From: Candidatus Amesbacteria bacterium GW2011_GWB1_47_19 | Lineage (GTDB): Bacteria; Patescibacteriota; Microgenomatia; CAZETR01; Amesbacteraceae | Assembly: GCA_001002325.1 (NCBI GenBank) | Contig: LCNZ01000006.1 | Span: 110,492-174,491, forward strand | Length of the DNA: 64,000 nt | Direction: 5' to 3' | Shown: piece after piece, positions 1 through 64,000 of the stretch | How the letters are laid out: each line of letters begins with the position of its first letter | Numbering within the stretch: the first letter of the stretch is position 1 | Made by a program: the position numbers and the translations under genes | The notes under the pieces: generated by a model | What the model saw: the letters and a program-made list of their open reading frames with translations, nothing else | Database searches by the model: none | Told to the model about the DNA's origin: nothing

Positions 1-124
1 TTGAATATTTGGAGGGATATGGATCAACTCCAAGACTTCTCAGTTTAGACAATTTGTCCATCCTGACCCGGCGGATTTCTTCTAGGCGGGAGCCGGGAGG
101 TGCTGGATTGCCCATGAGGCGATT

Positions 125-571
125 CTACTGGATAGCGAGGATGGTGTACAGAATTTTTCCGGCAGGGGCGGCGACTTCCACCTTGTCCCCCACAGCTTTA
201 CCAATGAGGGCTTTGCCCAGAGGTGACTGGGCGGAAATTTTCTTTTGAGCCGGATCGGCCTCCCATTCCCCCACTATCCGGAATACGGTCTCGGTAGAGT
301 TAACCTTGACCGTCACCAAATGGCCGAAATCGATCAGGGAGCCAGATTTGGGCAAAGTGACTTTGGCATTTCTAATAATGTCTTCCAGTTCGGAAATACG
401 GCCGTCAATAAAGGATAATTCCTCTTTGGCACTGATGTAGTCGCTATTTTCCGACAAATCGCCCATACTGCGGGCTACTGACAGACGGTTGACCTGGGCG
501 GGACGGCGGGTATCCGTGAGATCCGCCAATTCGGCCTTGAGTTCGTCAAGACCTACCTGGGTAATGAGCAT
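125..571 (-). CDS. greA: Transcription elongation factor GreA
   Basis: The ORF 125..667 contains GreA-like sequence (LITQVGLDELKAEL..., C-terminal FKBP-like domain). The likely start is the internal Met giving about 148 aa; upstream in-frame Mets look spurious. Confidence 0.85.
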   Translation of the reverse strand: MLITQVGLDELKAELADLTDTRRPAQVNRLSVARSMGDLSENSDYISAKEELSFIDGRISELEDIIRNAKVTLPKSGSLIDFGHLVTVKVNSTETVFRIVGEWEADPAQKKISAQSPLGKALIGKAVGDKVEVAAPAGKILYTILAIQ

Positions 572-747
572 ATTCTGGTGCATATTTTGAAGTGTGTCGA
601 GTCTAAAAAAATAAGCCGCGCCTATAGGCGGGGCCATTAAGTCTCGAGTCTGGGGTATTTTACCCACCTGTCAAGCACTTGTCAATCGAGGCTGAATGTG
701 GGAAATTCGGCCCGTTCATGCCGATTTTCCCGGAGGTAGAATGAAGT

Positions 748-1884
748 ATGCCGTGGGATAAACTGATCGGGATTAAACTGGTAGTACTGATTTGGAGCTG
801 GTATTTCCAGCCTACGGCCATAATCGTCCCCCATCAGAACACGGTCAGGAATATCCGGCAGATGTTTTTTAACCGGACCGCCAAAGCCAGACCGCTGACC
901 AGGACGGTGATACTTTTGTCGCCGGATCATTTTTCCCCAAATCAGGAGAGTATTTTTTTTAGCGACAGAAACTGGACCCTCTCCAATGGTTTATTGGAGT
1001 ATGCTGATCGGACGGGTAAAAATATTACATCGGACTTTTCCAGGAGTAACAGACTGCTGACAATCGATCACGGGATTTATAATATTTTACCGGAAATAAA
1101 AACTTACTTTCCCCGGGCGCGGATTGTACCGCTTTTGGTGGGCGAGAGAGTAAGCCGGAAAAAGCTGGATGCTTTGGCTGACAGATTGTCAGCCAATTGC
1201 CGTTGGGATTGTTTGGTAATAGCTTCGGTGGATTTTTCCCATTACCTGCCACACGCACTGGCGGATGTGCATGATGCTTTCAGTCTGAAAGCATTAGCCG
1301 CACCTGATCCGGATTTGATAATGGCTTCCGAGGCGGACAGCCCGAATTCTCTGTATGTGACCCGCAAATTTTCAGATTTAAGAAAAGCTGATAATTTTTT
1401 GCTGTTTGCTCACACGAATTCAGCCGAAATAATCGGACAGCGGGATACGGAATCGACCAGTCACATTATGGGCTGGTACCGGCGGGGTCGGCGAAATAAT
1501 AAATTCGATACCTTTACTTTTTTGATGACAAAAAATATCAGCGGAGCGCGGGATAAACCCGGTCCGGGAGAAAGGTTTTTTTACGGCACGGAGTACGTGA
1601 ATGAAAATCTGACCGAAACATTCAATCTGATCCGGGGTCTGGAAATTATCCCCGGTGGGAAGGCGTCTAAAGTTACCAGGGAAGCCAATAAACTGACGGT
1701 AAACCTGGGTAAGGATTTGGCTGTGGCGGGAATTGACACCGGAGAAGGAGTGAGAATAATTTTTCTGCCTTTGGGCGAAATATCCGGACAGACTTATCTG
1801 CAGCGCGGGTTGGAGAAAACCGAGTATTTTGACAGATTGGGAATTGACCAAACCGGAGAGATTTTTATTCACTATCAGATGTGA
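748..1884 (+). CDS. MEMO1-family protein (AmmeMemoRadiSam system protein B-like) with an extra C-terminal region
   Basis: It carries Memo-like motifs: IIVPHQN, VILLSPDHF, SVDFSHYLP and a downstream ...AHTNSAEIIG. It has an N-terminal hydrophobic segment and is about 100 aa longer than typical Memo proteins. Confidence 0.5.
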   Translation: MPWDKLIGIKLVVLIWSWYFQPTAIIVPHQNTVRNIRQMFFNRTAKARPLTRTVILLSPDHFSPNQESIFFSDRNWTLSNGLLEYADRTGKNITSDFSRSNRLLTIDHGIYNILPEIKTYFPRARIVPLLVGERVSRKKLDALADRLSANCRWDCLVIASVDFSHYLPHALADVHDAFSLKALAAPDPDLIMASEADSPNSLYVTRKFSDLRKADNFLLFAHTNSAEIIGQRDTESTSHIMGWYRRGRRNNKFDTFTFLMTKNISGARDKPGPGERFFYGTEYVNENLTETFNLIRGLEIIPGGKASKVTREANKLTVNLGKDLAVAGIDTGEGVRIIFLPLGEISGQTYLQRGLEKTEYFDRLGIDQTGEIFIHYQM

Positions 1885-3632
1885 TATGCTCAAAAGCGAG
1901 TCGTATGGAGGCAGAAGTAGTCAATCCGGAGCCTGTAACTGAACCGATTCCGGCAGCCAAACCGCCTTTATCCGGTAAGAAGTGGTTTTATACCGGGGGG
2001 GTTTTGCTTTCCCTGATAGTCTTGGGTGGAGGAATATGGATCATTCGCTGGCAACAGAGGAGAAAGACCCCGGTTATGGAGATCCAGAATCCACCTACCG
2101 GTCCGACAACCGCGCCAACTGACGGTGACAGGATATTGGCCGGTTTTAATCCGGGAAAGGCGACTTGGTATCCGGTGCCTAAAATTATTACCGGAGTGGT
2201 GATTTTCCGCCCCGAAGAAGACGATTCTCAGGAATTTTCACCCCTGGTCACGCAAGAGGCGGTATTTAGTGAGGTGGCCGGTTTTGCAGCGGGTGAACGG
2301 CTGATCGATGTGAGTATTCCCGTACAGGCTCCGGGGATGAGCGGGATGGTGGTCCGGATTCTTAAGTCTGCTGATGGGAAATATTACTATGTAAGACAGG
2401 CCGGGGATGAATGGTGGGAATCGCTGGATGCCAAGTTGCTTCCTGAAGTGGGAGTGACAGAGCAGAAGATTGAGGGGGTTTTGTCTCCTGAAGAGATGAT
2501 GGTAGCGGGGATGACTTTCAGAATCGGCTACATGAGTTATGATAAATTCAGCGAACTGAAAAATCCCATTAAAATAGTCGAGACGGATTACGGGATGTTG
2601 TATCAGACCAGGACAAAAATATTAACCGATAGTGATGTGTTCGGGAGAAAAATTTACTTAAGGCTGAAGGATAATTATGTGGTTCCCTACTCTCTCAAAA
2701 CCTCCCTGTTTGATGACGATAATATTCCTCAAATTAACTGGAATAATAACGCCGAGGAGGATAAGGGCTTTATTAACGGGATGTTTTCCAGTTGCGGGAG
2801 CAGTGCTTTGATGGGTAGTGTCCCCGTGGTACAGGACAGTTCGGGTTTGCTGACAGGGAAGATTCAGACCGGGAAAGCAAAAACCGGAGAACCGGTTTAT
2901 CAAATTAAAGATCCCGGTAATGAGCTGGTGAAATCAATTTATGAGCAGGTGTATCAGGTAGGAAGAGACCAAATGATAACTTTGACAGAATTTGCCGGAC
3001 AAGAGAATCATTTCCTGTGGCAGGACCCGCTGGGCGACTGGCAGATTTGGGTAAACCAGGAATTCGGACCGAATGCAGAGTGCGCCAAACCGGTAATATA
3101 TCTGTATCCGACCGAAGATACCGTAGTAAATGTAAGAGTGGAAGCAAATATTTCTGACAGTAAACCGGTTTACAAAACCGACGGGTGGACGGTGACAGCC
3201 GGCCAGTCGGGAAAGTTGAAAGCGGATGGCATTGTATACGATTATTTATTCTGGGACGGACAGGGGCATGGGGAATACCCGGATCTGAGAGACCGGGGAG
3301 TTGCGGTCAAACAGGCAAACATTGAGACTACTCTGATGAAAAATTTAATGGCATTGGGTTTGAACGATAGGGAGACGGCTGATTTTCTGGAATTCTGGCT
3401 GCCGAAAATGCCGGTTACTCCGTATGTACGGTTAACCTGGCTGGGGACGGCGGAAATGGACCGGTTGGCACCGCTGATAGTATCCCCTGTGCCGGACACC
3501 AAAATCAGGATATTCCTGGAGTTTGAGGGATTGGCCAGACCTAAATATTTGAAACCGCAAAAACTGACGGCTGTGAAACGGGTAGGATTTACACTGGTGG
3601 AATGGGGCGGACTTTTGATTTCGGTCAGGTAA
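1881..3632 (+). CDS. Hypothetical membrane-anchored protein (583 aa)
   Basis: Long ORF with an N-terminal TM helix (GGVLLSLIVLGGGIWIIRW). No recognisable catalytic motif. Confidence 0.6.
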   Translation: MICSKASRMEAEVVNPEPVTEPIPAAKPPLSGKKWFYTGGVLLSLIVLGGGIWIIRWQQRRKTPVMEIQNPPTGPTTAPTDGDRILAGFNPGKATWYPVPKIITGVVIFRPEEDDSQEFSPLVTQEAVFSEVAGFAAGERLIDVSIPVQAPGMSGMVVRILKSADGKYYYVRQAGDEWWESLDAKLLPEVGVTEQKIEGVLSPEEMMVAGMTFRIGYMSYDKFSELKNPIKIVETDYGMLYQTRTKILTDSDVFGRKIYLRLKDNYVVPYSLKTSLFDDDNIPQINWNNNAEEDKGFINGMFSSCGSSALMGSVPVVQDSSGLLTGKIQTGKAKTGEPVYQIKDPGNELVKSIYEQVYQVGRDQMITLTEFAGQENHFLWQDPLGDWQIWVNQEFGPNAECAKPVIYLYPTEDTVVNVRVEANISDSKPVYKTDGWTVTAGQSGKLKADGIVYDYLFWDGQGHGEYPDLRDRGVAVKQANIETTLMKNLMALGLNDRETADFLEFWLPKMPVTPYVRLTWLGTAEMDRLAPLIVSPVPDTKIRIFLEFEGLARPKYLKPQKLTAVKRVGFTLVEWGGLLISVR

Positions 3633-3675
3633 AATTCGAATAGCTGTTGGAAAATTGGTAAAATTCAGGCAAACA

Positions 3676-3749
3676 GGCCCCGTCGTCTAGCGGTCCAGGA
3701 CATCAGGTTCTCATCCTGAAGACCGAGGGTTCGAATCCCTCCGGGGTCA
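3676..3749 (+). tRNA. tRNA-Glu (anticodon CUC)
   Basis: Folded by hand into a cloverleaf: acceptor GGCCCCG/CGGGGTC, D-arm GTCT..GGAC, anticodon stem TCAGG/CCTGA with loop TTCTCAT (CTC), T-arm GAGGG-TTCGAAT-CCCTC, discriminator A. CCA is not encoded. Confidence 0.85.
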
Positions 3750-3899
3750 CATAAACCGGTTGAGTATTTGTAATTTTTTTCCGTTATTTTGAGGATTCCC
3801 AAGGTTAGGACTTTTATAGCCTCGTCTCTTCGGTTATTTCTTTACATATAAACCACTTTTTGGACCCGGACGCGGTTTGGGATATCCCAGTTTGATTGG

Positions 3900-4241
3900 G
3901 TGAGTTCTATTGCATCCCAGGTCAAACGAAGTATAATCGCAAATCAACGCATGCCTGAAGCTTTACCCAAATGCCATCCGATTGATTTTCAGGGTTATCA
4001 TTTTGAGGGAGGTTGCGTAACGGGATTTATCAGATTTCTGTTGGGCAAAGGAGTTCCTACTATTCATCGAAGCGAAGATACCTTTCATTGGTTGGCCCGG
4101 ACTGAAACTCCGGGAGTATTCCAATGTCCGGTTAGGGTTATGGGCAGATGCGATGTGGTTTTTCCCTGCATACCGGAACCTGAAGGAATCCGGGTAATCG
4201 ACGAGGAGCTGCAGACTTCCATCGATAGGCTCAAAGGATAA
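3900..4241 (+). CDS. Hypothetical small protein (113 aa)
   Basis: ORF in otherwise non-coding DNA downstream of tRNA-Glu. No motifs recognised. Confidence 0.3.
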   Translation: MSSIASQVKRSIIANQRMPEALPKCHPIDFQGYHFEGGCVTGFIRFLLGKGVPTIHRSEDTFHWLARTETPGVFQCPVRVMGRCDVVFPCIPEPEGIRVIDEELQTSIDRLKG

Positions 4242-4336
4242 TTCTTTGAAATCATCTGGAAGTTCGGCTGTCGGAATGGTGAGAAGGAATCCGGTGCTCC
4301 TGCCAGGACCAGATTACAGTCATATTGATCCGGATA

Positions 4337-6292
4337 TTAGTCCAGAAGTTTTAATTTATCCAGATAATCGAGAACGGTAATGACGAATTCGGAATGGCTC
4401 CAGGTTAAAGGCGAGGCGGAGATCTGTTCGCCGGTATGCGGGTCCAGCTGCTCTGACAGAAGTCCGGCCGGGGTGGCGTGTTTGGCGGTCCAGGACAGGA
4501 GGCGGCGGACAGCGGCCAGATCGGCCGGTTTTTCTGCCTGAGTCAAATAGTACTGAGCTAACCAGAGGGTGGCGATAAACCAGGGATTACCCGGAAGTGA
4601 AGGGTCTTTTTTGTAATAAGCGTCTCCCTCGTAGCGGGCGACTCCACCGACCAGAGTGGTCAGCCCCAGCCGGAAAAGGGTAAAGGATAAGGCGCGGGTC
4701 AGCTTTTCATCCGAGGGCCCTAACAGACCGAATTTGAAGATACCGTAGACCCCGGAAATATCCACGGTGCGGTCGATAACCGGCGGATCAGCCGAGTAAT
4801 TGATCATTTTGTAAAAGTAGCCGTCTTTGGGGTCGTAAAGATGGGTGAGGATACCGGTTTTGATTTCCGAAGCGGCTGCCAGGTAGCGGGCGGCTTGGTC
4901 TTTTTTGCCCAGGATTTCCGCCAGATTTCCGGCGGCTTTCAGGGCTCCATAAACAGTAGCACTGGTATAAGTTGAAGTGCCGTATTTTTCTTCCCAGATA
5001 TCGTAACTGCTTTTGGGCAGGCCGGTGGCTGGGTAGCGGTAAGAAACCAGAAAATCCGAGGCTTTTTTTATAAGGGAATTATAATGGGCTTCGATAAATT
5101 CCAGATTTCTAGTACTCTGGTAATGCTGCCAAAGTGCGTAAACTACCAGCGCGGTTTCGTCTTCCTGAATCGGCAGTTGCGGCTGTCCGTTTCTGACCCA
5201 GGGGTGCCAGGAACTACCCAGGGACTGATCTACCCGGTACTTGTGCATAAAGAAACCTCCGGGATTGATGACTGAATGGCAAAATTCAAAAAAACGCTGG
5301 GCTACTTCATAATCCCCTGCCCGGTCCAGAGCCATGGCACTGATAGCCCCGTCCCTGGGCCAGACATAACCATAAGTATCCAGGCCGTATTGGAGCAAGT
5401 CCGAATCGCTGGAGGCGATAATACCCCCGCGGCCGTCGGCGTGGGCACGAATTATCAGCAGCGATTTTTTGAAAAGATCAACCACGGGTACCGGCAAATC
5501 CCGGAAATCGGTTTCCCGGCGGTTGGTCCAGGCATGCCAAAAATTGTAGGTACTGTCGATAAGGTGCTGGGGAGTAGATTCCAGGACATAACGGTTCAGA
5601 GTCAAAGCTTCCTCCATAAATTTTGAGGCGGTGATCCAGTAATACATCACCCGGGATTTACCGGCGTCTAAGTTGAGGTGGACACCGATAACCGAATCCA
5701 CCTGGCCGTGTTCAATCGGGTTCTGGGACAAGGTACCATCCTCGGCATCTTTGAAGGTCCCCTCCCGGTTTTCCAGATTGAACAGCCCGGTGCTGTACTC
5801 ATCGAAAGACCGGTCGTCCAATAAGGTATTCACCAAAAAAACCCGCCGGCCTTCGTAGTGCAAAATCACATGATTTTGGGGCTCGAACAAGGCGGTGTCC
5901 CGGCGGAAAGATTCATAGATTTCGAACTGCTGGTTGAAAAAAAGCTTTACCAGGCGGGGACGATCCGCGGTATTGCTGACACTGATGCACCGGATAAAAA
6001 TGTCTTTTTCGTTGTAGACAACGTCGGTAAAATTCAATTTTATCTGCAGGCCGGGATGAGCCGCGGTAATGTCAGTGGCCAGAGAATCGGTCCGGTAAAC
6101 AGAGGAAATCTGCCAGGCGGGATCATCCAGCCAAGAAAAAGAATTTTCCACCCAGACTCCCAAGCGGTGCAGGAACTTGCCGCCGGTGTGGTTTTCCATT
6201 CCCACATAGGGAAAATAGAAATCCCGGACCTGAGCCCGGTGGTCGAGACCGATTAAGAAGTTTCCGTTGGCAAGAACCAGAGAGCGGGGCAT
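4337..6292 (-). CDS. Glycoside hydrolase family 15 (glucoamylase/glucodextranase-like)
   Basis: 651 aa. The N-terminus (LVLANGNFLIGLDHRAQVRDFYFPYVG) is typical of the archaeal/bacterial GH15 N-domain, and an (alpha/alpha)6 domain follows. Confidence 0.8.
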   Translation of the reverse strand: MPRSLVLANGNFLIGLDHRAQVRDFYFPYVGMENHTGGKFLHRLGVWVENSFSWLDDPAWQISSVYRTDSLATDITAAHPGLQIKLNFTDVVYNEKDIFIRCISVSNTADRPRLVKLFFNQQFEIYESFRRDTALFEPQNHVILHYEGRRVFLVNTLLDDRSFDEYSTGLFNLENREGTFKDAEDGTLSQNPIEHGQVDSVIGVHLNLDAGKSRVMYYWITASKFMEEALTLNRYVLESTPQHLIDSTYNFWHAWTNRRETDFRDLPVPVVDLFKKSLLIIRAHADGRGGIIASSDSDLLQYGLDTYGYVWPRDGAISAMALDRAGDYEVAQRFFEFCHSVINPGGFFMHKYRVDQSLGSSWHPWVRNGQPQLPIQEDETALVVYALWQHYQSTRNLEFIEAHYNSLIKKASDFLVSYRYPATGLPKSSYDIWEEKYGTSTYTSATVYGALKAAGNLAEILGKKDQAARYLAAASEIKTGILTHLYDPKDGYFYKMINYSADPPVIDRTVDISGVYGIFKFGLLGPSDEKLTRALSFTLFRLGLTTLVGGVARYEGDAYYKKDPSLPGNPWFIATLWLAQYYLTQAEKPADLAAVRRLLSWTAKHATPAGLLSEQLDPHTGEQISASPLTWSHSEFVITVLDYLDKLKLLD

Positions 6293-6318
6293 ACTGATAA
6301 ATTTTCAGTTTACAATTT

Positions 6319-7539
6319 TCAATTTTCAAATATTTTACTGTTAACTTTTTGTGCAGGCAGACGAAGCTTTAGGTCCTGGAGAATGTTCATAAATGAAATA
6401 AAAGCTTCATAAGGCGATTCGTAGGGATTGAAATACTTGTGGACATCGCCATCCGAAAACCATTTGGTGCACATGTAATAGAAGTGGTCTGAGGTTTGCA
6501 GTTTTCTCCAGTCGTCTATCAGACGGGGATCTTTGGTTTTCAGAATCACCGATTCCAATTGATAAAGTTTGGAGGCCGCGTCGTCCTGCATGGGATTGCC
6601 TAGCCAGGCCGACAAGTCTCTCTCGACGTCGGCCCAGGAAATATAATGAGGTATATCGAGCTCTCCCACTGCAGGTAATTTTTTGACCGCCTCCGAGGGG
6701 GTGACGAAATAATTGTCCGGATGTTTTAGAAGCTCCCCTGGAAGATGGCGCAGGAATTCAAAAATACCGGTGTCCTCCCATTGATGCTCGCCGAAAGTTT
6801 CGTAATCCATGAATAAATTGACGATGTCTCCGCTGCCGTTGACCGCCGACACCCATGACGCAAATTTAGGTGCTGTCAGGGGATAATCCGCCCATTCTTT
6901 GGAAGAAAAACGGAAAGCGATATCATCCGAGAGGCGGTAGTTTTTTAAAAGGAGTTTTGTTTTGGGATTGCCAGGCGGGTGATACAAAAAATTGGGACTG
7001 CGCCAACCCAAAATGTGGTCGGCCCCCTCACAAAGTATACCTTTGTAACCCATACGGGCAATATCGGAGGCTAAATCGTTGTTGTATATCAGTTCCGTAT
7101 TTCTGAAAATTTTTGGAGTCTGACCGAAGATGGATTTGATTTTCCGGCTGTGGAGATTGACCTGACTTTGAAATTCGGTTTTGGAATACAGATACGAAAG
7201 GGAGTGGTAATACGTTTCGGAAAGAATTTCCGCCCGGCCGGTAGCGGCCAGATTCATGAAAGAAGCGAGGGTTTCGGGAGAAAAATCGGCCAGTTGTTCC
7301 AGTACCACCCCGGAAAGAGAGAAACTTATTTTGAATCCGGGATGTTTCTGCAATAAACCCAGAAGAATTTTGTTGGTAGGTAAATACGATTTGCGGGCTA
7401 CCTTTTGAAGAATCTGCCTGTTGTCCAACTTGTCCGATGCATCTGAAAAATATTCATGGGTGTGGCCAATGTCAAAAATCCGGTATTTGCGTAACCGGTA
7501 AGGCTGGTGGACCTGAAAATAAAAACAAATAGCGGACAT
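6319..7539 (-). CDS. Glycoside hydrolase family 57 protein
   Basis: The N-terminal YFQVHQPYRL motif is characteristic of GH57 (amylase/branching enzyme/4-alpha-glucanotransferase). Confidence 0.8.
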   Translation of the reverse strand: MSAICFYFQVHQPYRLRKYRIFDIGHTHEYFSDASDKLDNRQILQKVARKSYLPTNKILLGLLQKHPGFKISFSLSGVVLEQLADFSPETLASFMNLAATGRAEILSETYYHSLSYLYSKTEFQSQVNLHSRKIKSIFGQTPKIFRNTELIYNNDLASDIARMGYKGILCEGADHILGWRSPNFLYHPPGNPKTKLLLKNYRLSDDIAFRFSSKEWADYPLTAPKFASWVSAVNGSGDIVNLFMDYETFGEHQWEDTGIFEFLRHLPGELLKHPDNYFVTPSEAVKKLPAVGELDIPHYISWADVERDLSAWLGNPMQDDAASKLYQLESVILKTKDPRLIDDWRKLQTSDHFYYMCTKWFSDGDVHKYFNPYESPYEAFISFMNILQDLKLRLPAQKVNSKIFEN

Positions 7540-7543
7540 CTGA

Positions 7544-8737
7544 TTATTTTTTGGCTGAGAGGATTTTTTTGTAAATTTCGATGGTTTTGGCGGCAGCAGC
7601 GGCCCAGGAAACTTTTTTGACTTCCTGATGGCCGTTTGTTTTGAGACTGGTATGCAGGGAATTGTATTTGAGAACCGAAAGTATCTGGTTAGCCATTTCG
7701 TCCACGTCCCAAAAATCCACCTTCAGCACATGAGACAGGGTTTCGGAAACGCCGGATTGTTTGGAAATAATGGCGGGAGTGCCGTGGGCAACAGCTTCAA
7801 GGGCGGTGATGCCGAAAGGCTCGGATACGGAAGGCATGACGAATAAATCGGCTGCCTGAAATGCCTGTTTATGAAGCTGACCGCGCAGAAATCCGGCAAA
7901 CAGGACTTTGTCCGACAGGCCCAGTCCGGCAGTCATATTGATCAGCTGACCTTCCATGTCCCCTGAACCGACGAGGATAAAAACGGTTTGAGGGGCAAAA
8001 TCCAGTACCCGGCGAGCGGCTTTGATGAAATAATCCGGGCCTTTTTGCAGAGACAACCGACCGACGTACAGAACAATTTTGAATCCTGCCCGTTTGAGGG
8101 CTGACAGGGGGTTGGATTCCAGGTCTTCGGGGGTAAAATCATCCGGATTGATACCGTTGTGGACGACATTCACCTTTTCCGGAGGGGTCAGATAATATTT
8201 GGCCAGCAGATTTTTGGTGAAATTGCTGACGGCAATTACAGCATCAGCCTGGTCCATACCCTGTTTTTCCAGGGCATAAACCATGGGGTCGATAGAAGCG
8301 CCGCCGGAACGGTCGTATTCGGTAGCGTGGACGTGGGACACCAGGGGTACGCCGGTGGCCTGACTGGCGGCGATACCGGCGGGAAAACACAACCAGTCAT
8401 GGGCATGGATCAGGTCACAATGGTGTTTTTTGGCAATAGCCGCCGCTTTCAGGGAATACTGGTGGACCAGGGAGATGAGGTCACTGACCTGACTATCGGA
8501 GAGGGGGGTACCGTTAATGTTGAGATAAGGGGAAAAATTCGGCCAGTCGAATCCGGAAAGATCAGCGAAGACCAGACGCAGAAAATCGGCCCTGACAGGG
8601 ACTTTTTTGGGCAGGACAAAGGTTACATCAACGTCGGATTGGACCAGCGCCTGGCTTAAGCCATAGCACGCTACGCCCAACCCGCCGCTGTTGCAGGGCG
8701 GAAGCTCCCACCCAAACATCAGCACTCTGATGGGCAT
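7544..8737 (-). CDS. GT4 glycosyltransferase, putative alpha-glucan/glycogen synthase
   Basis: GT-B fold with the EX7E region (EPFGITALEAVAHGTPAI). It sits next to the GH57 and GH15 genes. Confidence 0.75.
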   Translation of the reverse strand: MPIRVLMFGWELPPCNSGGLGVACYGLSQALVQSDVDVTFVLPKKVPVRADFLRLVFADLSGFDWPNFSPYLNINGTPLSDSQVSDLISLVHQYSLKAAAIAKKHHCDLIHAHDWLCFPAGIAASQATGVPLVSHVHATEYDRSGGASIDPMVYALEKQGMDQADAVIAVSNFTKNLLAKYYLTPPEKVNVVHNGINPDDFTPEDLESNPLSALKRAGFKIVLYVGRLSLQKGPDYFIKAARRVLDFAPQTVFILVGSGDMEGQLINMTAGLGLSDKVLFAGFLRGQLHKQAFQAADLFVMPSVSEPFGITALEAVAHGTPAIISKQSGVSETLSHVLKVDFWDVDEMANQILSVLKYNSLHTSLKTNGHQEVKKVSWAAAAAKTIEIYKKILSAKK

Positions 8738-8776
8738 TAAAAGTACTATACTCTAAACAGATATAATAAAAAATAT

Positions 8777-9589
8777 ATGTATTTAGTATTTGATGTAGGA
8801 GGGACCACAATGCGGGTCGCGGGCAGTCCGGACGGAAGGGTGTTGGGGGATATGTCAGCGGGACCTACACCAAAGAAATACAAGCAGGGGGTGGCGGCAC
8901 TGATTGAAAAGCTGCGTTGGGCGAGCGGGAATAAGCCGATAGTGAGAACCGGAGGCGGCATTGCCGGGGTGGTAGAACAGAAAAAAGGCCTGCTGCTAGC
9001 CTCTCCTAACCTACCGGACTGGGTGGAAAAGCCTTTGAAAAACGATTTGGAGAAGGGCTTGGGTTGCCAGGTGGTGCTGGAGAATGATGCTGCCGTAGCA
9101 GGTTTGGGAGAAGCAACAGTGGGGGCTGGCAGGAGAAAAAGCATTGTCGCCTATCTGACAGTGGGGACGGGAATCGGCGGAGCCAGGATAGTCAATGGAA
9201 AAATAGATGCCAGAGCAATGGGTTTTGAGCCGGGACAACAGATAATAAATGTTGACGGACAAGTAGATTATTGGGAAAACTTTGCCTCCGGAACGGCAAT
9301 TTTTAAAATTCACGGTAAAAGGGGAGAAAATATCAAAGATCCGCAGGTGTGGGAGAATGAAGCCCGACTCCTGGCCATAGGGGTGCACAACACTTGTGTG
9401 ATGTGGTCCCCGGAGATTGTAATTATCGGCGGTTCGGTAATGCAAAGCGTATCTTTTGAAAAATTGGGAGTGCTGGTGAATGAACAATTGAAGATTTTTA
9501 CTAAAGTACCGGAGATAGTACCGGCTCAGCTGGGGGAAAAGAGCGGATTTTACGGTGGGTTGATACTGGCGGGCGGGGGAGAATTTTAG
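8777..9589 (+). CDS. ROK-family glucokinase
   Basis: LVFDVGGTTMRVA at the N-terminus and the ROK motif LENDAAVAGLGE. The stop TAG (9587-9589) overlaps the first bases of the REP1 repeat. Confidence 0.8.
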   Translation: MYLVFDVGGTTMRVAGSPDGRVLGDMSAGPTPKKYKQGVAALIEKLRWASGNKPIVRTGGGIAGVVEQKKGLLLASPNLPDWVEKPLKNDLEKGLGCQVVLENDAAVAGLGEATVGAGRRKSIVAYLTVGTGIGGARIVNGKIDARAMGFEPGQQIINVDGQVDYWENFASGTAIFKIHGKRGENIKDPQVWENEARLLAIGVHNTCVMWSPEIVIIGGSVMQSVSFEKLGVLVNEQLKIFTKVPEIVPAQLGEKSGFYGGLILAGGGEF

Positions 9590-9616
9590 CCTTCACACTC
9601 CCGGTGTGTGAAGGCT
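9588..9616. repeat. REP1 palindromic element, copy a
   Basis: AGCCTTCACAC-TCCCGGT-GTGTGAAGGCT forms an 11-bp perfect stem with a 7-nt loop. It overlaps the stop codons of both neighbouring genes. Confidence 0.75.
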
Positions 9617-10289
9617 AGGTGTCGATTAGAAGGTGCTTGATGTGATGTAGTTCTCGTTGGTAATCGGCATTGTTTAAGACGAATTGTCTATATGCCTGCC
9701 TATCAGAAAATAACTCCAATATTATTTTGGGGTTACATGTCTGGTTATAATACTCATGTGTAAATTGTTTGAATGAAGAGTACGGATAATTTTCCAGATC
9801 GGAAAATTTGTTAACAATCCCTGCTGAATAGGGATTAAGATGAATATAACGCGAAACGTGAAGAAGTTGTTGCCCATTGTCAATTTTTACAGCTTTGAAT
9901 CTTCCCTGAAATAAAGGTCCGTTTCTTCTTCGATGAGTATTAAAATATCGGGTATAACTGTTGGTAACTTTCCTGAGAAAATCTGTAATACCCTGATCGG
10001 TTAACTGTTTGACAAGCAAATGAAAATGATTTGGCATCAAACAAAAGGCAATAATTTCAATACCTGAAACTCCCTTATCCCTTCGCTGAAGAATTTCCTG
10101 TTTAAGTGATTTGGAAAGACGAATAAAATAAGAAAATCTTACAGGAGAAGCTAACTTTTGATAGTAGACGCAAGTCTCAAGCAGATGGTCATAATCCCGG
10201 GTATCCAAGAAGGTGAGTTGGTTGGTTATACCGCGATTAAAAACATGATAGACTTCCCCCGGAGTTAAAAATACTTCTCTTGAGGGCAC
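9615..10289 (-). CDS. REP-associated tyrosine transposase (RayT) / IS200-IS605 TnpA-like HUH Y1 protein
   Basis: It has the HUH motif (LMPNHFHLLV), the YHVFNRG N-terminal motif and a catalytic Tyr context (VSRYIHLNP). It has a GTG start and is flanked by two REP1 copies. Confidence 0.75.
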   Translation of the reverse strand: MPSREVFLTPGEVYHVFNRGITNQLTFLDTRDYDHLLETCVYYQKLASPVRFSYFIRLSKSLKQEILQRRDKGVSGIEIIAFCLMPNHFHLLVKQLTDQGITDFLRKVTNSYTRYFNTHRRRNGPLFQGRFKAVKIDNGQQLLHVSRYIHLNPYSAGIVNKFSDLENYPYSSFKQFTHEYYNQTCNPKIILELFSDRQAYRQFVLNNADYQRELHHIKHLLIDT

Positions 10290-10308
10290 GAGTATATTGT
10301 AGCACTTT

Positions 10309-10337
10309 AGCCTTCACACTCCCGGTGTGTGAAGGCT
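10309..10337. repeat. REP1 palindromic element, copy b
   Basis: Identical core to copy a. It contains the last five codons and the TGA stop of lon. Confidence 0.75.
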
Positions 10338-12758
10338 GAGGGGGAAAGAGTGTTTGGGACGGGGATGGCCGTTGGATAAGAGGGAGCGCAGGGCGACTTT
10401 GAGAACTTCATCCAGATGAGAGACGAAATGGAATTTGAGATCCCGTTTGACACTCTGGGGGACGTCTTCCAGATCTTTGCGGTTTTCCCGGGGAAGAATG
10501 ACCTGACGGATGCCGGCCCGGTGAGCGGCGATGACTTTTTCCTTTACTCCGCCGATTTCCAGCACTCGACCGCGCAGAGTAATTTCTCCCGTCATGGCCA
10601 AGTCCCGGCGGGTAGGCACTTTAGTAAGGGCTGAAATAATAGCCGTGGCAATGGCGATACCTGCAGACGGCCCATCCTTGGGAACCGCACCTTCGGGAAC
10701 GTGAATATGAATATCCATTTTTTTGTAAAAATCTTCTTTGAGGCCCAGAGTCTGCCAGCGGGTACGAATGTAGGAATAAGCGGCTTTGGCGGATTCTTTC
10801 ATAACATCACCCAGCTGGCCGGTGAGCTGGACATCCCCTTTGCCGGGCATAAGGGCAACTTCAATAAATATGATGTCCCCGCCGGCTTCGGTCCAGGCCA
10901 GGCCGGTACTCATACCGATCTCGTCCTTTTTTTCAGCTAAAGTTTCCGGAAAACGCTGAGGACCTAATAGTTTGCGGATGTCTGCCAGAGCAATTTCCGG
11001 TTTGACGCGCTTTTTTTCAGCCAATTGACGGGCGAGCTTGCGACAAATCTTGGCCAGATGGCGTTCCAAGTCTCGGACTCCGGCTTCGCGGGTATAACGA
11101 CTAGTGATTTCCTTCAGAGCCGCCGGGGACAGGCGTAATTTGTTGCCCATACCGTTGGCTGTCAGCTGTTTTGGCCAGAGGAAATCGGCGGCGATATGCT
11201 GTTTTTCATCCAGAGTGTAGCCGGGGAAGGTAATGACTTCCAGCCGGTCCCTGAGAGCCGGGGGGATAGTATCCAGGAGGTTGGCGGTAGTGATAAACAT
11301 GACCCGGGACAGATCGTACGGCACCTCCAGATAATGATCGGAAAACTCGCGATTTTGTTCGGGATCAAGAGCTTCCAGTAAAGCTGCAGAGGGGTCCCCG
11401 CGGTAATCGTTGGCCAGTTTGTCTATTTCGTCCAACATGAAGACCGGGTTACCGGTGCTGGCATTTTTCACCCCCTGAATGATCCGGCCGGGCATACTGC
11501 CGACGTAAGTCCGGCGATGACCCCGGATTTCTGCTTCGTCACGGACACCGCCAAGAGACACCCGTACGAACTTGCGCCCCAGGGACCTGGCTATGGATTT
11601 ACCGATGGAGGTTTTACCCACACCGGGAGGGCCGACGAAACACAAAATGGTTGGTCCTGATGAGCTTTCTTCCTGAGGCTGACGGGCTTTCAGTTTCATA
11701 ACAGCCAGGTATTCCAGTATCCGCTCTTTGACCTTTTTCAAACCGAAATGGTCCGCGTCCAAAACCTTGGCGGCTTTGTCTATGGAAACATGGTTTGGGG
11801 AAAGATGGCTCCAGGGCATATCCACCAGCCAGTCGAGGTAAGTGTGGATGTAATTGGATTCGGGATTCTGGGGACTCATCTGGGCCAGACGGTTTAATTC
11901 TTTCTCGGCTTTGGCGCGAACAGGGGCGGGCATGCGGGCTTGTTTGATTTTTTTTCTGAAGACGGAAATGTCATCATCTTCCTCACTGTTGTCGGCACCC
12001 AGTTTTTCCAATTCCTCCTGAATGGTTTTTTTGCGCTCGCGCAGTACCTGCTCCCGCATATTTTTTTCAAATTTGGCGTGGGTTTTTGAGGATATGGATT
12101 TTTCCAGCTCCAGAACTTTGACTTCATGAACGAGGTAATGCAACACTTCATCGAGACGTTTGTCCACCGACAGGTTTTCCAGCAAACCCTGTTTGATCTG
12201 GGTGGAAATCTCCAGAGAGTTGGCGACCTGGTCCGCCAGTTCGGAAGCGGAAACTCCGGCCATGAGGCGCATGAATACCGGAAAATCCACGGATTTACCC
12301 AGGTTGAAAGCGTTTTTGAATTCCGTAATCACCTGTCGGGCGAGAGCTACCAGCTGGTCGTTTTCGGTCTGCTGTTCGGGCAAAATGTGAACGGGAGCGG
12401 CGAAAAAAGGTTCGGTGGATGAGTAAGGGCCGATTTTTACCCGGGTAACACCCCGGACCTGAGCCAGAATTTCCTGGCCGTAAGGGGCTACCTGTTCAAT
12501 TGTGCATAAAGTGCCGATCGGATAAAGATCGTCGGGAGTCGGAACAGCGGTAGAATTTTTCTGGGCGACAAAAATTATTTTTTTATCCTGATGAACGGCT
12601 GTTTCTATAGCGGCGTTGCTTTTTGGCCGGCCGAATGTCAGATGAGCTTCAGTGTGAGGAAAAACCACACCTTCACGCAGTGCAACAACCGGGAAAGTCC
12701 GGGGCGTTTGGGGCGCAGGAGTTCCGGGGACAGGGACACGATTTATGGAAAACGCCAT
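10314..12758 (-). CDS. lon: ATP-dependent Lon protease
   Basis: Lon N-domain, AAA+ Walker A (GPPGVGKTS) and the Ser-Lys protease domain ([19 protein letters not shown]). The C-terminal ...HTPGV* is encoded inside REP1. Confidence 0.95.
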
Positions 12759-12792
12759 AACTTTAGCAGTCTAGCATTGTGACTGATAGGTG

Positions 12793-13233
12793 TCAACCCC
12801 ATGCTCCGTTTCTGGAGACGATGTAGGCCACTGTAAGAGAAATAACCACACCTCCGAGAATATCCGGCAACGTATGCACTCCAACTGCGACCCGGGAAAA
12901 TGCCACCAGAAAAGCTGCCGGGAGCAGCCAAAGACCCGGTTTCCGGCGGATAAAAATCAGAAAGAACACCGGTGTCAGGGCAACTATTGCGTGGTTGCTG
13001 GGAAATGAACCGTCTAAAAGAACCGGAATCAGCGGAAGCCGACCGGAAACAATATAAGGCCGTGGCAGATAATAAAGATTTTTTATGACAAAACCGACAG
13101 CCCAAGCAATACCCAGACTCAGCAGCGCCCCCCGAGCGGTACGATTTTGTCCCCCCAACCAGAGAACCGGAATGACCAGCAGAACGACATAAATTAAATA
13201 TTCAGCACAAAAAATGGACATTAGGGGAAGCAT
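12793..13233 (-). CDS. PAP2-family phosphatase (undecaprenyl-diphosphatase-like)
   Basis: PAP2 motifs KNLYYLPRP, PSNH and SRVAVGVHTLPD, with multiple TM segments. The start was moved to an internal Met to avoid overlapping the upstream gene. Confidence 0.7.
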   Translation of the reverse strand: MLPLMSIFCAEYLIYVVLLVIPVLWLGGQNRTARGALLSLGIAWAVGFVIKNLYYLPRPYIVSGRLPLIPVLLDGSFPSNHAIVALTPVFFLIFIRRKPGLWLLPAAFLVAFSRVAVGVHTLPDILGGVVISLTVAYIVSRNGAWG

Positions 13234-13241
13234 CCTATTAA

Positions 13242-13922
13242 TCAGTTGTGCACGATCACCCGGGTGCCGGGATTTTCTGCCGTGGAACGGACGTAAGATT
13301 TGCCCGGAGTCAGTGGCGGATCGGTCCAATAAAAGAGTTTTTCGGCAATGCTGGTAGGAGCATTGACACAGCCATGACTCATACGGTGGCCGAAGTTACT
13401 GTGCCAGTAGGTGCCGTGAATGCCGTAGCTGCCGAAGAAAAACATGGCATAAGGCACATTGGGCAGATAGTAATATGTCCGGTTCAGGCGACTGCCGCCT
13501 TCCATTTTGGTGGACCGGATTTTGTACCAAATGCGATACTCCCCCACCGGGGTGCGATTTCCCAAACCACTGGAAATCAGACTGTCGGTGAAGACCTGGC
13601 CCCCTTCATGGGCTATCAGTTTTTGTTTCCCCAAATCAATTTCTATCCATTTATTGTCATTAACCCCCAGAACCTGCGCGGCGGGATCGGATTTTTCTAG
13701 AGCCAGACCGGAGTCGTTTTGGGCTCCGGGGGGAGTCAGCGTCCGGTTTTGCCAGACGGCGATAGTTTCCGTGGGATCGAATAAACCATCGGCGGTTTGG
13801 GGGGTGCAACCCGGAGCGGAGGCGGCGGAGGAAAAAGCAGTAAGACTGACGCGGAGAACTACAATTGCGGCTATGCCCCCCAGAGTAACAAGGAGCAGTG
13901 ACCGGGACAGGCGCATACTCAA
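13242..13922 (-). CDS. L,D-transpeptidase (YkuD domain)
   Basis: N-terminal signal/TM segment and a catalytic domain with YGIHGT...SHGCVN (His/Cys). Confidence 0.8.
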   Translation of the reverse strand: MSMRLSRSLLLVTLGGIAAIVVLRVSLTAFSSAASAPGCTPQTADGLFDPTETIAVWQNRTLTPPGAQNDSGLALEKSDPAAQVLGVNDNKWIEIDLGKQKLIAHEGGQVFTDSLISSGLGNRTPVGEYRIWYKIRSTKMEGGSRLNRTYYYLPNVPYAMFFFGSYGIHGTYWHSNFGHRMSHGCVNAPTSIAEKLFYWTDPPLTPGKSYVRSTAENPGTRVIVHN

Positions 13923-13955
13923 ATCAATTTACATGATGATACCCGATAAGACAAG

Positions 13956-14783
13956 ATGAACTTGCATGGTACTATTAGCTTGATTATGCCAAATACGGAA
14001 AATCCGGTCAGACTATCCCCGAACGAACAGGCTGTTGTCGATATACAGACTCAAGTGTTGGCCGGGCTGGATAACCGGGGGGTGATTTGGCAGACTGCGG
14101 CAGCTATTGTGGCCGGATACCGTATCAATATTGGGGAAGATGCCACAGCTTTTTTAAGAAAGAGACGGAAAGTCCCGACGGCTCATTTTGTTGACTGGGA
14201 GGAAAGGGTGGAAAGTGGAGAAGTCTTCGGATCGAAAGGCAAGATAAACTTCACGCCCGACGGAGAAAAAATAATCTGTCATTTATGCGGTGGGGAATTT
14301 GACACTTTATCCGGGACACATCTGAATGCTCACGGGTTGGAAGACGGAGATGCTTACAGGGAACTACTGGGCTTGAACAGAAACCAACCGCTGGCTGCTC
14401 CCCGCTACAGTGAAAGGAAAAGGGAAACTGCATTGAGAATAAATTCCGCAAAATATTTTTTTGATACGGGCCACCGTTTTCAACAAGGATATGACCAGCG
14501 CAGGACAAAGCCTAAAAGACCGCAATTTGTGATAGAGCACCGCCAAATTTCCGATAACAAAAGAGAGAAGGGTGAAATTCCGCCAAGTAGATCTGGCCTT
14601 CCGCCGAATTTCAGAGCCTTAAATTACGCGGGAAGATTTAATCTGTACGGTAAGTCATACTTTTTCAGTAAAAAGGCGACGGGGCCCGTGGAAATACTGA
14701 ATATCACTGACAAGGAAATTACCATCCGGGGTACTTTAAAAGACGGCAGCATACGGGAAAGAAGTTATAAAAGAAGACGTTAA
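13956..14783 (+). CDS. Hypothetical protein with a MucR/Ros-like zinc finger
   Basis: IICHLCGGEFDTLSGTHLNAHGL...YRELLGL...PLAAPRYSE resembles the Ros/MucR CX2C-H-X3-H finger and its following helix. The C-terminus is very basic. Confidence 0.5.
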   Translation: MNLHGTISLIMPNTENPVRLSPNEQAVVDIQTQVLAGLDNRGVIWQTAAAIVAGYRINIGEDATAFLRKRRKVPTAHFVDWEERVESGEVFGSKGKINFTPDGEKIICHLCGGEFDTLSGTHLNAHGLEDGDAYRELLGLNRNQPLAAPRYSERKRETALRINSAKYFFDTGHRFQQGYDQRRTKPKRPQFVIEHRQISDNKREKGEIPPSRSGLPPNFRALNYAGRFNLYGKSYFFSKKATGPVEILNITDKEITIRGTLKDGSIRERSYKRRR

Positions 14784-14823
14784 AAAATCCCCGAAGGGGA
14801 TACAGACGATATGCATTTTAAGT

Positions 14824-15297
14824 TCAGCGGGTGACGGAGATGAGGGGGTCGAGCTCGCCGGTGGCGTAGATAGTAACCCGGTTATTGGTGGCACTGACCG
14901 AGACTTCATATCCTGTCTGGTAAGCCGTGGTGCAATCCGTAACCGGGGTACCGGTACCTACCTGGGGATCGACGGGCAGGGCGGCCAGGTAATCGGTAAC
15001 GACGTCGGCACAGATATCCGCTTCAACGGAGGGGTCGGGGGTGGCGCTTCTCTGGATGGGCATAGGGGTCGCGGCCACCTGGGCCAATCCTGCAGGTAGA
15101 ATACCGCGGTTGTCCGCTCCGAACTGATGAATGGCGTTCAAAATGGAATTGACGTCACTGCGACGCTTGGTATCGTTGGACTGGGCAAATTGGCGGGCGG
15201 GGTTGATAGCAATCAGCGTGATGGTAAGAAGGACGGCTAGTACTCCGATGACTACAAGAAGTTCGATGAGCGTGAAGCCTTTTCTAAACTTGGGCAT
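14824..15297 (-). CDS. Type IV pilin (major pilin-like)
   Basis: Class III signal peptide followed by the N-methylation motif KGFTLIELLVVIGVLA. Confidence 0.8.
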   Translation of the reverse strand: MPKFRKGFTLIELLVVIGVLAVLLTITLIAINPARQFAQSNDTKRRSDVNSILNAIHQFGADNRGILPAGLAQVAATPMPIQRSATPDPSVEADICADVVTDYLAALPVDPQVGTGTPVTDCTTAYQTGYEVSVSATNNRVTIYATGELDPLISVTR

Positions 15298-15330
15298 TGT
15301 ATATATGCTAGACCTTTTGAAAAGTGTTTG

Positions 15331-16410
15331 TCAAGGGGTAACCCTGCCGGTGGTGATAATGGCATCGTATTGGGTGTCGGTGCCTTCCCTGGTAGTAGCA
15401 TCGGGATAAAGGGATTGGACGACACCGGATATCCATTGGCGGACGTTTTGCGGCAACTCTTTGGAGAATACCATCTGGGTTACGCCGGTATTGACCCGGG
15501 GGGAATTACCGGTCACCAGGCTGGTGAATCCGGCTTCGCGGAGTCTGGCCTCCACCGCTGCTGCCTGACCGGCAATTCCGGATCCGTTGAGGACCTGGAC
15601 CGTAGTTTGACTCAGTAACTGCGCTGACGGAGTGGCCAACGGAGCCGGAGTAACAGTCGGCGAGGGGCGGGTGGTAGGCTTGACTGCCGCGGGAGTGATC
15701 CTGGCTGACGGACGGGCCCGGGATTTGGGTTTGGTGGCCGGGACCACCAATAATAAGTAGACCATAACTCCGAACAGCACCATGAAAGCCAGAGAAAAAA
15801 TAACCAGAGGAATTTTGTAGCGGTTGACGAATACCTGCTCTTTCTGGTGGAGCTCAGTTATTTGTTCCGGCGGAGTGGTGAAGCTGTTTTCGGCCAGATA
15901 GTCAAGTTTTTTGTAGATTACCCGGCAGGATTGGGCGGAAAATTCCTTGGGAGCGTTGATGGCTCCCAGCACAAAATTGGGGATAACGGAATGAATCCGG
16001 AAATTTAACTGTTCAAAAACCTGCTCTATGGTTTCGTACAGATCCCGGTTGATGACCGCGAGTTTGTACCCGGCGGGAATGTGAAAAAGTTTGGCGCTGA
16101 CGGTGGGAAAGGGTACAGTGTCGATAAATTTTTGGGTCTCTTCGGGGGTAGGCGGGACATTGCCGATATAGTTTTTTTCAAAATAGACCATTTCCGCCAG
16201 GATTATGACCAGGGGTGCCGGTTTGAGCTGGCTTTTCAGAATGAATTCCTGCAGTTTGGCGGTGAGTTCGTTTTTGTCTTTTACCTCCAGGTCGGAAATC
16301 ATGGCCGGGGTCAGGGGAAAGACAGCCGGGGCGGAAGTGGCATGGGTACAAAAAAAGATTTTGTCCCGGGAGACATTGATGACAAGCGGAGGGGCAGGTT
16401 TTTTGGCCAT
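15331..16410 (-). CDS. Membrane protein with a C-terminal LytR_C domain, probably a pilus-cluster assembly component
   Basis: A cytoplasmic N-domain, one TM helix, a Pro/Thr-rich linker and a LytR_C-like domain (VQVLNGSGIAGQAAAVEARLREAGF...). The start was chosen at MAKKP to avoid overlap. Confidence 0.5.
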   Translation of the reverse strand: MAKKPAPPLVINVSRDKIFFCTHATSAPAVFPLTPAMISDLEVKDKNELTAKLQEFILKSQLKPAPLVIILAEMVYFEKNYIGNVPPTPEETQKFIDTVPFPTVSAKLFHIPAGYKLAVINRDLYETIEQVFEQLNFRIHSVIPNFVLGAINAPKEFSAQSCRVIYKKLDYLAENSFTTPPEQITELHQKEQVFVNRYKIPLVIFSLAFMVLFGVMVYLLLVVPATKPKSRARPSARITPAAVKPTTRPSPTVTPAPLATPSAQLLSQTTVQVLNGSGIAGQAAAVEARLREAGFTSLVTGNSPRVNTGVTQMVFSKELPQNVRQWISGVVQSLYPDATTREGTDTQYDAIITTGRVTP

Positions 16411-16417
16411 AAATTTG

Positions 16418-16789
16418 TTAGGGAAATACCTCGGACCACGAGGTAACGGTAAGTATTCCCCCGTTGTAACCAGCGACGACACTGATACTGCGGGTATAAT
16501 CCCCCAGCGTACCGGTGGCGCCAATATTGAACGGATCCGAGCCGGTTACGGTAATTGTGGCAAGACCATCCCCTACTGTCAATGTCTCGCCGGTGTAGCC
16601 CGGGTTTCTTAACAGGCGCATGAGAGCGTTTTCGACTCCGGATTCGGTAACTGCCAGGGTAGCGGACATGCTTTCCAGAGCAGATGCGGACCGGGAATTG
16701 GCGATCATAACCACAATGGCCGCGGTGCTGATGATGACTGACATGGCAATAAATACCAACAGGAAAATGAGGGTCTGACCGCGGTGCAT
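16418..16789 (-). CDS. Minor pilin/pseudopilin-like protein
   Basis: An N-terminal hydrophobic prepilin-like segment (QTLIFLLVFIAMSV) and its position within the pilus cluster. Confidence 0.5.
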   Translation of the reverse strand: MHRGQTLIFLLVFIAMSVIISTAAIVVMIANSRSASALESMSATLAVTESGVENALMRLLRNPGYTGETLTVGDGLATITVTGSDPFNIGATGTLGDYTRSISVVAGYNGGILTVTSWSEVFP

Positions 16790-16797
16790 ATGATTTT

Positions 16798-17280
16798 TTA
16801 TCGTAAAGTAAAGGTGGTAGATAAACTTCTGGTTTCAAGATTTTGATTGAAAGACGTGGTCCGACCGGTAAGAACGATGTCCAACCGGATGCTGGGTTTG
16901 GAGTTGAGATCCCCCAACCGGGTAACGGAAAATCCGGTTAACTGGGTCCCGGAAGAAGTCAGGGCGGAAGTAACCCCATCGACTGTCAGCGTCAGGGAAC
17001 CGGATGAAGCGCCGTAAGTGTGATTGACACTATTGACAGTGATAGCGAGGCTGGAAGAAATTTCACCGGCCGAGGCGGGAGAGGTGACAGCTGTGGCCCT
17101 GCGGATGTCGTGACCAAAACGCGATAACAGATATAACTCATCCTGCTGAACCGCAGATACCGCCCGGGATTTGAGCTGGGTGTCGAGAACGGAAAAAAAG
17201 ATCTGACCGAAGATCACCAAAAATATGGACATCAAGGCCAGATAAATCAAAAGTTCCACCATGGTGAAAGCGCGGCGCAT
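16798..17280 (-). CDS. Prepilin-type pseudopilin
   Basis: The internal start MRRAFTMVELLIYLAL gives the canonical prepilin N-terminus. The longer ORF to 17598 overlaps the upstream gene. Confidence 0.7.
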   Translation of the reverse strand: MRRAFTMVELLIYLALMSIFLVIFGQIFFSVLDTQLKSRAVSAVQQDELYLLSRFGHDIRRATAVTSPASAGEISSSLAITVNSVNHTYGASSGSLTLTVDGVTSALTSSGTQLTGFSVTRLGDLNSKPSIRLDIVLTGRTTSFNQNLETRSLSTTFTLR

Positions 17281-17284
17281 AGAA

Positions 17285-19204
17285 TCAGGGCGAGTAATTA
17301 ACGGAAACATCATAGAAAACGGGGGTGGCATTCTGGTCTGTAGTGGAGAAAAAAACCTTGTACCTGAAACAACGGCCGGGATTTTCGTAACCGATACCGT
17401 CGTCACTGAAAGGAATAGCGGCGGGTGAAGTGAAAAAAGTGCCGCTGGTACCGTCCGGGCCGACAAAAACAAACCCGGCGTCGTTACAGCCGTCACTGCC
17501 GGCATCGGCGACAGCGACCTGAAAATTAATATCGGACTGATCCGGCCGGATGTAATTGGCGAAAAAACGGTTGAAGGCCAGCTGATACCCCAGATCAAAA
17601 GTCGCGGATTCGTAGGAACCGGAAGTAGAGTATTTTCCTCCCGGGCCGCCTTCGATGATTTTCAGCTCCGTGCCGGCATCCCCGGTAATAATATAGGAAT
17701 AAGCATCCCCGTCTGCTTCTATCACCGAAGCCACCCCGTTGACCCCGGTATCGATATTCAGGCCTCCGCATTCGGCAGGAGCGGATTCGTCGGTAATGTT
17801 TATGACCTGGTATTCCTGACCGCCGGTACCCACCAAGACGGCCTTGTTTCCGGGAACCACGGTGATGCCTTTGGGGCTCATGCCACTGGCTTCATAGCTA
17901 CCCAGGACAGGACGGTCACCGGTTTTGGTGGAAATGTCCAGAATAAACATTTCCCGCTGGGATGAGGAAGCGGAGGTAGCCAGATAAGCCCGGGTGGCGG
18001 AGAGGTTGATGTAAACATCCCGGCCGTCGGTACCGTCCACATTAGCCTGTCCCACAACCGCCAGTGAGGCCGGGTTGGTAACATCTAATATCTGCATCTC
18101 CGTACCGGAAGAACCTGAAACAGAGACGAAAGCATAATTACCAACGACGATGACTTTGGTGCCGGTGCCGGCAAGAGTAAGAGCCCCCAGTTGGGGCCGG
18201 GATCCGGAACGGCTGGAGAGATCGAAAGTGCGGAAAATATTATTCTGGGTCATATAGCCCACATTGCCGGTTACATAAACACTGTTGGCGTCGGCCTGAC
18301 CGGCGGCATCGAAGTAGCCGGCTTCGGTATAGGGGGAGGCAGAAAGAGCGATAATTTCGATTTCTTTATCGTTAGTGTCCGTAGCCAGGTAGGCATATTC
18401 ACCGTAGCCGTTGGATTCTCCGAAAATATCGTTTGTCTTGAAGCCGTCGAAAGTGCCGGTGATGGAGGCGGAAGGCGGATTGGTATTGGCAATGAACACG
18501 TCGGCAAAAGAAATGCCGGAGGCATTTTCCCCGGTGCCGGCAAATGCCCGGCCTTCGATAGCCGTCAGGGCATTGGCGACACCTTGGTTGGGTAAATCCA
18601 GAGCAGTAATAGATAGATTGGGATCGCACCACTGACCGGTGCCGCCGGAGCTGAGGGCAACTTCCCCGCCGGCGGTGTTGGTGATAGTGGTGCCGATGCG
18701 GGCTCCGGTAAGAAATTCGGCTTCGGTAGTTTGGATGTAAGCGTCATTTTCCAGATAGCGGGTGAGGTAGGCGGAAAAACTTACGGAAGCCGGCATGGGG
18801 ACGGACCAGGAGACGGTATGGGTAATAAGCTTGGTGGAAGGATCCAGGTTGCCCCCGGTGGTGACAATTTCTCCTGAGGAATTACGGCGGACATCGGCAA
18901 TAGTGAGCGACCGGACAAAATCGCCAATTACCTGTGTGCCGGGAACCAGTGTCCAGGTACCGGAGCTGGGGACCGGATGGTAAGTGCCGTTGACGGCAAA
19001 AGTCGTCCAGCCTCTGGCCCGGACGACCCGGACGGCTTCGAAACTTTCAGTAACCAGGGCTACGGCGGTCGTCCGCTGCCGGGCGTTTGGCTGGCCGGTG
19101 CGGGAAGCTACCAACCCGGTTAACAGAGCCGGAAGCAAAATGGAGGTTAGTCCCATTGCCAGGACAATTTCGATAATGGTTTGGCCCTTTCTTTTGATAT
19201 TCAT
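17285..19204 (-). CDS. Large prepilin-type protein (639 aa), pilus tip/adhesin-like
   Basis: Prepilin N-terminus KGQTIIEIVLAMGL, followed by a large Gly/Thr/Ser-rich region with beta-propeller-like repeats. Confidence 0.6.
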   Translation of the reverse strand: MNIKRKGQTIIEIVLAMGLTSILLPALLTGLVASRTGQPNARQRTTAVALVTESFEAVRVVRARGWTTFAVNGTYHPVPSSGTWTLVPGTQVIGDFVRSLTIADVRRNSSGEIVTTGGNLDPSTKLITHTVSWSVPMPASVSFSAYLTRYLENDAYIQTTEAEFLTGARIGTTITNTAGGEVALSSGGTGQWCDPNLSITALDLPNQGVANALTAIEGRAFAGTGENASGISFADVFIANTNPPSASITGTFDGFKTNDIFGESNGYGEYAYLATDTNDKEIEIIALSASPYTEAGYFDAAGQADANSVYVTGNVGYMTQNNIFRTFDLSSRSGSRPQLGALTLAGTGTKVIVVGNYAFVSVSGSSGTEMQILDVTNPASLAVVGQANVDGTDGRDVYINLSATRAYLATSASSSQREMFILDISTKTGDRPVLGSYEASGMSPKGITVVPGNKAVLVGTGGQEYQVINITDESAPAECGGLNIDTGVNGVASVIEADGDAYSYIITGDAGTELKIIEGGPGGKYSTSGSYESATFDLGYQLAFNRFFANYIRPDQSDINFQVAVADAGSDGCNDAGFVFVGPDGTSGTFFTSPAAIPFSDDGIGYENPGRCFRYKVFFSTTDQNATPVFYDVSVNYSP

Positions 19205-19210
19205 GGTTAA

Positions 19211-19684
19211 CTAATCGGCTGATACGACAGTGCCGAATTGATTCAGGACAACCGTTGCAGCCACTTTTTCCAGGGAATCGTTCAGGGTAAAAGTCGCCTG
19301 GCCGGGAGAAAAACCGGAAATCTCGCCGCTGCCGGCCAAAAATACCACGGATGAGCCGGGGAACCCGACGGCGGAAAAGTTCTGACCGGGATCCAGATTT
19401 ATGTCAAAATTTGCAGGATCCGCGGCCGAAAAGGATACCCCCCTGAACAGAGTATAACCGTCCGAACCGAAATAAATGCCGTATCCGGCGGGGGGAGCGG
19501 CACCTTCGGTATCCCCGGACATAGCTTTCAGCCGCTGGGAATTAAGATCCGTTAGGATAACGGTCATGGCGGAGGCAAAAGACGAGCGGTTCCGAGAAGA
19601 CAGGAGACTGACGCTGGAAAAGCTGAGAATCACGGCAATTATTCCCAGGGTGATAAGCATTTCCACCAGTGTAAAACCACGCAT
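19211..19684 (-). CDS. Prepilin-type pseudopilin (GspH/FimT-like)
   Basis: The internal start MRGFTLVEMLITLGII gives a prepilin N-terminus. It abuts the pilC stop. Confidence 0.7.
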   Translation of the reverse strand: MRGFTLVEMLITLGIIAVILSFSSVSLLSSRNRSSFASAMTVILTDLNSQRLKAMSGDTEGAAPPAGYGIYFGSDGYTLFRGVSFSAADPANFDINLDPGQNFSAVGFPGSSVVFLAGSGEISGFSPGQATFTLNDSLEKVAATVVLNQFGTVVSAD

Positions 19685-19685
19685 G

Positions 19686-20741
19686 TCAGCGACCCCCCAC
19701 CTGGCCGATGAGACCATAGATCGGGGCGATAATAGCCAGCATCATCGCGCCGACGCTGACGCCGACCAGAACCAGCATCACCGGTTCCAGTATGGCGGTG
19801 AAAGCTTTGAGGGCGTTGGCTACCTGATAATCCAGATATTCGGATATTTCCTTCATGGACTTGTCCAGAGTCCCGCTTTTTTCGCCGGATTCAATAAGCT
19901 TGACTATGATGGAGGGGAAGTAGCCTTTGGCGGTACGGAAACCATCCGAAAGACGCTTTCCGGACATTACCATGTCCCGGGCGGAGGAGATGATTTTGGC
20001 AGTACGTTTTTTGAAAACCACTTCCCGAGTGAGATCCAGGGCGGAGGTGATGGGCAAACCGGAATTCAGAAGCAAAAACATACTGCGGCAGAAGCGGGTC
20101 ATGTCAACCATTTTTATGAGGTTGGAGACGAAGGGCAGGGAGAAAAAAAATTCCATCACCAAGTGCTTTTTGCTTTTGTAAAGGACTATTAGCAGCACAA
20201 CCGATAAAGCCATACCTCCGATCAGGGCCCAGGTATAGTGGAGCATAATGTTGGACACGAAAATCATGATCCGGGTAGGCAGAGGCAAATCGACCCGCAT
20301 ACGGGAAAATACCTGCGATATTTTGGGAACCACGTAAATCAGAATCACTAAAAGGACAAGAATAAACACCACCATAATTAACACCGGATAAAGAAGGGCA
20401 AACTTTATTTTGTCCGTGAATTCCATCTCCTGGCGTATGTGGGTGCGCAGATCCTCGAGAGTGGTTTCCAGGGTACCGGCTTCCTCGGAAGCCTTGATGA
20501 GGTTGACAGTCACCTTGTCGAATGCGCGGGGATAGCCGGCCAGGGAGGCGGAGACGCGTTTGCCGGACATCAGGTCGGTTTTTAAAGATTCGAGAATTTT
20601 TTTGGGATTGCCTTTGGAATCCTCAAGGATGGAATTGACGGCATCCAGAATGGGAATACCGGCACCCAGCATGGTGGATAAGTTGCTGATCAACTCTATT
20701 TTTTCTCCATTGGAGAGCGAAACTTTGGATACGGCAGCCAT
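19686..20741 (-). CDS. pilC: Type IV pilus platform protein PilC (GspF family)
   Basis: Two GspF-type repeats and polytopic membrane regions. It lies downstream of pilB. Confidence 0.85.
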   Translation of the reverse strand: MAAVSKVSLSNGEKIELISNLSTMLGAGIPILDAVNSILEDSKGNPKKILESLKTDLMSGKRVSASLAGYPRAFDKVTVNLIKASEEAGTLETTLEDLRTHIRQEMEFTDKIKFALLYPVLIMVVFILVLLVILIYVVPKISQVFSRMRVDLPLPTRIMIFVSNIMLHYTWALIGGMALSVVLLIVLYKSKKHLVMEFFFSLPFVSNLIKMVDMTRFCRSMFLLLNSGLPITSALDLTREVVFKKRTAKIISSARDMVMSGKRLSDGFRTAKGYFPSIIVKLIESGEKSGTLDKSMKEISEYLDYQVANALKAFTAILEPVMLVLVGVSVGAMMLAIIAPIYGLIGQVGGR

Positions 20742-20747
20742 GGTTTG

Positions 20748-22436
20748 TCAAGTCAGGAACTCGGCTTTGGTAACCCGGAGAACTTCTTCGACGGTAGTAA
20801 CGCCGCGGTTAATTTTGTCCAGACCATCCTCCAGCATGGTTTTCATCCCCTGTCCCCGGGCGGCTTTGGCGATGACATCCGAATCGGTTTTTTCCACAAT
20901 CAGTTTGCGGATGGGGTTGGAAACTTCCAGAACTTCGAATAAGCCGACCCGGCCGGCATAACCCGTGAACCGGCAAGCCTTGCACCCCTTGCCGCTATAT
21001 ATAGTAATGGTACGGGCAGAGCTGAAAACCGCTTTGACTTCCTCGGGCGGGAAATTCCTGGCCAGTTCTGTCAGCGTCAGCTCCTGACTCTGTTTACACT
21101 GGTTGCAGATGCGCCGGACCAACCGCTGGGCAATGATAATGGTTACGGTCGAGGCTACCAGAAAGGGTTCGATTTTCATATCCGTCAAACGGGGAATGGC
21201 GGTGGCGGCATCGTTGGTATGCAGGGTGGACAGCACCAGATGACCGGTAAGGGCGGCGTTGACGGCAATACCGGCAGTCTCCGCGTCCCGGATTTCCCCT
21301 ACGAAAATGACATTGGGATCCTGGCGGAGAATGGAGCGCAGACCGTTGGCGAAAGTGAGGTTGGCTTTGGGATTTACCTGGATCTGATTGGCTCCACGGA
21401 TGCGGTATTCCACCGGGTCCTCGACAGTGGTGATGTTTTTCTCACGGGTGTTTAAAATTTTCAGAACCGAATAAATGGAGGTGGTCTTTCCGGAGCCGGT
21501 AGGGCCGGTAGAGAGAATCATGCCGTAGGATTTGGAATGGGCCGCGGAGACTTTTTTGAGATCTGTCTCGCTCATTCCCAGCTCGGCAAAGGAAATTTCC
21601 CGGCTGCGGGTGGACAGGAGCCGGAGGACTCCTTTTTCACCTTCCACCACCGGGACAATAGAGACGCGGATGTCGATGGTTTCCTCGTCCAGGGCGCTAC
21701 GCATTTTACCGTCCTGGGGAGCCAGATGCTCGTCGGTTCTGAGGTTGGAAAGAACTTTGATACGGGTAATAATCCGGTCGTGAAGAAATTTGGGAGCCCG
21801 GACCTGATCCTGCAGAAGACCGTCTATGCGGAAGCGGATCAGACTGTCATCTTCCTCCGGCTCGATATGGATATCTGATGCCCGGGCCTGATAGGCGGCA
21901 TCTATCAACAGATCCACGATTTTGGCTACCGGAGGGTCTTCCAGCTGAGTCTTTGTACTCCAGACTTCCTCTTTCAGGAGGTCGTCAATCATTTTCTGCA
22001 AATCTTTTTCGTAAGCCCGGAGGATGCTCAGGATGTCCAGGGGAGTGGCGTAATGAGGCAGGATTTTGATCCCGGCTTTTTTGGCCAGCATCTCCAATAC
22101 GTCTTTTTGGGTGGGATCGGAAGTAGCGATTTTCAGACCGGCGGCATCCCGGGCGAAAGCAATGACCTTGAATTTTCTGGCCAGACGCTCCGGCACGAGA
22201 TAAAAAACCGGTTCGGGAATAGTGAGCTTGTCCAGGGAGACAAAAGGAACCTGGTAATACTTGGCGATGGCCATCCCCAATTGGGTGTCGGTGGCCAGGC
22301 CTTTTTCGACGATCGTTTCCTCCAGAGGCCGGGCGGTGGTAACGGCCTGAGCCATGGCGTCCTCTAAAAGCTTGGAATCCACCAAGCCGGCTTTGAGCAC
22401 CAAAGCTTTCAGCTGGTCATCGGGCAGGGCCATACA
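20748..22436 (-). CDS. pilB: Type IV pilus assembly ATPase PilB (GspE family)
   Basis: N-terminal GSPII domain and the GspE ATPase core with Walker A GPTGSGKTTS. The start was chosen at MALPDDQ. Confidence 0.9.
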   Translation of the reverse strand, partial: CMALPDDQLKALVLKAGLVDSKLLEDAMAQAVTTARPLEETIVEKGLATDTQLGMAIAKYYQVPFVSLDKLTIPEPVFYLVPERLARKFKVIAFARDAAGLKIATSDPTQKDVLEMLAKKAGIKILPHYATPLDILSILRAYEKDLQKMIDDLLKEEVWSTKTQLEDPPVAKIVDLLIDAAYQARASDIHIEPEEDDSLIRFRIDGLLQDQVRAPKFLHDRIITRIKVLSNLRTDEHLAPQDGKMRSALDEETIDIRVSIVPVVEGEKGVLRLLSTRSREISFAELGMSETDLKKVSAAHSKSYGMILSTGPTGSGKTTSIYSVLKILNTREKNITTVEDPVEYRIRGANQIQVNPKANLTFANGLRSILRQDPNVIFVGEIRDAETAGIAVNAALTGHLVLSTLHTNDAATAIPRLTDMKIEPFLVASTVTIIIAQRLVRRICNQCKQSQELTLTELARNFPPEEVKAVFSSARTITIYSGKGCKACRFTGYAGRVGLFEVLEVSNPIRKLIVEKTDSDVIAKAARGQGMKTMLEDGLDKINRGVTTVEEVLRVTKAEFLT

Positions 22437-22440
22437 TATA

Positions 22441-22500
22441 CTATAAAACTCAAAGCTCAAAAATCAAAATACAAATCAAATTCAAAACTCAAAACTCCCT
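22441..22500. promoter_or_regulatory. Tandem degenerate TTTTGAG heptamer repeats in the pilB 5' region
   Basis: Read on the minus strand, there are about eight consecutive TTTTGAG/TTTTGAA/TTTGA units immediately upstream of the pilB start. Confidence 0.3.
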
Positions 22501-22618
22501 ACTTATAACCAATTTTTCTATCTTCTTGGTCAAAATTATAATCCTTGAAATCCATAGCGCCAGATAAGAGTCCTATAGTTGTTGTGAGGTTGTAATTCTG
22601 TTAAAATATACGGGTTAT

Positions 22619-23434
22619 GTGTATTACCTGCAGGAGGCTCTTATGTACCGGGTACGCAAGAGGCTCCTATCTCAGAACTTTCTGATTGACGGGCAGCTGG
22701 TCAAACAGCTGATCCGCAGGTCTTCTATTGATAAACAGGATCTGGTATTGGAGATTGGTCCCGGGCAGGGAATTATCACCCAAGAGCTTTTGGATAATTC
22801 CGGGCAAGTGCTGGCTATTGAATTAGATCCCGATCTGTATAGCCGATTATTGCTGCGGCTTGGACATCAAAACCGCTTGAAACTGATCCGGGCAGACTTC
22901 CTCCGTGTACCTCTTCCCAATAAACCCTATAAAGTCTTCTCAAATATTCCATTTAGAATCACCGGTGAAGTAATCCGTAAGCTCCTGGAATCTTCCTACC
23001 CGCCTAAGGACGGCTATTTGGTTGTGCAAAATGAAGCGGCTGACAAGTTCCTGGTTAATTCTTTTGGTAATACTCTGGCGGCTATTCTCTACTTCCCATG
23101 GTGGGACATAAAGATTGTCCATAGGTTTGACAGAGCCGATTTTTCTCCCCAACCTCACGTAGACTCTGTTCTGCTGCATATAAAACCCCGATCAATTCCA
23201 TTGGTATCCGGATCTCAAGGGTTGTATCGGGATTTTGTATCCCGGGTTTATCAAACAAACCGATCAGCAAAATTTATCCCCCCTGATACATGGATTCACC
23301 AATTTCAAAATCTTTCCTTTCAGGAAGTGAAAACAATTCAGGGATCTTTTGCCAAGCTTAAGAGAGAGCAACAGGGCCTGCAAAAAATTCATCGCACCCG
23401 AACTGACAAGAATTGGAGAAAATTCAGAGTTTGA
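22619..23434 (+). CDS. rRNA adenine N6-dimethyltransferase family protein (KsgA/Erm-like)
   Basis: LSQNFLID motif, SAM-binding VLEIGPGQG and NIPF motif IV. Confidence 0.7.
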   Translation: MYYLQEALMYRVRKRLLSQNFLIDGQLVKQLIRRSSIDKQDLVLEIGPGQGIITQELLDNSGQVLAIELDPDLYSRLLLRLGHQNRLKLIRADFLRVPLPNKPYKVFSNIPFRITGEVIRKLLESSYPPKDGYLVVQNEAADKFLVNSFGNTLAAILYFPWWDIKIVHRFDRADFSPQPHVDSVLLHIKPRSIPLVSGSQGLYRDFVSRVYQTNRSAKFIPPDTWIHQFQNLSFQEVKTIQGSFAKLKREQQGLQKIHRTRTDKNWRKFRV

Positions 23435-23933
23435 GGAGACGGCCGGCAAGAAGGCCGGCGATGACTACCACTCCCCCCAGTATCAGCATGCGCAGGCTGT
23501 TTTTCAGAAGCGGGGTGCGGGAAATGGCGGAATTGATACAACCCAGAAGAAAAAGAGCTGCCAAAGAGAAAATAATGGACAAATTCAATGCCTGAGCCCG
23601 GGGGAAGAAAATATAAGGAAACAAGGGAATAAATCCCGATCCGAAATAGGAAATAAACATGATCACCGCCCCGGGGAGAGAATTTCCGGAAGCGATGGCG
23701 TGGTGCAGCTGATACTCGTTGGCCGACTGGTCGGAGAGGAAACTACCGATACCCATGGACAGAGCTTCGATAAAAATGAGAATAAATCCGGTGGCGATGA
23801 TGGCCGAACTGCTCATTTGGGCGCTGGCGATACCGCACAGCAAACCTACGGAAGAGGACAGGCTGTCTTCCACGCCAAAAGTAAAGTTTCTAATCAGAGA
23901 TGATGAAGTCTTCTGGGCGCCCCCGGCAGACAT
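23424..23933 (-). CDS. VIT1/CCC1-family membrane protein (short form)
   Basis: GVEDSLSSSVGLLCGIASA... and ALSMGIGSFLSDQS match the VIT-family membrane domain. Confidence 0.6.
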   Translation of the reverse strand: MSAGGAQKTSSSLIRNFTFGVEDSLSSSVGLLCGIASAQMSSSAIIATGFILIFIEALSMGIGSFLSDQSANEYQLHHAIASGNSLPGAVIMFISYFGSGFIPLFPYIFFPRAQALNLSIIFSLAALFLLGCINSAISRTPLLKNSLRMLILGGVVVIAGLLAGRLLKL

Positions 23934-23952
23934 ACTATTAGTGTAGCATTTT

Positions 23953-24240
23953 TCAGGTTCTGCGTTCGACGGTGATGGAGCATTCGCCGATGAGGGCAGC
24001 GATAGCCCCGACGGCGGCCAGAATGGGAGCCAGGACGGTTCCGACTACACCCAAAGTCAGAGGAAATTCCATGACTGTCTTATTGTTTTTATCTTTGATG
24101 ATGATTTTTCTGACGTTTCCCTCCCGGACCAACTCCTTGACCTTGGCTATCAGTTTCTCCCCCTCGACTTTGTAGGTTTCTTTCTTTTGGCTGGCGGCTT
24201 TTTTGGCAGGCATATGTATATTGGTATTATATACCTTCAA
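23953..24240 (-). CDS. Small hypothetical protein (DUF4342-like)
   Basis: 95 aa with a Lys-rich N-terminus and a C-terminal hydrophobic helix. Confidence 0.4.
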   Translation of the reverse strand: MKVYNTNIHMPAKKAASQKKETYKVEGEKLIAKVKELVREGNVRKIIIKDKNNKTVMEFPLTLGVVGTVLAPILAAVGAIAALIGECSITVERRT

Positions 24241-27180
24241 TCAATAAGGGCAGGTAAATCTTTGGATGCGATTATTACTTTCTTCCGCAACATAAAGTCT
24301 GCCAGAGGAATCATAAGTAAGTCCATTGATACCCCGGAATTCCCCGTTACCCATACCCGAAGCGCCAATTTTCGACAGGAAAATCAAATTGGAGGAAAAC
24401 TTACGGATCCATTGTTGGTCAGCGTCGGTGACAATGACGTAACCCTTGGGATCTATGGTGACACGGCGCATAAAGAAATCATCAACGGAATTATTACCCA
24501 CCCAACTGGTGATATAAATTCCCGAGGAGGTGAATTTTTGAATGCGTTTGTTGAATACATCGGTGACATAAACATTATTCCGCTTGTCGACAGCTATACC
24601 CACCGGACCGTTAAACTGGCCGACAGCGGCACCGGTTGATCCCCATTTGGTTAGGAAACGCCCGTTTGAATCAAATTTCTGAACTCGGTCGTTACCGTCC
24701 GTGACATAGATATTACCGGAAGTATCGAGTGCCAAATCATATACATATTCAAACTGACCATCACCTGATCCGGTCGTGCCCCAAGAACTGATGAATTTGC
24801 CGTCCGGATCAAATTTCTGGATGCGATTATTTCTCAGATCACCCACCAGGATGTTCCCAGAGCTGTCAATTGCCAGACCTGTGGGGTAGTTAAACTGGCC
24901 GGGACCATCACCTATTGATCCCCAGGACTTAAGGAATTTAAATGCTGAATCAAATTTCTGGACCCGGTAATTTTCTTTGTCGGTGACATAGATATTTCCA
25001 CCGGGATCAACTGCAATTGAACTCGGCCAATTAAACTGACCGCTGGCACTGCCGACTGATCCGAATTGGTCTTTGTATGAACACATCAAGAGTTCTGTAC
25101 CGGGAACCGGAAGAGCCGGCAGATCTGATAAAAGGTTCGGACGGACACATAACTGCAATTTTGTATTCGAGCCAAGCGTCAGATTTGTGAGCGCCGAAAG
25201 CTGAAGGTTTTTTTTGGCGGCATCGAAATAGTCCGTCGTCCCTGATTTATAGAAATTTTCCAGAGGTAAATATCCTTCGGGATAAGTGGCGGTGGACGGG
25301 AAGGTATATCTTCTGAAAGAAGTATAAGTACCGGATGCACAATTGTCTGATTTTCCCAACTGGGCAGTGGCAGTCTGACCGCTTAAAATACCATATTGGA
25401 AATATGCCGATACCAGTTCGTCTGATTTTTTCATGAAATAAAGATTGTAATTTCGTTGTTTGGAAACGATTTGTGAAGCCACATTACATTTGGAGACAAG
25501 GACTTCCGTGGCGGGGTACGAGCATAATGGCGGCGGGGGCGCCAGGCTTCTGACAGCCCGATAAACGTTTATCCTGCCTGAACCCAACTTGCCGATATAA
25601 TCCGGATTCAGCGAGTTCAGAGAATCCGCATTCGCCGTAATTTTAGTGCTGATAGCTTTGGGAGTCTGATTAGGACTCAGGGAGAACAACAGTCCTGCCA
25701 AGCCCGCGACATGCGGAGCGGCCATGGATGTGCCCGTTAGCCCGAGATAGCGCCCGTTTTTGTTAAAAATACCACAAAAAGCGGAATATTTACTCCAGAG
25801 AAAACCCTCGGAAATGGTGGAAAGAATCGCATCCGAAACCGGATAGCGACAGGGGTTTACATAATCGGTTTGACCACCGGGAGCAGACACGTCCACCCAG
25901 GATCCATAACTGGAATAGGTAGCCTTGGTGTCTGTTTTGGTGGTGGCGGCAACGCTGAGCACGTTATTATATCCTGCCGGATATTGGACTTCGTCAATCC
26001 CGCCATTACCGGCAGAGGCCACTACCAATACTCCCTGAGCGGTAGCCCAATTGATAATATCCTGGAGAGACTGCATATACCCCAGACTGGTACCCCAACT
26101 ATTATTCAGAACCCGGGCTCCGGCATTTACCGCATCCCGGAGAGCCGGAAGGGCGTCCGAGACATAACCCGAACCCATATGATTTAAGAACTTTTGGGAG
26201 TACAAACGGCATTTGGGACAGACACCGACAATACCTAAACTATTGTTACTGTTTGCGGCGATTGTGCCGGCTATATGAGTACCATGGCCATAATCGTCCA
26301 GAGGGACAGAATCTTTGTTCACATAATCGTATCCGCCGACCACTTTACAACCAGGTCCAAAACAACCACCCAGGTCCGGATGGGTATAATCGATACCGGT
26401 GTCGATGACCGCTACAATAATGTCACCTGATCCCTGGGTAATACCCCAGCCCTCAAGGAGCCGGATATCGCTTTTTTTAGTGCCTCCTGTCTGACCAAAA
26501 TTCGCCACCGCCCATTGATGACGCAGCAGGGGATCATTCCCCATAACCACATCGGCGGTAGCTAGATAATCCGGTTCAACATACTCAACCAGAGGGGATT
26601 TTTTCAATTCAGCTGTGACTTCAGAGACCGGGATTCCTTGGGAGAATTTAATTTTGTAAACCCGGGACAAGTCGAGAGATAACAAAGCGGCCTCATCCAG
26701 TGTACGTTGCCCGGAAGCTAATTCACGGGAAAATCGGGACCTGGTTTTCTCCAAATCAGCATCGGGGTCTGCGGTATTTTTAAATATTTTTTCCACATGG
26801 TCCACAGGGAATTTCCGGTGAATTTCGGACAATGGCGGGGGGATGTCGGCCGGTTCAAGATCGGAGTAGTTAACCTTTGATTTTTCAATATCCAGACCGG
26901 TATTTTGTCTGGACGCAGCTACTCTTAACGTTGGGGCATGGGGTTTGAATCTTATCAACACCCGATCAAGTGCATATACGGGCGTTTGGACACTGCCAAC
27001 TTCCTGGCTGGCCGATATGCGGTTCATTCTCTGTTTTTTTTGAACTGTTACGGTCAGCAATCCCAGGGATGTAACAAGGGTTACCAAACTTAGTATCTTT
27101 ACTCGATCAGAAATCCCGGTAAATAATTTCATGTACTCCGAATCTGATATAACTTTATGTGTAATCAGAAGTGGATGCAA
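24241..27180 (-). CDS. Secreted S8 subtilisin-like serine protease fused to NHL-repeat beta-propeller
   Basis: The catalytic triad contexts are VAVIDTGID, HGTHIAGTIA and GTSMAAPHVAG. The C-terminal half has about six NHL repeats (e.g. GQFNYPTGLAIDSSGNILVGD). Confidence 0.85.
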   Translation of the reverse strand: MHPLLITHKVISDSEYMKLFTGISDRVKILSLVTLVTSLGLLTVTVQKKQRMNRISASQEVGSVQTPVYALDRVLIRFKPHAPTLRVAASRQNTGLDIEKSKVNYSDLEPADIPPPLSEIHRKFPVDHVEKIFKNTADPDADLEKTRSRFSRELASGQRTLDEAALLSLDLSRVYKIKFSQGIPVSEVTAELKKSPLVEYVEPDYLATADVVMGNDPLLRHQWAVANFGQTGGTKKSDIRLLEGWGITQGSGDIIVAVIDTGIDYTHPDLGGCFGPGCKVVGGYDYVNKDSVPLDDYGHGTHIAGTIAANSNNSLGIVGVCPKCRLYSQKFLNHMGSGYVSDALPALRDAVNAGARVLNNSWGTSLGYMQSLQDIINWATAQGVLVVASAGNGGIDEVQYPAGYNNVLSVAATTKTDTKATYSSYGSWVDVSAPGGQTDYVNPCRYPVSDAILSTISEGFLWSKYSAFCGIFNKNGRYLGLTGTSMAAPHVAGLAGLLFSLSPNQTPKAISTKITANADSLNSLNPDYIGKLGSGRINVYRAVRSLAPPPPLCSYPATEVLVSKCNVASQIVSKQRNYNLYFMKKSDELVSAYFQYGILSGQTATAQLGKSDNCASGTYTSFRRYTFPSTATYPEGYLPLENFYKSGTTDYFDAAKKNLQLSALTNLTLGSNTKLQLCVRPNLLSDLPALPVPGTELLMCSYKDQFGSVGSASGQFNWPSSIAVDPGGNIYVTDKENYRVQKFDSAFKFLKSWGSIGDGPGQFNYPTGLAIDSSGNILVGDLRNNRIQKFDPDGKFISSWGTTGSGDGQFEYVYDLALDTSGNIYVTDGNDRVQKFDSNGRFLTKWGSTGAAVGQFNGPVGIAVDKRNNVYVTDVFNKRIQKFTSSGIYITSWVGNNSVDDFFMRRVTIDPKGYVIVTDADQQWIRKFSSNLIFLSKIGASGMGNGEFRGINGLTYDSSGRLYVAEESNNRIQRFTCPY

Positions 27181-27183
27181 GAT

Positions 27184-27642
27184 CTATTCCGAAATTAGGA
27201 CGGATCGGAGGTCGCGAAGAACTTCGGCGGTATGAGTTAAGGGATTGACCTGGTCATAAACTTTGAAAATATCCCCGTCGGGATTGATGACCACGGTCAT
27301 GCGCAAAGTGCCCTCAAATTCCCGGCCCATGAATTTCTTTTGCCCCCAAGCGCCGTAAGCTTTGATGGTATCTTTGGAGGTATCGGCCAGCAAGGGGAAA
27401 TTCAGATGATGTTTGCCGGCAAACTTGCTGTGGGAGGAAACGGGATCTTTGGAGATACCAAAGACCGTCACCCCAAGTTTTTTGAATTCCTCTGCGGCGT
27501 CACGAAAAGAACAGGCTTCTTTGGTGCAGCCGGGGGTATCGTCTTTGGGATAAAAATAAATAACCACCCATTTGCCCCGGTAGTCGGTAAGAGTATGAAT
27601 TTTCTGATCCTGGTCGGGCAGGCTGAAATCGGGAGCGGGCAT
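27184..27642 (-). CDS. bcp: Peroxiredoxin Bcp (thiol peroxidase, AhpC/TSA family)
   Basis: APDFSLPDQ...VVIYFYPKDDTPGCTKEACSFRD. Confidence 0.85.
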   Translation of the reverse strand: MPAPDFSLPDQDQKIHTLTDYRGKWVVIYFYPKDDTPGCTKEACSFRDAAEEFKKLGVTVFGISKDPVSSHSKFAGKHHLNFPLLADTSKDTIKAYGAWGQKKFMGREFEGTLRMTVVINPDGDIFKVYDQVNPLTHTAEVLRDLRSVLISE

Positions 27643-27681
27643 GAGATTATTATAGCTTACGATGGTAAAATTGGAGTATAT

Positions 27682-27755
27682 TGGGGGATCGTCTAACGGT
27701 AGGACGACAGACTCTGAATCTGTTAATTGGGGTTCGAATCCCTGTCCCCCAGCCA
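27682..27755 (+). tRNA. tRNA-Gln (anticodon CUG), CCA encoded
   Basis: Hand-folded: acceptor TGGGGGA/TCCCCCA, D-arm GTCT..GGAC, anticodon stem ACAGA/TCTGT with loop CTCTGAA, T-arm TGGGG-TTCGAAT-CCCTG, discriminator G, CCA. It resembles E. coli tRNA-Gln. Confidence 0.85.
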
Positions 27756-29246
27756 GTAAGGAGAAGAAAGAGGTTGGGAGGTAGCGCTTTCCGCGCCCCC
27801 GCCTTGCCGGCAGGCAGGCGCCTCCGCAGAAAGCGCGTCAAATCCGCCTTTTTTGAAACTTGCGGACAGCCGCCGATCCTTTAAAAAGAAGTTCGAGCCG
27901 ACAGTTTTTGCCATGATAGATAAATCATGGCAACTATTTTTTGCGCGCGCGATTTTGTGCGCTGAAAGCGCACTATTTAACTCAGCGCCGTTTTGGGAAA
28001 CTTCCTTGATTTTGGAGTTGAGAAGCGATTTTGTTTCGATAAGTTCGTTCTTTTTCTTTTGATAATCTTCGGGGCTAACAATTTTGTCTAAATATCCCTC
28101 GAGCAAACGATCTGTTTTTTCCTCTGTTTCTTTTAGTTGCAGTTGATAAGTTGAAATAATACCGGACGATTTCCCTTTTTCGCTGTTTGCGTCTTTATCC
28201 GCCCACTCGAGAAACTTTTTGGCGGCGTGCGGCGGCAATGATGCTCGCAAAACAATCTCTTTTAGTTGTTTTTCAATTTCCCCTTTATCAATATATTTTT
28301 GCGAGCAATTACCCATTTTCTTGGAGCAGCGATAGTAAATATATTCAGCGGTTCTATTGGTTCGGTTATAATACTTGGTATGTTTTTCCGCCGTAATTGC
28401 GCCGCCGCATTCGCCGCACTTCACCAAACCGAGAAAATCAAATAAGTGTTTATTGTTTTTAACTTTTCTTGTTTTTAATTTCACTATATCTTGACATTTA
28501 TCAAAAAGTTTCTTTGAGATTAAAGGCGGGTGATTGCCTTCGTAAAGTTCGCCGCAAAATTTCATCACTCCGTAGTAAAACGGATCGGTCAAAATTCTTT
28601 TGACTTTATCCAAATGAAGTTCATGGCCGGACTTGTTGAAAATTTTGTTTTGGTTGAAAAATTTGCGGATATCAGCATATCCATAGCCGCCGGTAGCAAA
28701 AAGCTGAAAAGCTTTTTGCACATACTTGGCTCGTTTTTTATCAACCTCTATTTTCTTATTAATATTTATATAACCAAACTGAGCTTGATTTGGCCACTCA
28801 CCGCGGCGAAGTTTTTGACGATTGCCTCGCTTTACATTTTCGGAAAGATTATCCACATAATACTTTGATTGTCCAAACGCGATATTGAGCATAAATTTTC
28901 CTTGGGGGGTGTTTTCAAACCAGAATGAGGGAAATTTTAGATCAAGCAATTTTCCGGTATCTAATAAATAGATAATCTTTCCGCCGTCAACAGAGTTTCT
29001 GGCTAAACGGTCTGGATGCCATGATAAAATTCCATCAGCTTTTCCGTCCTCAATTTCTTTTAGGACTTCTGCAAATTTTTCTCTGCCTGGTTCTTTGGCG
29101 GTTTTACTCTCGGTAATAAAAGAAACGATCTTTAATCCTTCTTTTGCGGCGTGTTCTTCAAGTTCGGCAACTTGAGCCTCAATGGACAAAATTTGTCTGT
29201 CCGGTTCATCCGTAGATTTTCTGCAATACGCTATATATTTAATCAT
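27723..29246 (-). CDS. Large serine recombinase (resolvase domain, recombinase domain, zinc ribbon)
   Basis: N-terminal catalytic motif YCRKSTDEPDRQILSIEAQ, a recombinase domain and a CX2C...C zinc ribbon (KCGECGGAIT...YYRCS). The last ~50 codons (approx. 27723-27872) read through IR X' and into the tRNA, so the true C-terminus is probably shorter. Confidence 0.85.
   Translation of the reverse strand: MIKYIAYCRKSTDEPDRQILSIEAQVAELEEHAAKEGLKIVSFITESKTAKEPGREKFAEVLKEIEDGKADGILSWHPDRLARNSVDGGKIIYLLDTGKLLDLKFPSFWFENTPQGKFMLNIAFGQSKYYVDNLSENVKRGNRQKLRRGEWPNQAQFGYININKKIEVDKKRAKYVQKAFQLFATGGYGYADIRKFFNQNKIFNKSGHELHLDKVKRILTDPFYYGVMKFCGELYEGNHPPLISKKLFDKCQDIVKLKTRKVKNNKHLFDFLGLVKCGECGGAITAEKHTKYYNRTNRTAEYIYYRCSKKMGNCSQKYIDKGEIEKQLKEIVLRASLPPHAAKKFLEWADKDANSEKGKSSGIISTYQLQLKETEEKTDRLLEGYLDKIVSPEDYQKKKNELIETKSLLNSKIKEVSQNGAELNSALSAHKIARAKNSCHDLSIMAKTVGSNFFLKDRRLSASFKKGGFDALSAEAPACRQGGGAESATSQPLSSPYWLGDRDSNPN
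27749..27870. repeat. Inverted repeat X' (left copy, reverse complement of X)
   Basis: Its reverse complement matches 29349-29470 with a single mismatch over about 122 bp. It is GC-rich and begins with CCAGCCA, which also forms the tRNA-Gln 3' end. Confidence 0.85.
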
Positions 29247-29348
29247 GGTTGCTTTATCTCTTAAAAGTTCTTTAAACGAACGATAGTGAGCAGTCCCGAT
29301 TATTCATCGGGACAATTTTTGCGTTTTTTCTTCCTTCTTTTTACGGCG

Positions 29349-29470
29349 GCTGTCCGCAAGTTTCAAAAAAGGCGGATTTGACGCGCTTTCTGCGGAGGCG
29401 CCTGCCTGCCGGCAAGGCAGGGGCGCGGAAAGCGCTACCTCCCAACCTCTTTCTTCTCCTTACTGGCTGG
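29349..29470. repeat. Inverted repeat X (right copy)
   Basis: See the X' entry. The ORF 29378..29728 inside it is a spurious frame. Confidence 0.85.
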
Positions 29471-29563
29471 CGGTTTACGAAAAATGTCGAACTTCATTTG
29501 ATTAGCTCGGCCTTCGGCCTCGCTTGCTCCAGCGCGGCGCCCCCACCCGCCGCGCCTACGAAA
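29466..29563. repeat. Inverted repeat Y (left copy)
   Basis: It is a perfect reverse complement of 30829-30926 over about 98 bp. It overlaps X by the 5-bp GCTGG core. Confidence 0.85.
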
Positions 29564-38955: not shown

Positions 38956-39975
38956 ATGTTAAAAATCAAAGACGAGGGGATAATTTTAGAGAAAACAAAT
39001 CTGGAATTTGAAGATAAGGCTGTTTTAAATCCAGCCTGTATTCAGGAGGATGACGTGACTCACATGTTCTATCGGGCAGTTAACCATGATGACATTTCTT
39101 CCATAGGTTATTGCCAACTTAAAGACAAGAAAGTTGTAAAAAGACTTGGGAACCCGGTCCTTTTTCCCGAATTTGATTATGAGAAAAAGGGGGTAGAAGA
39201 TCCAAGAATTACATATTTGGACGGAATCTACTATCTGTTATATACAGTCTATGACGGCAAGGACGCTCTCATCTCCTACGCTACAAGCCGTGATCCTGTT
39301 AATTTTACTAAACAGGGTCTTATCTCGCCGAAAATTTCCTACGATGAGGCAGAGGATATCTTTCGTGGATCGGGAATTAGAGAGAGATATATGATGTTTG
39401 AGAAACTTGTTAAGGAGAGAGTAGGAAGAGACGTTTTACTTTTTGAAAAAGATGCCTCTCTCTTTCCTAAAAAAATAAATAATATGTTTGCACTGTTACA
39501 TAGAATATTACCCGGGATTCAAATTATTTATTTTGAAAGCTTTTCACAACTTACCGATAATTACTGGCGCGATTATTTCAAAAATCTTGGCGATTATATT
39601 GTGCTTGATCCTCTATATTGGTTTGAAGGCCGCAATATCGGTGGCGGTTGCCCTCCCATCGAAACAGAAGACGGGTGGCTGATTATTTATCATGCGGTGG
39701 AGGATACCCCTTTTGGAAAAATCTACCATGCTACCGCAGCCCTTCTTGATCTTAATAATCCCCTAAAGGTTTTAGGGCGATTGGCAGAACCACTGTTTTC
39801 CCCAACGGCTTTCTGGGAAAAAAGCGGCGTTACAGATAATATTGTCTTTCCTACCGGAGCAGTTGTAAGAGACAATAGACTTTACATTTATTATGGGGCT
39901 GCAGACACGGTAATTGCTGCAAAATCCGTTGATCTGTCCGAACTCCTGACCGAGCTTAAGAGCAGGCCTCAATAG
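38956..39975 (+). CDS. Glycoside hydrolase family 130 (beta-mannoside phosphorylase-like)
   Basis: GH130-like five-bladed propeller signatures (NPACIQEDDVTHMFYRAV, VEDPRITYLDGIYYLLYT, IYYGAADT). Confidence 0.7.
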   Translation: MLKIKDEGIILEKTNLEFEDKAVLNPACIQEDDVTHMFYRAVNHDDISSIGYCQLKDKKVVKRLGNPVLFPEFDYEKKGVEDPRITYLDGIYYLLYTVYDGKDALISYATSRDPVNFTKQGLISPKISYDEAEDIFRGSGIRERYMMFEKLVKERVGRDVLLFEKDASLFPKKINNMFALLHRILPGIQIIYFESFSQLTDNYWRDYFKNLGDYIVLDPLYWFEGRNIGGGCPPIETEDGWLIIYHAVEDTPFGKIYHATAALLDLNNPLKVLGRLAEPLFSPTAFWEKSGVTDNIVFPTGAVVRDNRLYIYYGAADTVIAAKSVDLSELLTELKSRPQ

Positions 39976-39977
39976 TT

Positions 39978-42052
39978 GTGATAGCATTCCTTTCCACTTT
40001 TCCACCGCGGCAGTGCGGAATGGCCACCTTTACTGCCGACCTTGCCAATTCTGTTGATCAGATGTTTGGGCCGTTTATTGAATCCAAAATTGTCGCAATG
40101 AATACGAATGACATAAGTCATCTGCTTTATTCAGACAAAGTAATTTTTCAAATAAGTCAACCAAATGAAAGAGACTACGTTAACACTGCTTACAATCTCA
40201 ATCAGCTCGAAAGGATAAAACTTGTCAATATTCAACATGAATTTGGTATCTTCGGAGGAGAATACGGCTCACATCTGCTTCTATTCTTGGAAAAACTTCA
40301 GAAACCGGCTGTTATCACCCTGCATACTGTTCTACCCAATCCTAATGAAAGAATGCTGGGTGTTGTTCAAACGGCGATGAAGTATTCGAAAGGAATGATC
40401 GTGATGACTAATCGCGCAAAGGAGTTGCTCAAGAGCGATTACGGGTTGGATCAAAACCATATCCAAGTTATTCCTCACGGAATCCATCATGTTCCATACA
40501 GGACCAGTGAGAACGCCAAGTCTAGTCTCGGATTTTCCGGAAGATTGGTTCTTTCCACTTTTGGACTTCTGAATTCCGGTAAAGGGATTGAATATGTGAT
40601 TGAGTCTCTTCCACCGGTAGTGGAAAAGTTTACAAATGTTTTGTTCCTGGTTATTGGTGTCACCCACCCCGTTGTTCTGAAGCAAGAGGGAGAAAATTAC
40701 CGTAATTTTCTTATCAACAAAGTTTATGAACTTGGCTTAAGCGACCACGTTCTTTTTTATGTAGCGGCCGTCCGGTAATATCCACAGCCTTTGCCCAGGC
40801 CAAAGAAGACATTACTGACAATGTAGGAATGTTGGTTGACTTCAATAAACCACAAGCTTATACCGATGCCGTCATCAAATTATTAAGCGACGATGAATTG
40901 CGTCTGCAAATGGGTAAAAACGCTTATTTCCGCACAAGATACAGGACCTGGCAAAATGTTGCCCTTTCTTATCTGAAATATTTCTCACAATTTGTGCCGG
41001 AGCTGATCCCGGGACAAAGAAAACTTCCACCCATAAAGCTAGCGCATTTGGTTAAATTGACAGACGATTTCGGTGTTATTCAGTTTGCCAAGCTTACGGA
41101 GCCTGACAATTCCTCCGGGTACACTTTGGATGATAATGCCCGCGCCTTAATTGTTGCCACCCTCCATTACAAAAAATTCAGAACTCCATTTTCGCTAAAA
41201 CTTGCCTACACATATCTAAACTTCCTTTGTCGGGTAATCAAACCCGATGGTTACTTTAACAATTATGTCGGTCCCAACCGCGCTGTTGACGAACAGAGAA
41301 ATCGTCAGGAAAACCTGGAAGATGCCAGCGCCAGAGCCTTGTATGCTCTTGCCCAGGTTTCAACCAGCAAACAAATCCCCAAACGTTTAAGAAAACAAGC
41401 TCATTCCATCTTTGAAAAAAGTTTTCGGAAAAACGTGGCTTTCTCCTCACCCCGCGCGATTGCCTCTTACATTAAAGCTCTTAGTCTTTTGCTTTCGAAG
41501 TGGAAAGAACCCAAGACCCTCGCTGAACTGATACACCTTTGTGAACAACTCGTCACTTTATACGACAAGACTCACACTCCGGAATGGGAGTGGTTCGAAC
41601 CTTATTTAACATATTCAAATGCCATACTACCGGAAGCACTTGTCCTCGGGTATAAAACAACTGGCGAGAAAAAATATCTTGAAATAGCTCAAAAAACTTT
41701 CGACTTCTTAATTAAACATACCTTTAAGGATGACATTTATATTTCTATCGGCCAAAGCGGCTGGTTTCCCAAGGAAGGGGAAAGACAATATTTTGACCAA
41801 CAGCCCGAGGACGCCGCTGCCACTGTAGAGGCTCTCAATACCATGTTCCAAGTAACAAAAGGGAAGCACTATAAAGAGTTGGCACACAAGACATTTAACT
41901 GGTTTCTGGGGGCCAATGTTCTTGGTCAGGTCGTATATGAATGGTCTACAGGAGGGTGTTACGACGGGGTGGGTGAAAAATATATTAACTTAAATCAAGG
42001 TGCCGAATCTACTATTTCTTATCTGTTGGCCCGCCTTTCTTTAGAGAGTTAA
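39978..42052 (+). pseudogene. Disrupted GT4 glycosyltransferase fused to a C-terminal alpha-helical domain (frameshift plus missing EX7E segment)
   Basis: The GT4 N-domain and the start of the C-domain end at a stop (40776). The +2 frame, open from 40730, continues with GRPVISTAF...GMLVDFNKP...LLSDDELRLQMGKNA, the GT4 C-terminal tail. The ~40 aa that normally carry ...ADVFVxPS..EGFG..LEAMAxG are absent. About 330 aa of an additional helical domain follow. Confidence 0.5.
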
Positions 42053-42108
42053 AGCCACTAGTGGCTAGCGGGAAAGTTTATTTGCCGACTGATACCCCAG
42101 CGTAAAGA

Positions 42109-42381
42109 CTACGTGTTTTTGGCAAAAAATTCATTGAATGGCTTCAGATATTTTTCGTCAACATGGGGAGGATAAATGTTCCTGAACAAAACCTGTACCT
42201 GAACTTCGCTCAGACCTTCCAGCAAATTTGTAAAAGCCTGAGGATGGGATAAAATATCCCCGTAATTTATTCTTGGAGTGATAGCTTTTACCAACTCCCA
42301 CACTCGACAATCGGATTCACAATTCGGATCACTGCATGGTTTTCCGGTTAAGGAGCAAGCTCGGGTTTCAGAAAAAGGCAT
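42109..42381 (-). CDS. Hypothetical Cys-rich small protein
   Basis: 90 aa with the N-terminal cluster CSLTGKPCSDPNCESDC. Confidence 0.3.
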   Translation of the reverse strand: MPFSETRACSLTGKPCSDPNCESDCRVWELVKAITPRINYGDILSHPQAFTNLLEGLSEVQVQVLFRNIYPPHVDEKYLKPFNEFFAKNT

Positions 42382-42427
42382 AAAGAAATTAGATGAATTG
42401 TAGTTCTTTCCGGCCGGGAGTCAACTG

Positions 42428-43348
42428 TTAGAGATAGTCTTTTTTCCAGAAGATGATCCAGAGGACGGCGGTAATACCCAGGGTAAGCAGGATGATAGCG
42501 AGAAAAGCGAGGGGATGATCGGACAGCGGCAGGGGCACATTCATACCGAAGAAACTGGCGATGGCGGTGGGGATGGTGAGAATCAGGGTAACGGCGGTGA
42601 GCAGTTTGACAGTGCGGTTTAAATTGTTGGAAATAATGGAAGTGTAGGCTTCACGGATATTGGTAATAGCCTTGATGTTTGACAGACATAGCTTTACCAG
42701 CTGATTGGTACCGATCTGTAAATCCTCCACCAGATCCTGATCCGCTTCAAATAATTGAAGATACTTACCGGATAGCAACTGGCCGAGGGTAATGGACAAG
42801 GGTTCCAGCGAAGTCAGAAAGTCATTGAAGACGGATTCAAAATTGATGAGCTGCATAATGTCCTGGTTGGAAATATTATTCATGTCCACGGTGTAGTTTC
42901 TGACTTTTTTCCTAATATCATTGACCATGTGCGAATAGTCGGAATTTATTTCCAGAAGAAGCTGGATAAAAAGCTTGGTCTTTTGGGTAGTGGAAATTTC
43001 CGACCGGGATTTTTTGATCCTTTCGGCAATATTCTGGTCATGCCCGGAAACCGTAATGAAATAATCGGGAGTCACCACAATCAGCAGGGGGGCGGTGTGG
43101 ATCTGGCCGGAAATATCCTGGGGGGTACGGATGAAGATATAGTCATTGCCGTCTTCGCGTTCGATACGGGAGACTTCGTAAGGATCCAGGGCATCTTTGA
43201 GGGTCTGAAAATCAAGTTTGAGTTCCGCGGCAATTTTTTCCAATTCGACCAGGTCGGGGTCGACGATATTTATCCAACAGCCGGGTTTGTAAGTATCTAA
43301 CAGCCTGAGTTCCGTACCTTTGAGGCTTTTGAAAAATATTTCCACCAT
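42428..43348 (-). CDS. corA: CorA-family Mg2+/Co2+ transporter
   Basis: Two C-terminal TM helices with the FFGMNV (GMN) signature. Confidence 0.85.
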   Translation of the reverse strand: MVEIFFKSLKGTELRLLDTYKPGCWINIVDPDLVELEKIAAELKLDFQTLKDALDPYEVSRIEREDGNDYIFIRTPQDISGQIHTAPLLIVVTPDYFITVSGHDQNIAERIKKSRSEISTTQKTKLFIQLLLEINSDYSHMVNDIRKKVRNYTVDMNNISNQDIMQLINFESVFNDFLTSLEPLSITLGQLLSGKYLQLFEADQDLVEDLQIGTNQLVKLCLSNIKAITNIREAYTSIISNNLNRTVKLLTAVTLILTIPTAIASFFGMNVPLPLSDHPLAFLAIILLTLGITAVLWIIFWKKDYL

Positions 43349-43451
43349 GAGTTCATTCTAACAATACCGGGGCGGTAGTAGAATATTAAAATTAATGCAG
43401 GAGACATAATGAACTTTATCTCCGAAGGCCTATAAGGTAAGATAGGGTGAT

Positions 43452-43739
43452 ATGAGCTGGAAAGATATATTGATAAGAATAATGCCGGATTACATGACGT
43501 CCGGTAGAAAGAACGAGGTTGAACGCCGGTACGAGGGATTGGACCCGAAGTTGAGGAGAGATGCGATTCACGGTAATGAGCAGGAGGCACGAAAAGCGTT
43601 CAGTGAACTTGGAGATGACACTACTTTACCTGATGGAGTGATCACGCTTCTATATGAACAGAGAGTGTTTCAGCAACAGGCTAACGATAACGCATCGAAA
43701 GAAGGCGGATTAAAGGGGCGCAAAAAACGGAAGCCTTAA
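43452..43739 (+). CDS. Hypothetical small basic protein
   Basis: 95-aa ORF with no motifs. Confidence 0.3.
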   Translation: MSWKDILIRIMPDYMTSGRKNEVERRYEGLDPKLRRDAIHGNEQEARKAFSELGDDTTLPDGVITLLYEQRVFQQQANDNASKEGGLKGRKKRKP

Positions 43740-43749
43740 CGGTATGAGG

Positions 43750-44337
43750 TTAGAGGCCAGGGTCGTTTTCAAAACCAAAACTGCCGTCGATGACTCCGCG
43801 GCTTCGAAGAGCTATTAATCCCCTATAAGTTTCCTGCGGATGATATGCATTGCGATTTAGTATGTTTGGCCGGAAGGTCAATTCCAGGGGGATCAAAGCC
43901 AGCTGACGAATTTCCCGCCGGTTGACCTGGGATGGCGGATCGAATAAAACCGTGCCGTCATCAAGACGTCTGGGATTGTCCAACACAAAACGGTCAATAT
44001 CGACCATAACGCCATATATCAAATGTCCCCGATCTGCTCCGTAATATTCCCAAGACCAATGAAGATATGACATTTCGTCCGGATCTACCTCCAAGCCGGT
44101 TTCTTCCCTAAGCTCTCTTATACCAACATCGCTGATAGTATTGTCGGATTCGCTGACTTTACCGGCGGGAACGCCCCAGGGCATTCCCGGTTTTTCTGCC
44201 TGTTGTACGGCCAAATAATACGCCGGGGTATCATTTTGCATGACTATAACCCAGACAGCCACGGATGAGAGATTAAATACAATTCTTTCCTCCCCGAACA
44301 TTTCCAGTGGACAGGGAGGCCTGATTTCCACTTTCAT
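43750..44337 (-). CDS. NUDIX hydrolase
   Basis: Nudix box GKVSESDNTISDVGIRELREETGLEV. Confidence 0.75.
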   Translation of the reverse strand: MKVEIRPPCPLEMFGEERIVFNLSSVAVWVIVMQNDTPAYYLAVQQAEKPGMPWGVPAGKVSESDNTISDVGIRELREETGLEVDPDEMSYLHWSWEYYGADRGHLIYGVMVDIDRFVLDNPRRLDDGTVLFDPPSQVNRREIRQLALIPLELTFRPNILNRNAYHPQETYRGLIALRSRGVIDGSFGFENDPGL

Positions 44338-44349
44338 AGGGGTTTCGGG

Positions 44350-44649
44350 TTATCCTTCCTTGAATCTGCGCCAAAGTCCACGAATCGTGATATCAGGCGA
44401 AACCTTACCTGTTTTGTGGTCGACCGGCACATCTATTAATAAATCCGGATTTTTAATATGTCCCACATTTTTTTTCATCACTCCCCGCTCATATACATAG
44501 CTTCCAGGGTCTGTTGAGTCCCCTTCGGCCAACACTTGAGTTCTTGGATGTCCCGGAGCACGAAATACCCCCCGTCTCGTATCTGTCCATTGTTCAACCC
44601 TTATCGTATTTTCATCAATGGGAGACATTTGACATGATATTACATTCAT
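44350..44649 (-). CDS. Hypothetical protein (possibly a frameshifted partner of the next ORF)
   Basis: 99-aa ORF that overlaps the next ORF by 4 nt. Confidence 0.25.
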   Translation of the reverse strand: MNVISCQMSPIDENTIRVEQWTDTRRGVFRAPGHPRTQVLAEGDSTDPGSYVYERGVMKKNVGHIKNPDLLIDVPVDHKTGKVSPDITIRGLWRRFKEG

Positions 44650-44987
44650 TTATCGGGATTGTGAAGACTGCCGGTGGAAGGCGCATGCAGGCATTCGGCA
44701 ACTTCCGGATGCGTCGCAAGGCCCAGACAGGAAATTACTCCCCCGGCCGTGCGATGACCGGGTCGGCGCTCATGCAGTTTGACTGAATGTTTGTTTTTGA
44801 GAAATGGCTGGCTAGGAGTGTTAATGTTTTTGTAAAGCTGGCAATGTATACATCCGGCCATAAAAAGAATTACTTCTTTCAGTTTTTCAGAATTAAACCC
44901 TCTGGCCGAATCAGTGGTTACTTCAACAAAAAATTTGCCTTTTTTACGGTCAATACCCGTGTAGTAAATATCTTCCGGATTGCTCAT
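44646..44987 (-). CDS. Hypothetical protein
   Basis: 113-aa ORF whose C-terminal third is low-complexity. Confidence 0.25.
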   Translation of the reverse strand: MSNPEDIYYTGIDRKKGKFFVEVTTDSARGFNSEKLKEVILFMAGCIHCQLYKNINTPSQPFLKNKHSVKLHERRPGHRTAGGVISCLGLATHPEVAECLHAPSTGSLHNPDK

Positions 44988-45050
44988 CTGCGTGGTATTT
45001 TACCCTATCTTTGGGGAAAGTCGTGCTGATGGAGAGTATAATCGTCACGC

Positions 45051-45266
45051 ATGGCAAATACGGCAATTGAATATTCCGAATTTATGCGGGTGAATTGTTA
45101 TCCCTGCGAAATGAAGGAAATTACAAATGACGGAACCAGATTGTACCGGGCATGCGATAAAAACGGTGTACCTAAATTTATACAAGACGGTTTTTGCCTA
45201 ATCGCGGTCGTACGGGGACAGGCGGGAACGATGACTAATGAGGGATTTGTTAAAAAAATCGCTTGA
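45051..45266 (+). CDS. Small zinc-ribbon-like protein, paralog 1
   Basis: 71 aa. Shares the pattern NCxxC...C...GxC[LV][IF]A[VT]V[RK]xQxGxMTxxGF with the downstream ORF. Confidence 0.45.
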   Translation: MANTAIEYSEFMRVNCYPCEMKEITNDGTRLYRACDKNGVPKFIQDGFCLIAVVRGQAGTMTNEGFVKKIA

Positions 45267-45379
45267 AACCTGGTCCTATTGCTTCAGCTCCGGACCTGGC
45301 CTAGACTTTGGGCGGAAGCGACAGGAGCGATAGTTTAATATATTGAAAAAAAGCTTATAATAAGTGATATAATAGATAC

Positions 45380-45601
45380 ATGGCCTGGAATAAGGAAGTG
45401 GAATCCATGTTTGTAGTTTTGAACTGCCGATCCTGTGATAACAATGTATTACGGAATGGTGCTTTCAGGTGTCAGGTCCGAAAGGCCGGAAAATTCAGGC
45501 GAAAGGGGGAGTGTGTTTTTGCAACGGTGAAAGATCAGCCGGGAAAGATGACATTCAAAGGGTTTATTGCATACGAGACAAGTTCCTGGGCGGGATTTTA
45601 G
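45380..45601 (+). CDS. Small zinc-ribbon-like protein, paralog 2
   Basis: 73 aa. See paralog 1. It has its own TATAAT-like promoter upstream. Confidence 0.45.
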   Translation: MAWNKEVESMFVVLNCRSCDNNVLRNGAFRCQVRKAGKFRRKGECVFATVKDQPGKMTFKGFIAYETSSWAGF

Positions 45602-45741
45602 GTTGTGGCTTTTTTATACCCCATATATTAAAAACTTCTCCGGAATCAAACTGATTACTCTGCCTTCCCCGTCACCGCGCTATGCGGCCCTAAGTCTGCA
45701 GGCCAAATATACCCTGTATCTCAAACTTCTACCGCAATTGT

Positions 45742-45767
45742 AGCCTTCACATACCGGAAGTGTGATG
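45742..45767. repeat. REP1 palindromic element, degenerate copy
   Basis: AGCCTTCACA-TACCGGAAG-TGTGATG. It shares the left arm with REP1 but the right arm has diverged. It lies just 3' of the stop of the 45772-46836 gene. Confidence 0.5.
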
Positions 45768-45771
45768 TTGA

Positions 45772-46836
45772 TTATTCCAGGGGGCCCATGGGGAAGGAAG
45801 CCTGTGATATTTCGTTGGCTAAATTTATAACCGGTACCCGGGTGCGGGCCCGGAAATCGTAAACGTAAATCTGCTGGGACCATTGATTGTAGTAGGAAAC
45901 TTCTGACACAGACACCCGGTTGTTATCCAGCCATCGGCCGCAGTATGAATACTGCTGTCCGGAACTGAGTGTCTTTTTTGCCGCCAGATCGTAAAGGATA
46001 TAACCGAAATATCCGGAACTGCCGTTTCCGAAACACACTTTGTTACCGTCGGCATTGGCTATCACTTTTCCGGCATATTCGGCAGCCGTCGCTTCCGTAT
46101 CCGTAATATCCCCGGTAATTCTGTTTATCTGCATTAAATGGACGGGACAGCAGTCCTCTTCCGGTATCCAAAAAAGATAATTATTGTTATTGGCCGGATA
46201 TGCACCGTAGCCGGTATCTACTTCCGCCAGTTTCTCCGCCTCCGGCCAGATCCGGTAAATCCCGTCGCCCATGCTCGCCTCTAATGTGTCGTTATTCCAC
46301 CAGACCCCCATCTCCCCGTTCAGGTCGTCCGGAATTGTCCCCTGATATACTACCTCTGCCTTGATCTCTTCCTTATACGGCTTACTTGCCGGCATATTCG
46401 TGATCTTTACGACCGCAAATTTGTCATAAATTACCGCCGCCAGCCATTTGCTGTTTTTATCCCAGGATATCAATTCATTGTCCGGATACCTGTTTTCCGG
46501 ATCTTTCATTACTTTCCAGATTTCCGCCAGAGACTCCCTCTGGACAAAATAATCCGAAGTTTGTTCCGTAATATATAACTCAAAGGTTTCCACCCCCTCC
46601 CGGGCATAATCGGCCAGGTATGCCAGGTACTTCCCGTCCGGTGACAGTGTCCCCACATCGATATCCCTCCAGATACCGCGCCTTCTGTCCGGCGTCGGTT
46701 CAATATCCTGGCATTTCGGACACGGCTCGCTGACCTTAACATTTTTCTTGATATTTAAGGCCAAAATCCCGTACCCGGCCCAAAGTATGACTGCCGTCAT
46801 CCCCGCCAACACTACCACCTTACTCTTCACAATCAT
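45772..46836 (-). CDS. Membrane-anchored hypothetical protein with a TolB-like beta-propeller signature
   Basis: An N-terminal TM helix and LSPDGKYLAY-type repeats. Confidence 0.45.
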   Translation of the reverse strand: MIVKSKVVVLAGMTAVILWAGYGILALNIKKNVKVSEPCPKCQDIEPTPDRRRGIWRDIDVGTLSPDGKYLAYLADYAREGVETFELYITEQTSDYFVQRESLAEIWKVMKDPENRYPDNELISWDKNSKWLAAVIYDKFAVVKITNMPASKPYKEEIKAEVVYQGTIPDDLNGEMGVWWNNDTLEASMGDGIYRIWPEAEKLAEVDTGYGAYPANNNNYLFWIPEEDCCPVHLMQINRITGDITDTEATAAEYAGKVIANADGNKVCFGNGSSGYFGYILYDLAAKKTLSSGQQYSYCGRWLDNNRVSVSEVSYYNQWSQQIYVYDFRARTRVPVINLANEISQASFPMGPLE

Positions 46837-46887
46837 ATTTTACCAAAACTGCGTTGGTTTATAATGTACCCATACTGGTATCTCTGC

Positions 46888-47220
46888 ATGACGGTATTTG
46901 CGGAAAAGCTTTACGGAAAGACCGGGGCCCAGATAAGTGTTAATGATGAAAATGAGGAATTAGCGGGGTCGGTGTTTGTAACTGAATACGGTAAAAGAGT
47001 AAAGATTGGTGATTTGCATGTGAGACCTGATTATCGGGGTCATCAGTTCGGGGTAGAGCTTTTACGCGAGGCTGAATTATGGACAAAGCAAAGGGGTTTT
47101 AGAGAAATATTCGGCAAACTGATACCGGTGCCGGGTGGTGAGAAGGCTTTGTTGGACGCGCTGAAAAACCAGGGATATACGATTGATTACAGAACCGGTA
47201 TCGCCAGAAAAAAAATCTGA
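46888..47220 (+). CDS. GNAT-family N-acetyltransferase (short)
   Basis: IGDLHVRPDYRGHQFGVELLREAELWTKQRGFREI has the acetyl-CoA binding R-x-x-G-x-G/A motif. The start was set at an internal Met. Confidence 0.6.
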   Translation: MTVFAEKLYGKTGAQISVNDENEELAGSVFVTEYGKRVKIGDLHVRPDYRGHQFGVELLREAELWTKQRGFREIFGKLIPVPGGEKALLDALKNQGYTIDYRTGIARKKI

Positions 47221-47296
47221 ATTTTGTTTGTTAGAATGGATGGTAATGGGGGAGTTTAAAGTAATCGGGACTAAGACTCTGTTCTAATCGGAAAAA

Positions 47297-47737
47297 GTGC
47301 AGGTAGACAGGGAGACCATCTCCCTGCCGAACGGAAACCAGGCGGAATGGGATTTAATGGTTTACCCCGATTTTTATGAGGCAGCGGTAATTAAAGACGG
47401 GAAAGTACTAATGACCCGGGAATGGAGGCAGGGACCGCATAAGACTGAGGAAGAAAATCTGGCCGAACTTAAAAGGGAACTTAAGGAGGAATTGGGAGTA
47501 GAAGGCGGAGATTTCGAAAAAGTAATCCGGTTTGCCCAAGGAGAAAGACTGACCGGATTTTGTACGGTGTATTTCGTTACTAATTTCAGGCTGTCCGAAA
47601 CCTCCCGGGACGCCAACGAAATCCAGGAACTCATTGAACTGTCCATAAAAAATTTGTATCAGGAACTTACGGCGCACCACACCGTCATGCCGGAGACCCT
47701 CCTCATCGCCAAAATTCTGGAAGAAGAATTGGGCTAA
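47297..47737 (+). CDS. NUDIX hydrolase
   Basis: A degenerate Nudix box in ...EENLAELKRELKEELGV, within the expected fold length. Confidence 0.6.
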   Translation: MQVDRETISLPNGNQAEWDLMVYPDFYEAAVIKDGKVLMTREWRQGPHKTEEENLAELKRELKEELGVEGGDFEKVIRFAQGERLTGFCTVYFVTNFRLSETSRDANEIQELIELSIKNLYQELTAHHTVMPETLLIAKILEEELG

Positions 47738-47778
47738 AGGGGTATATTCACCGCTTTATTTTAACAAACTGAGAACGA

Positions 47779-47850
47779 AGAGGTTATAGGTTCTAGGTTA
47801 TAGGGATTAGGGATTATTAGAATTAATCTAAATCCTGATTGACCTACTAC
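47779..47850. repeat. Intergenic repeat GAGGTTATAGG...AATTAATCTAA...TTGACCTA (copy 1)
   Basis: A related copy is at 51480-51527. Both lie in long intergenic regions upstream of plus-strand genes. Confidence 0.5.
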
Positions 47851-47886
47851 TCTTGTGATTGCGAAGCTTCCGGAAGAAAGTATTGG

Positions 47887-48120
47887 TTAGGATCCGGGGG
47901 AGTTAACGAAGTGCCGCAAACCGGCCATTGGCCGTTGATTGACTTTGGAATTCACTAATGGAACCAAAGGACGTACAAAAGGACATTCGGCCAGACAACG
48001 GCTGCAGTGTTTTCTGACATAATATACATTATCCCCGTTTTTCATCTGTAAAACACTTCCGGAAACCTGAGCTTCTTTTAGCATTAAATTCTTGTAACAT
48101 TCGGGGGGGGCGGAGGTCAA
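47887..48120 (-). CDS. Hypothetical Cys-containing small protein (uncertain)
   Basis: 77-aa ORF with CSRCLAECP. It may be spurious. Confidence 0.2.
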   Translation of the reverse strand: MTSAPPECYKNLMLKEAQVSGSVLQMKNGDNVYYVRKHCSRCLAECPFVRPLVPLVNSKVNQRPMAGLRHFVNSPGS

Positions 48121-48155
48121 GGGCGGGATGATATAATCGGGGTATAAAAACGATT

Positions 48156-48374
48156 TTGGTGGATGCGGTAGAAACCTTCGTCCTCGAAGGAATCGGGGTT
48201 TATCATCCGCTTTATAAACTTCTGGAAAAATATCCCAATCGGAAAATCATATTGACCAACGCTGATGACGCCCAATTAATTGAATTCGGGCTTATCGATC
48301 TGCCTTACGAACTTTTTTCTCTGAAACACAATCCGAATAAGGAGGACTCCGGGTACTATAAGCAGATGATGTAG
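48156..48374 (+). CDS. Hypothetical protein, possibly truncated (3' end partially duplicated at 49693)
   Basis: 72-aa ORF. The downstream frames contain further protein-like segments (GIISYHYDPEKKDLESLKEFLDKNTTS), which suggests a frameshifted longer gene. Confidence 0.3.
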   Translation: MVDAVETFVLEGIGVYHPLYKLLEKYPNRKIILTNADDAQLIEFGLIDLPYELFSLKHNPNKEDSGYYKQMM

Positions 48375-48501
48375 TGTATTTTGAACATAATCCAGAGGCG
48401 GTAATAAGTGCCCAATCGGCGGGGATAATTTCATATCATTATGATCCCGAGAAAAAGGATTTGGAGAGCTTGAAGGAGTTTTTGGACAAAAACACTACCA
48501 G

Positions 48502-48543
48502 TTAATAAGGACAATCCTTTAAGGATAATCCTTTGGGACTATA
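48502..48543. repeat. Operator-like palindromic repeat, copy A (contains the 13-bp palindrome AAGGATAATCCTT)
   Basis: TTAATAAGGACAATCCTTTAAGGATAATCCTTTGGGACTAT. A near-identical copy is at 49731-49772. Confidence 0.55.
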
Positions 48544-48557
48544 CAAATTCCCGTGGT

Positions 48558-48586
48558 TAGCCTGCACACACCGGGAGTGTGAAAGC
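48558..48586. repeat. REP1 palindromic element, inverted-orientation copy
   Basis: AGCCTGCACAC-ACCGGGA-GTGTGAAAGCT. The loop is the reverse complement of the REP1 loop. Confidence 0.6.
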
Positions 48587-48637
48587 TAAATACATTGGCT
48601 AAACCTTGTGGTATATAATACTTGAAGATTAATAATT

Positions 48638-49459
48638 ATGGTTAAAAAGATTATCTTTATTGCTCTGGCAGTTTTGGTTTCGTTCCCACTGCTATATCTC
48701 CCCGCCAAGGCCAAGAATGCTGATCCACCGGACTTACCGGATTCAGATCTACCGGAAAATAACGGCGTTTACCCGGTACCAGGCCATCCGGAACTTAAAC
48801 TTCACGTTCTTTCCCATCCCGCCCGGGGCAGTCGACCTGCCAAACCTACTCCTACTCCCACATCCGCTCCGGTTTTGAATTGCAGTCTTGAAGATCCCGA
48901 TTCTTCGTCGGTCAGCGGTGTTACCGGCTGGTATCTGCCCCCAAGTTTTTCTTACCTTCTCAATTCCTCCAGTGTTCCTGCCTCTGTCGGAGCTGAAAAT
49001 TTAACCTGGATAGCCCAAAACGGTTATTTGCAGTGGGCTGAGGCTTTGAGCGGACAGGTATCCGTCAGCTTCGCTGGTCAGACCTTATCCACCCGGGCGA
49101 GGCTGGACGGCCAAAATATCATTACCTGGGGCAGGGCGGCAAGCGGGACTTTGGGGGTGACTTACATCTGGACCTACGGCGATGGAGAAGTTGCCGAGGC
49201 AGATACCATTATGAATAAAGGTTATGCTTGGAGTTGGTCGGATCCCGATACCTGGCACGGATCTGTCTGCGCTTACCCCGGATCGTATGACGCCCAAAAT
49301 ATCCTGACTCATGAATTGGGCCACTGGTTCGGAACAGATGACGACTATGATCAGGAGTTTGAAAATAATACCATGTATGGTTTCGGCGACGTTTTGGAAA
49401 CCAAAAAGGATACGCTCACTAATGGGGACATAACTGCCGTCCGTTCCATCTACCAGTAA
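48638..49459 (+). CDS. Secreted zinc metalloprotease, metzincin-like (HExxHxxGxxD, snapalysin/matrixin-like)
   Basis: Signal peptide, HELGHWFGTDD, and a Met-turn (NTMYGFG). Confidence 0.7.
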   Translation: MVKKIIFIALAVLVSFPLLYLPAKAKNADPPDLPDSDLPENNGVYPVPGHPELKLHVLSHPARGSRPAKPTPTPTSAPVLNCSLEDPDSSSVSGVTGWYLPPSFSYLLNSSSVPASVGAENLTWIAQNGYLQWAEALSGQVSVSFAGQTLSTRARLDGQNIITWGRAASGTLGVTYIWTYGDGEVAEADTIMNKGYAWSWSDPDTWHGSVCAYPGSYDAQNILTHELGHWFGTDDDYDQEFENNTMYGFGDVLETKKDTLTNGDITAVRSIYQ

Positions 49460-49730
49460 ATTGATTTCGGTCATTGGGATTAAATGATTACTTTATGGAA
49501 AGAATAAGAGGGAGGTTTTTAAAAATTTAATTATTCAAAGCGATACTCACCAATTCAACGAGTATCTAATAAAAAAGGGGGGGGAAACAATATATGAAAA
49601 CAGAAGTAACAACATCTTACGGTCCGGAAAGCCGGGATGATTTGGCTCACTTTCTATTGGGGTCTATATAGAAAGAGATAGTTCTTGGGAGGGACCGGGT
49701 ACTATAAGCAAAGGGCTTGGGGGCTGCTAG

Positions 49731-49772
49731 TTAATAAGGTCGATCCTTTAAGGATAATCCTTTGAGGCTATT
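49731..49772. repeat. Operator-like palindromic repeat, copy B
   Basis: TTAATAAGGTCGATCCTTTAAGGATAATCCTTTGAGGCTAT. It is preceded by CCGGGTACTATAAGCA, which is duplicated from 48349. Confidence 0.55.
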
Positions 49773-50496
49773 TCAACTTCGTAAGTTTTTTATTGTCCGT
49801 AACGAATAACCACAATTTTTCGGGGTCATATTCCCCATCATCCTGTGAACCGGACACGACTACAATTCTGGATCCGGATTCTATATTCGCGGAATTATCC
49901 AGCATAAAATCTATAAACTCCGCAATTTGCTTCGGCTGGTTGGTCTGGTTCCAGTCAAAATCTTTTTGGTTATGATGAAGACTACGAAGCAGGGGCGTAT
50001 CCACATAACTGGGAAGCGCATTTATGACTTTTACATCTTTATTCTCTGCCGCAATGGTTTCGAAATAGTTATTCAGCGCGGCTTTTGAACTCCCGTATAG
50101 TCCGTCCGGGAACCTGTCTGCCAAAGAAGAAATATTAATCACTATCCCGTTGGTTAATTTCGGAAACAAGGCAATCGTGAGTTTAATCGGCGCAATAAAA
50201 TTGAGTCCGAAAATCAGATTAAAATCCCTGTCTTTGAATTCCAACACTTTTTCGTGAACCGATGTACCGGCATTATTAACCAATAATCCGATAGACTTCT
50301 CTTCAATTTGGTTTGGGACATTTCTGATATCGCTTTCGTTCATTAAATCCGCCTTCAGCCATACAAACTGCGGGTTACCGATCCCGGGAGGCGTACGGGA
50401 TATTCCGTAAACCTTAAATCCTTTCTCCAACAGTTTCCTGCTGATGGCCTCCCCAATTCCATAACTGGATCCGCTGACTACTGCGACTTTAATCAT
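49768..50496 (-). CDS. Short-chain dehydrogenase/reductase (SDR)
   Basis: VVSGSSYGIGEAI (TGxxxGxG-type) and YGSSKAALNNY (YxxxK). Confidence 0.85.
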   Translation of the reverse strand: MIKVAVVSGSSYGIGEAISRKLLEKGFKVYGISRTPPGIGNPQFVWLKADLMNESDIRNVPNQIEEKSIGLLVNNAGTSVHEKVLEFKDRDFNLIFGLNFIAPIKLTIALFPKLTNGIVINISSLADRFPDGLYGSSKAALNNYFETIAAENKDVKVINALPSYVDTPLLRSLHHNQKDFDWNQTNQPKQIAEFIDFMLDNSANIESGSRIVVVSGSQDDGEYDPEKLWLFVTDNKKLTKLK

Positions 50497-50561
50497 TGTG
50501 GTTATTGTACCAAAAGGTTAAATATGTCGGTTCCCCCTGAGATAGTATAATAAAATATATT

Positions 50562-51158
50562 GTGATTACGGTCATTACAAAAATTATTAGAATTCACCTG
50601 CCCCGGCCAAGATACAAAATAATTAGTGAAATTGCACTGCGTTGGAGCCCCCGGCATTATTCTGATGAAAAAATTCCACAGGAACATATCAATATTATTT
50701 TCGAAGCACCGCGGTGGGCACCTTCAGGCCACAACCATCAACCCTGGTATTTTTATACTGCTAAAAAGGGTACCGGTATTTATGAAAAACTTTTTTCTAC
50801 TCTTGACGAATACAATCAGTCCTGGGCTAAAACCGCTCCGCTTCTGATTCTTGCCTGCGCGATTACTTCTAATACTGAAGGAAAAAACCCTTATGCTTTT
50901 TACGATCTTGGTGCGGCCGTGCTTTCCCTGATTTTGCAAGCGCAGTCTTTGGGATATTATTCCAGACAAATGGCTCTTTTTGATAAACAAAAGGTGAAAG
51001 AATTCTTTAAATTGGACAAGAATCACGAGCCCTTTACGATCATCGCTATGGGTAAAATCGGCGATTACACAAAAGCTTCAAAACAAGTCATCGATTATGA
51101 ATTTGATCCCAGACCCCGAAAAACCGATCTAGTGAAAGAATTGGAAACCCGCTTGTGA
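50562..51158 (+). CDS. Nitroreductase-family protein
   Basis: RWSPRHYSDEKI...EAPRWAPSGHNHQPWYFY. Confidence 0.75.
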   Translation: MITVITKIIRIHLPRPRYKIISEIALRWSPRHYSDEKIPQEHINIIFEAPRWAPSGHNHQPWYFYTAKKGTGIYEKLFSTLDEYNQSWAKTAPLLILACAITSNTEGKNPYAFYDLGAAVLSLILQAQSLGYYSRQMALFDKQKVKEFFKLDKNHEPFTIIAMGKIGDYTKASKQVIDYEFDPRPRKTDLVKELETRL

Positions 51159-51479
51159 GGACCTGAACCTTTTGTTTTTTTACAGGGAGTAAAATACGGA
51201 GATGGCGGCAGGAATTTCTTAATTATTTACGGACGCATTTTTAGCCTTTATACAGTGCTGTTTGCCAATGCTATAGCTGCCTGAGCCTGCTGGATCAGCG
51301 GCTCGCAGCCAAGTTTATCCGGCCAATGGTTCCCGGCCATCCTCCCCCGCATCCCCGACTGCATGGTGCGTTTCCGTCGGCCACAGGACACCCTGCTGAA
51401 ATTATCTCTCCCATATCTAATACCACCAGTTTTGACTTTCCGTCAACACCAGTAATTCGTGTGGCTACGCTACCGGAAT

Positions 51480-51527
51480 GAGGTTATAGGGGATTACAAA
51501 TTAATCTAATTACTAATTGACCTAAAT
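51480..51527. repeat. Intergenic repeat GAGGTTATAGG...TTGACCTA (copy 2)
   Basis: See copy 1. It lies about 75 nt upstream of the 51604 start. Confidence 0.5.
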
Positions 51528-51603
51528 ATCTTTTTGATTACCGGATAATGATAATCCTATAATATTTGTCTGTATGGCAGGTGTCTGATAAAATTCATTC
51601 GTC

Positions 51604-52356
51604 ATGACTGAAATGGGGATAACCAATGAAGCCGAAAACGTATTAATATGTCTGAGAAACGACAGGGTTGAGGCAGAGGTGGATCCGAAAGGGGCGTTTG
51701 TGAACAGGTTGTCAATTGACGGTGAGACGGTATTGTTCCCCAGGACCAGCGAACTTCCAAAACGCGGAGGTATTCCGGTATTGGGGCCTACACCAGGGAA
51801 AGTGGCCGGGACAGAATGGGGGCACCTCTATTCGGATGAGAGGATGCCGCAACACGGCACGGACAGGGTGATTTTGTGGGAAATAGCTAATATGGGGGAT
51901 GCACAATTAAGATTAAGAAGGTATATCGGACCCGCTGAATTTCATTTTGCCGGACGGAAAGATATCGACATAAAGCTGATCGAATCCGGACTATCAATGG
52001 TAACAACGATTGTGAATCACACAGGCAGTCCCAAGGAGATAGGCCACGGTCTGCATCCTTATTTTGATACCAGCCACGGGTTTGACGTTACGACTGCCGG
52101 ATTGGCTGATTATTTTCCTCTTGAACCCGGGAAGGCGGTGGTAACCGACGGCCGGGGTTTAGGAAGAATTGAAATGGTAATAGGAGGAAGTAATTTCGTG
52201 ATGGAAACCAATCCGGATCCGGTGAAAATTTTGTTGTGGTCAGATAAACCGGATCAATATGTGTGCGTTGAACCCTGGCATGCAGACCGGGGATCCGGAA
52301 TTATTATTCCTGCGGAGGGAAGCTTACAAATCTCCACAGTGATCCGGAAGATTTAA
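51604..52356 (+). CDS. Aldose 1-epimerase family protein (hexose-6-phosphate mutarotase-like)
   Basis: GGIPVLGP, HG..R, LHPYF and EPW motifs of the galactose-mutarotase-like fold. Confidence 0.65.
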   Translation: MTEMGITNEAENVLICLRNDRVEAEVDPKGAFVNRLSIDGETVLFPRTSELPKRGGIPVLGPTPGKVAGTEWGHLYSDERMPQHGTDRVILWEIANMGDAQLRLRRYIGPAEFHFAGRKDIDIKLIESGLSMVTTIVNHTGSPKEIGHGLHPYFDTSHGFDVTTAGLADYFPLEPGKAVVTDGRGLGRIEMVIGGSNFVMETNPDPVKILLWSDKPDQYVCVEPWHADRGSGIIIPAEGSLQISTVIRKI

Positions 52357-52541
52357 CCGTGAGGTCTTTTTAGAGCTTCCTCAAGCGCCCGGGCCAACCT
52401 TTGTCTTTTTTGTCTTTCCCGTTTATTCCGGATTAATACCCCTAATCGTTCCAATGGACCGACCGGGTGGTCCTGGTTATGTTTTTCGGCGATCAGGGCA
52501 ATTTGTGAACTGATCCTGCTCCATCTCCTTTCCAGGCCCAT
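52353..52541 (-). CDS. Hypothetical small basic protein
   Basis: 62-aa ORF. Uncertain. Confidence 0.2.
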   Translation of the reverse strand: MGLERRWSRISSQIALIAEKHNQDHPVGPLERLGVLIRNKRERQKRQRLARALEEALKRPHG

Positions 52542-52564
52542 ATGCGGAATATTTAACCATACTT

Positions 52565-52960
52565 TTATAGTTTTTCAAGTAAAACCTCCGGCAGGGATTG
52601 GCGCCGGGGGATAAAGCGGATAGACAGGGAATTGACACAATGACGGGTGTTTTTCGGAGTCTGTCCTTCCCCTTCAAAAACGTGGCCCAGATGGCCGTGA
52701 CAACTGGCACATTGAATTTCGGTCCTGACTCCGTCAGGATCCGGAATCCTAGTGATGGCGCCGGGATAATTTTCATCAAAAGCCGGCCAGCCGCAATGGG
52801 CGTCATATTTGGCCCGGCTGGAAAATAACGGGGCCTGGCAGCGACGACAGATAAAAGTACCGTCCACGAAAAAATTGTCGTATTCTCCGGTAAATGGCGG
52901 CTCCGTGCCTTTGTCCCCTATTACCCTTTGTTCTTCGGATGTTAATTTGTTATATGGCAT
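52565..52960 (-). CDS. msrB: Peptide methionine sulfoxide reductase MsrB
   Basis: GTEPPFTGEY, the CxxC pairs (CRRC...CASC), and HLGHVF...RHCVNS. Confidence 0.9.
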   Translation of the reverse strand: MPYNKLTSEEQRVIGDKGTEPPFTGEYDNFFVDGTFICRRCQAPLFSSRAKYDAHCGWPAFDENYPGAITRIPDPDGVRTEIQCASCHGHLGHVFEGEGQTPKNTRHCVNSLSIRFIPRRQSLPEVLLEKL

Positions 52961-53455
52961 AACGGATATTTTATATCAATCTGCAAGAGAGGGGTTAGTG
53001 GGTAGCTTAGAAACTATTTACATAGTTACCGAAGGCGATTATACTCACCACTTATCTATGTCCAGAGATGAATTGCTGTTACCATCTCAGAAAGATTTGG
53101 AAGCTTGAGTTACCAATGGAGAAATAACGGCATTGAATACAGGCCGCGTGATTATCTGAATAAATATAACTTAAGTGAATTCGCCTATCTTTGGGAAACT
53201 CCTGCTGAAAAAACAAATCACGTCACCTAAAAGGTAGTGAACCTGCCGTATCATTCCTGACCGCTGGGTAATTCAGGGGGTTCAGAAATTTGATCCTGTA
53301 GAACTTGACATAACTCATAAGGATTGCTTATGGTGAGTGAAGTTTCTGTGATTATTATTCTACCAATGGGATACTTGCATCCTTCAACATCGCACATATA
53401 AAGCGGGTTGCAAACCTATAGTTTAGTAAAGGCAAGGTGAGGCTATAACCACCGG

Positions 53456-53998
53456 CTAAAATAAATTAGCCTGAAGATTTGAGGGGGGTGTACCTGGTTC
53501 GTTAAAAATACATTCTCCTTCCCGAAGCAAAATGGTAATTGTTTTGATTTTCCCCCCTCTTTTGCAACCAAAAATCAATTTACCGCCGGACACTGTACAA
53601 CCTTTAATAATCACATCATTTACTCCCTCAAGTAATCCCTGATTATTTTGTGAAATGTACAGACTGGCAGGCTGTTCCGGGGAAAAAGTACTTCTGCCAC
53701 CTCTCCAAATTTCAGGAAAGTATCTTAACTGTAATTCGTGATCCGGTGGTCCTGCGGTCAGGTTAAATCCATATCTTTTTTCGGTCCACCCACCCGCCTT
53801 TTGATATTCTTCAAGCACAAATCTCCAATCAGCAAAATAGTAGGTCGCATCAATTGCAGTTATTAATCCTTTTATCTGAAACGCAGTTTCCAGCGTTTCG
53901 GGTTTCCCGGGGTCGATTCCAATCGCCTCGACGTCATTGTGTAATGCGCTAAAAAAATTACCATATATTACCTGCTTATTTAACTCAACCAATGGCAT
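53456..53998 (-). CDS. Hypothetical protein (180 aa)
   Basis: Clean ORF with no motif recognised. Confidence 0.4.
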   Translation of the reverse strand: MPLVELNKQVIYGNFFSALHNDVEAIGIDPGKPETLETAFQIKGLITAIDATYYFADWRFVLEEYQKAGGWTEKRYGFNLTAGPPDHELQLRYFPEIWRGGRSTFSPEQPASLYISQNNQGLLEGVNDVIIKGCTVSGGKLIFGCKRGGKIKTITILLREGECIFNEPGTPPSNLQANLF

Positions 53999-54048
53999 AC
54001 TGTGCTTATAAATGAATTTAAGGTGTTTTACAACGTTTTTTATGAAAT

Positions 54049-54079
54049 TAGCCTCGCTACCTGAAAGGTGACGAGGCTA
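54049..54079. repeat. REP2 palindromic element, copy 1
   Basis: TAGCCTCG-CT-ACC-TGAAA-GGT-GA-CGAGGCTA is a two-tier hairpin. It lies 3 nt 3' of the NUDIX stop. Confidence 0.65.
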
Positions 54080-54081
54080 CA

Positions 54082-54576
54082 CTACTCCAAGTCCTGCGCA
54101 GTTAATTGCTCTCCGGTAGAGAATTTTTTAACTTTATCCAAATGGCCAAGCAGAAGGGTTATTAAGTCCGGTACCAAGTCAAGGTGGATTAATTCGTCGG
54201 GAGAAAAAAATTTTATATTCTGCCCTTCGTTTCCTTTCCTGATATGAGATATCTGTTCAGGAGTCAACGCGACCGTGCCGATATATTTATGGTGACCCTG
54301 ATCGTCACCCGCTAACAATTTGCCCAGGATTCGGGTTTGACCGGGCAGGAGAGTAATATTAGCTTCCTCAAGCAGTTCACGCCCGAGCGTCTGATCCGGA
54401 GTTTCTCCCAATTCCCCTACACCGCCCAGAAGCCCCCATTTGTCGGGATGGGGGATATTTGGGTTATTATCCCTGAGCTTGAGCAAGAGTTCACCGTCCG
54501 GTGAAACAACCAAAGCTCCGCAGGAAAAGGGATATGTCCCAATCTTCGTCTCAACATCAACAGCTTCCATTACCAT
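54082..54576 (-). CDS. NUDIX hydrolase (MutT-like)
   Basis: Nudix box GLLGGVGELGETPDQTLGRELLEEANI. Confidence 0.75.
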   Translation of the reverse strand: MVMEAVDVETKIGTYPFSCGALVVSPDGELLLKLRDNNPNIPHPDKWGLLGGVGELGETPDQTLGRELLEEANITLLPGQTRILGKLLAGDDQGHHKYIGTVALTPEQISHIRKGNEGQNIKFFSPDELIHLDLVPDLITLLLGHLDKVKKFSTGEQLTAQDLE

Positions 54577-54660
54577 AACCTCGGGTATTTTACTATAAAT
54601 ACGGGTTATGGGGATTAATGACGATTTGTGTTCCGGTTGAAATGTTGGTGCGAAATGTCT

Positions 54661-54689
54661 AGCCTCGCTACCTGAAAGGTGGCGTGCCT
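54661..54689. repeat. REP2 palindromic element, copy 2
   Basis: AGCCTCGCTACCTGAAAGGTGGCGTGCCT, in the same orientation as copy 1. Confidence 0.65.
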
Positions 54690-54733
54690 AAAGGTTCTAG
54701 TGACCAGGTTTTAGAGGTGGTATTCTGTTTGAT

Positions 54734-55843
54734 ATGGGAAACAGGATCGAGAACAGCCGAGTGGAGGTAGACATGGTAAAAAATTACGGGACTATCGAGT
54801 ACGAGAGATGTGAAAGCGGAGAAATGGTGATGGTGACAACCCGATGGGGGGTAAAGACGGAGACTCCGGCAATTGAAGGAGACTACCCCACGGGTTTTTC
54901 ACATATCTGGAGGAGCGGACCCGAACTGAGCAAACCGGAAAGGGAGAGGCAAGAGCTGGAGGCATTTGCGGAAAGCCTGCGGCTGGTGACCGATAAATCA
55001 CCGGCGCTATTGGCTGTCGGGTCCGGATCCCCGATATTCCCGGATTATGCCGGGGAAATGGCGGCCCGAATGGGATGGAGTCAAACGGAGACCAGCAATG
55101 ATTATCTGGCCTGCAACAGCGGAGTTGAAGCATTGCGAAGAGTCCTGATGGATCCCCGATTCCTGCCCCGAGGAGTACTTGAGGGACGGGAGGTGATTGT
55201 CGGAGGATGGGAGGGGCTGACGAGAATGGTGGACCACGGCGACCCCGACAATACCGATCCCCTTTCCCGGCGGGTGTTTAGTAACGGCGGCGCACTTTTA
55301 AAATTTGTGCCCGGGAGAGACTTGTCTTTGGTAACAGAAGTATTTTTTTCCAGGGAGGATGACGGGAACCTGGCGGCAGTTATGCCATACACCATAGATC
55401 CGGACGGGCCGCTGGTGCAAATTGAAGGGAATACCAAAAAAATCAGGTTACCGGTACCGGAGCCGGGGGTATCGATATGGATGAAGGCCAAACCTACTGC
55501 CAAAATGTTTGTCCGGGCTTTTGAAGAAGGGATAGAAATGTTGTGGGCGAAGTATCTGCAAGGGATAGCGGACAAAATCATTGCCGACAAACCCATATCC
55601 TTGGTGACCGGACACCATCCGAGCACCGGACCATTTCTTTTGACCCAAAAAATACTGGAGCGGGTGTGCGGAATCAGCGCGGAAAGATATCCCTGGGTGG
55701 TAGATGACGGCAATTCCAGCGGGGCGACGGCACCCAAAGCGCTGAATAAACTATTGGGGCGGGTCCGGCCGGGAGAACGGATAATGTATGTAGGTTATGG
55801 GGGAGGGATTAGTTTTACGGGCATAATTATGGACCGGGGATAA
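54734..55843 (+). CDS. Thiolase-fold condensing-enzyme-like protein (FabH / KAS III-like)
   Basis: Cys in an ACNSG context, the GNSSGATAPKAL motif (compare FabH GNTSAASIP) and C-terminal YVGYGGGISFTG (compare GFGGGLTWG). Confidence 0.55.
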   Translation: MGNRIENSRVEVDMVKNYGTIEYERCESGEMVMVTTRWGVKTETPAIEGDYPTGFSHIWRSGPELSKPERERQELEAFAESLRLVTDKSPALLAVGSGSPIFPDYAGEMAARMGWSQTETSNDYLACNSGVEALRRVLMDPRFLPRGVLEGREVIVGGWEGLTRMVDHGDPDNTDPLSRRVFSNGGALLKFVPGRDLSLVTEVFFSREDDGNLAAVMPYTIDPDGPLVQIEGNTKKIRLPVPEPGVSIWMKAKPTAKMFVRAFEEGIEMLWAKYLQGIADKIIADKPISLVTGHHPSTGPFLLTQKILERVCGISAERYPWVVDDGNSSGATAPKALNKLLGRVRPGERIMYVGYGGGISFTGIIMDRG

Positions 55844-55888
55844 AAGTATTTACATCGGTACTAACAGGCTGTATACTCTCAAACTATT

Positions 55889-56149
55889 ATGCCAAGATAC
55901 GAATTAGGTCTTAACTCCGAAGAAGCAGCTGCCAGAATGCTGGAAGTCAGCCGGGAGCTGAGGCAGCTGGCCAAGAAAGACGGTGGGGCATTCAAATTGA
56001 GAATTGATACAGCGGTGGCTGCTGCCAACTTAAAAAACCCCCAATTTGCCGCAAACGGACATCCGATCACCAGAGGACAATTGCTTAATCAATATCAACT
56101 GGGCGATCTGAGTATGTTGTGGAGCAAACCGAGGAAAAGAACCCCATAG
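55889..56149 (+). CDS. Hypothetical small protein
   Basis: 86-aa ORF. Uncertain. Confidence 0.3.
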   Translation: MPRYELGLNSEEAAARMLEVSRELRQLAKKDGGAFKLRIDTAVAAANLKNPQFAANGHPITRGQLLNQYQLGDLSMLWSKPRKRTP

Positions 56150-56691
56150 GCAGTCAGGGGTATAATGCTAGGCGTGTGGGAAATTTTGTATTCTTAATAA
56201 TCGTCGGGGTCAGCGCACTGGCCACCAACCGGGGAATGGAATTTGCGGCTGGAAAAGTAGTGCTGACTGCTACTCCCACGCCAGTACCGTCTGCCACTCC
56301 CACACCCACCCCCACATCAACCCCTACCCCCAAACCGACTGCCAAACCCACTGCCAAACCGACTCCCGCTCCCACCAAAGTACCCCAACCGAAATTTTCT
56401 TCCGAGCAAATATACCAGATGACGGACAGATTCGGGGGACAATACGGCGTGGACGCCAATGTGCTAAGACACATTGCCCGGTGCGAGTCGGGAATGAATC
56501 CGGCGGCTACCAACAGCATTTACGGCGGTTTGTATCAGTTTGATCCGAGTACCTGGAGAAATTACCGGAAAATGATGGGGGAAGATGCAAATGCGGATCT
56601 GAGATTTAATGCGGAAGAAGCCATCCAAGCCGCGGCTTATGCCCTGTCACTCAACCGGGCATACATCTGGCCCAACTGTGTACCCCATTAG
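56119..56691 (+). CDS. Membrane-anchored transglycosylase-like (Rpf-type) protein with a Pro/Thr-rich linker
   Basis: A TM helix, a PTPTP linker, and then CESGMNPAATN...GGLYQFDPSTW, the transglycosylase-like domain found in resuscitation-promoting factors. Confidence 0.65.
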   Translation: MEQTEEKNPIGSQGYNARRVGNFVFLIIVGVSALATNRGMEFAAGKVVLTATPTPVPSATPTPTPTSTPTPKPTAKPTAKPTPAPTKVPQPKFSSEQIYQMTDRFGGQYGVDANVLRHIARCESGMNPAATNSIYGGLYQFDPSTWRNYRKMMGEDANADLRFNAEEAIQAAAYALSLNRAYIWPNCVPH

Positions 56692-56781
56692 CGTGAAGAA
56701 AGTAGCGTCGGGGAGGTAATTTTGGTAAAATAGGCGCGCCCGAGGGAGAGTTAGGCCCGGGGTATTTTTTTTGAAAATATC

Positions 56782-58602
56782 ATGCCTGAAATACGAAATA
56801 TAGCCGTGATTGCCCATGTGGACCACGGCAAAACCACGCTGGTAGATGCGCTTCTTAAGCAGACGCATGTTTTCCGGGAAAACGAGGCGGAAATGAGCCA
56901 GACCCTGATCATGGACAGCAACGAGCTTGAACGGGAACGGGGAATCACGATTTTGGCCAAAAACTGCTCTGTGAGGTATAGGGACGTAAAAATCAACATT
57001 ATTGACACGCCCGGACACGCGGATTTTTCCGGGGAAGTGGAAAGAACCCTGGGGATGGCCGACGGGGCACTATTAATAGTAGACGCGGCGGAAGGGCCTA
57101 TGCCCCAGACCCGGTTTGTCCTGAAAAAAGCGCTGGAGCTGAAACTGGCGATTATTGTGGTGATTAATAAAATCGATAAAAGGTTTTCCAGGCCGGCGGA
57201 AACCCTGAAGAAAATTGAAACACTGTTTCTGGAACTGGCGGCAGACCACGCCCAGCTGGAATTCCCGGTGTTGTATGCCGTAGGACGGGAAGGAACAGTT
57301 TTTGACCGGATACCAGAGACTGCGGATGCAAAAGGCGACGTGACTCCCCTGCTGGAAGCGATCGTAGCGCATGTTCCCCCAGCCCGGAACCGACCGGGGC
57401 CGTTTAAAATGGTGATCAGCTCGTTGGATTGGGATCCGCACCTGGGGAGGATTGCCGTGGGCAAGATTTACCGGGGAAAAATTGAAAAAGGAATGAAAGT
57501 GGTAACGGCCAACCGGCTGACCAACATCAGAACCGTGGAAAAACTGATGGTATACGAAGGACTGAAGCGAACGGAAACGCAGGCGGAAGAAAGTGGGGAA
57601 ATTGTCTCCCTGTGCGGACTGTCTGATGTAAAAATCGGAGAGACGGTGTGCGATCCGGCGGAAATCACGGCACTGCCCGGAGTAGAGATAGGAGAGCCGA
57701 CACTGCACATCCTGATAGGTCCGAACACCTCACCGTTTGCCGGACGTGAAGGCCAATTTACCACAGGCAGGCAGTTGGAAGAACGGCTGCTACGGGAGCT
57801 GGAAAGCAACCTGAGTTTGCGGGTGGAAAAAAACGGTGGAAAATTTATTGTCTCCGGACGGGGTGAGCTGCATCTGGCGATACTTCTGGAAACCATGCGC
57901 CGGGAAGGCTATGAATTGGAGGCCGGTAAACCGGAAGTAATTGTTAAAAAAGGAGCCGGAGAGACGCTGGAACCAGTGGAAGAAGTGTCCGTGATCGTAC
58001 CCCATCAACATTTGGGAATAATTAGTGAAGAATTCGGCAAGAGGCTGGGAAAACTTTTGAAAATGGACCCCATATCGGAGCAGGAAACGGAATTTATATA
58101 CCATATTCCGACCCGGGCGGTATTGGGCCTGAGAAGCCAGTTGATGACGGCCACCCGGGGAACCATGATTTACTCGAGTGTGATTTTGGGTTACGAAAAG
58201 ATGGGTAAACCGGTTACCGGGAACCGGAGGGGGGTACTGGTAGCCAGCGAGCCCGGACAAGCCCTGGCTTACGGCCTGGAAAATGCCCAAGGGAGGGGGG
58301 CGACGTTTATCGAACCGGCGACTGCGGTGTACGAGGGAATGATTGTAGGCATAAACGCCAAAGAAGGCGATATTTCCATCAATGTTTGCAAAGGAAAGAA
58401 GCTGACCAATATGCGGTCCAAATCCCACGACAGCGTCATCCAGCTGACACCGCCGGTAATATTGACTCTGGAACAAGCGCTGGATTTTCTGGAAGACGAC
58501 GAACTGCTGGAAATTACCCCCCTAGCCCTGAGGCTGCGTAAAAAACACCTGACGGAATTGGAGAGACGTAGAGCCGGCAGGCTTCACACTCCCGGTGTGT
58601 GA
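56782..58602 (+). CDS. typA: Translational GTPase TypA/BipA
   Basis: AHVDHGKTTLVDALL G1 motif and the five-domain EF-G-like architecture. The C-terminal ...HTPGV* is encoded inside REP1. Confidence 0.95.
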   Translation: MPEIRNIAVIAHVDHGKTTLVDALLKQTHVFRENEAEMSQTLIMDSNELERERGITILAKNCSVRYRDVKINIIDTPGHADFSGEVERTLGMADGALLIVDAAEGPMPQTRFVLKKALELKLAIIVVINKIDKRFSRPAETLKKIETLFLELAADHAQLEFPVLYAVGREGTVFDRIPETADAKGDVTPLLEAIVAHVPPARNRPGPFKMVISSLDWDPHLGRIAVGKIYRGKIEKGMKVVTANRLTNIRTVEKLMVYEGLKRTETQAEESGEIVSLCGLSDVKIGETVCDPAEITALPGVEIGEPTLHILIGPNTSPFAGREGQFTTGRQLEERLLRELESNLSLRVEKNGGKFIVSGRGELHLAILLETMRREGYELEAGKPEVIVKKGAGETLEPVEEVSVIVPHQHLGIISEEFGKRLGKLLKMDPISEQETEFIYHIPTRAVLGLRSQLMTATRGTMIYSSVILGYEKMGKPVTGNRRGVLVASEPGQALAYGLENAQGRGATFIEPATAVYEGMIVGINAKEGDISINVCKGKKLTNMRSKSHDSVIQLTPPVILTLEQALDFLEDDELLEITPLALRLRKKHLTELERRRAGRLHTPGV

Positions 58603-58607
58603 AAGCT
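58579..58607. repeat. REP1 palindromic element, copy e
   Basis: AGGCTTCACAC-TCCCGGT-GTGTGAAAGCT. It contains the typA stop codon. Confidence 0.7.
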
Positions 58608-58653
58608 GAATGTGAGCAAACCGACATTGTTTTTTGGCGGATTATGATACACT

Positions 58654-59667
58654 GTGCGGATGCAAAAGTTGGTTTTGGCGGGAGGTGTAGCAATTTTGGC
58701 AGTGGCGGGAACAATACTTTTTAAATCTCAAACCACAAATACCAATTCACAAATAACGAATCCCGAACCCCAACAAACCGTCAACATACCGGAAAGTACT
58801 AGAGTTAACCAGTATTCGATTCAGGCTTTGAGAGACAGGAAGTATAACGGGGGGGAAATTGAAATCGTGAGGAAGGTGAGGGAAACCGGGCGGTTTGTAT
58901 CGTATGAGGTGACTTATGATTCCGACGGACTGAAACAGTATGCCCTGATGAATGTCCCTAACGGAAATAAGCCTGCTACGGGATGGCCGGTGGTGATCGT
59001 CAATCACGGACATATCGACCCGGACGTATATTCGACGGAGAATTCATACATCAATACATCCGCCTATTTTGCCAATGCCGGATTTCTGGTCGTAAAGCCC
59101 GATTACCGGGGGCATGACAAATCCGAAGGGACCGCCGAGGGGATCAGGTCCCGGGTAAGTTATGCGGTGGATGTTTTGAACCTACTGGCTTCCTTGGGAA
59201 GTATTGAGGGAGCTGACACAGCTTTGGTGTTTATGTACGGGCATTCGATGGGAGGAGACGTAACACTGCGGGTGACAGAAGTGACGGATAAGGTCAAAGC
59301 GGCGTCACTATGGGCTCCGGCGGTAACCGACTGGCCGGAAGCGGTATTGTATTTTACCCGCAGAAACAGGTCCGAAAGACTGCCCACCCTGGAAGCACAA
59401 TTGGAAGAGAATTTCCGCCGGGAAGAATACGAAGCCGTCAGCAGCTTTGCCAATACCGGTCTGGTCAAAACACCAATGAACATCCAGCACAGTACGACGG
59501 ACGAGTCGGTGCCGTTCAGCTGGGGAGAAAAACTCCGGGATAAACTTTTGGGAAACGGTGTGAGCGTGAATTATTATGCCTATCCGGGAGATAACCACGA
59601 TATTGCGCGTAACTGGGCCACTGCGCTGGCCCGGGATGTGGAATTTTTCAGGAAATTTTCAGAATGA
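58654..59667 (+). CDS. Alpha/beta hydrolase (dienelactone hydrolase / S9 peptidase-like)
   Basis: N-terminal TM helix and the nucleophile elbow MYGHSMGG. Confidence 0.7.
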   Translation: MRMQKLVLAGGVAILAVAGTILFKSQTTNTNSQITNPEPQQTVNIPESTRVNQYSIQALRDRKYNGGEIEIVRKVRETGRFVSYEVTYDSDGLKQYALMNVPNGNKPATGWPVVIVNHGHIDPDVYSTENSYINTSAYFANAGFLVVKPDYRGHDKSEGTAEGIRSRVSYAVDVLNLLASLGSIEGADTALVFMYGHSMGGDVTLRVTEVTDKVKAASLWAPAVTDWPEAVLYFTRRNRSERLPTLEAQLEENFRREEYEAVSSFANTGLVKTPMNIQHSTTDESVPFSWGEKLRDKLLGNGVSVNYYAYPGDNHDIARNWATALARDVEFFRKFSE

Positions 59668-59668
59668 G

Positions 59669-60445
59669 ATGTTAAGTTGGTGGTTCGTGGTGAAAATAAC
59701 ACTTTTCGTTGCGGGAGCAATAGTAATACTGGGAACAGTGATTCTGACACAGACCGGAAGAGTACCAAAAATTTCGGGGGCACCGATGGAAGGGGTGAGT
59801 GAAGAAATTCCGGCGTCCGCAGAGAAGGTTCTGGACTGGTCAAATTGGCAAAGGCCTGAAGGTCCGGTCCGGGCAGGGATCCAGGCGGGACATTGGAAAG
59901 TCCAGGAGGTACCCGAGGAGCTGCAGAACCTGAGAAATAACACCGGCTCCACGGGGGACGGGAAACGGGAAGTGGATATAAACCTGGAAATTGCCAATAG
60001 AATAGCCGATATTCTGCGGGCTGAGGGAGTGGAAACAGACGTACTGCCGACAACTGTACCTCCGGGGTATCTGGCTGATGTATTTGTGTCGATCCATGCC
60101 GACGGGAGCGAAGATTTGTCCAAAGCGGGGTTTAAATTTGCCGGGCCGAGAAGGGATTTTACCGGGAAAAGAGACCTGCTGACGGAACTTTTGGTTAAAC
60201 ATTACAGCCTGCAAACCGGATTGGCCCAAGATCCCAATGTGACCCGGAACATGCGCGGTTATTATTCGTTTGCCTGGTGGAGGTATGAGCACGCCATCCA
60301 TCCGATGACACCCGCCGCAATTGCGGAAACCGGTTTTTTGAGCAACCGGGGAGACAGGAAAACCATTGTTGATAATCCCGATATACCCGCCAGAGCATTG
60401 GCAGACGGCATCCTGGAATTTCTGAAAACGCAAAAACTCTTATAA
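59669..60445 (+). CDS. N-acetylmuramoyl-L-alanine amidase (Amidase_3 family)
   Basis: TM helix, then VFVSIHADGS...AIAETGFLSN. The start ATG overlaps the upstream stop (ATGAGATG). Confidence 0.75.
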   Translation: MLSWWFVVKITLFVAGAIVILGTVILTQTGRVPKISGAPMEGVSEEIPASAEKVLDWSNWQRPEGPVRAGIQAGHWKVQEVPEELQNLRNNTGSTGDGKREVDINLEIANRIADILRAEGVETDVLPTTVPPGYLADVFVSIHADGSEDLSKAGFKFAGPRRDFTGKRDLLTELLVKHYSLQTGLAQDPNVTRNMRGYYSFAWWRYEHAIHPMTPAAIAETGFLSNRGDRKTIVDNPDIPARALADGILEFLKTQKLL

Positions 60446-60511
60446 AGCTGGTTTGAGGGTCATGAGGAAGGGTCGCCTGAGGCGACCCTTTTCTATTTAG
60501 GTTGACGGAGA

Positions 60512-60988
60512 CTACTCCACAATTAAAGTCCCCTTCATGCCCATAACCCGATGCTGTCCCACACTGCAATAGAACTCGTAAGTTCCCGGCCGGTCCGGTA
60601 TGAACTCTACTTCTGCGGTCTCACCGTCTTTGATCTGGGTGGTTTTGACATTGAATTCGTCGATAACGAAATCATGAATACCATCCTTGCTGGTAAGAAT
60701 GATTTTTAATGGCTCGTTTAACACCGCCCGGATCTCGTTGGGCTGAAAGTAGAAATTACCGCCTTCAACCGTGACAGAGGCTGTTTCCAGAAAACTGCTA
60801 TCGGTGGCTGCGCTTTCTACTGCCGGAGTAGTTTCGGTAACTGCCGGCATGGAGGTGGATACTTCCGGAGAGGGGTTGTTGCCACGAGTGGCAAATAGTA
60901 CTCCCGCTACTGCGACACCTAAAACCACTACAATGCCGATAATCATCAGAGGACTAGTCTTGGATTTACTTTCTTCCATTTTCTTCAC
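60512..60988 (-). CDS. Membrane-anchored cupredoxin (blue-copper, plastocyanin-like) protein
   Basis: N-terminal TM helix, with a C-terminal YCSVGQHRVMGMKG carrying the Cys-His-Met copper ligands. Confidence 0.65.
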   Translation of the reverse strand: MKKMEESKSKTSPLMIIGIVVVLGVAVAGVLFATRGNNPSPEVSTSMPAVTETTPAVESAATDSSFLETASVTVEGGNFYFQPNEIRAVLNEPLKIILTSKDGIHDFVIDEFNVKTTQIKDGETAEVEFIPDRPGTYEFYCSVGQHRVMGMKGTLIVE

Positions 60989-61030
60989 CTCCTTTCACGA
61001 GGTTTAAAGCTTAACATACGGGGGCAAGGG

Positions 61031-62398
61031 TTGACAAAAAGGGGAATTCAAAATAAGGTAGTTGGGATGGATGATAACTCCCTGGTTACTCCACCGGTAT
61101 CTCCGATGCCCGTGGAACCCACCCCGGTTACCATGCCGCAAGAGCCGGTTGTACCGGTGACGGTCGAGCCGCCGGCCGCCTTGTCAGTCGAGCCGCCGGC
61201 CGTGCCCTCGGTCATACCCCAGGAGCTAACACGCAAAGATAATATGCTGTTTCGGAACCTGCATCCTCTGGTAGTGGTGGTAACGATCGGCCTGACTGTG
61301 ACTGCTATTTTGGGAACGGTCAGCTATCTGTACGGAGGAGATATAGATCCGACCCAAAAAACTCCAACCCAGGCGGTAATTGTGAGACCGACAGCTGTCC
61401 CCGAACTGACTTTGAGTCTGGCCAGTCCGGCCAGCGGTGTAGTGACTGAAAACAGCATGCTGCCGGTATCCGGAATGACATTGCCGGGAGTACCGGTGGT
61501 GTTTTATACCGAGAGCCATGAAGATTCGGTGCTGAGCGATGAAAAGGGAAATTTCTCCGGTAGTATCCTTTTGGACAGCGGGATGAACACACTGACGATA
61601 ACCGCCATGGACGAAAACGGCCAGGAGAAGTCTCTGACTATGGAAGTGGCATACGACGATCAGGTGCTGGGGGTAAAAACGGAAAATTCCAATGTGATGG
61701 CGGATAAGAAAGCAATTTCCGGAAAAGTGGAAAAGGTATCGGACAAGCAATTGGAAGTAAAACAAAACAATCTGGGGAAGAGCGAGACTGTGAATATTGA
61801 CAGGTTGACAAAAGTCGTTAATTCAAAGAATAAACCGATCAAGATCAACGGTGTAAAACCCAATGATACGACCATGGTAGTGGCATCCGATGATGCGGCT
61901 TCGGGTGCGGCAAAAATCAAAAAGGCGGTGAAAATTTTTGTGAAGACGGCCACGGAATCGGCCCAACTGGCAACCAAGCGCAAGGCGGTACAGGGAGTAG
62001 TGACAAACGTTTCCGGAAAAACGATTACACTAGCCCATCAGATACAAAGAGACAGGACATTTACGGTGATTGCGACCGACCTGACGATTATAAAAATGTC
62101 CGGGTCCGCTTCGGCAACGCTGGCGGATGTTCAGGTGGGTAAGAGAATTACTGCCGTAGGTGACAATGACGGGGCAGGGGGTATAATCGCCAAAATGATC
62201 CATATTATTCCCGGAAAAGCGACGGGGGTATTTAATAAACTACCGGTGACTCCCCAACCCACGCAAGCTCCTTCGCCGACCTCAACATCATCAGCCACAC
62301 CGATTGTTCTATTGCCGTCTGTCACTCCGTCCCCGACTCCGGTTCCACCGACTTCAACCCCCACTCCGACCGAACAACCCGCTACCCCGACACCATAA
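61031..62398 (+). CDS. Hypothetical membrane-anchored protein with Pro/Thr-rich termini
   Basis: A TM helix and a PT-rich C-terminal tail. No catalytic motif. Confidence 0.45.
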   Translation: MTKRGIQNKVVGMDDNSLVTPPVSPMPVEPTPVTMPQEPVVPVTVEPPAALSVEPPAVPSVIPQELTRKDNMLFRNLHPLVVVVTIGLTVTAILGTVSYLYGGDIDPTQKTPTQAVIVRPTAVPELTLSLASPASGVVTENSMLPVSGMTLPGVPVVFYTESHEDSVLSDEKGNFSGSILLDSGMNTLTITAMDENGQEKSLTMEVAYDDQVLGVKTENSNVMADKKAISGKVEKVSDKQLEVKQNNLGKSETVNIDRLTKVVNSKNKPIKINGVKPNDTTMVVASDDAASGAAKIKKAVKIFVKTATESAQLATKRKAVQGVVTNVSGKTITLAHQIQRDRTFTVIATDLTIIKMSGSASATLADVQVGKRITAVGDNDGAGGIIAKMIHIIPGKATGVFNKLPVTPQPTQAPSPTSTSSATPIVLLPSVTPSPTPVPPTSTPTPTEQPATPTP

Positions 62399-62446
62399 TA
62401 CAGCTCCCCCACGTGCGGGAGAGCTGTTTTTTTAAAGGCGCCGAGA

Positions 62447-62902
62447 TTACTTCATCATCCATCCACCCCGGCCCATCATTCCTCCACCATGACCCCCAAA
62501 ACCTCCGTTTAGATATTTGAGGTCAATGTTGTTCTGAGTTGCCCAGGTTTGTAATTCCTGCCTCTGGGCCTGCATTTTGGCCTGAAGCTCGGCATGCTTG
62601 TCCCAGAGCAACTGTTTTTGGGCGGCGGTAATTTCTCCGGCAGTAACCGCTTCGGTCAGACGGGCCTCGTAACGGGCCTGCATTTCTTTCTGCCGGTCCG
62701 ACTGCACTTCATCCATGACCGATTGGACATCGGACTCTTTAAGCCCGAATTTTTGCATAAATTTAGTCACCAGCGGCGGATATTTTGAATCCGTAGTGGC
62801 GGCAGAAACACGGGAAATCCCCATCCAGGCGGTACCGGCCAGGGTAATGACCAAAGCCGGTACCAGTAACAGTTTCTTTGAAATTTTCATTCTTCTTATC
62901 AC
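62447..62902 (-). CDS. Hypothetical secreted protein with a Gly/Met-rich C-terminus
   Basis: Signal peptide, a Gln/Ala-rich helical region, then GGFGGHGGGMMGRGGWMMK. Confidence 0.4.
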   Translation of the reverse strand: MIRRMKISKKLLLVPALVITLAGTAWMGISRVSAATTDSKYPPLVTKFMQKFGLKESDVQSVMDEVQSDRQKEMQARYEARLTEAVTAGEITAAQKQLLWDKHAELQAKMQAQRQELQTWATQNNIDLKYLNGGFGGHGGGMMGRGGWMMK

Positions 62903-62982
62903 CTCCCTTCTTGTTTCCCAATCTACTCTGATTTTCTGAAAATCAGCTTAAACTCTTTCGCCAACGATCAATCCCCTTTTCG

Positions 62983-63015
62983 CTAGGCTCGCTACCTGAA
63001 AGGTGGCGTGGCTAG
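62983..63015. repeat. REP2 palindromic element, copy 3
   Basis: CTAGGCTCGCTACCTGAAAGGTGGCGTGGCTAG. It overlaps the stop codon of the 63012-63449 gene. Confidence 0.65.
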
Positions 63016-63449
63016 AGGGTAGGGGTGAGATTTTCCGGGAAAGCGCGGAGGACGGGATTGAGCTGGATGTTTTGGGCAGTAACACTGCCATCTGAGTTTT
63101 CCGTTCCGAACACCGAGACTTTTTCCCCCACTTTCAATTCTTCGGGTGTACCCGAAGCGGCTTTGTTGATCTCTGTTTTGTCGGATAAAATGACGATTTT
63201 GCTGCCTCCGTCATTGAGTTTGACGGTGAAGGATTTGTCATCCCGATTGATAATTTCCCCGGCGACGGGACGGAATCCCATACGATTACCATTACCGCTG
63301 GGCACACCCCTGAACTGCAGGTTACCATCGGGACGGTTGAACCCCGTGGTGCGTTTTGACGTCTGATATTTCATACCGGCAAAAAAGCCTCCGCCGCCGG
63401 CGATAGCGACTGCAGCAATTATTAATAAAATTACAGTTTGTTTATTCAA
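63012..63449 (-). CDS. Hypothetical exported protein (DUF5666-like)
   Basis: Signal/TM segment and a repetitive beta-rich region. Confidence 0.4.
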   Translation of the reverse strand: MNKQTVILLIIAAVAIAGGGGFFAGMKYQTSKRTTGFNRPDGNLQFRGVPSGNGNRMGFRPVAGEIINRDDKSFTVKLNDGGSKIVILSDKTEINKAASGTPEELKVGEKVSVFGTENSDGSVTAQNIQLNPVLRAFPENLTPTL

Positions 63450-63489
63450 AGTGAGTCACCCCCTTCCTTCAACAGGCTCAGGATTATAA

Positions 63490-64000
63490 TCACTCATATC
63501 TCAGTGCTTCGATGGGTTGTAAATTGGCAGCTTTGCGGGCAGGATACCAGCCGAAGAGGACGCCGATGCCGACGGAAACAAAAAAAGCCAGGAGGACTGA
63601 AGCCGGAGTGACGACAAAAGCGGAACTGTTTACTCTGGAATAGATGTAAAAGCCGACAACACCCAATCCAATGCCGATTAATCCCCCGGTAAAAGTGAGG
63701 ATAATTGATTCGGTAAGAAATTGGGAGATGATAACTTTTTTCCTGGCCCCCAGAGCCTTCCTCAGACCAATCTCACGGGTCCTTTCGGTAACCGACATTA
63801 GCATGATATTCATAATGCCGATACCGCCGACCAGAAGTGAAATGGCGGCGATACTGGTCAGCAGTGCAGTAAAGGTGCCGGTGATCTGGGACGCCGTCTG
63901 CAATATGTCCTCCTGGGAAAGAATTCTAAAATCCGCTGCAGCAGGATCAGTTAAATGATGCCTTTCCAGAAGCAGGTAGCCCACCTGGTTTTGGGCAGTG
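63490..64000 (-). CDS. ABC transporter permease, FtsX-like (MacB/LolE family), C-terminal part; gene continues beyond the window
   Basis: ERTREIGLRKALGA motif and C-terminal TM helices. The ORF is open to the window edge. Confidence 0.75.
   Translation of the reverse strand, partial: TAQNQVGYLLLERHHLTDPAAADFRILSQEDILQTASQITGTFTALLTSIAAISLLVGGIGIMNIMLMSVTERTREIGLRKALGARKKVIISQFLTESIILTFTGGLIGIGLGVVGFYIYSRVNSSAFVVTPASVLLAFFVSVGIGVLFGWYPARKAANLQPIEALRYE

Follow-up and report, generated by a model that had tools for sequence, protein, structure and literature searches.

We consider it probable that a 64,000-nt stretch of Candidatus Amesbacteria DNA (here referred to as the window, with positions counted from its first nucleotide) carries a REPtron/TIRtron-like unit, composed of a single-copy, fixed gene for a RayT-class Y1 HUH nuclease/ligase and the cognate 31-nt palindromes, named REP1, that bracket it. 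A REPtron-like reading had been put forward in a first-pass annotation of the sequence. It is supported by a fold and sequence nearest to E. coli TnpA_REP (PDB 4ER8) and by a link between gene and palindromes that was seen in 69% of homologue loci vs. 0.9% of controls, with the caveats that the GT[AG]G foot and the inverted dimers of known REPs are absent.

The RayT-Like Gene and Its Protein

The gene and the two palindromes beside it are located as follows:

9615..10289, minus strand: RayT-like Y1 HUH gene, 224 aa; HUH motif at 10020-10028, Tyr148 at 9846-9848
9585..9617, plus strand: REP1 downstream of the RayT-like gene; 31-nt palindrome TAGCC...GGCTA at 9587-9617
10306..10337, plus strand: REP1 upstream of the RayT-like gene, 17 nt from the GTG start codon

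The GTG start aligns with the conserved MPxR N-terminus of the family. As first proposed, the 224-aa product contains an HUH motif (H88-F-H90) and a catalytic-tyrosine context (Tyr148 within SRYIHLNP). Residues H88, H90 and Y148 were invariant in alignments of 26 and 30 homologues, and N152 and P153 of YIHLNP were likewise invariant among the aligned homologues. The HMM search that had been suggested for this ORF gave a divided answer. For the Pfam model Y1_Tnp (PF01797) the score was 39.5 bits (E = 7.3e-10), above the gathering threshold of 23, whereas the NCBIfam equivalog NF047646 REP_Tyr_transpos gave 57.1 bits, under its cut-off of 80, and judged by this score the protein is not a canonical RayT.

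The best PDB profile match was E. coli TnpA_REP (4ER8, E = 1e-5), and ISDra2 TnpA was matched at E = 2e-3. The same structure was the top Foldseek match (E = 2e-6, TM-score (TMt) 0.70) of an AlphaFold (AF2) model with a pLDDT of 84.9, the fold of which also matches IS608 TnpA and ISDra2 TnpA. In the C-terminal region, residues 188-222 are helical in the AF2 model, and no Bac_DnaA_C or HTH domain was detected in this part of the protein with Pfam at E <= 0.1. No tnpB gene lies adjacent to the RayT-like gene.

With the tyrosine context Y---NP (YIHLNP) and not the Y---Q of IS200, the protein is, judged from these residues, a member of TnpAY1 class 2. The motifs NHFH, GPLFQG, YIHLNP and YPYSSF (the last being the serine motif that follows the Tyr helix), together with the length of 224 aa, match subclass 2.1, an assignment made by motifs only; the published signature of this subclass consists of NH[YF]H, FQ, Y[IV]HLNP and an SS tail in proteins of ~238 aa (Table 1 of PMC6006769).

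REP1 and REP2 Palindromes

The repeats flanking the gene are identical over 32 nt (9585-9616 and 10306-10337; TTTAGCCTTCACACTCCCGGTGTGTGAAGGCT) and share a direct orientation on the same strand. The two identical 29-nt palindromes with a TCCCGGT loop reported in the first-pass annotation, AGCCTTCACAC-TCCCGGT-GTGTGAAGGCT, were recovered at 9588-9616 and 10309-10337 within this longer identity, and at the left copy the palindrome reaches 31 nt (9587-9617). REP1 reads TAGCCTTCACACNNNNNNNGTGTGAAGGCTA. Its 17-nt core, CACACTCCCGGTGTGTG, was found five times in the 64-kb window with up to 3 mismatches, at 9594(+), 10315(+), 45748(-, 2 mismatches), 48565(-) and 58585(+), against 0.09 matches expected, and none of 100 shuffles reached five. 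Similarity among the copies continues outside the core. The degenerate, inverted and third further copies that had been listed earlier were all confirmed as solo elements:

45741..45770, minus strand: solo REP1, degenerate (2 core mismatches) and weakly folding, located 1-2 nt beyond the stop codon of ORF 45772..46836(-)
48558..48588, minus strand: solo REP1, inverted, in the spacer between two plus-strand ORFs
58579..58609, plus strand: solo REP1 covering the C-terminal end and TGA stop (58600-58602) of the BipA/TypA gene 56782..58602

A sixth exact core was located 6-7 kb past the end of the window (locus L125, position 3626). Furthermore, a second family of 31-nt palindromes, REP2 (TAGCCTCGCTACC-TGAAA-GGTGACGAGGCTA), is present in three copies, and the feet TAGSC...GSCTA are common to REP1 and REP2:

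54049..54079, plus strand: REP2, 3 nt from the stop of the NUDIX ORF 54082..54576(-)
54660..54690, plus strand: REP2 between the divergent NUDIX ORF and ORF 54734..55843, upstream of both
62984..63014, plus strand: REP2, its 3' foot being the stop codon of ORF 63012..63449(-)

Six REP1 and three REP2 copies were counted within the ~73 kb covered, which comprise the window and ~9.5 kb added through loci L125 and L126. The two flanking REP1 copies reach a folding energy of -12.5 kcal/mol as single-stranded DNA (z = -6.5), compared to -6 to -7 (z about -2.4) for the solo copies, while the degenerate copy at 45741 has hardly any fold. Only 11 hairpins with a stem of at least 10 bp were found in the window, compared to ~3 in shuffles, so the genome is not packed with palindromes. 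On the better-conserved strand, the feet of REP1 read CTAG, TCAG, TTAG, TCAG and ATAG. A search for the tetranucleotide guides anticipated 5' of the palindromes came back negative, in that the GT[AG]G foot is missing from the REP1 copies, with GTAG seen at the degenerate copy 45741 only. All REP1 and REP2 copies in the window are singlets, with no inverted pairs (REPIN/BIME) among them; the REP1 core does form inverted dimers in other MAGs (L015, L017 and L022).

Association of the Gene With Palindromes Among Homologues

A repeat of at least 13 nt shared by both flanks of the gene was detected at 48 of 70 metagenomic homologue loci, vs. 3 of 350 control ORFs. The association of gene and palindromes is a property of the whole family. 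The hairpin consensus of the homologue loci is wTyCACCy-NNN-rGGTGrAw, and the stems are lineage-specific. The RayT-like clade comprises 1,415 clusters at 50% identity (E <= 1e-30), and its named members are Patescibacteria.

An 18-nt core, TCACACTCCCGGTGTGTG, was scanned across a genome collection of 596 Gb. The same core adjoins homologues of 44-51% identity in three other MAGs (L018, L019 and L021). The expectation that the exact core would stand beside most homologues was not borne out, as ~6 of 80 loci contained it (<=3 mismatches). Most homologue loci have only the two flanking copies within 10-20 kb, and an IS-like unit fits these loci as well. Protein identity and hairpin-arm similarity were compared with a crude Mantel test (r = 0.13, reached by 77 of 2000 permutations); given this weak result, we make no claim of co-evolution between protein and hairpin.

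Genomic Context and Synteny

The exact protein was found in the same Lon-RayT-ROK context in 10 contigs, of which two belong to NCBI assemblies and the other eight to independent metagenome assemblies. Protein P0063 has one context in all 10 places among those listed, drawn from 178 index blocks. No second copy of the gene was detected in the window by tblastn. Across strains, in sampled contigs as opposed to closed genomes, the gene is single-copy, has no near-identical duplicates and keeps the same chromosomal context, as described for domesticated RAYTs by Bertels et al. (2017). ROK and RayT genes are adjacent in six lineages, including L119 and L121-L124, and Lon lies beside RayT in five of the six (recognized by Pfam in L119 and by C-terminal sequence in L121-L123).

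The Lon proteins of the syntenic lineages are 74-94% identical, and the RayT gene occurs in two orientations at this conserved Lon-ROK locus. Between L119 and L122, identity is 61% for RayT, compared to 94% for Lon and 82% for ROK. RayT is far more diverged than its neighbors, and strict vertical descent is therefore not established. In another Amesbacteria genome, a homologue of 51% identity was found at an unrelated locus. A search with ROK for an empty site returned no relative between 52% and 99% identity, and hence no close genome without the unit. A phage origin of the gene was also considered and rejected, with one weak relative in 2.9 M viral contigs and a PHROG of unknown function as the only match of that kind. 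The source organism, Candidatus Amesbacteria, is a groundwater bacterium of the CPR with a small genome, in line with the reduced genome suspected from the sequence.

Palindromes at Gene Ends

A stop codon is overlapped by, or lies within 3 nt of, seven of the nine REP1 and REP2 copies. Both feet of the REP1 palindrome at 9587-9617 are stop codons, one of ROK (TAG, 9587-9589) and the other of the RayT-like gene (9615-9617, minus strand). The C-terminal residues of Lon and its stop codon (SLHTPGV*, stop at 10314-10316) lie within the upstream REP1 (10306..10337), and the copy at 58579..58609 encodes LHTPGV* of BipA/TypA. In all, a REP-encoded LHTPGV tail forms the C-terminus of three proteins. 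The master copy of REP1 contains stops in all six frames. Furthermore, a -35-like TTCACA within the upstream REP1 faces the RayT-like gene, with a -10-like hexamer 18 nt downstream.

The palindromes had been named candidates for mRNA 3'-end stabilizers or terminators. The first part of this suggestion is compatible with their position at gene 3' ends, which fits a 3'-end RNA role; an action as intrinsic terminators was rejected, with no terminator-like site in 9300-10700. An Rfam search detected nothing at the palindromes and only two tRNAs in the window.

Proposed Mechanism and Alternative Explanations

By analogy with E. coli TnpA_REP and IS608 TnpA, we infer binding, cleavage and mobility for the RayT-like protein and its palindromes. 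The protein, probably as a dimer, would bind palindromes folded as hairpins on single-stranded DNA, such as the lagging-strand template. Cleavage next to the hairpin would use Tyr148 and a metal bound by His88 and His90, and the rejoining of strands that follows could copy solo palindromes to new sites or move them there. Recombination between the two flanking palindromes may invert the gene in place among related lineages, which would explain the flips in gene orientation. Solo copies may be tolerated in a compact genome because they lie at the extreme 3' ends of genes and bring stop codons in most frames; in transcripts, such copies would fold into RNA hairpins at the 3' terminus.

The arrangement could alternatively be an autonomous IS200-like insertion sequence, in which the direct hairpins are the subterminal left and right ends of a mobile hairpin-gene-hairpin unit of ~750 bp and the solo hairpins are remnants or miniature derivatives. 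Identical direct hairpins ~720 bp apart around a single Y1 gene are indeed arranged in IS200 fashion, most relatives have only the two flanking copies, and the 51% homologue at an unrelated locus is in line with mobility; the orientation flips and excess divergence at the Lon-ROK locus could also mean re-insertion. We nevertheless regard this explanation as unlikely, given that each sampled genome region has one copy, that each protein keeps to one context in many samples and strains, and that Lon-RayT-ROK synteny is kept where Lon is 74-94% identical. The motifs are moreover those of class 2 (NHFH, YIHLNP) and not of IS200 class 1.1, tnpB is not adjacent, viral contigs are essentially free of the family, and solo palindromes occur without the gene.

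Very unlikely, in our judgment, is that the palindromes are mainly regulatory or RNA elements of the host (3'-end hairpins, non-canonical terminators, or an operator or promoter) that spread by other means, their proximity to the gene reflecting autoregulation only. The seven of nine copies that abut stop codons at gene 3' ends and the promoter-like hexamers facing the gene would agree with such a role, and a dimeric protein that binds dsDNA could also make use of the near-perfect dyad symmetry. However, the T-tract of an intrinsic terminator is missing (no sites in 9300-10700), and a palindrome on both sides of the gene in so many homologues vs. so few controls is the known signature of an HUH Y1 enzyme and its hairpin substrate; the closest structure, 4ER8, is a Y1 enzyme bound to a REP hairpin. 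Nor does this explanation say how identical cores came to lie at non-homologous sites. That the copies are assembly artefacts or chance matches has a vanishingly small probability. For the 18-mer, ~17 chance matches are expected in the 596-Gb collection, and singletons in high-GC MAGs (L016 and L023) may be random. For the copies in the window this explanation is refuted by five matches in 64 kb where 0.09 are expected, by similarity that runs past the core, and by an identical arrangement in the two NCBI and eight independent metagenome assemblies.

Beyond the REPtron/TIRtron-like unit itself, we put forward a wider scheme as tentative and unlikely. The subclass-2.1-like RayT clade prominent in Patescibacteria could represent a distinct REPtron kept in streamlined genomes for host benefit. 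Its enzyme would invert its own gene via the flanking palindromes, as an on/off or strand switch, and would seed 31-nt 'stop-cassette' palindromes, which bring stops in most frames of both strands, at gene 3' ends, where they might define C-termini (LHTPGV*) and mRNA 3' hairpins where canonical terminators are few.

Comparison With Known Systems

Among transposases retained by their hosts, RayT with its REPs has been studied best, and work on such systems has dealt almost only with Proteobacteria and GTAG-type REPs. Patescibacteria have ~1-Mb genomes with few mobile elements, and no description of such a system for this bacterial group was found in the literature. With the present unit, the REPtron idea reaches the CPR and takes in a new type of palindrome, and a testable question arises, namely if gene ends and local inversions in minimal genomes are shaped by palindromes of this kind. 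In vitro, a hairpin of 31 nt and the 224-aa protein would make a simple test system.

The nearest described group, subclass 2.1, was reported without REP association or REP-like hairpins (Quentin et al., 2018; PMC6006769), although the large RayT-like clade here is systematically bracketed by cognate palindromes. Subclass 2.1 corresponds to the Group 1 RAYTs of Bertels (PMC5581495) and to the TIRYTs of 'TIRtrons' (Di Nocera et al., 2013; PMC3733652), and its subgroup 2.1.2 is heterogeneous for a C-terminal HTH or Bac_DnaA_C-like domain (PMC6006769). Shared with this group are the protein length (224 aa vs. a median of 238), a low copy number per genome and a repeat on each side of the gene. 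Whereas TIRYTs have terminal inverted repeats, many of them with GGGGWSAS, the repeats here and at 69% of the sampled homologue loci are short, near-perfect palindromes, with solo copies elsewhere.

IS200 (TnpAY1 subclass 1.1) resembles the unit in its size of ~0.7 kb, in having one Y1 HUH gene enclosed by similar, same-strand hairpins, and in a hairpin close to the start codon. It differs in its motifs (DH[VI]H and Y[IV]ENQ, compared to the class 2 motifs here) and in having multiple near-identical copies per genome, whereas the gene in the window is single-copy in a fixed context, with synteny across lineages and solo hairpins apart from the gene.

The E. coli REPtron (TnpA_REP/RayT YafM, 4ER8; subclass 2.2, Bertels Group 2) likewise has a single-copy Y1 HUH gene with Y---NP, flanked by cognate extragenic palindromes of which dispersed copies lie mostly just downstream of genes. 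The proteins are 19% identical, with NHFH here and DHLH there, and additional N- and C-terminal parts bring ours to 224 aa vs. 165. In place of a GT[AG]G foot, the palindromes have [T/C]TAG..CTA[A/G] feet, and they lack the bulged long stem and the inverted dimers (REPINs/BIMEs) of E. coli. Their flanking copies are direct, not inverted, and by extrapolation they number tens of copies at most, not hundreds. As in canonical REPtrons, the gene is flanked on both sides by a palindrome that is also present elsewhere in the genome. The known principle of RayT/REP systems is left unchanged by this finding; the system is of a known type, and the unit is a genuine, though non-canonical, instance of it.

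The RayT-like gene and its palindromes

Between the genes for Lon and a ROK protein lies a RayT-like ORF flanked on both sides by TTTAGCCTTCACACTCCCGGTGTGTGAAGGCT, the two copies being on the same strand and completely identical over 32 nt. Each copy contains a 29-nt palindrome with an 11-bp stem and a TCCCGGT loop (family REP1), which in the left copy reaches 31 nt (TAGCC...GGCTA, 9587-9617). The first-pass annotation had described this gene, its two identical flanking palindromes and further dispersed copies, degenerate and inverted ones included, making five in the window, and was borne out in every detail: a 17-nt core search (up to 3 mismatches allowed) gave five matches against 0.09 by chance, and 0 of 100 shuffles reached five.

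9615..10289, minus strand, RayT-like ORF, 224 aa, GTG start
9585-9616, REP1 flanking copy, TTTAGCCTTCACACTCCCGGTGTGTGAAGGCT, same strand as the other flanking copy
10306-10337, REP1 flanking copy, TTTAGCCTTCACACTCCCGGTGTGTGAAGGCT, same strand as the other flanking copy
9594, plus strand, REP1 core match
10315, plus strand, REP1 core match
58585, plus strand, REP1 core match
48565, minus strand, REP1 core match
45748, minus strand, REP1 core match with 2 mismatches

Folded as ssDNA, the two flanking copies were much more stable (-12.5 kcal/mol, z = -6.5) than any other; solo copies, which lie away from the gene, have stem mismatches and reached -6 to -7 kcal/mol, and the copy at 45741 is decayed. 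A sixth REP1 lies just past the window end (L125:3620-3650). The degenerate copy adjoins an otherwise gene-poor stretch of ~780 nt with two small ORFs (71 and 73 aa, 45051-45601) of Cys-rich, zinc-ribbon-like sequence. A 48-nt direct repeat (48495-48542 and 49724-49771, 88% identical), containing tandem AAGGAyAATCCTT mini-palindromes, brackets the REP1 at 48558 and an M10-like peptidase ORF (48638..49459).

The proposed identity of the protein as a RayT/IS200-like HUH tyrosine transposase is supported by a Pfam Y1_Tnp match (39.5 bits, cut-off 23), while the NCBIfam RayT equivalog model scored it below threshold (57 vs 80 bits). Residues H88 and H90 (HUH, here HFH), Y148, N152 and P153 were invariant in alignments of 26 and 30 homologues. 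The best solved relative by family profile was E. coli TnpA_REP (4ER8, E 1e-5), with ISDra2 and IS608 TnpA ranking behind it (E about 2e-3). An AlphaFold model (pLDDT 84.9, pTM 0.84) predicted a RayT-like fold, its top Foldseek match being again 4ER8 (E 2e-6, TM 0.70 on target), followed by IS608/ISDra2 transposases.

The exact protein was recovered from two Candidatus Amesbacteria NCBI assemblies (GCA_003488165.1 and GCA_001773795.1) and eight groundwater metagenome assemblies, always in the context Lon - gene - ROK; a third assembly, GCA_000998545.1, has the right-hand part of the window. The initial guess of a reduced genome proved right, the source being a member of the Patescibacteria (CPR). 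The closest homologues, the best 120 of at least about 8,000 candidates scored in a word-indexed search, were about 48-57% identical, and the few of these with organism names are Patescibacteria (Amesbacteria, Levybacteria and Gottesmanbacteria). When 1.84 billion cluster representatives were searched exhaustively with a profile, 15,927 clusters scored E <= 1e-10, 1,415 of them reaching E <= 1e-30. Among 2.9 million viral contigs there was one weak relative.

Palindromes flank the gene across the family

Two independent lines of evidence, one starting from the pattern and one from the protein, support the link between gene and palindrome as a property of the RayT-like family. The 18-nt core was found at 14 loci in 596 Gb of species-representative genomes, the source genome not being among them, and extended to TCACAC...GTGTGA in almost all. 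In three MAGs (L018, L019 and L021) a homologue of 44-51% identity directly adjoins the core; in L021 the core brackets the gene, and downstream of the gene in L018 lies a variant that differs by one base in the loop.

From the protein side, we sampled 80 metagenome loci with homologues of 33-50% identity, 70 of them with usable flanks. At 48 of these 70 loci the 120-nt flanks upstream and downstream have a repeat of 13 nt or longer in common; among 350 control ORFs of these loci, only 3 do. These repeats are near-perfect, lineage-specific palindromes with the common theme wTyCACCy-NNN-rGGTGrAw, usually placed 10-80 nt upstream of the start codon and 0-35 nt downstream of the stop, and most loci have only the two flanking copies within 10-20 kb. 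Whether hairpin-arm similarity co-varies with protein identity was tested crudely, with an only weakly positive outcome.

The core TCACACTCCCGGTGTGTGA was also seen as closely spaced inverted dimers or clusters, resembling REPINs, in MAGs labelled Makaraimicrobium, Pseudomonadales, 'uncultured bacterium' and Gammaproteobacteria (L015:2460-2499; L017:~5460-5502; L022:5428-5466; L011:455-590). No RayT-like gene was found near them within these 8-kb loci. In the MAG CAYTCO01, 7 exact cores are spread over 5 contigs.

A fixed gene with a possibly mobile past

The gene is single-copy in the window, and each homologous protein examined has one context. Protein P0063, indexed in 178 blocks, lies between SecDF and a CCA-enzyme gene in all 10 places shown, even where neighbours differ between strains, and P0010 also has a single context. 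Adjacency to the ROK gene recurs in five further lineages (L119, L121-L124), with Lon on the other side in L119 (by Pfam) and L121-L123 (by C-terminal sequence); L124 shows only the ROK, a glycosyltransferase and a GH57 gene. Comparable Lon proteins of these loci are 74-94% identical to one another. Single copy number, one context per protein and recurrent ROK/Lon adjacency all speak for a fixed gene.

Orientation differs between these loci: the gene is co-oriented with Lon in the window and L121-L123, co-oriented with ROK and convergent with Lon in L119, and co-oriented with ROK in L124. L119 and L122 are close relatives with RayT-like genes in opposite orientation, and in L119 an additional ORF of 94 aa separates ROK from the RayT-like gene. 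Between these two, Lon is 94% and ROK 82% identical, vs only 61% for the RayT-like protein. Another Amesbacteria genome has a 51% homologue at an unrelated locus, and the palindrome loop, antisense to the gene in the window, is sense in L018, L019 and L021. The flips, the low identity relative to the neighbours, the unrelated locus and the loop orientation all argue against simple vertical descent. At the six loci, the gene may have inverted in place and evolved fast; alternatively, it may have been replaced at a REP-marked site. This loop orientation is what would be expected had the inner arms of the two palindromes recombined and inverted the gene.

A second palindrome family and gene ends

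A repeat search of the window revealed a second palindrome family, REP2 (TAGCCTCGCTACC-TGAAA-GGTGGCGTGGCTA):

54049-54079, REP2 copy
54660-54690, REP2 copy
62984-63014, REP2 copy

REP2 and REP1 have exactly equal 31-nt length and the same TAGSC...GSCTA feet with different stems, that of REP2 resembling hairpins beside homologues in L054 and L059. A NUDIX gene (54082..54576, minus strand) lies between the copies at 54049 and 54660; no second RayT-like gene was found in the window. Together the families number nine elements in about 73 kb, and extrapolation to the roughly 1-Mb genome is only a guess.

Solo copies lie at the 3' ends of genes, and a stop codon overlaps, or is at most 3 nt away from, seven of the nine elements. 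The feet of the REP1 at 9587-9617 form the TAG stops of both ROK and the RayT-like gene. A REP-encoded tail, LHTPGV*, which either strand of the near-palindrome can encode, closes three unrelated proteins: Lon (10314-10337), BipA/TypA (58582-58602) and, past the window, an SdpI-like membrane protein (L125:3620-3643). The Lon C-terminus is variable among relatives, and palindrome-encoded residues end it in three of the four lineages where it is complete. In the master REP1 copy, 35 nt suffice for a stop in every one of the six frames; across the nine copies a mean of 4.4 of six frames have one, vs roughly 2.6 expected by our own estimate, an enrichment that is suggestive only. The suggestion that REPs act as terminators found no support in a T-tract signature, none being present at the palindrome. 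The palindrome itself contains a -35-like TTCACA; together with a -10-like hexamer 18 nt further on, it faces the RayT-like gene, as a consensus match only.

Elsewhere in the window, two adjoining near-perfect inverted-repeat pairs look like invertible or integrated segments. The first (27746-27875 / 29344-29473; 130 nt, 98%) brackets a large serine recombinase ORF (27723..29246, minus strand; Resolvase, Recombinase and Zn_ribbon_recom) that adjoins tRNA-Gln (27682-27755), and the second (29466-29560 / 30832-30926; 95 nt, 99%) brackets peptide deformylase (29814..30416) and an ORF at 30439..30780. By our coordinate arithmetic, NCBI contig DNMO01000006.1 ends about at this region.

Comparison with known systems

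By analogy with the established biochemistry of TnpA_REP and IS608 (summarised in PMC6006769), the enzyme would bind the hairpins on ssDNA at the replication fork and cleave and rejoin them via Tyr148 and the HUH-bound metal; it may also have dispersed the solo palindromes, and inversion could be palindrome-mediated. The gene is not an IS200 element, having class-2 motifs, a single copy and a fixed locus. Full-text literature searches linked RAYT, REPIN or REP to Patescibacteria/CPR only through incidental KEGG annotation.

The gene and its palindromes work like a REPtron without being a canonical member. The canonical GT[AG]G foot was absent from the palindromes other than the degenerate copy at 45741, as were an inverted flanking arrangement and REPIN dimers, and the protein scores under the NCBIfam RayT threshold. 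Judged by motifs (NHFH / FQ / YIHLNP / SS, length 224 aa), the protein would sit with TnpAY1 subclass 2.1 (Quentin et al., 2018, PMC6006769, Table 1). Those authors regard this subclass as equivalent to the Group 1 RAYTs of Bertels and to most TIRYTs of Di Nocera, and report that REP-like sequences turned up near its genes in neither their automatic nor their manual searches. The terminal inverted repeats that Di Nocera et al. (PMC3733652) described ("TIRtrons") are self-complementary in some cases and moderately repeated in some. In contrast to subclass 2.1/TIRYT, the system described here has short hairpin-forming palindromes together with solo copies.

Follow-up and report, generated by a model that had tools for sequence, protein, structure and literature searches.

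The genes lon and typA of a groundwater Candidatus Amesbacteria both end inside copies of one short palindromic repeat, here termed REP1, which supplies their last codons, their common C-terminal pentapeptide HTPGV and their stop codon. This had been claimed, codon for codon, in the original prediction for the same DNA, and all coordinates given there proved correct. Our analysis covers a stretch of 64,000 nt (in the following, the window). We consider it likely that REP1 represents the cognate repeat of a RayT-type gene in a compact Amesbacteria genome and that its copies sit at gene 3′ ends, where they close open reading frames and swap variable protein tails.

REP1 is a 31-nt palindrome of the form NTAGCCTTCACAC-N7-GTGTGAAGGCTAR that occurs in five copies in the window, compared with 0.00–0.02 expected by chance (Table 1). 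A pattern search with its 27-nt core yielded four matches against 0.00 expected in shuffled sequence: the cores at 9589–9615 and 10310–10336 contain no mismatch, while those at 58580–58606 and 48560–48586 contain two each, the latter in opposite orientation. The head of the repeat reads NTAG (TTAG in most copies, GTAG in four and CTAG in three), so that the TAG is conserved and the G is not; the related species L002 (see below) has ...GTGTGTGGTAG. Intact copies are predicted to fold into a stem of 11–14 bp with a 7-nt loop and an RNA folding energy of −18.6 to −22.6 kcal/mol. The more stable value belongs to copy 1 (z = −4.7) and the less stable one to copy 2 (z = −3.6), which as DNA reaches −11.9 kcal/mol. 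Copy 5 at typA has lost two stem pairs and its folding energy (−13.2 kcal/mol, z = −0.9) lies at the level of shuffled sequence, which suggests an older copy whose structure is not under selection. No T-tract was found 3′ of the REP stems, and a terminator scan scored none of the REPs. Since the stems lack a T-tract, the REPs do not look like intrinsic terminators, and we rejected this assignment.

Table 1. Repeat copies and the genes they end or adjoin, in the window and on related metagenome contigs (handles beginning with L)
Feature	Location	Strand	Sequence	Remarks
ROK-family sugar kinase gene	8777..9589	plus		stop TAG at 9587-9589 = head of REP1 copy 1
REP1 copy 1	9587..9617		TAGCCTTCACAC-TCCCGGT-GTGTGAAGGCTA	between the convergent ROK kinase and RayT genes
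RayT-like Y1/HUH transposase gene	9615..10289	minus		224 aa; Pfam Y1_Tnp, E = 7e-10
REP1 copy 2	10308..10338		TAGCCTTCACAC-TCCCGGT-GTGTGAAGGCTG	between lon and the RayT gene; 11-12 bp stem, 7-nt loop
REP-encoded lon end	10314..10337	minus	AGC CTT CAC ACA CCG GGA GTG TGA	S L H T P G V stop
lon	10314..12758	minus		814 aa, complete; Pfam LON_substr_bdg, AAA, Lon_lid, Lon_C
REP1 copy 3	45741..45771			degenerate; from pattern search
REP1 copy 4	48558..48588			opposite orientation, intergenic; nearest stop 53 nt upstream of the copy
REP2 copy	54049..54079			2 nt from the stop (54082-54084) of the 164-aa ORF
164-aa ORF	54082..54576	minus		NUDIX-like by eye only; bracketed by two REP2 copies
REP2 copy	54660..54690			divergent intergenic region upstream of the 54082..54576 ORF
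typA/bipA	56782..58602	plus		606 aa, complete; GTP_EFTU, EFG_C, BipA_C
REP1 copy 5	58578..58608		CAGGCTTCACAC-TCCCGGT-GTGTGAAAGCTG	decayed; head CAGG = native typA sequence
REP-encoded typA end	58582..58602	plus	CTT CAC ACT CCC GGT GTG TGA	L H T P G V stop
REP2 copy	62984..63014		TAGGCTCGCTACCTGAAAGGTGGCGTGGCTA	outer triplet 63012-63014 = TAG stop of the DUF5666 gene
DUF5666 gene	63012..63449	minus		assigned by Pfam
NUDIX hydrolase gene	L015			ends SLHTPGV-stop in REP1
Membrane-like hypothetical ORF	L023			ends ...GSLHTPGV-stop in REP1
MORN-repeat protein gene	L012/L024			ends AFTHRECEG-stop in REP1
SNase-like gene	L013/L020			stop = REP1 head TAG
Nucleotidyltransferase gene	L016			stop = REP1 head TAG
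M23 peptidase gene	L022			stop TAA 1 nt before REP1

The RayT-like gene, present once in the window, is bracketed by copies 1 and 2, the former overlapping its stop (TAG at 9615–9617, CTA on the plus strand) and the latter lying 19 nt before its start. A RayT-type gene bracketed in this way by a palindrome with dispersed copies across the genome corresponds to the definition of a REPtron (PMC2817692). The encoded protein carries an HUH motif (PNHFHLL) and a tyrosine motif (SRYIHLNPY), of which HFH and the tyrosine are invariant in three orthologs; orthologs on two other Amesbacteria contigs (53% identity) keep both motifs. Against the NCBIfam model REP_Tyr_transpos (NF047646) the protein scores 57.1 bits and hence falls under the curated cutoff of 80, and its matches in the PDB, E. 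coli TnpAREP (4er8) and ISDra2 TnpA (2xm3), are weak (E ~ 2–3e-3). It is distantly related to the proteobacterial RayTs that presumably underlie NF047646. The family of ~224-aa proteins to which it belongs comprises more than 7,900 homologs at E ≤ 1e-10, whose named sources are Patescibacteria (Amesbacteria, Levyibacteria, Gottesmanbacteria); homologs with a source name are annotated only as 'transposase' or 'hypothetical'. Many of these homologs are found on contigs of only 1–3 kb, which may reflect assembly breaks at REP-like repeats. In a second species, an orthologous RayT gene is bracketed by REP1 in another genomic context (L012/L024).

In both RayT-flanking copies the loop reads TCCCGGT on the plus strand, which makes them direct repeats by an orientation call that relies on three loop bases only. 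The REP1 5′ arm and a flanking TAAA(A/G)T also form a sigma70-like match on the minus strand at 9583–9612 and at 10304–10333 (TTCACA-18 nt-TAAAGT or TAAAAT, 9–10/12), one of which lies directly upstream of the RayT start. Such matches are no commoner than in shuffles, and we rejected them as evidence.

At lon, REP1 sequence makes up the last seven codons and the stop. In the 814-aa protein, Lon_C extends to residue 791 and is followed by a variable tail of 23 residues. The orthologs, which stem from Amesbacteria (Microgenomates, within the CPR), have variable, Pro/Ser-rich tails of 0–30 residues beyond a conserved ...LKxALR, and many of them end in ...TAVA, ...TAIA or ...TATA. The other 119 Lon homologs listed all lack HTPGV. 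In the cluster of at least 90% identity, both members that reach the C-terminus end in HTPGV and a third stops at residue 665. With relatives at 77–83% protein identity, the DNA of the tail is too diverged to place a breakpoint: it becomes unalignable after ...GCCCTGCG, and the 3′ end of lon before the insertion could not be reconstructed from the DNA of L001, L002, L027 and L028.

The neighbourhood of lon also differs among relatives. No RayT gene lies beside lon on L001, L027 and L028, and on L012 the RayT gene is in a different context, but the adjacency of lon and rayT is common to Amesbacteria GW2011_GWA1_47_16 (L002, 79% Lon identity). The palindromes that flank RayT in this genome, ...CACCTCGGGGGTGTGTGGTAG, differ from REP1 and lie outside the coding sequence, beginning ~17 nt past the lon stop. 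Since the adjacency is shared and the palindromes are not, the REP at the lon-rayT junction appears to be an old resident whose sequence has been turned over. In the lineage of the window, the lon reading frame now ends inside this resident junction REP, and the gap between the lon stop and the RayT start is 24 nt. The reading frames of lon and RayT are moreover the same, and over 10289–10316 the TGA of the REP is the sole barrier between them: the RayT stop-to-stop frame begins at the codon directly after the lon stop, and read-through of the TGA would give a Lon-RayT fusion. This common frame is probably a coincidence.

At typA, the relatives permit a more precise comparison. BipA_C extends to residue 591 of the 606, which leaves 15 residues up to a C-terminus that reads ...RAGRLHTPGV. 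This TypA matches the protein of Candidatus Amesbacteria bacterium GW2011_GWB1_47_19 with 100% identity. Relatives commonly have ...LTELxR[RK]RAGR, followed by 0 to ~11 dissimilar residues (e.g. AGTSIQVA or VYTEKDVQGPD), and HTPGV is absent from the other 119 TypA homologs listed, while all nine members of the cluster of at least 90% identity end in it. We aligned the DNA with that of the two closest relatives (L026 and L025, with 77% and 75% protein identity, respectively). All three sequences are conserved through GCC GGC AGG, GCCGGCAGG is kept in all three species, and CTTCACACTCCCGGTGTGTGAAAGCTGA then follows in the window alone. The breakpoint of homology in this nucleotide alignment is sharp and falls at the exact start of the REP core. 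The canonical TAGCC head is missing from this copy, its position being occupied by the conserved native GGC AGG, and the inserted unit and its boundaries are therefore uncertain. Removal of 27 nt restores an in-frame 12-aa tail downstream of the REP (NVSKPTLFFGGL, then a stop) that might be read as the displaced typA end; it resembles no relative, and we made no use of it.

No REP-less allele of lon or typA was found in the clusters of at least 90% identity, and the tail change is fixed in the species. The tails are thus encoded by the repeat and specific to the lineage, as originally proposed: HTPGV does not occur in any of the other 238 homologs listed, so that no REP-free ortholog with this ending is among them, and the homology of typA is lost at the REP core. 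The original prediction further spoke of the rewriting of C-termini in two essential genes, of which the repeat-derived tails stand, while 'essential' is unsupported. Model bacteria can dispense with Lon and with TypA/BipA. A reassignment of UGA as a sense codon was considered and rejected, as Lon and TypA are full-length (814 and 606 aa) and contain no in-frame TGA.

The two genes lie on opposite strands and nevertheless receive the same peptide. REP1 contains only three asymmetric bases, all in the loop and spaced by 3 nt, and in the frame that uses the TGA each of them is a third codon position (ACA/ACT, CCG/CCC and GGA/GGT). Because of this, both orientations of the repeat encode the same residues. 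What other frames would encode follows from the consensus, TTAGCC TTCACAC N7 GTGTGAA GGCTAA, which carries a stop in six of six frames, namely TAG at entry, TGA in the 3′ arm and TAA, TAG or TGA at exit. In frame a, on either strand, the head TAG itself is the stop. In frame b, the repeat reads xTA GCC TTC ACA ... GAA GGC TAA/TAG/TGA and gives AFT(LPV/HRE)CEG-stop, and in frame c it reads xxT AGC CTT CAC ACN CCS GGN GTG TGA and gives SLHTPGV-stop. Since each frame of both strands contains a stop, any reading frame that enters REP1 is closed within at most ~10 codons. Closure of six frames is found in 3% of random 33-nt palindromes of the same base composition; copies of a second repeat, REP2 (see below), close five of six frames and the E. 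coli REP consensus closes two of six. The six-frame closure of REP1 need not have been selected, since it follows in part from the extended palindrome TTAG...CTAA.

All three outcomes are realized in genes on related metagenome contigs that were recovered by the REP core (Table 1), so that further REP copies do overlap stops, as had been predicted. In the window, the two outer triplets of REP1 copy 1 are the stops of the ROK kinase and RayT genes, again as foreseen. At copy 3, the head TAG ends a plus-strand gene remnant of 58 aa, and the other end of this copy is abutted by the TAA (45772–45774) of a 354-aa minus-strand gene. Short, fragmented reading frames that look like gene remnants or pseudogenes lie beside copies 3 and 4 (45000–45750 and 48156–48505, respectively), and one such set near copy 4 consists of adjoining frames of 72 and 43 aa in different frames.

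Around 11 more distinct REP1 copies lie on the related metagenome contigs. Our census accordingly amounts to ~16 distinct copies from the 64-kb window and 13 metagenome loci, a small sample that was seeded by exact matches; in ~13 of these ~16 copies the stop of a reading frame falls inside the repeat or at most 8 nt away, and three to four of the ~16 overlap coding sequence by 6–9 codons. Copy 4 is the only clearly free-standing copy in the window. The REP1 sequences at lon and typA recur in independent assemblies, i.e. in four named Amesbacteria MAGs as well as in ENA and JGI contigs, and since they are identical there, the REP-encoded ends are not an assembly artefact. Three contigs (L004, L017 and L018) reproduce the order lon-REP-rayT-REP-ROK base for base. 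A search of genome contigs with the REP core yielded only Omnitrophota and one further MAG, in which the core is related. In the Omnitrophota MAG (JBDRJF010000001.1; L005, 280–2455), a 219-aa RayT-like homolog is bracketed by the perfect palindrome TTCACACCCCCGGGGTGTGAA, and a neighbouring gene of 489 aa reads through one REP copy and ends in ...NPTSHPGGVNKC before its stop; the same REP core and a REP-encoded tail therefore occur in another phylum.

REP2 (TAGCCTCGCTACCTGAAAGGTGGCGAGGCTA) is present in three copies in the window, starting at 54049, 54660 and 62984, and shares the TAGCC...GGCTA ends with REP1. The outer triplet of one copy coincides with the stop of the DUF5666 gene, which agrees with what had been claimed for this gene. 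The other two bracket a non-transposase reading frame, and the window shows no further RayT gene. Another locus of repeats in the window involves the tRNA-Gln gene at 27682–27755, into which the 3′ end of a serine-recombinase-like reading frame of 507 aa extends (27723..29246, minus strand). Flanking and following it are two pairs of long, near-perfect inverted repeats, 27746–27875/29344–29473 (130 nt, 98%) and 29466–29560/30832–30926 (95 nt, 99%), and the region 27682–30926 resembles an integrated element, or an invertible one, at a tRNA gene.

How the gene ends arose can be pictured as follows. Where intergenic spacers are very short, the REP copies that survive would be those on or against gene 3′ ends, and this passive reading is the best supported one. 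A reading frame that runs into REP1 would gain (S/R)LHTPGV in the frame that uses the TGA. Lon and TypA would have lost the last residues of a variable, non-conserved extension and gained a REP-encoded heptapeptide or hexapeptide, respectively. As the REP closes all frames, the cost would be confined to the swap of a few residues in already variable tails outside the folded domains. The REP tails are most likely neutral for both proteins, and any function would be expected at the level of the RNA, where a stable hairpin would span the stop as in other REPs near stops. As to the route, we infer either an insertion of the repeat or a fusion of the gene to a neighbouring REP. For the latter, the REP would already have been located downstream, and a small deletion or the loss of the stop would have extended the reading frame into it. 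We hold this possible, though somewhat less probable. At lon, it would concern the resident REP that flanks RayT: the lon copy brackets RayT and the adjacency of both genes predates the species, so lon may indeed have been fused to a resident REP, for which the REP-like palindromes shortly behind the lon stop of L002 and the small gap between lon and RayT in the window also speak. However, the REP of L002 differs in sequence from REP1, which implies that the junction REP itself was replaced, and the situation at typA, with different neighbours in the relatives and a homology that stops sharply at the REP core without a spacer, is more like an insertion or replacement. Since the REP closes every frame, both routes lead to an identical outcome. 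The claim that the repeats had invaded gene 3′ ends holds for the REP-encoded ends as such, but at lon a fusion may have taken the place of a new insertion.

The remaining alternatives concern the question of why stops and repeats coincide. The NTAG head might be a target or guide tetranucleotide that is not mobile, RayT inserting directly 3′ of (N)TAG or CAG-like sites of the host, among which TAG stops would be those that are tolerated; the stops would then be the genes' own. The tetranucleotide target of IS608, TTAC, offers an analogy. This fits the genes whose TAG is the exact head triplet (ROK, RayT twice, the SNase-like gene, the nucleotidyltransferase and DUF5666), the variable base before the TAG (T, G or C) and the native GGC AGG in place of TAGCC at typA. 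We nevertheless regard it as unlikely, because the head pairs with the 3′ end GGCTA in the palindrome and is conserved together with the CC, as would be expected of a part of the repeat, because REP2 has the same TAGCC head, and because the orthologs of ROK and RayT end at other residues, which does not point to a pre-existing TAG at the same place. Still somewhat less probable, and argued by analogy, is that the hairpin over the stop is kept as a regulatory device that would modulate termination, ribosome stalling with tmRNA tagging, or the stability of the mRNA 3′ end. In E. coli, REPs at most 15 nt from a stop stall ribosomes, as far as reported through reference 17 as cited in PMC12306157; the lon copy and the copy between ROK and RayT fold well, and the tails are fixed in the species. 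Yet the stem at typA has decayed to the level of shuffled sequence, which argues against selection on structure, a T-tract terminator signature is missing and the orthologs do without a hairpin. That HTPGV is instead a convergent functional signal on Lon and TypA, such as a degron or a localization tag, we consider highly improbable. It is present on at least three real proteins (Lon, TypA and NUDIX) and on one hypothetical protein, but the identity extends at the nucleotide level over 21–27 nt in a dispersed repeat that is intergenic as well, none of the listed orthologs has the peptide, and other genes obtain a different peptide or none depending only on the frame. The comparison of orthologs thus rules out a conserved functional HTPGV motif.

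[quoted passage not shown] 2013, PMC3733652). REP1 resembles the GTAG REPtrons of Proteobacteria (Nunvar 2010, PMC2817692; Messing 2012, PMC3479197; PMC3733652) as a dispersed, imperfect palindrome of ~31 nt with an NTAG head, in the single Y1/HUH gene that is directly bracketed by two copies, and in its preference for the 3′ ends of reading frames, with the terminal TAG used as a stop and occasional copies inside coding ends. It differs from them in its host, a CPR bacterium, and in its head, which mostly reads TTAG or CTAG rather than GTAG. The RayT-like protein, at ~224 aa and under the NCBIfam RayT cutoff, departs from E. coli TnpAREP (chain 4er8_A, 165 residues). In a classical REPtron the flanking REPs are inverted, whereas those of RayT here are direct by their loops, and the E. 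coli REP consensus leaves most frames open that the REP1 consensus closes.

Other families lend themselves to comparison as well. With IS200/IS605 elements (the TnpA proteins of IS608 and ISDra2; PDB 2xm3) the RayT locus shares the HUH/Y1 domain, hairpins of the same strand on both sides and an adjacent conserved tetranucleotide. Unlike these elements, the locus has no TnpB gene, and its flanking hairpins do not differ from each other or from the dispersed solo copies. The gene is single-copy in the window, and at least one further Amesbacteria species (L002) has it beside lon; this suggests that the RayT is domesticated and not an active insertion sequence. Rickettsia RPEs and the intragenic GTAG/CGTC REPs of Opitutus terrae and others (PMC3733652) likewise add repeat-encoded residues to conserved housekeeping proteins that are not destroyed by them; these insertions are mostly internal and in frame and add 20–80 aa, whereas REP1 replaces the extreme C-terminal tail only and supplies the stop. 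For E. coli, PMC12306157 relates from its reference 17 that a REP within 15 nt of a stop codon makes ribosomes stall and reduces translation, and REP1 likewise would place a stable hairpin at the termination site. The E. coli REP begins downstream of the stop, as far as that account goes, while the REP1 stop lies in the 3′ arm of the hairpin in the Amesbacteria case. A ribosome would consequently have to unwind the REP1 hairpin completely, and by analogy the efficiency of termination or the stability of the mRNA may be affected. In the literature that we searched, no paper on RAYT in the CPR was found. New in the present case are the CPR host, the REP/RayT family, the heptapeptide that does not depend on orientation and the closure of six frames.

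The ends of lon and typA provide a clean example of a selfish or domesticated palindromic repeat that gives conserved housekeeping proteins new extreme C-termini, most likely without harm. They also indicate that REP/RayT systems, mainly known from Proteobacteria, exist in CPR genomes with minimal intergenic space, and they carry a warning for annotation, as a C-terminal peptide that unrelated proteins share (SLHTPGV, AFT..CEG) can be encoded by a repeat. It is doubtful, though conceivable, that REP1, and REP2 to a lesser degree, is adapted to gene ends as a bidirectional three-frame stop cassette, or that the RayT of CPR bacteria inserts beside TAG. If either were true, gene 3′ ends would be the primary niche of a large, undescribed RayT/REP family found across the CPR. 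As a stop cassette, the NTAG head and the TGA of the stem would allow the repeat to colonize the last codons, the sole free space in an ultra-compact genome, without giving rise to run-on proteins. Should the six-frame stops or the TAG targeting prove to be selected, this would inform how mobile repeats adapt to compact genomes.

Follow-up and report, generated by a model that had tools for sequence, protein, structure and literature searches.

REP2, a low-copy set of hairpin palindromes in Candidatus Amesbacteria, is probably a second sub-family of a REP/RAYT system

Three short palindromes in the genome of Candidatus Amesbacteria bacterium GW2011_GWB1_47_19, an ultra-small bacterium of the candidate phyla radiation (CPR), are probably a low-copy second sub-family of repetitive extragenic palindromes (REPs), here called REP2, belonging to the same REP/RAYT system as another repeat of this genome, REP1. 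The kind of element is already known; here it occurs in a Candidatus Amesbacteria genome, and to call the three copies of REP2 a family is generous. The DNA studied was a stretch of 64,000 nt, hereafter the window, which also encodes a transposase resembling the REP-associated tyrosine transposases, or RAYTs (Table 1). We infer that REP2 may be bound or moved by this enzyme or by an unseen paralogue. The REP2 hairpin, when transcribed, may have a secondary role as a stabiliser of mRNA 3' ends.

A search of the window for GCCTCGCTACCTGAAAGGTG, with up to three mismatches allowed, returned exactly three matches, all on the + strand, at 54051, 54662 and 62986, and none of 100 shuffled windows gave any. 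Copy 1 is predicted to fold at -18.7 kcal/mol (z = -6.3); its outer stem has 8 bp and its inner stem 5 bp, with a C.A mismatch. Copies 2 and 3 (-14.1 kcal/mol, z = -2.3 and -20.4 kcal/mol, z = -3.1, respectively) have an unbroken 8-bp inner stem, CGCTACCT/AGGTGGCG, and an outer stem with two mismatches. On both strands the hairpins fold stably (-11.9 to -20.4 kcal/mol). Pattern search, shuffling and folding thus bear out the original prediction of three hairpins in the same orientation. It had also given all copies the ends TAGCCT and AGGCTAG, which proved inexact: copy 1 ends in AGGCTAC and copy 2 in TGCCTAA, while copy 3 ends in TGGCTAG and starts with TAGGCT, and therefore departs from that consensus at its 5' arm. 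In size and fold, REP2 is an imperfect hairpin-forming palindrome within the 20-40 nt that define a REP. The copies are solitary, with spacings of 611 and 8,324 bp, and no close inverted pair of the REPIN or BIME type was found among the three in the window. The + strand that carries them has a positive GC skew throughout the window and is probably the lagging-strand template. The strand bias of REP2 was dropped as evidence, with only three copies available and REP1 occurring in both orientations.

Table 1. Features of the window discussed in the text. R1 is the covariance model of REPs flanking foreign RAYT genes.
Feature	Position	Strand	Description	R1 score
REP2 copy 1	54049-54079	+	TAGCCTCGCTACCTGAAAGGTGACGAGGCTA, 31 nt	8.9/8.1 bits
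REP2 copy 2	54660-54690	+	TAGCCTCGCTACCTGAAAGGTGGCGTGCCTA, 31 nt	16.4 bits, E = 0.013 (+ strand)
REP2 copy 3	62984-63014	+	TAGGCTCGCTACCTGAAAGGTGGCGTGGCTA, 31 nt	13.4 (E = 0.13)/13.3 bits
REP1, perfect copy	9587-9617		3' end of RAYT gene	17.9 bits
REP1, perfect copy	10308-10338		18 nt upstream of RAYT start	17.9 bits
REP1, degenerate copy	45741-45771		abuts stop of 354-aa minus-strand gene (45772-46836)	16.5 bits
REP1 copy, loop orientation reversed	48558-48588		gap upstream of 273-aa gene (48638-49459)	12.8 bits
REP1 copy	58578-58608		overlaps 3' end of BipA (56782-58602)	15.2 bits
RAYT-like Y1/HUH tyrosine transposase, 224 aa	9615-10289	-	candidate protein recognising REP hairpins	
NUDIX hydrolase gene	54082-54576	-	Pfam NUDIX, E = 5e-12; between REP2 copies 1 and 2 (context only)	

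The kinship of REP2 with REP1 (TAGCCTTCACACTCCCGGTGTGTGAAGGCTA; six copies in about 83 kb, five of them in the window and one in the right-hand extension L030) is suggested by both what the two share and how they differ. They have the same length, 31 nt, and TAGCCT...AGGCTA as their common head and tail of 6 nt each. A pair of independent palindromes would agree in a 6-nt arm by chance with a probability of about 2e-4. At stem pairs 7, 8 and 9, both sides have changed from one repeat to the other (T-A to C-G, C-G to G-C and A-T to C-G). Across the two sub-families, 89.8% of the cells are paired, versus 27-48% when the partners are slid.

A second line of evidence comes from the REPs that lie beside orthologous transposases in other Amesbacteria-like genomes. 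In the sense of the RAYT gene, these read TAGCCTTCACACC-TTTAA-GGTGTGA (L038, a sister genome), TAGCCTTCACACC-TCGGG-GGTGTGA (L046), GGCCTTCACACC-TTAGA-GGTGTGA (L049) and CCACC-TCTAA-GGTGG (L048 and L051). REP2 read on its minus strand, (G)TAGCCTCGTCACC-TTTCA-GGTAGCG, has its head in the same register as the foreign REPs and matches them in its apex, CACC-TTTCA-GGT; 17 of its first 21 positions are identical to the L038 REP. The covariance model R1, built from 13 foreign RAYT-flanking REPs only and run on the window with filters off, gave 20 hits, of which 16 correspond to the eight REP1 and REP2 loci (five and three, respectively), copy 1 of REP2 being a weak match. One further hit, at 40605-40633 (13.5 bits), lies inside an ORF (39978-40778), has a different stem and was taken as chance. 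It had been proposed from the outer arms that REP1 and REP2 are either two sub-families of one element or targets of a shared protein; this is supported by the R1 scores, the two-sided changes at pairs 7-9 and the presence of a candidate transposase.

The foot of the hairpin is less canonical. REPs are recognised by a conserved, unpaired GTAG or GTGG lying 0-2 nt to the 5' side of the hairpin's foot (PMC6006769, PMC3733652), and E. coli TnpA-REP neither binds nor cleaves a hairpin without the tetranucleotide at its 5' foot (PMC3479197). The L038 REP has the unpaired head GTAGCCT. TAG is present in every REP2 copy, preceded on the + strand by T or C, giving (T/C)TAG and not GTAG; a G precedes it only in copy 1, on the minus strand. 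In this genome the TAG of REP2 is base-paired with the 3' CTA inside the stem.

The assignment of the gene at 9615-10289 to the RAYTs is backed by sequence and by structure prediction. Its product matches Pfam Y1_Tnp (PF01797) at E = 7e-10, the annotation also borne by its orthologue in sister assemblies, and its sole NCBIfam match is REP_Tyr_transpos (NF047646; E = 1.8e-15), at 57.1 bits under the cutoff of 80. The best PDB match of its AlphaFold model (pLDDT 88) is 4er8, the E. coli TnpA-REP with a REP hairpin (E = 3.5e-8, TM 0.73), whereas the ISDra2, IS608 and IS200 structures match at E about 1e-4, some 3,000-fold weaker. All 36 homologues compared have the two His of MPNHFH and the Tyr of RYIHxNP. 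There are at least 7,964 homologues, and most of those named are from CPR bacteria. We found one copy of the gene in about 83 kb of sequence, and perfect REP1 copies stand on both of its sides. Relatives in which the transposase has diverged to 53-57% identity still have the order Lon-RAYT-ROK, a retention which fits the vertical inheritance and single copy reported for RAYTs (PMC5581495), and from sequence the gene looks domesticated. Two related populations carry the RAYT cassette in opposite orientations. Related genomes can have a pair of Y1 transposases with separate sets of hairpins, and the cognate transposase of REP2 may thus be a different one. By a published operational definition, a REP family has one or more copies no farther than 1 kb from the transposase gene (PMC6006769); only REP1 has such copies, at 9587 and 10308, REP2 lying at least 44 kb away.

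Taking E. coli TnpA-REP and IS200/IS605 as a paradigm, one could propose how both sub-families arose. The 31-nt unit would fold into a hairpin in single-stranded DNA, such as the lagging-strand template, and a Y1/HUH transposase would bind this hairpin plus the conserved foot head N-TAG-CCT. It would then cut and rejoin DNA close by, and copies would therefore build up in short intergenic gaps, typically at stop codons. The head, tail and length of REP1 and REP2 could have been kept because the protein reads them, or because both repeats descend from a single ancestral REP. The inner stem would have drifted between the two through compensatory changes, REP2 retaining the ancestral CACC-N5-GGTG apex and REP1 the ancestral TTCACAC stem.

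All three REP2 copies are extragenic. Copy 1 stops 2 nt short of the NUDIX stop codon (54082-54084, minus strand), in a gap beyond which the next gene on the minus strand starts, at 53998. Copy 2 occupies a divergent gap, 83 nt from the NUDIX start codon (54576, minus strand) and 44 nt from that of a KASIII-like gene (54734, + strand). With its last three bases, CTA, copy 3 provides the TAG stop codon of a DUF5666 gene on the minus strand (63012-63449); it lies about 80 nt upstream of the minus-strand gene at 62902. Such a placement, with copies 1 and 3 within 0-2 nt of stop codons, agrees with the location reported for REPs, downstream of coding regions (PMC3733652). REP1 copies touch genes too: the copy at 9587-9617 provides two stop codons, that of the ROK gene (8777-9589, + strand) with its first TAG and that of the RAYT gene with its last CTA, the Lon gene (10314-12758, minus strand) terminates within the copy at 10308-10338, and the final seven codons and TGA stop of BipA come from the copy at 58578-58608.

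The position of copies 1 and 3, just past the stops of minus-strand genes, together with the stability of the hairpins on either strand, would also suit a functional RNA hairpin (an mRNA 3'-end stabiliser, a terminator-like or a protein-binding element) kept by selection on the transcript, its likeness to REP1 being incidental or historical. We consider this unlikely. A T/U tract after the hairpins is absent on both strands, and a terminator scan picked up none of the three copies. Copy 2 lies between divergent genes and so is 3' of no gene. In the minus-strand transcript, which is the sense one for NUDIX and DUF5666, the hairpin has an additional A.C mismatch. Searched with Rfam 15, the window gave only two tRNAs at the gathering score, and the region 53900-54800 gave nothing at E <= 10. 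Among the three copies, all three variable pairs are one-sided, making or breaking a pair (C.C, G.G, T.T, C.A), and none is compensatory, although so small a sample gives no statistical power. The suggestion, made in the original prediction, that REP2 may be a small structured RNA motif found no support: an Rfam match and compensatory change within REP2 were both lacking, and further copies, sought in about 83 kb and in two public DNA scans, were not found. On the other hand, REPs have been reported to act as RNA elements in other bacteria (PMC3733652), and an RNA role is therefore compatible with a REP origin.

The census of copies was as follows. In about 82.7 kb (the window plus the L030 and L034 extensions), REP2 has three copies, with none beyond those of the window. 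Among GTDB species representatives, a set from which the source genome is apparently absent, CGCTACCTGAAAGGTGNCG gave 18 singletons, all non-palindromic and from unrelated phyla, which by our own estimate is about the number expected by chance for 18 specified bases. In JGI metagenomes, TCGCTACCTGAAAGGTGNCG gave the same three REP2 loci, on two short contigs of the source organism, plus four non-palindromic matches. The exact REP2 core was thus found nowhere else in either collection; these cover the source genome barely or not at all. The copy number of REPs is usually tens to hundreds per genome. RAYT groups with flanking 16-mers at only about 12-14 copies exist (PMC5581495).

The two copies around the NUDIX gene raise another hypothesis, namely that REP2-NUDIX-REP2 is a hairpin-bounded cargo cassette of the IS200/IS605 or PATE kind, mobilised in trans by the RAYT as a single strand and twin to REP1-RAYT-REP1. 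Each of these units consists of direct hairpins around one minus-strand gene, with spacings of 611 and 721 bp, respectively, and the inverted RAYT cassette shows that hairpin-bounded units do rearrange. NUDIX homologues at E <= 1e-10 were found only as variants within the species, and the next-best match of the KASIII-like neighbour is 34% identical, no orthologue of it being found outside the species; this is compatible with a recent acquisition of both genes. If the cassette were real, the 'domesticated' RAYT would shuttle small host genes about an ultra-reduced CPR genome. However, the unit exists as a single copy, the third REP2 copy stands alone, and the context of NUDIX is identical in 23 of the 23 contigs read, with neither an empty site nor a second insertion. 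L044 is the same strain, differing by a 45-bp in-frame deletion, and NUDIX and KASIII-like homologues led to no locus orthologous to the NUDIX region and devoid of REP2. The sister genome L038 has four REPs in four consecutive intergenic gaps, spaced by 641-752 bp; REPs there fill neighbouring gaps of a compact genome, and the bracketing of small genes is therefore expected without any cassette. We thus hold the cassette to be improbable. That REP2 brackets NUDIX, as originally noted, is correct as to position, but the bracketing has no demonstrated meaning, and NUDIX is probably flanked only because each of its two intergenic gaps received a REP copy.

A dimeric transcription factor could also be imagined to use REP2 as a duplex palindromic operator regulating the NUDIX, KASIII-like and 62902 genes, given that REP2 is a near-perfect 31-bp palindrome, that the gap of copy 2 is a divergent promoter region and that copy 3 is upstream of the 62902 gene. 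This is improbable: copy 1 lies just past a stop codon, a dimer would have to read arms that contain the mismatches, and the asymmetric TGAAA loop always points the same way, although a symmetric operator would not need it to. The head, length and apex that REP2 has in common with transposase-flanking REPs are explained more simply by a REP identity. A CRISPR-like array was rejected on the irregular spacings. Integron attC sites are at least about 57 nt long, with RYYYAAC/GTTRRRY cores, and such an identity for the 31-nt REP2 was rejected by inspection.

To our knowledge, nearly all characterised REP/RAYT systems are from Proteobacteria or one of a few other phyla. The literature that we searched did not connect REPs or RAYTs with Patescibacteria or the CPR, RAYT being mentioned alongside CPR only at an archaeal locus. 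The REP/RAYT reading of REP2 would thus matter in several respects. A RAYT-like gene with syntenic conservation and flanking hairpins that co-diverge with it is seen here in the CPR. Two REP sub-families in one CPR genome, alike only in head, length and hairpin, would offer a natural comparison for the parts that a transposase reads. Ultra-reduced genomes would appear to tolerate such intragenomic replicators, and essential genes here even owe stop codons and a 7-residue tail to REPs. For annotation, this reading could explain conserved intergenic hairpins of CPR genomes that might otherwise be mistaken for RNA motifs.

A parallel can be drawn with the GTAG-tagged REPs and the RAYT/TnpA-REP proteins of E. 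coli and Pseudomonas. Like them, the Amesbacteria repeats are short imperfect intergenic palindromes (31 nt here), mostly just downstream of genes, whose conserved head at the 5' foot contains TAG, and a single Y1/HUH gene has repeats on either side. TnpA-REP has the fold closest to that of the transposase model, whose gene neighbourhood is kept across diverged relatives. The systems differ in their host, here a CPR bacterium, and in their protein: TnpA-REP in 4er8 has 165 aa, versus 224 aa for the Amesbacteria protein, which is 15% identical to it over the structural alignment and stays below the NCBIfam cutoff. Moreover, the Amesbacteria head N-TAG-CCT pairs with a 3' AGGCTA, placing the tag inside the stem, the copies are single and few (six REP1 and three REP2 in about 83 kb), and REP2 is not beside the transposase. 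The REPINs of Pseudomonas fluorescens SBW25 (PMC3116915) provide a precedent for several REP families in one genome, with diverged stems and a hairpin that is kept; there, however, each family has its own RAYT and REPs form doublets, whereas we see one RAYT in the available sequence and no doublets. Finally, IS200/IS605 elements and PATEs are similar in having direct-orientation subterminal hairpins around a gene, a transposase of the Y1/HUH superfamily and single-strand chemistry. In IS200/IS605, however, the left-end and right-end hairpins differ, whereas those flanking the Amesbacteria transposase are identical; these elements are multi-copy and horizontally mobile, unlike the single-copy and syntenic Amesbacteria gene, whose fold is also nearer to TnpA-REP than to their TnpA.

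The pattern GCCTCGCTACCTGAAAGGTG, allowing up to three mismatches, has three matches in the window, all on the + strand, and none in any of 100 shuffled sequences. This bears out the original prediction that REP2, one of the two palindromic repeat families of the window, occurs as three copies in one orientation. Copy 1 has a folding energy of -18.7 kcal/mol (z = -6.3), with an outer stem of 8 bp, a C.A mismatch and an inner stem of 5 bp; in copies 2 and 3 (-14.1 and -20.4 kcal/mol, respectively) the inner stem is a continuous 8 bp and the outer arms carry two mismatches. The ends had been read as TAGCCT...AGGCTAG in all copies, which is inexact, since copy 2 ends in TGCCTAA and copy 3 reads TAGGCT...TGGCTAG. 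As had also been noticed, REP2 lies at both sides of the NUDIX gene: copy 1 comes 2 nt after the stop codon, and copy 2 lies 83 nt upstream of the start codon. About 82.7 kb of the source genome shows no copies beyond these three, none of which is near the transposase gene, and the exact core was not found beyond the same loci in the GTDB representatives or the JGI metagenomes, collections that evidently do not contain the rest of the genome.

Coordinates of the features discussed (window coordinates unless a locus is named; L030, DNA to the right of the window; L048 and L051, transposase loci from relatives)
Feature	Position	Strand	Remark
REP2 copy 1	54049-54079	+	31-nt near-palindrome
REP2 copy 2	54660-54690	+	31-nt near-palindrome
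REP2 copy 3	62984-63014	+	31-nt near-palindrome
NUDIX gene	54082-54576	minus	between REP2 copies 1 and 2
KASIII-like gene	54734-55843	divergent from NUDIX	
REP1-encoded gene end	58578-58602		BipA
REP1-encoded gene end	10314-10338		Lon
REP1-encoded gene end	L030 3619-3643		SdpI-like
Second Y1 transposase, related genome	L048 15959-16615		
Second Y1 transposase, related genome	L051 3547-4338		

Of the other family, REP1 (TAGCCTTCACACTCCCGGTGTGTGAAGGCTA), the window contains five copies, and one more lies within the 9.4 kb beyond the right end of the window. Those at 9587 and 10308 are perfect and sit on either side of the ORF 9615-10289(-), annotated as Y1_Tnp in the sister assemblies. Its product matches Pfam Y1_Tnp (E = 7e-10), and its only NCBIfam match is 'REP-associated tyrosine transposase' (RAYT), at 57 bits, under the cutoff of 80. 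In 36 homologues, two His of MPNHFH and the Tyr of RYIHxNP do not vary. The best structural match of the confident AlphaFold model (pLDDT 88) is 4er8, the E. coli TnpA-REP with bound REP hairpin (E = 3.5e-8, TM 0.73), versus about 1e-4 for IS200/IS605 transposases. REP1 is therefore the REP of this RAYT-like transposase. With candidates capped at 8,000, at least 7,964 homologues were retrieved at E <= 1e-5; the best 120 of these show 48-57% identity and measure 221-241 aa, and the named ones belong to Amesbacteria, Levybacteria, Gottesmanbacteria and 'Patescibacteria group'. They appear to form a very large clade centred on CPR, for which no link to REPs was found in the literature searched.

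Four lines of evidence make it likely that REP2 is part of the same REP/RAYT system as REP1. First, the two families have equal length and a common 6-nt head and tail. Second, we read, in RAYT-sense orientation, the hairpins flanking transposase homologues 51-57% identical in relatives: GTAGCCTTCACACC-TTTAA-GGTGTGA (locus L038), CTAGCCTTCACACC-TCGGG-GGTGTGA (L046), GGCCTTCACACC-TTAGA-GGTGTGA (L049) and CCACC-TCTAA-GGTGG (L048 and L051). Two of these five loci (L038, L046) have the TAGCCT head and all five the CACC-N5-GGTG apex; head and apex thus recur in the transposase clade. The minus strand of REP2, (G)TAGCCTCGTCACC-TTTCA-GGTAGCG, has this head and apex in the same register and shares 17 of the first 21 positions with the L038 REP. 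In REP1 the stem TTCACAC is ancestral and retained, while the apex differs. Third, a covariance model built from 13 foreign REPs only and run unfiltered on the window gave 20 hits, of which 16 come from the eight loci of REP1 and REP2, hit on both strands; copy 2 scored 16.4 bits (E = 0.013), copy 3 13.4 and copy 1 8.9. Fourth, stem pairs 7-9 are changed on both sides between REP1 and REP2 with pairing kept, and 89.8% of all cells are paired, versus 27-48% with partners slid. The proposal of two sub-families or a shared protein is supported, and the RAYT-like product would be that protein. Covariation among the REP2 copies, also envisaged, gives no signal because every one of the three variable pairs has changed on one side only.

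Elsewhere the source genome may have a further transposase, cognate to REP2, since two Y1 transposases with separate sets of hairpins can occur in a related genome. In some related CPR genomes the second, different one adjoins the first or lies a few kb away, and each has an unrelated hairpin of its own at its flanks, e.g. CCTACAGGGTCCGTCCTTGTAGG.

That REP2 would be an RNA element or a terminator is unlikely: it has no T-tract, a terminator scan detects none of the copies, and divergent genes lie on either side of copy 2. The small structured RNA motif once envisaged has no Rfam match and does not covary within REP2. REP2 may in addition act as an mRNA 3' hairpin, a role proposed for REPs in general (PMC3733652). 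We also considered REP2-NUDIX-REP2 (611 bp) as a cargo cassette, since it mirrors REP1-RAYT-REP1 (721 bp). This is very improbable, as the 23 contigs read showed no polymorphism and L038 has four REPs in four consecutive gaps, 641-752 bp apart, so that small genes bracketed by REPs are expected in a compact genome. An operator is hardly credible, given the asymmetric loop, the conserved orientation and the location of copy 1 after a stop codon.

The four L038 REPs (9965-12097, another Amesbacteria genome) adjoin the RAYT gene and alternate two head types (GGCTTT... and TAGCCTT...) at spacings of 709, 641 and 752 bp. Between L046/L047 and L049, loci of two types both present in JGI sample 3300032516, the RAYT and its flanking REPs are inverted within an otherwise common Lon...ROK neighbourhood. 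The RAYTs are only 60% identical. Together this suggests that a hairpin-bounded unit was inverted or replaced between these two related populations.

The exact NUDIX protein is also encoded on contig LCIP01000002.1 (GCA_000998545.1), by two sister assemblies and in metagenomes from the Rifle aquifer. A 100%-identical protein has 'Candidatus Amesbacteria bacterium RIFOXYB1_FULL_47_13' as its source. In one strain (L044), NUDIX has an in-frame deletion of 45 bp. Outside the species, no orthologue of either the NUDIX or the KASIII-like gene was detectable among 5.8 billion proteins, the next-best match of the latter being 34% identical.

Three unrelated genes (BipA, Lon, SdpI-like) extend into a REP1 copy by 22-25 nt and end at the TGA of its 3' arm; they therefore have a common REP1-encoded tail, x-LHTPGV*. 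Thr-Pro-Gly is encoded by both loop orientations (ACT CCC GGT, ACA CCG GGA). The stop codons of the ROK, RAYT and DUF5666 genes are the TAG/CTA of a REP head (9587-9589, 9615-9617 and 63012-63014), and in L038 the RAYT gene also stops on the TAG of GTAGCCT. A 48-nt direct repeat, 88% identical (CTACCAGTTAATAAGGACAATCCTTTAAGGATAATCCTTTGGGACTAT; 48495-48542 and 49724-49771), brackets a 273-aa gene (48638-49459) and directly adjoins the REP1 copy at 48558. From about 28000 to 40000, G+C is 0.35-0.41 versus 0.45-0.55 elsewhere and GC skew is disturbed; this stretch may be an acquired island.

From PMC3479197 and the IS200/IS605 paradigm, we propose that the transposase would bind the single-stranded hairpin plus the TAG-containing head at its foot, then cut and rejoin nearby DNA, which could seed copies at gene ends. 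The recognition determinants would be the parts common to REP1 and REP2, namely head, length and hairpin, and the inner stem, which diverges between them, could drift while pairing is kept.

The literature searched yielded no paper that connects REP/RAYT systems with Patescibacteria. REP1, the transposase and probably REP2 form a REP/RAYT system in all essentials. Compared with the known ones, visible copy number is low, inverted doublets are absent, the head is N-TAG-CCT and paired into the stem, the protein is longer and more divergent, and the host is a CPR bacterium of the Microgenomates group.
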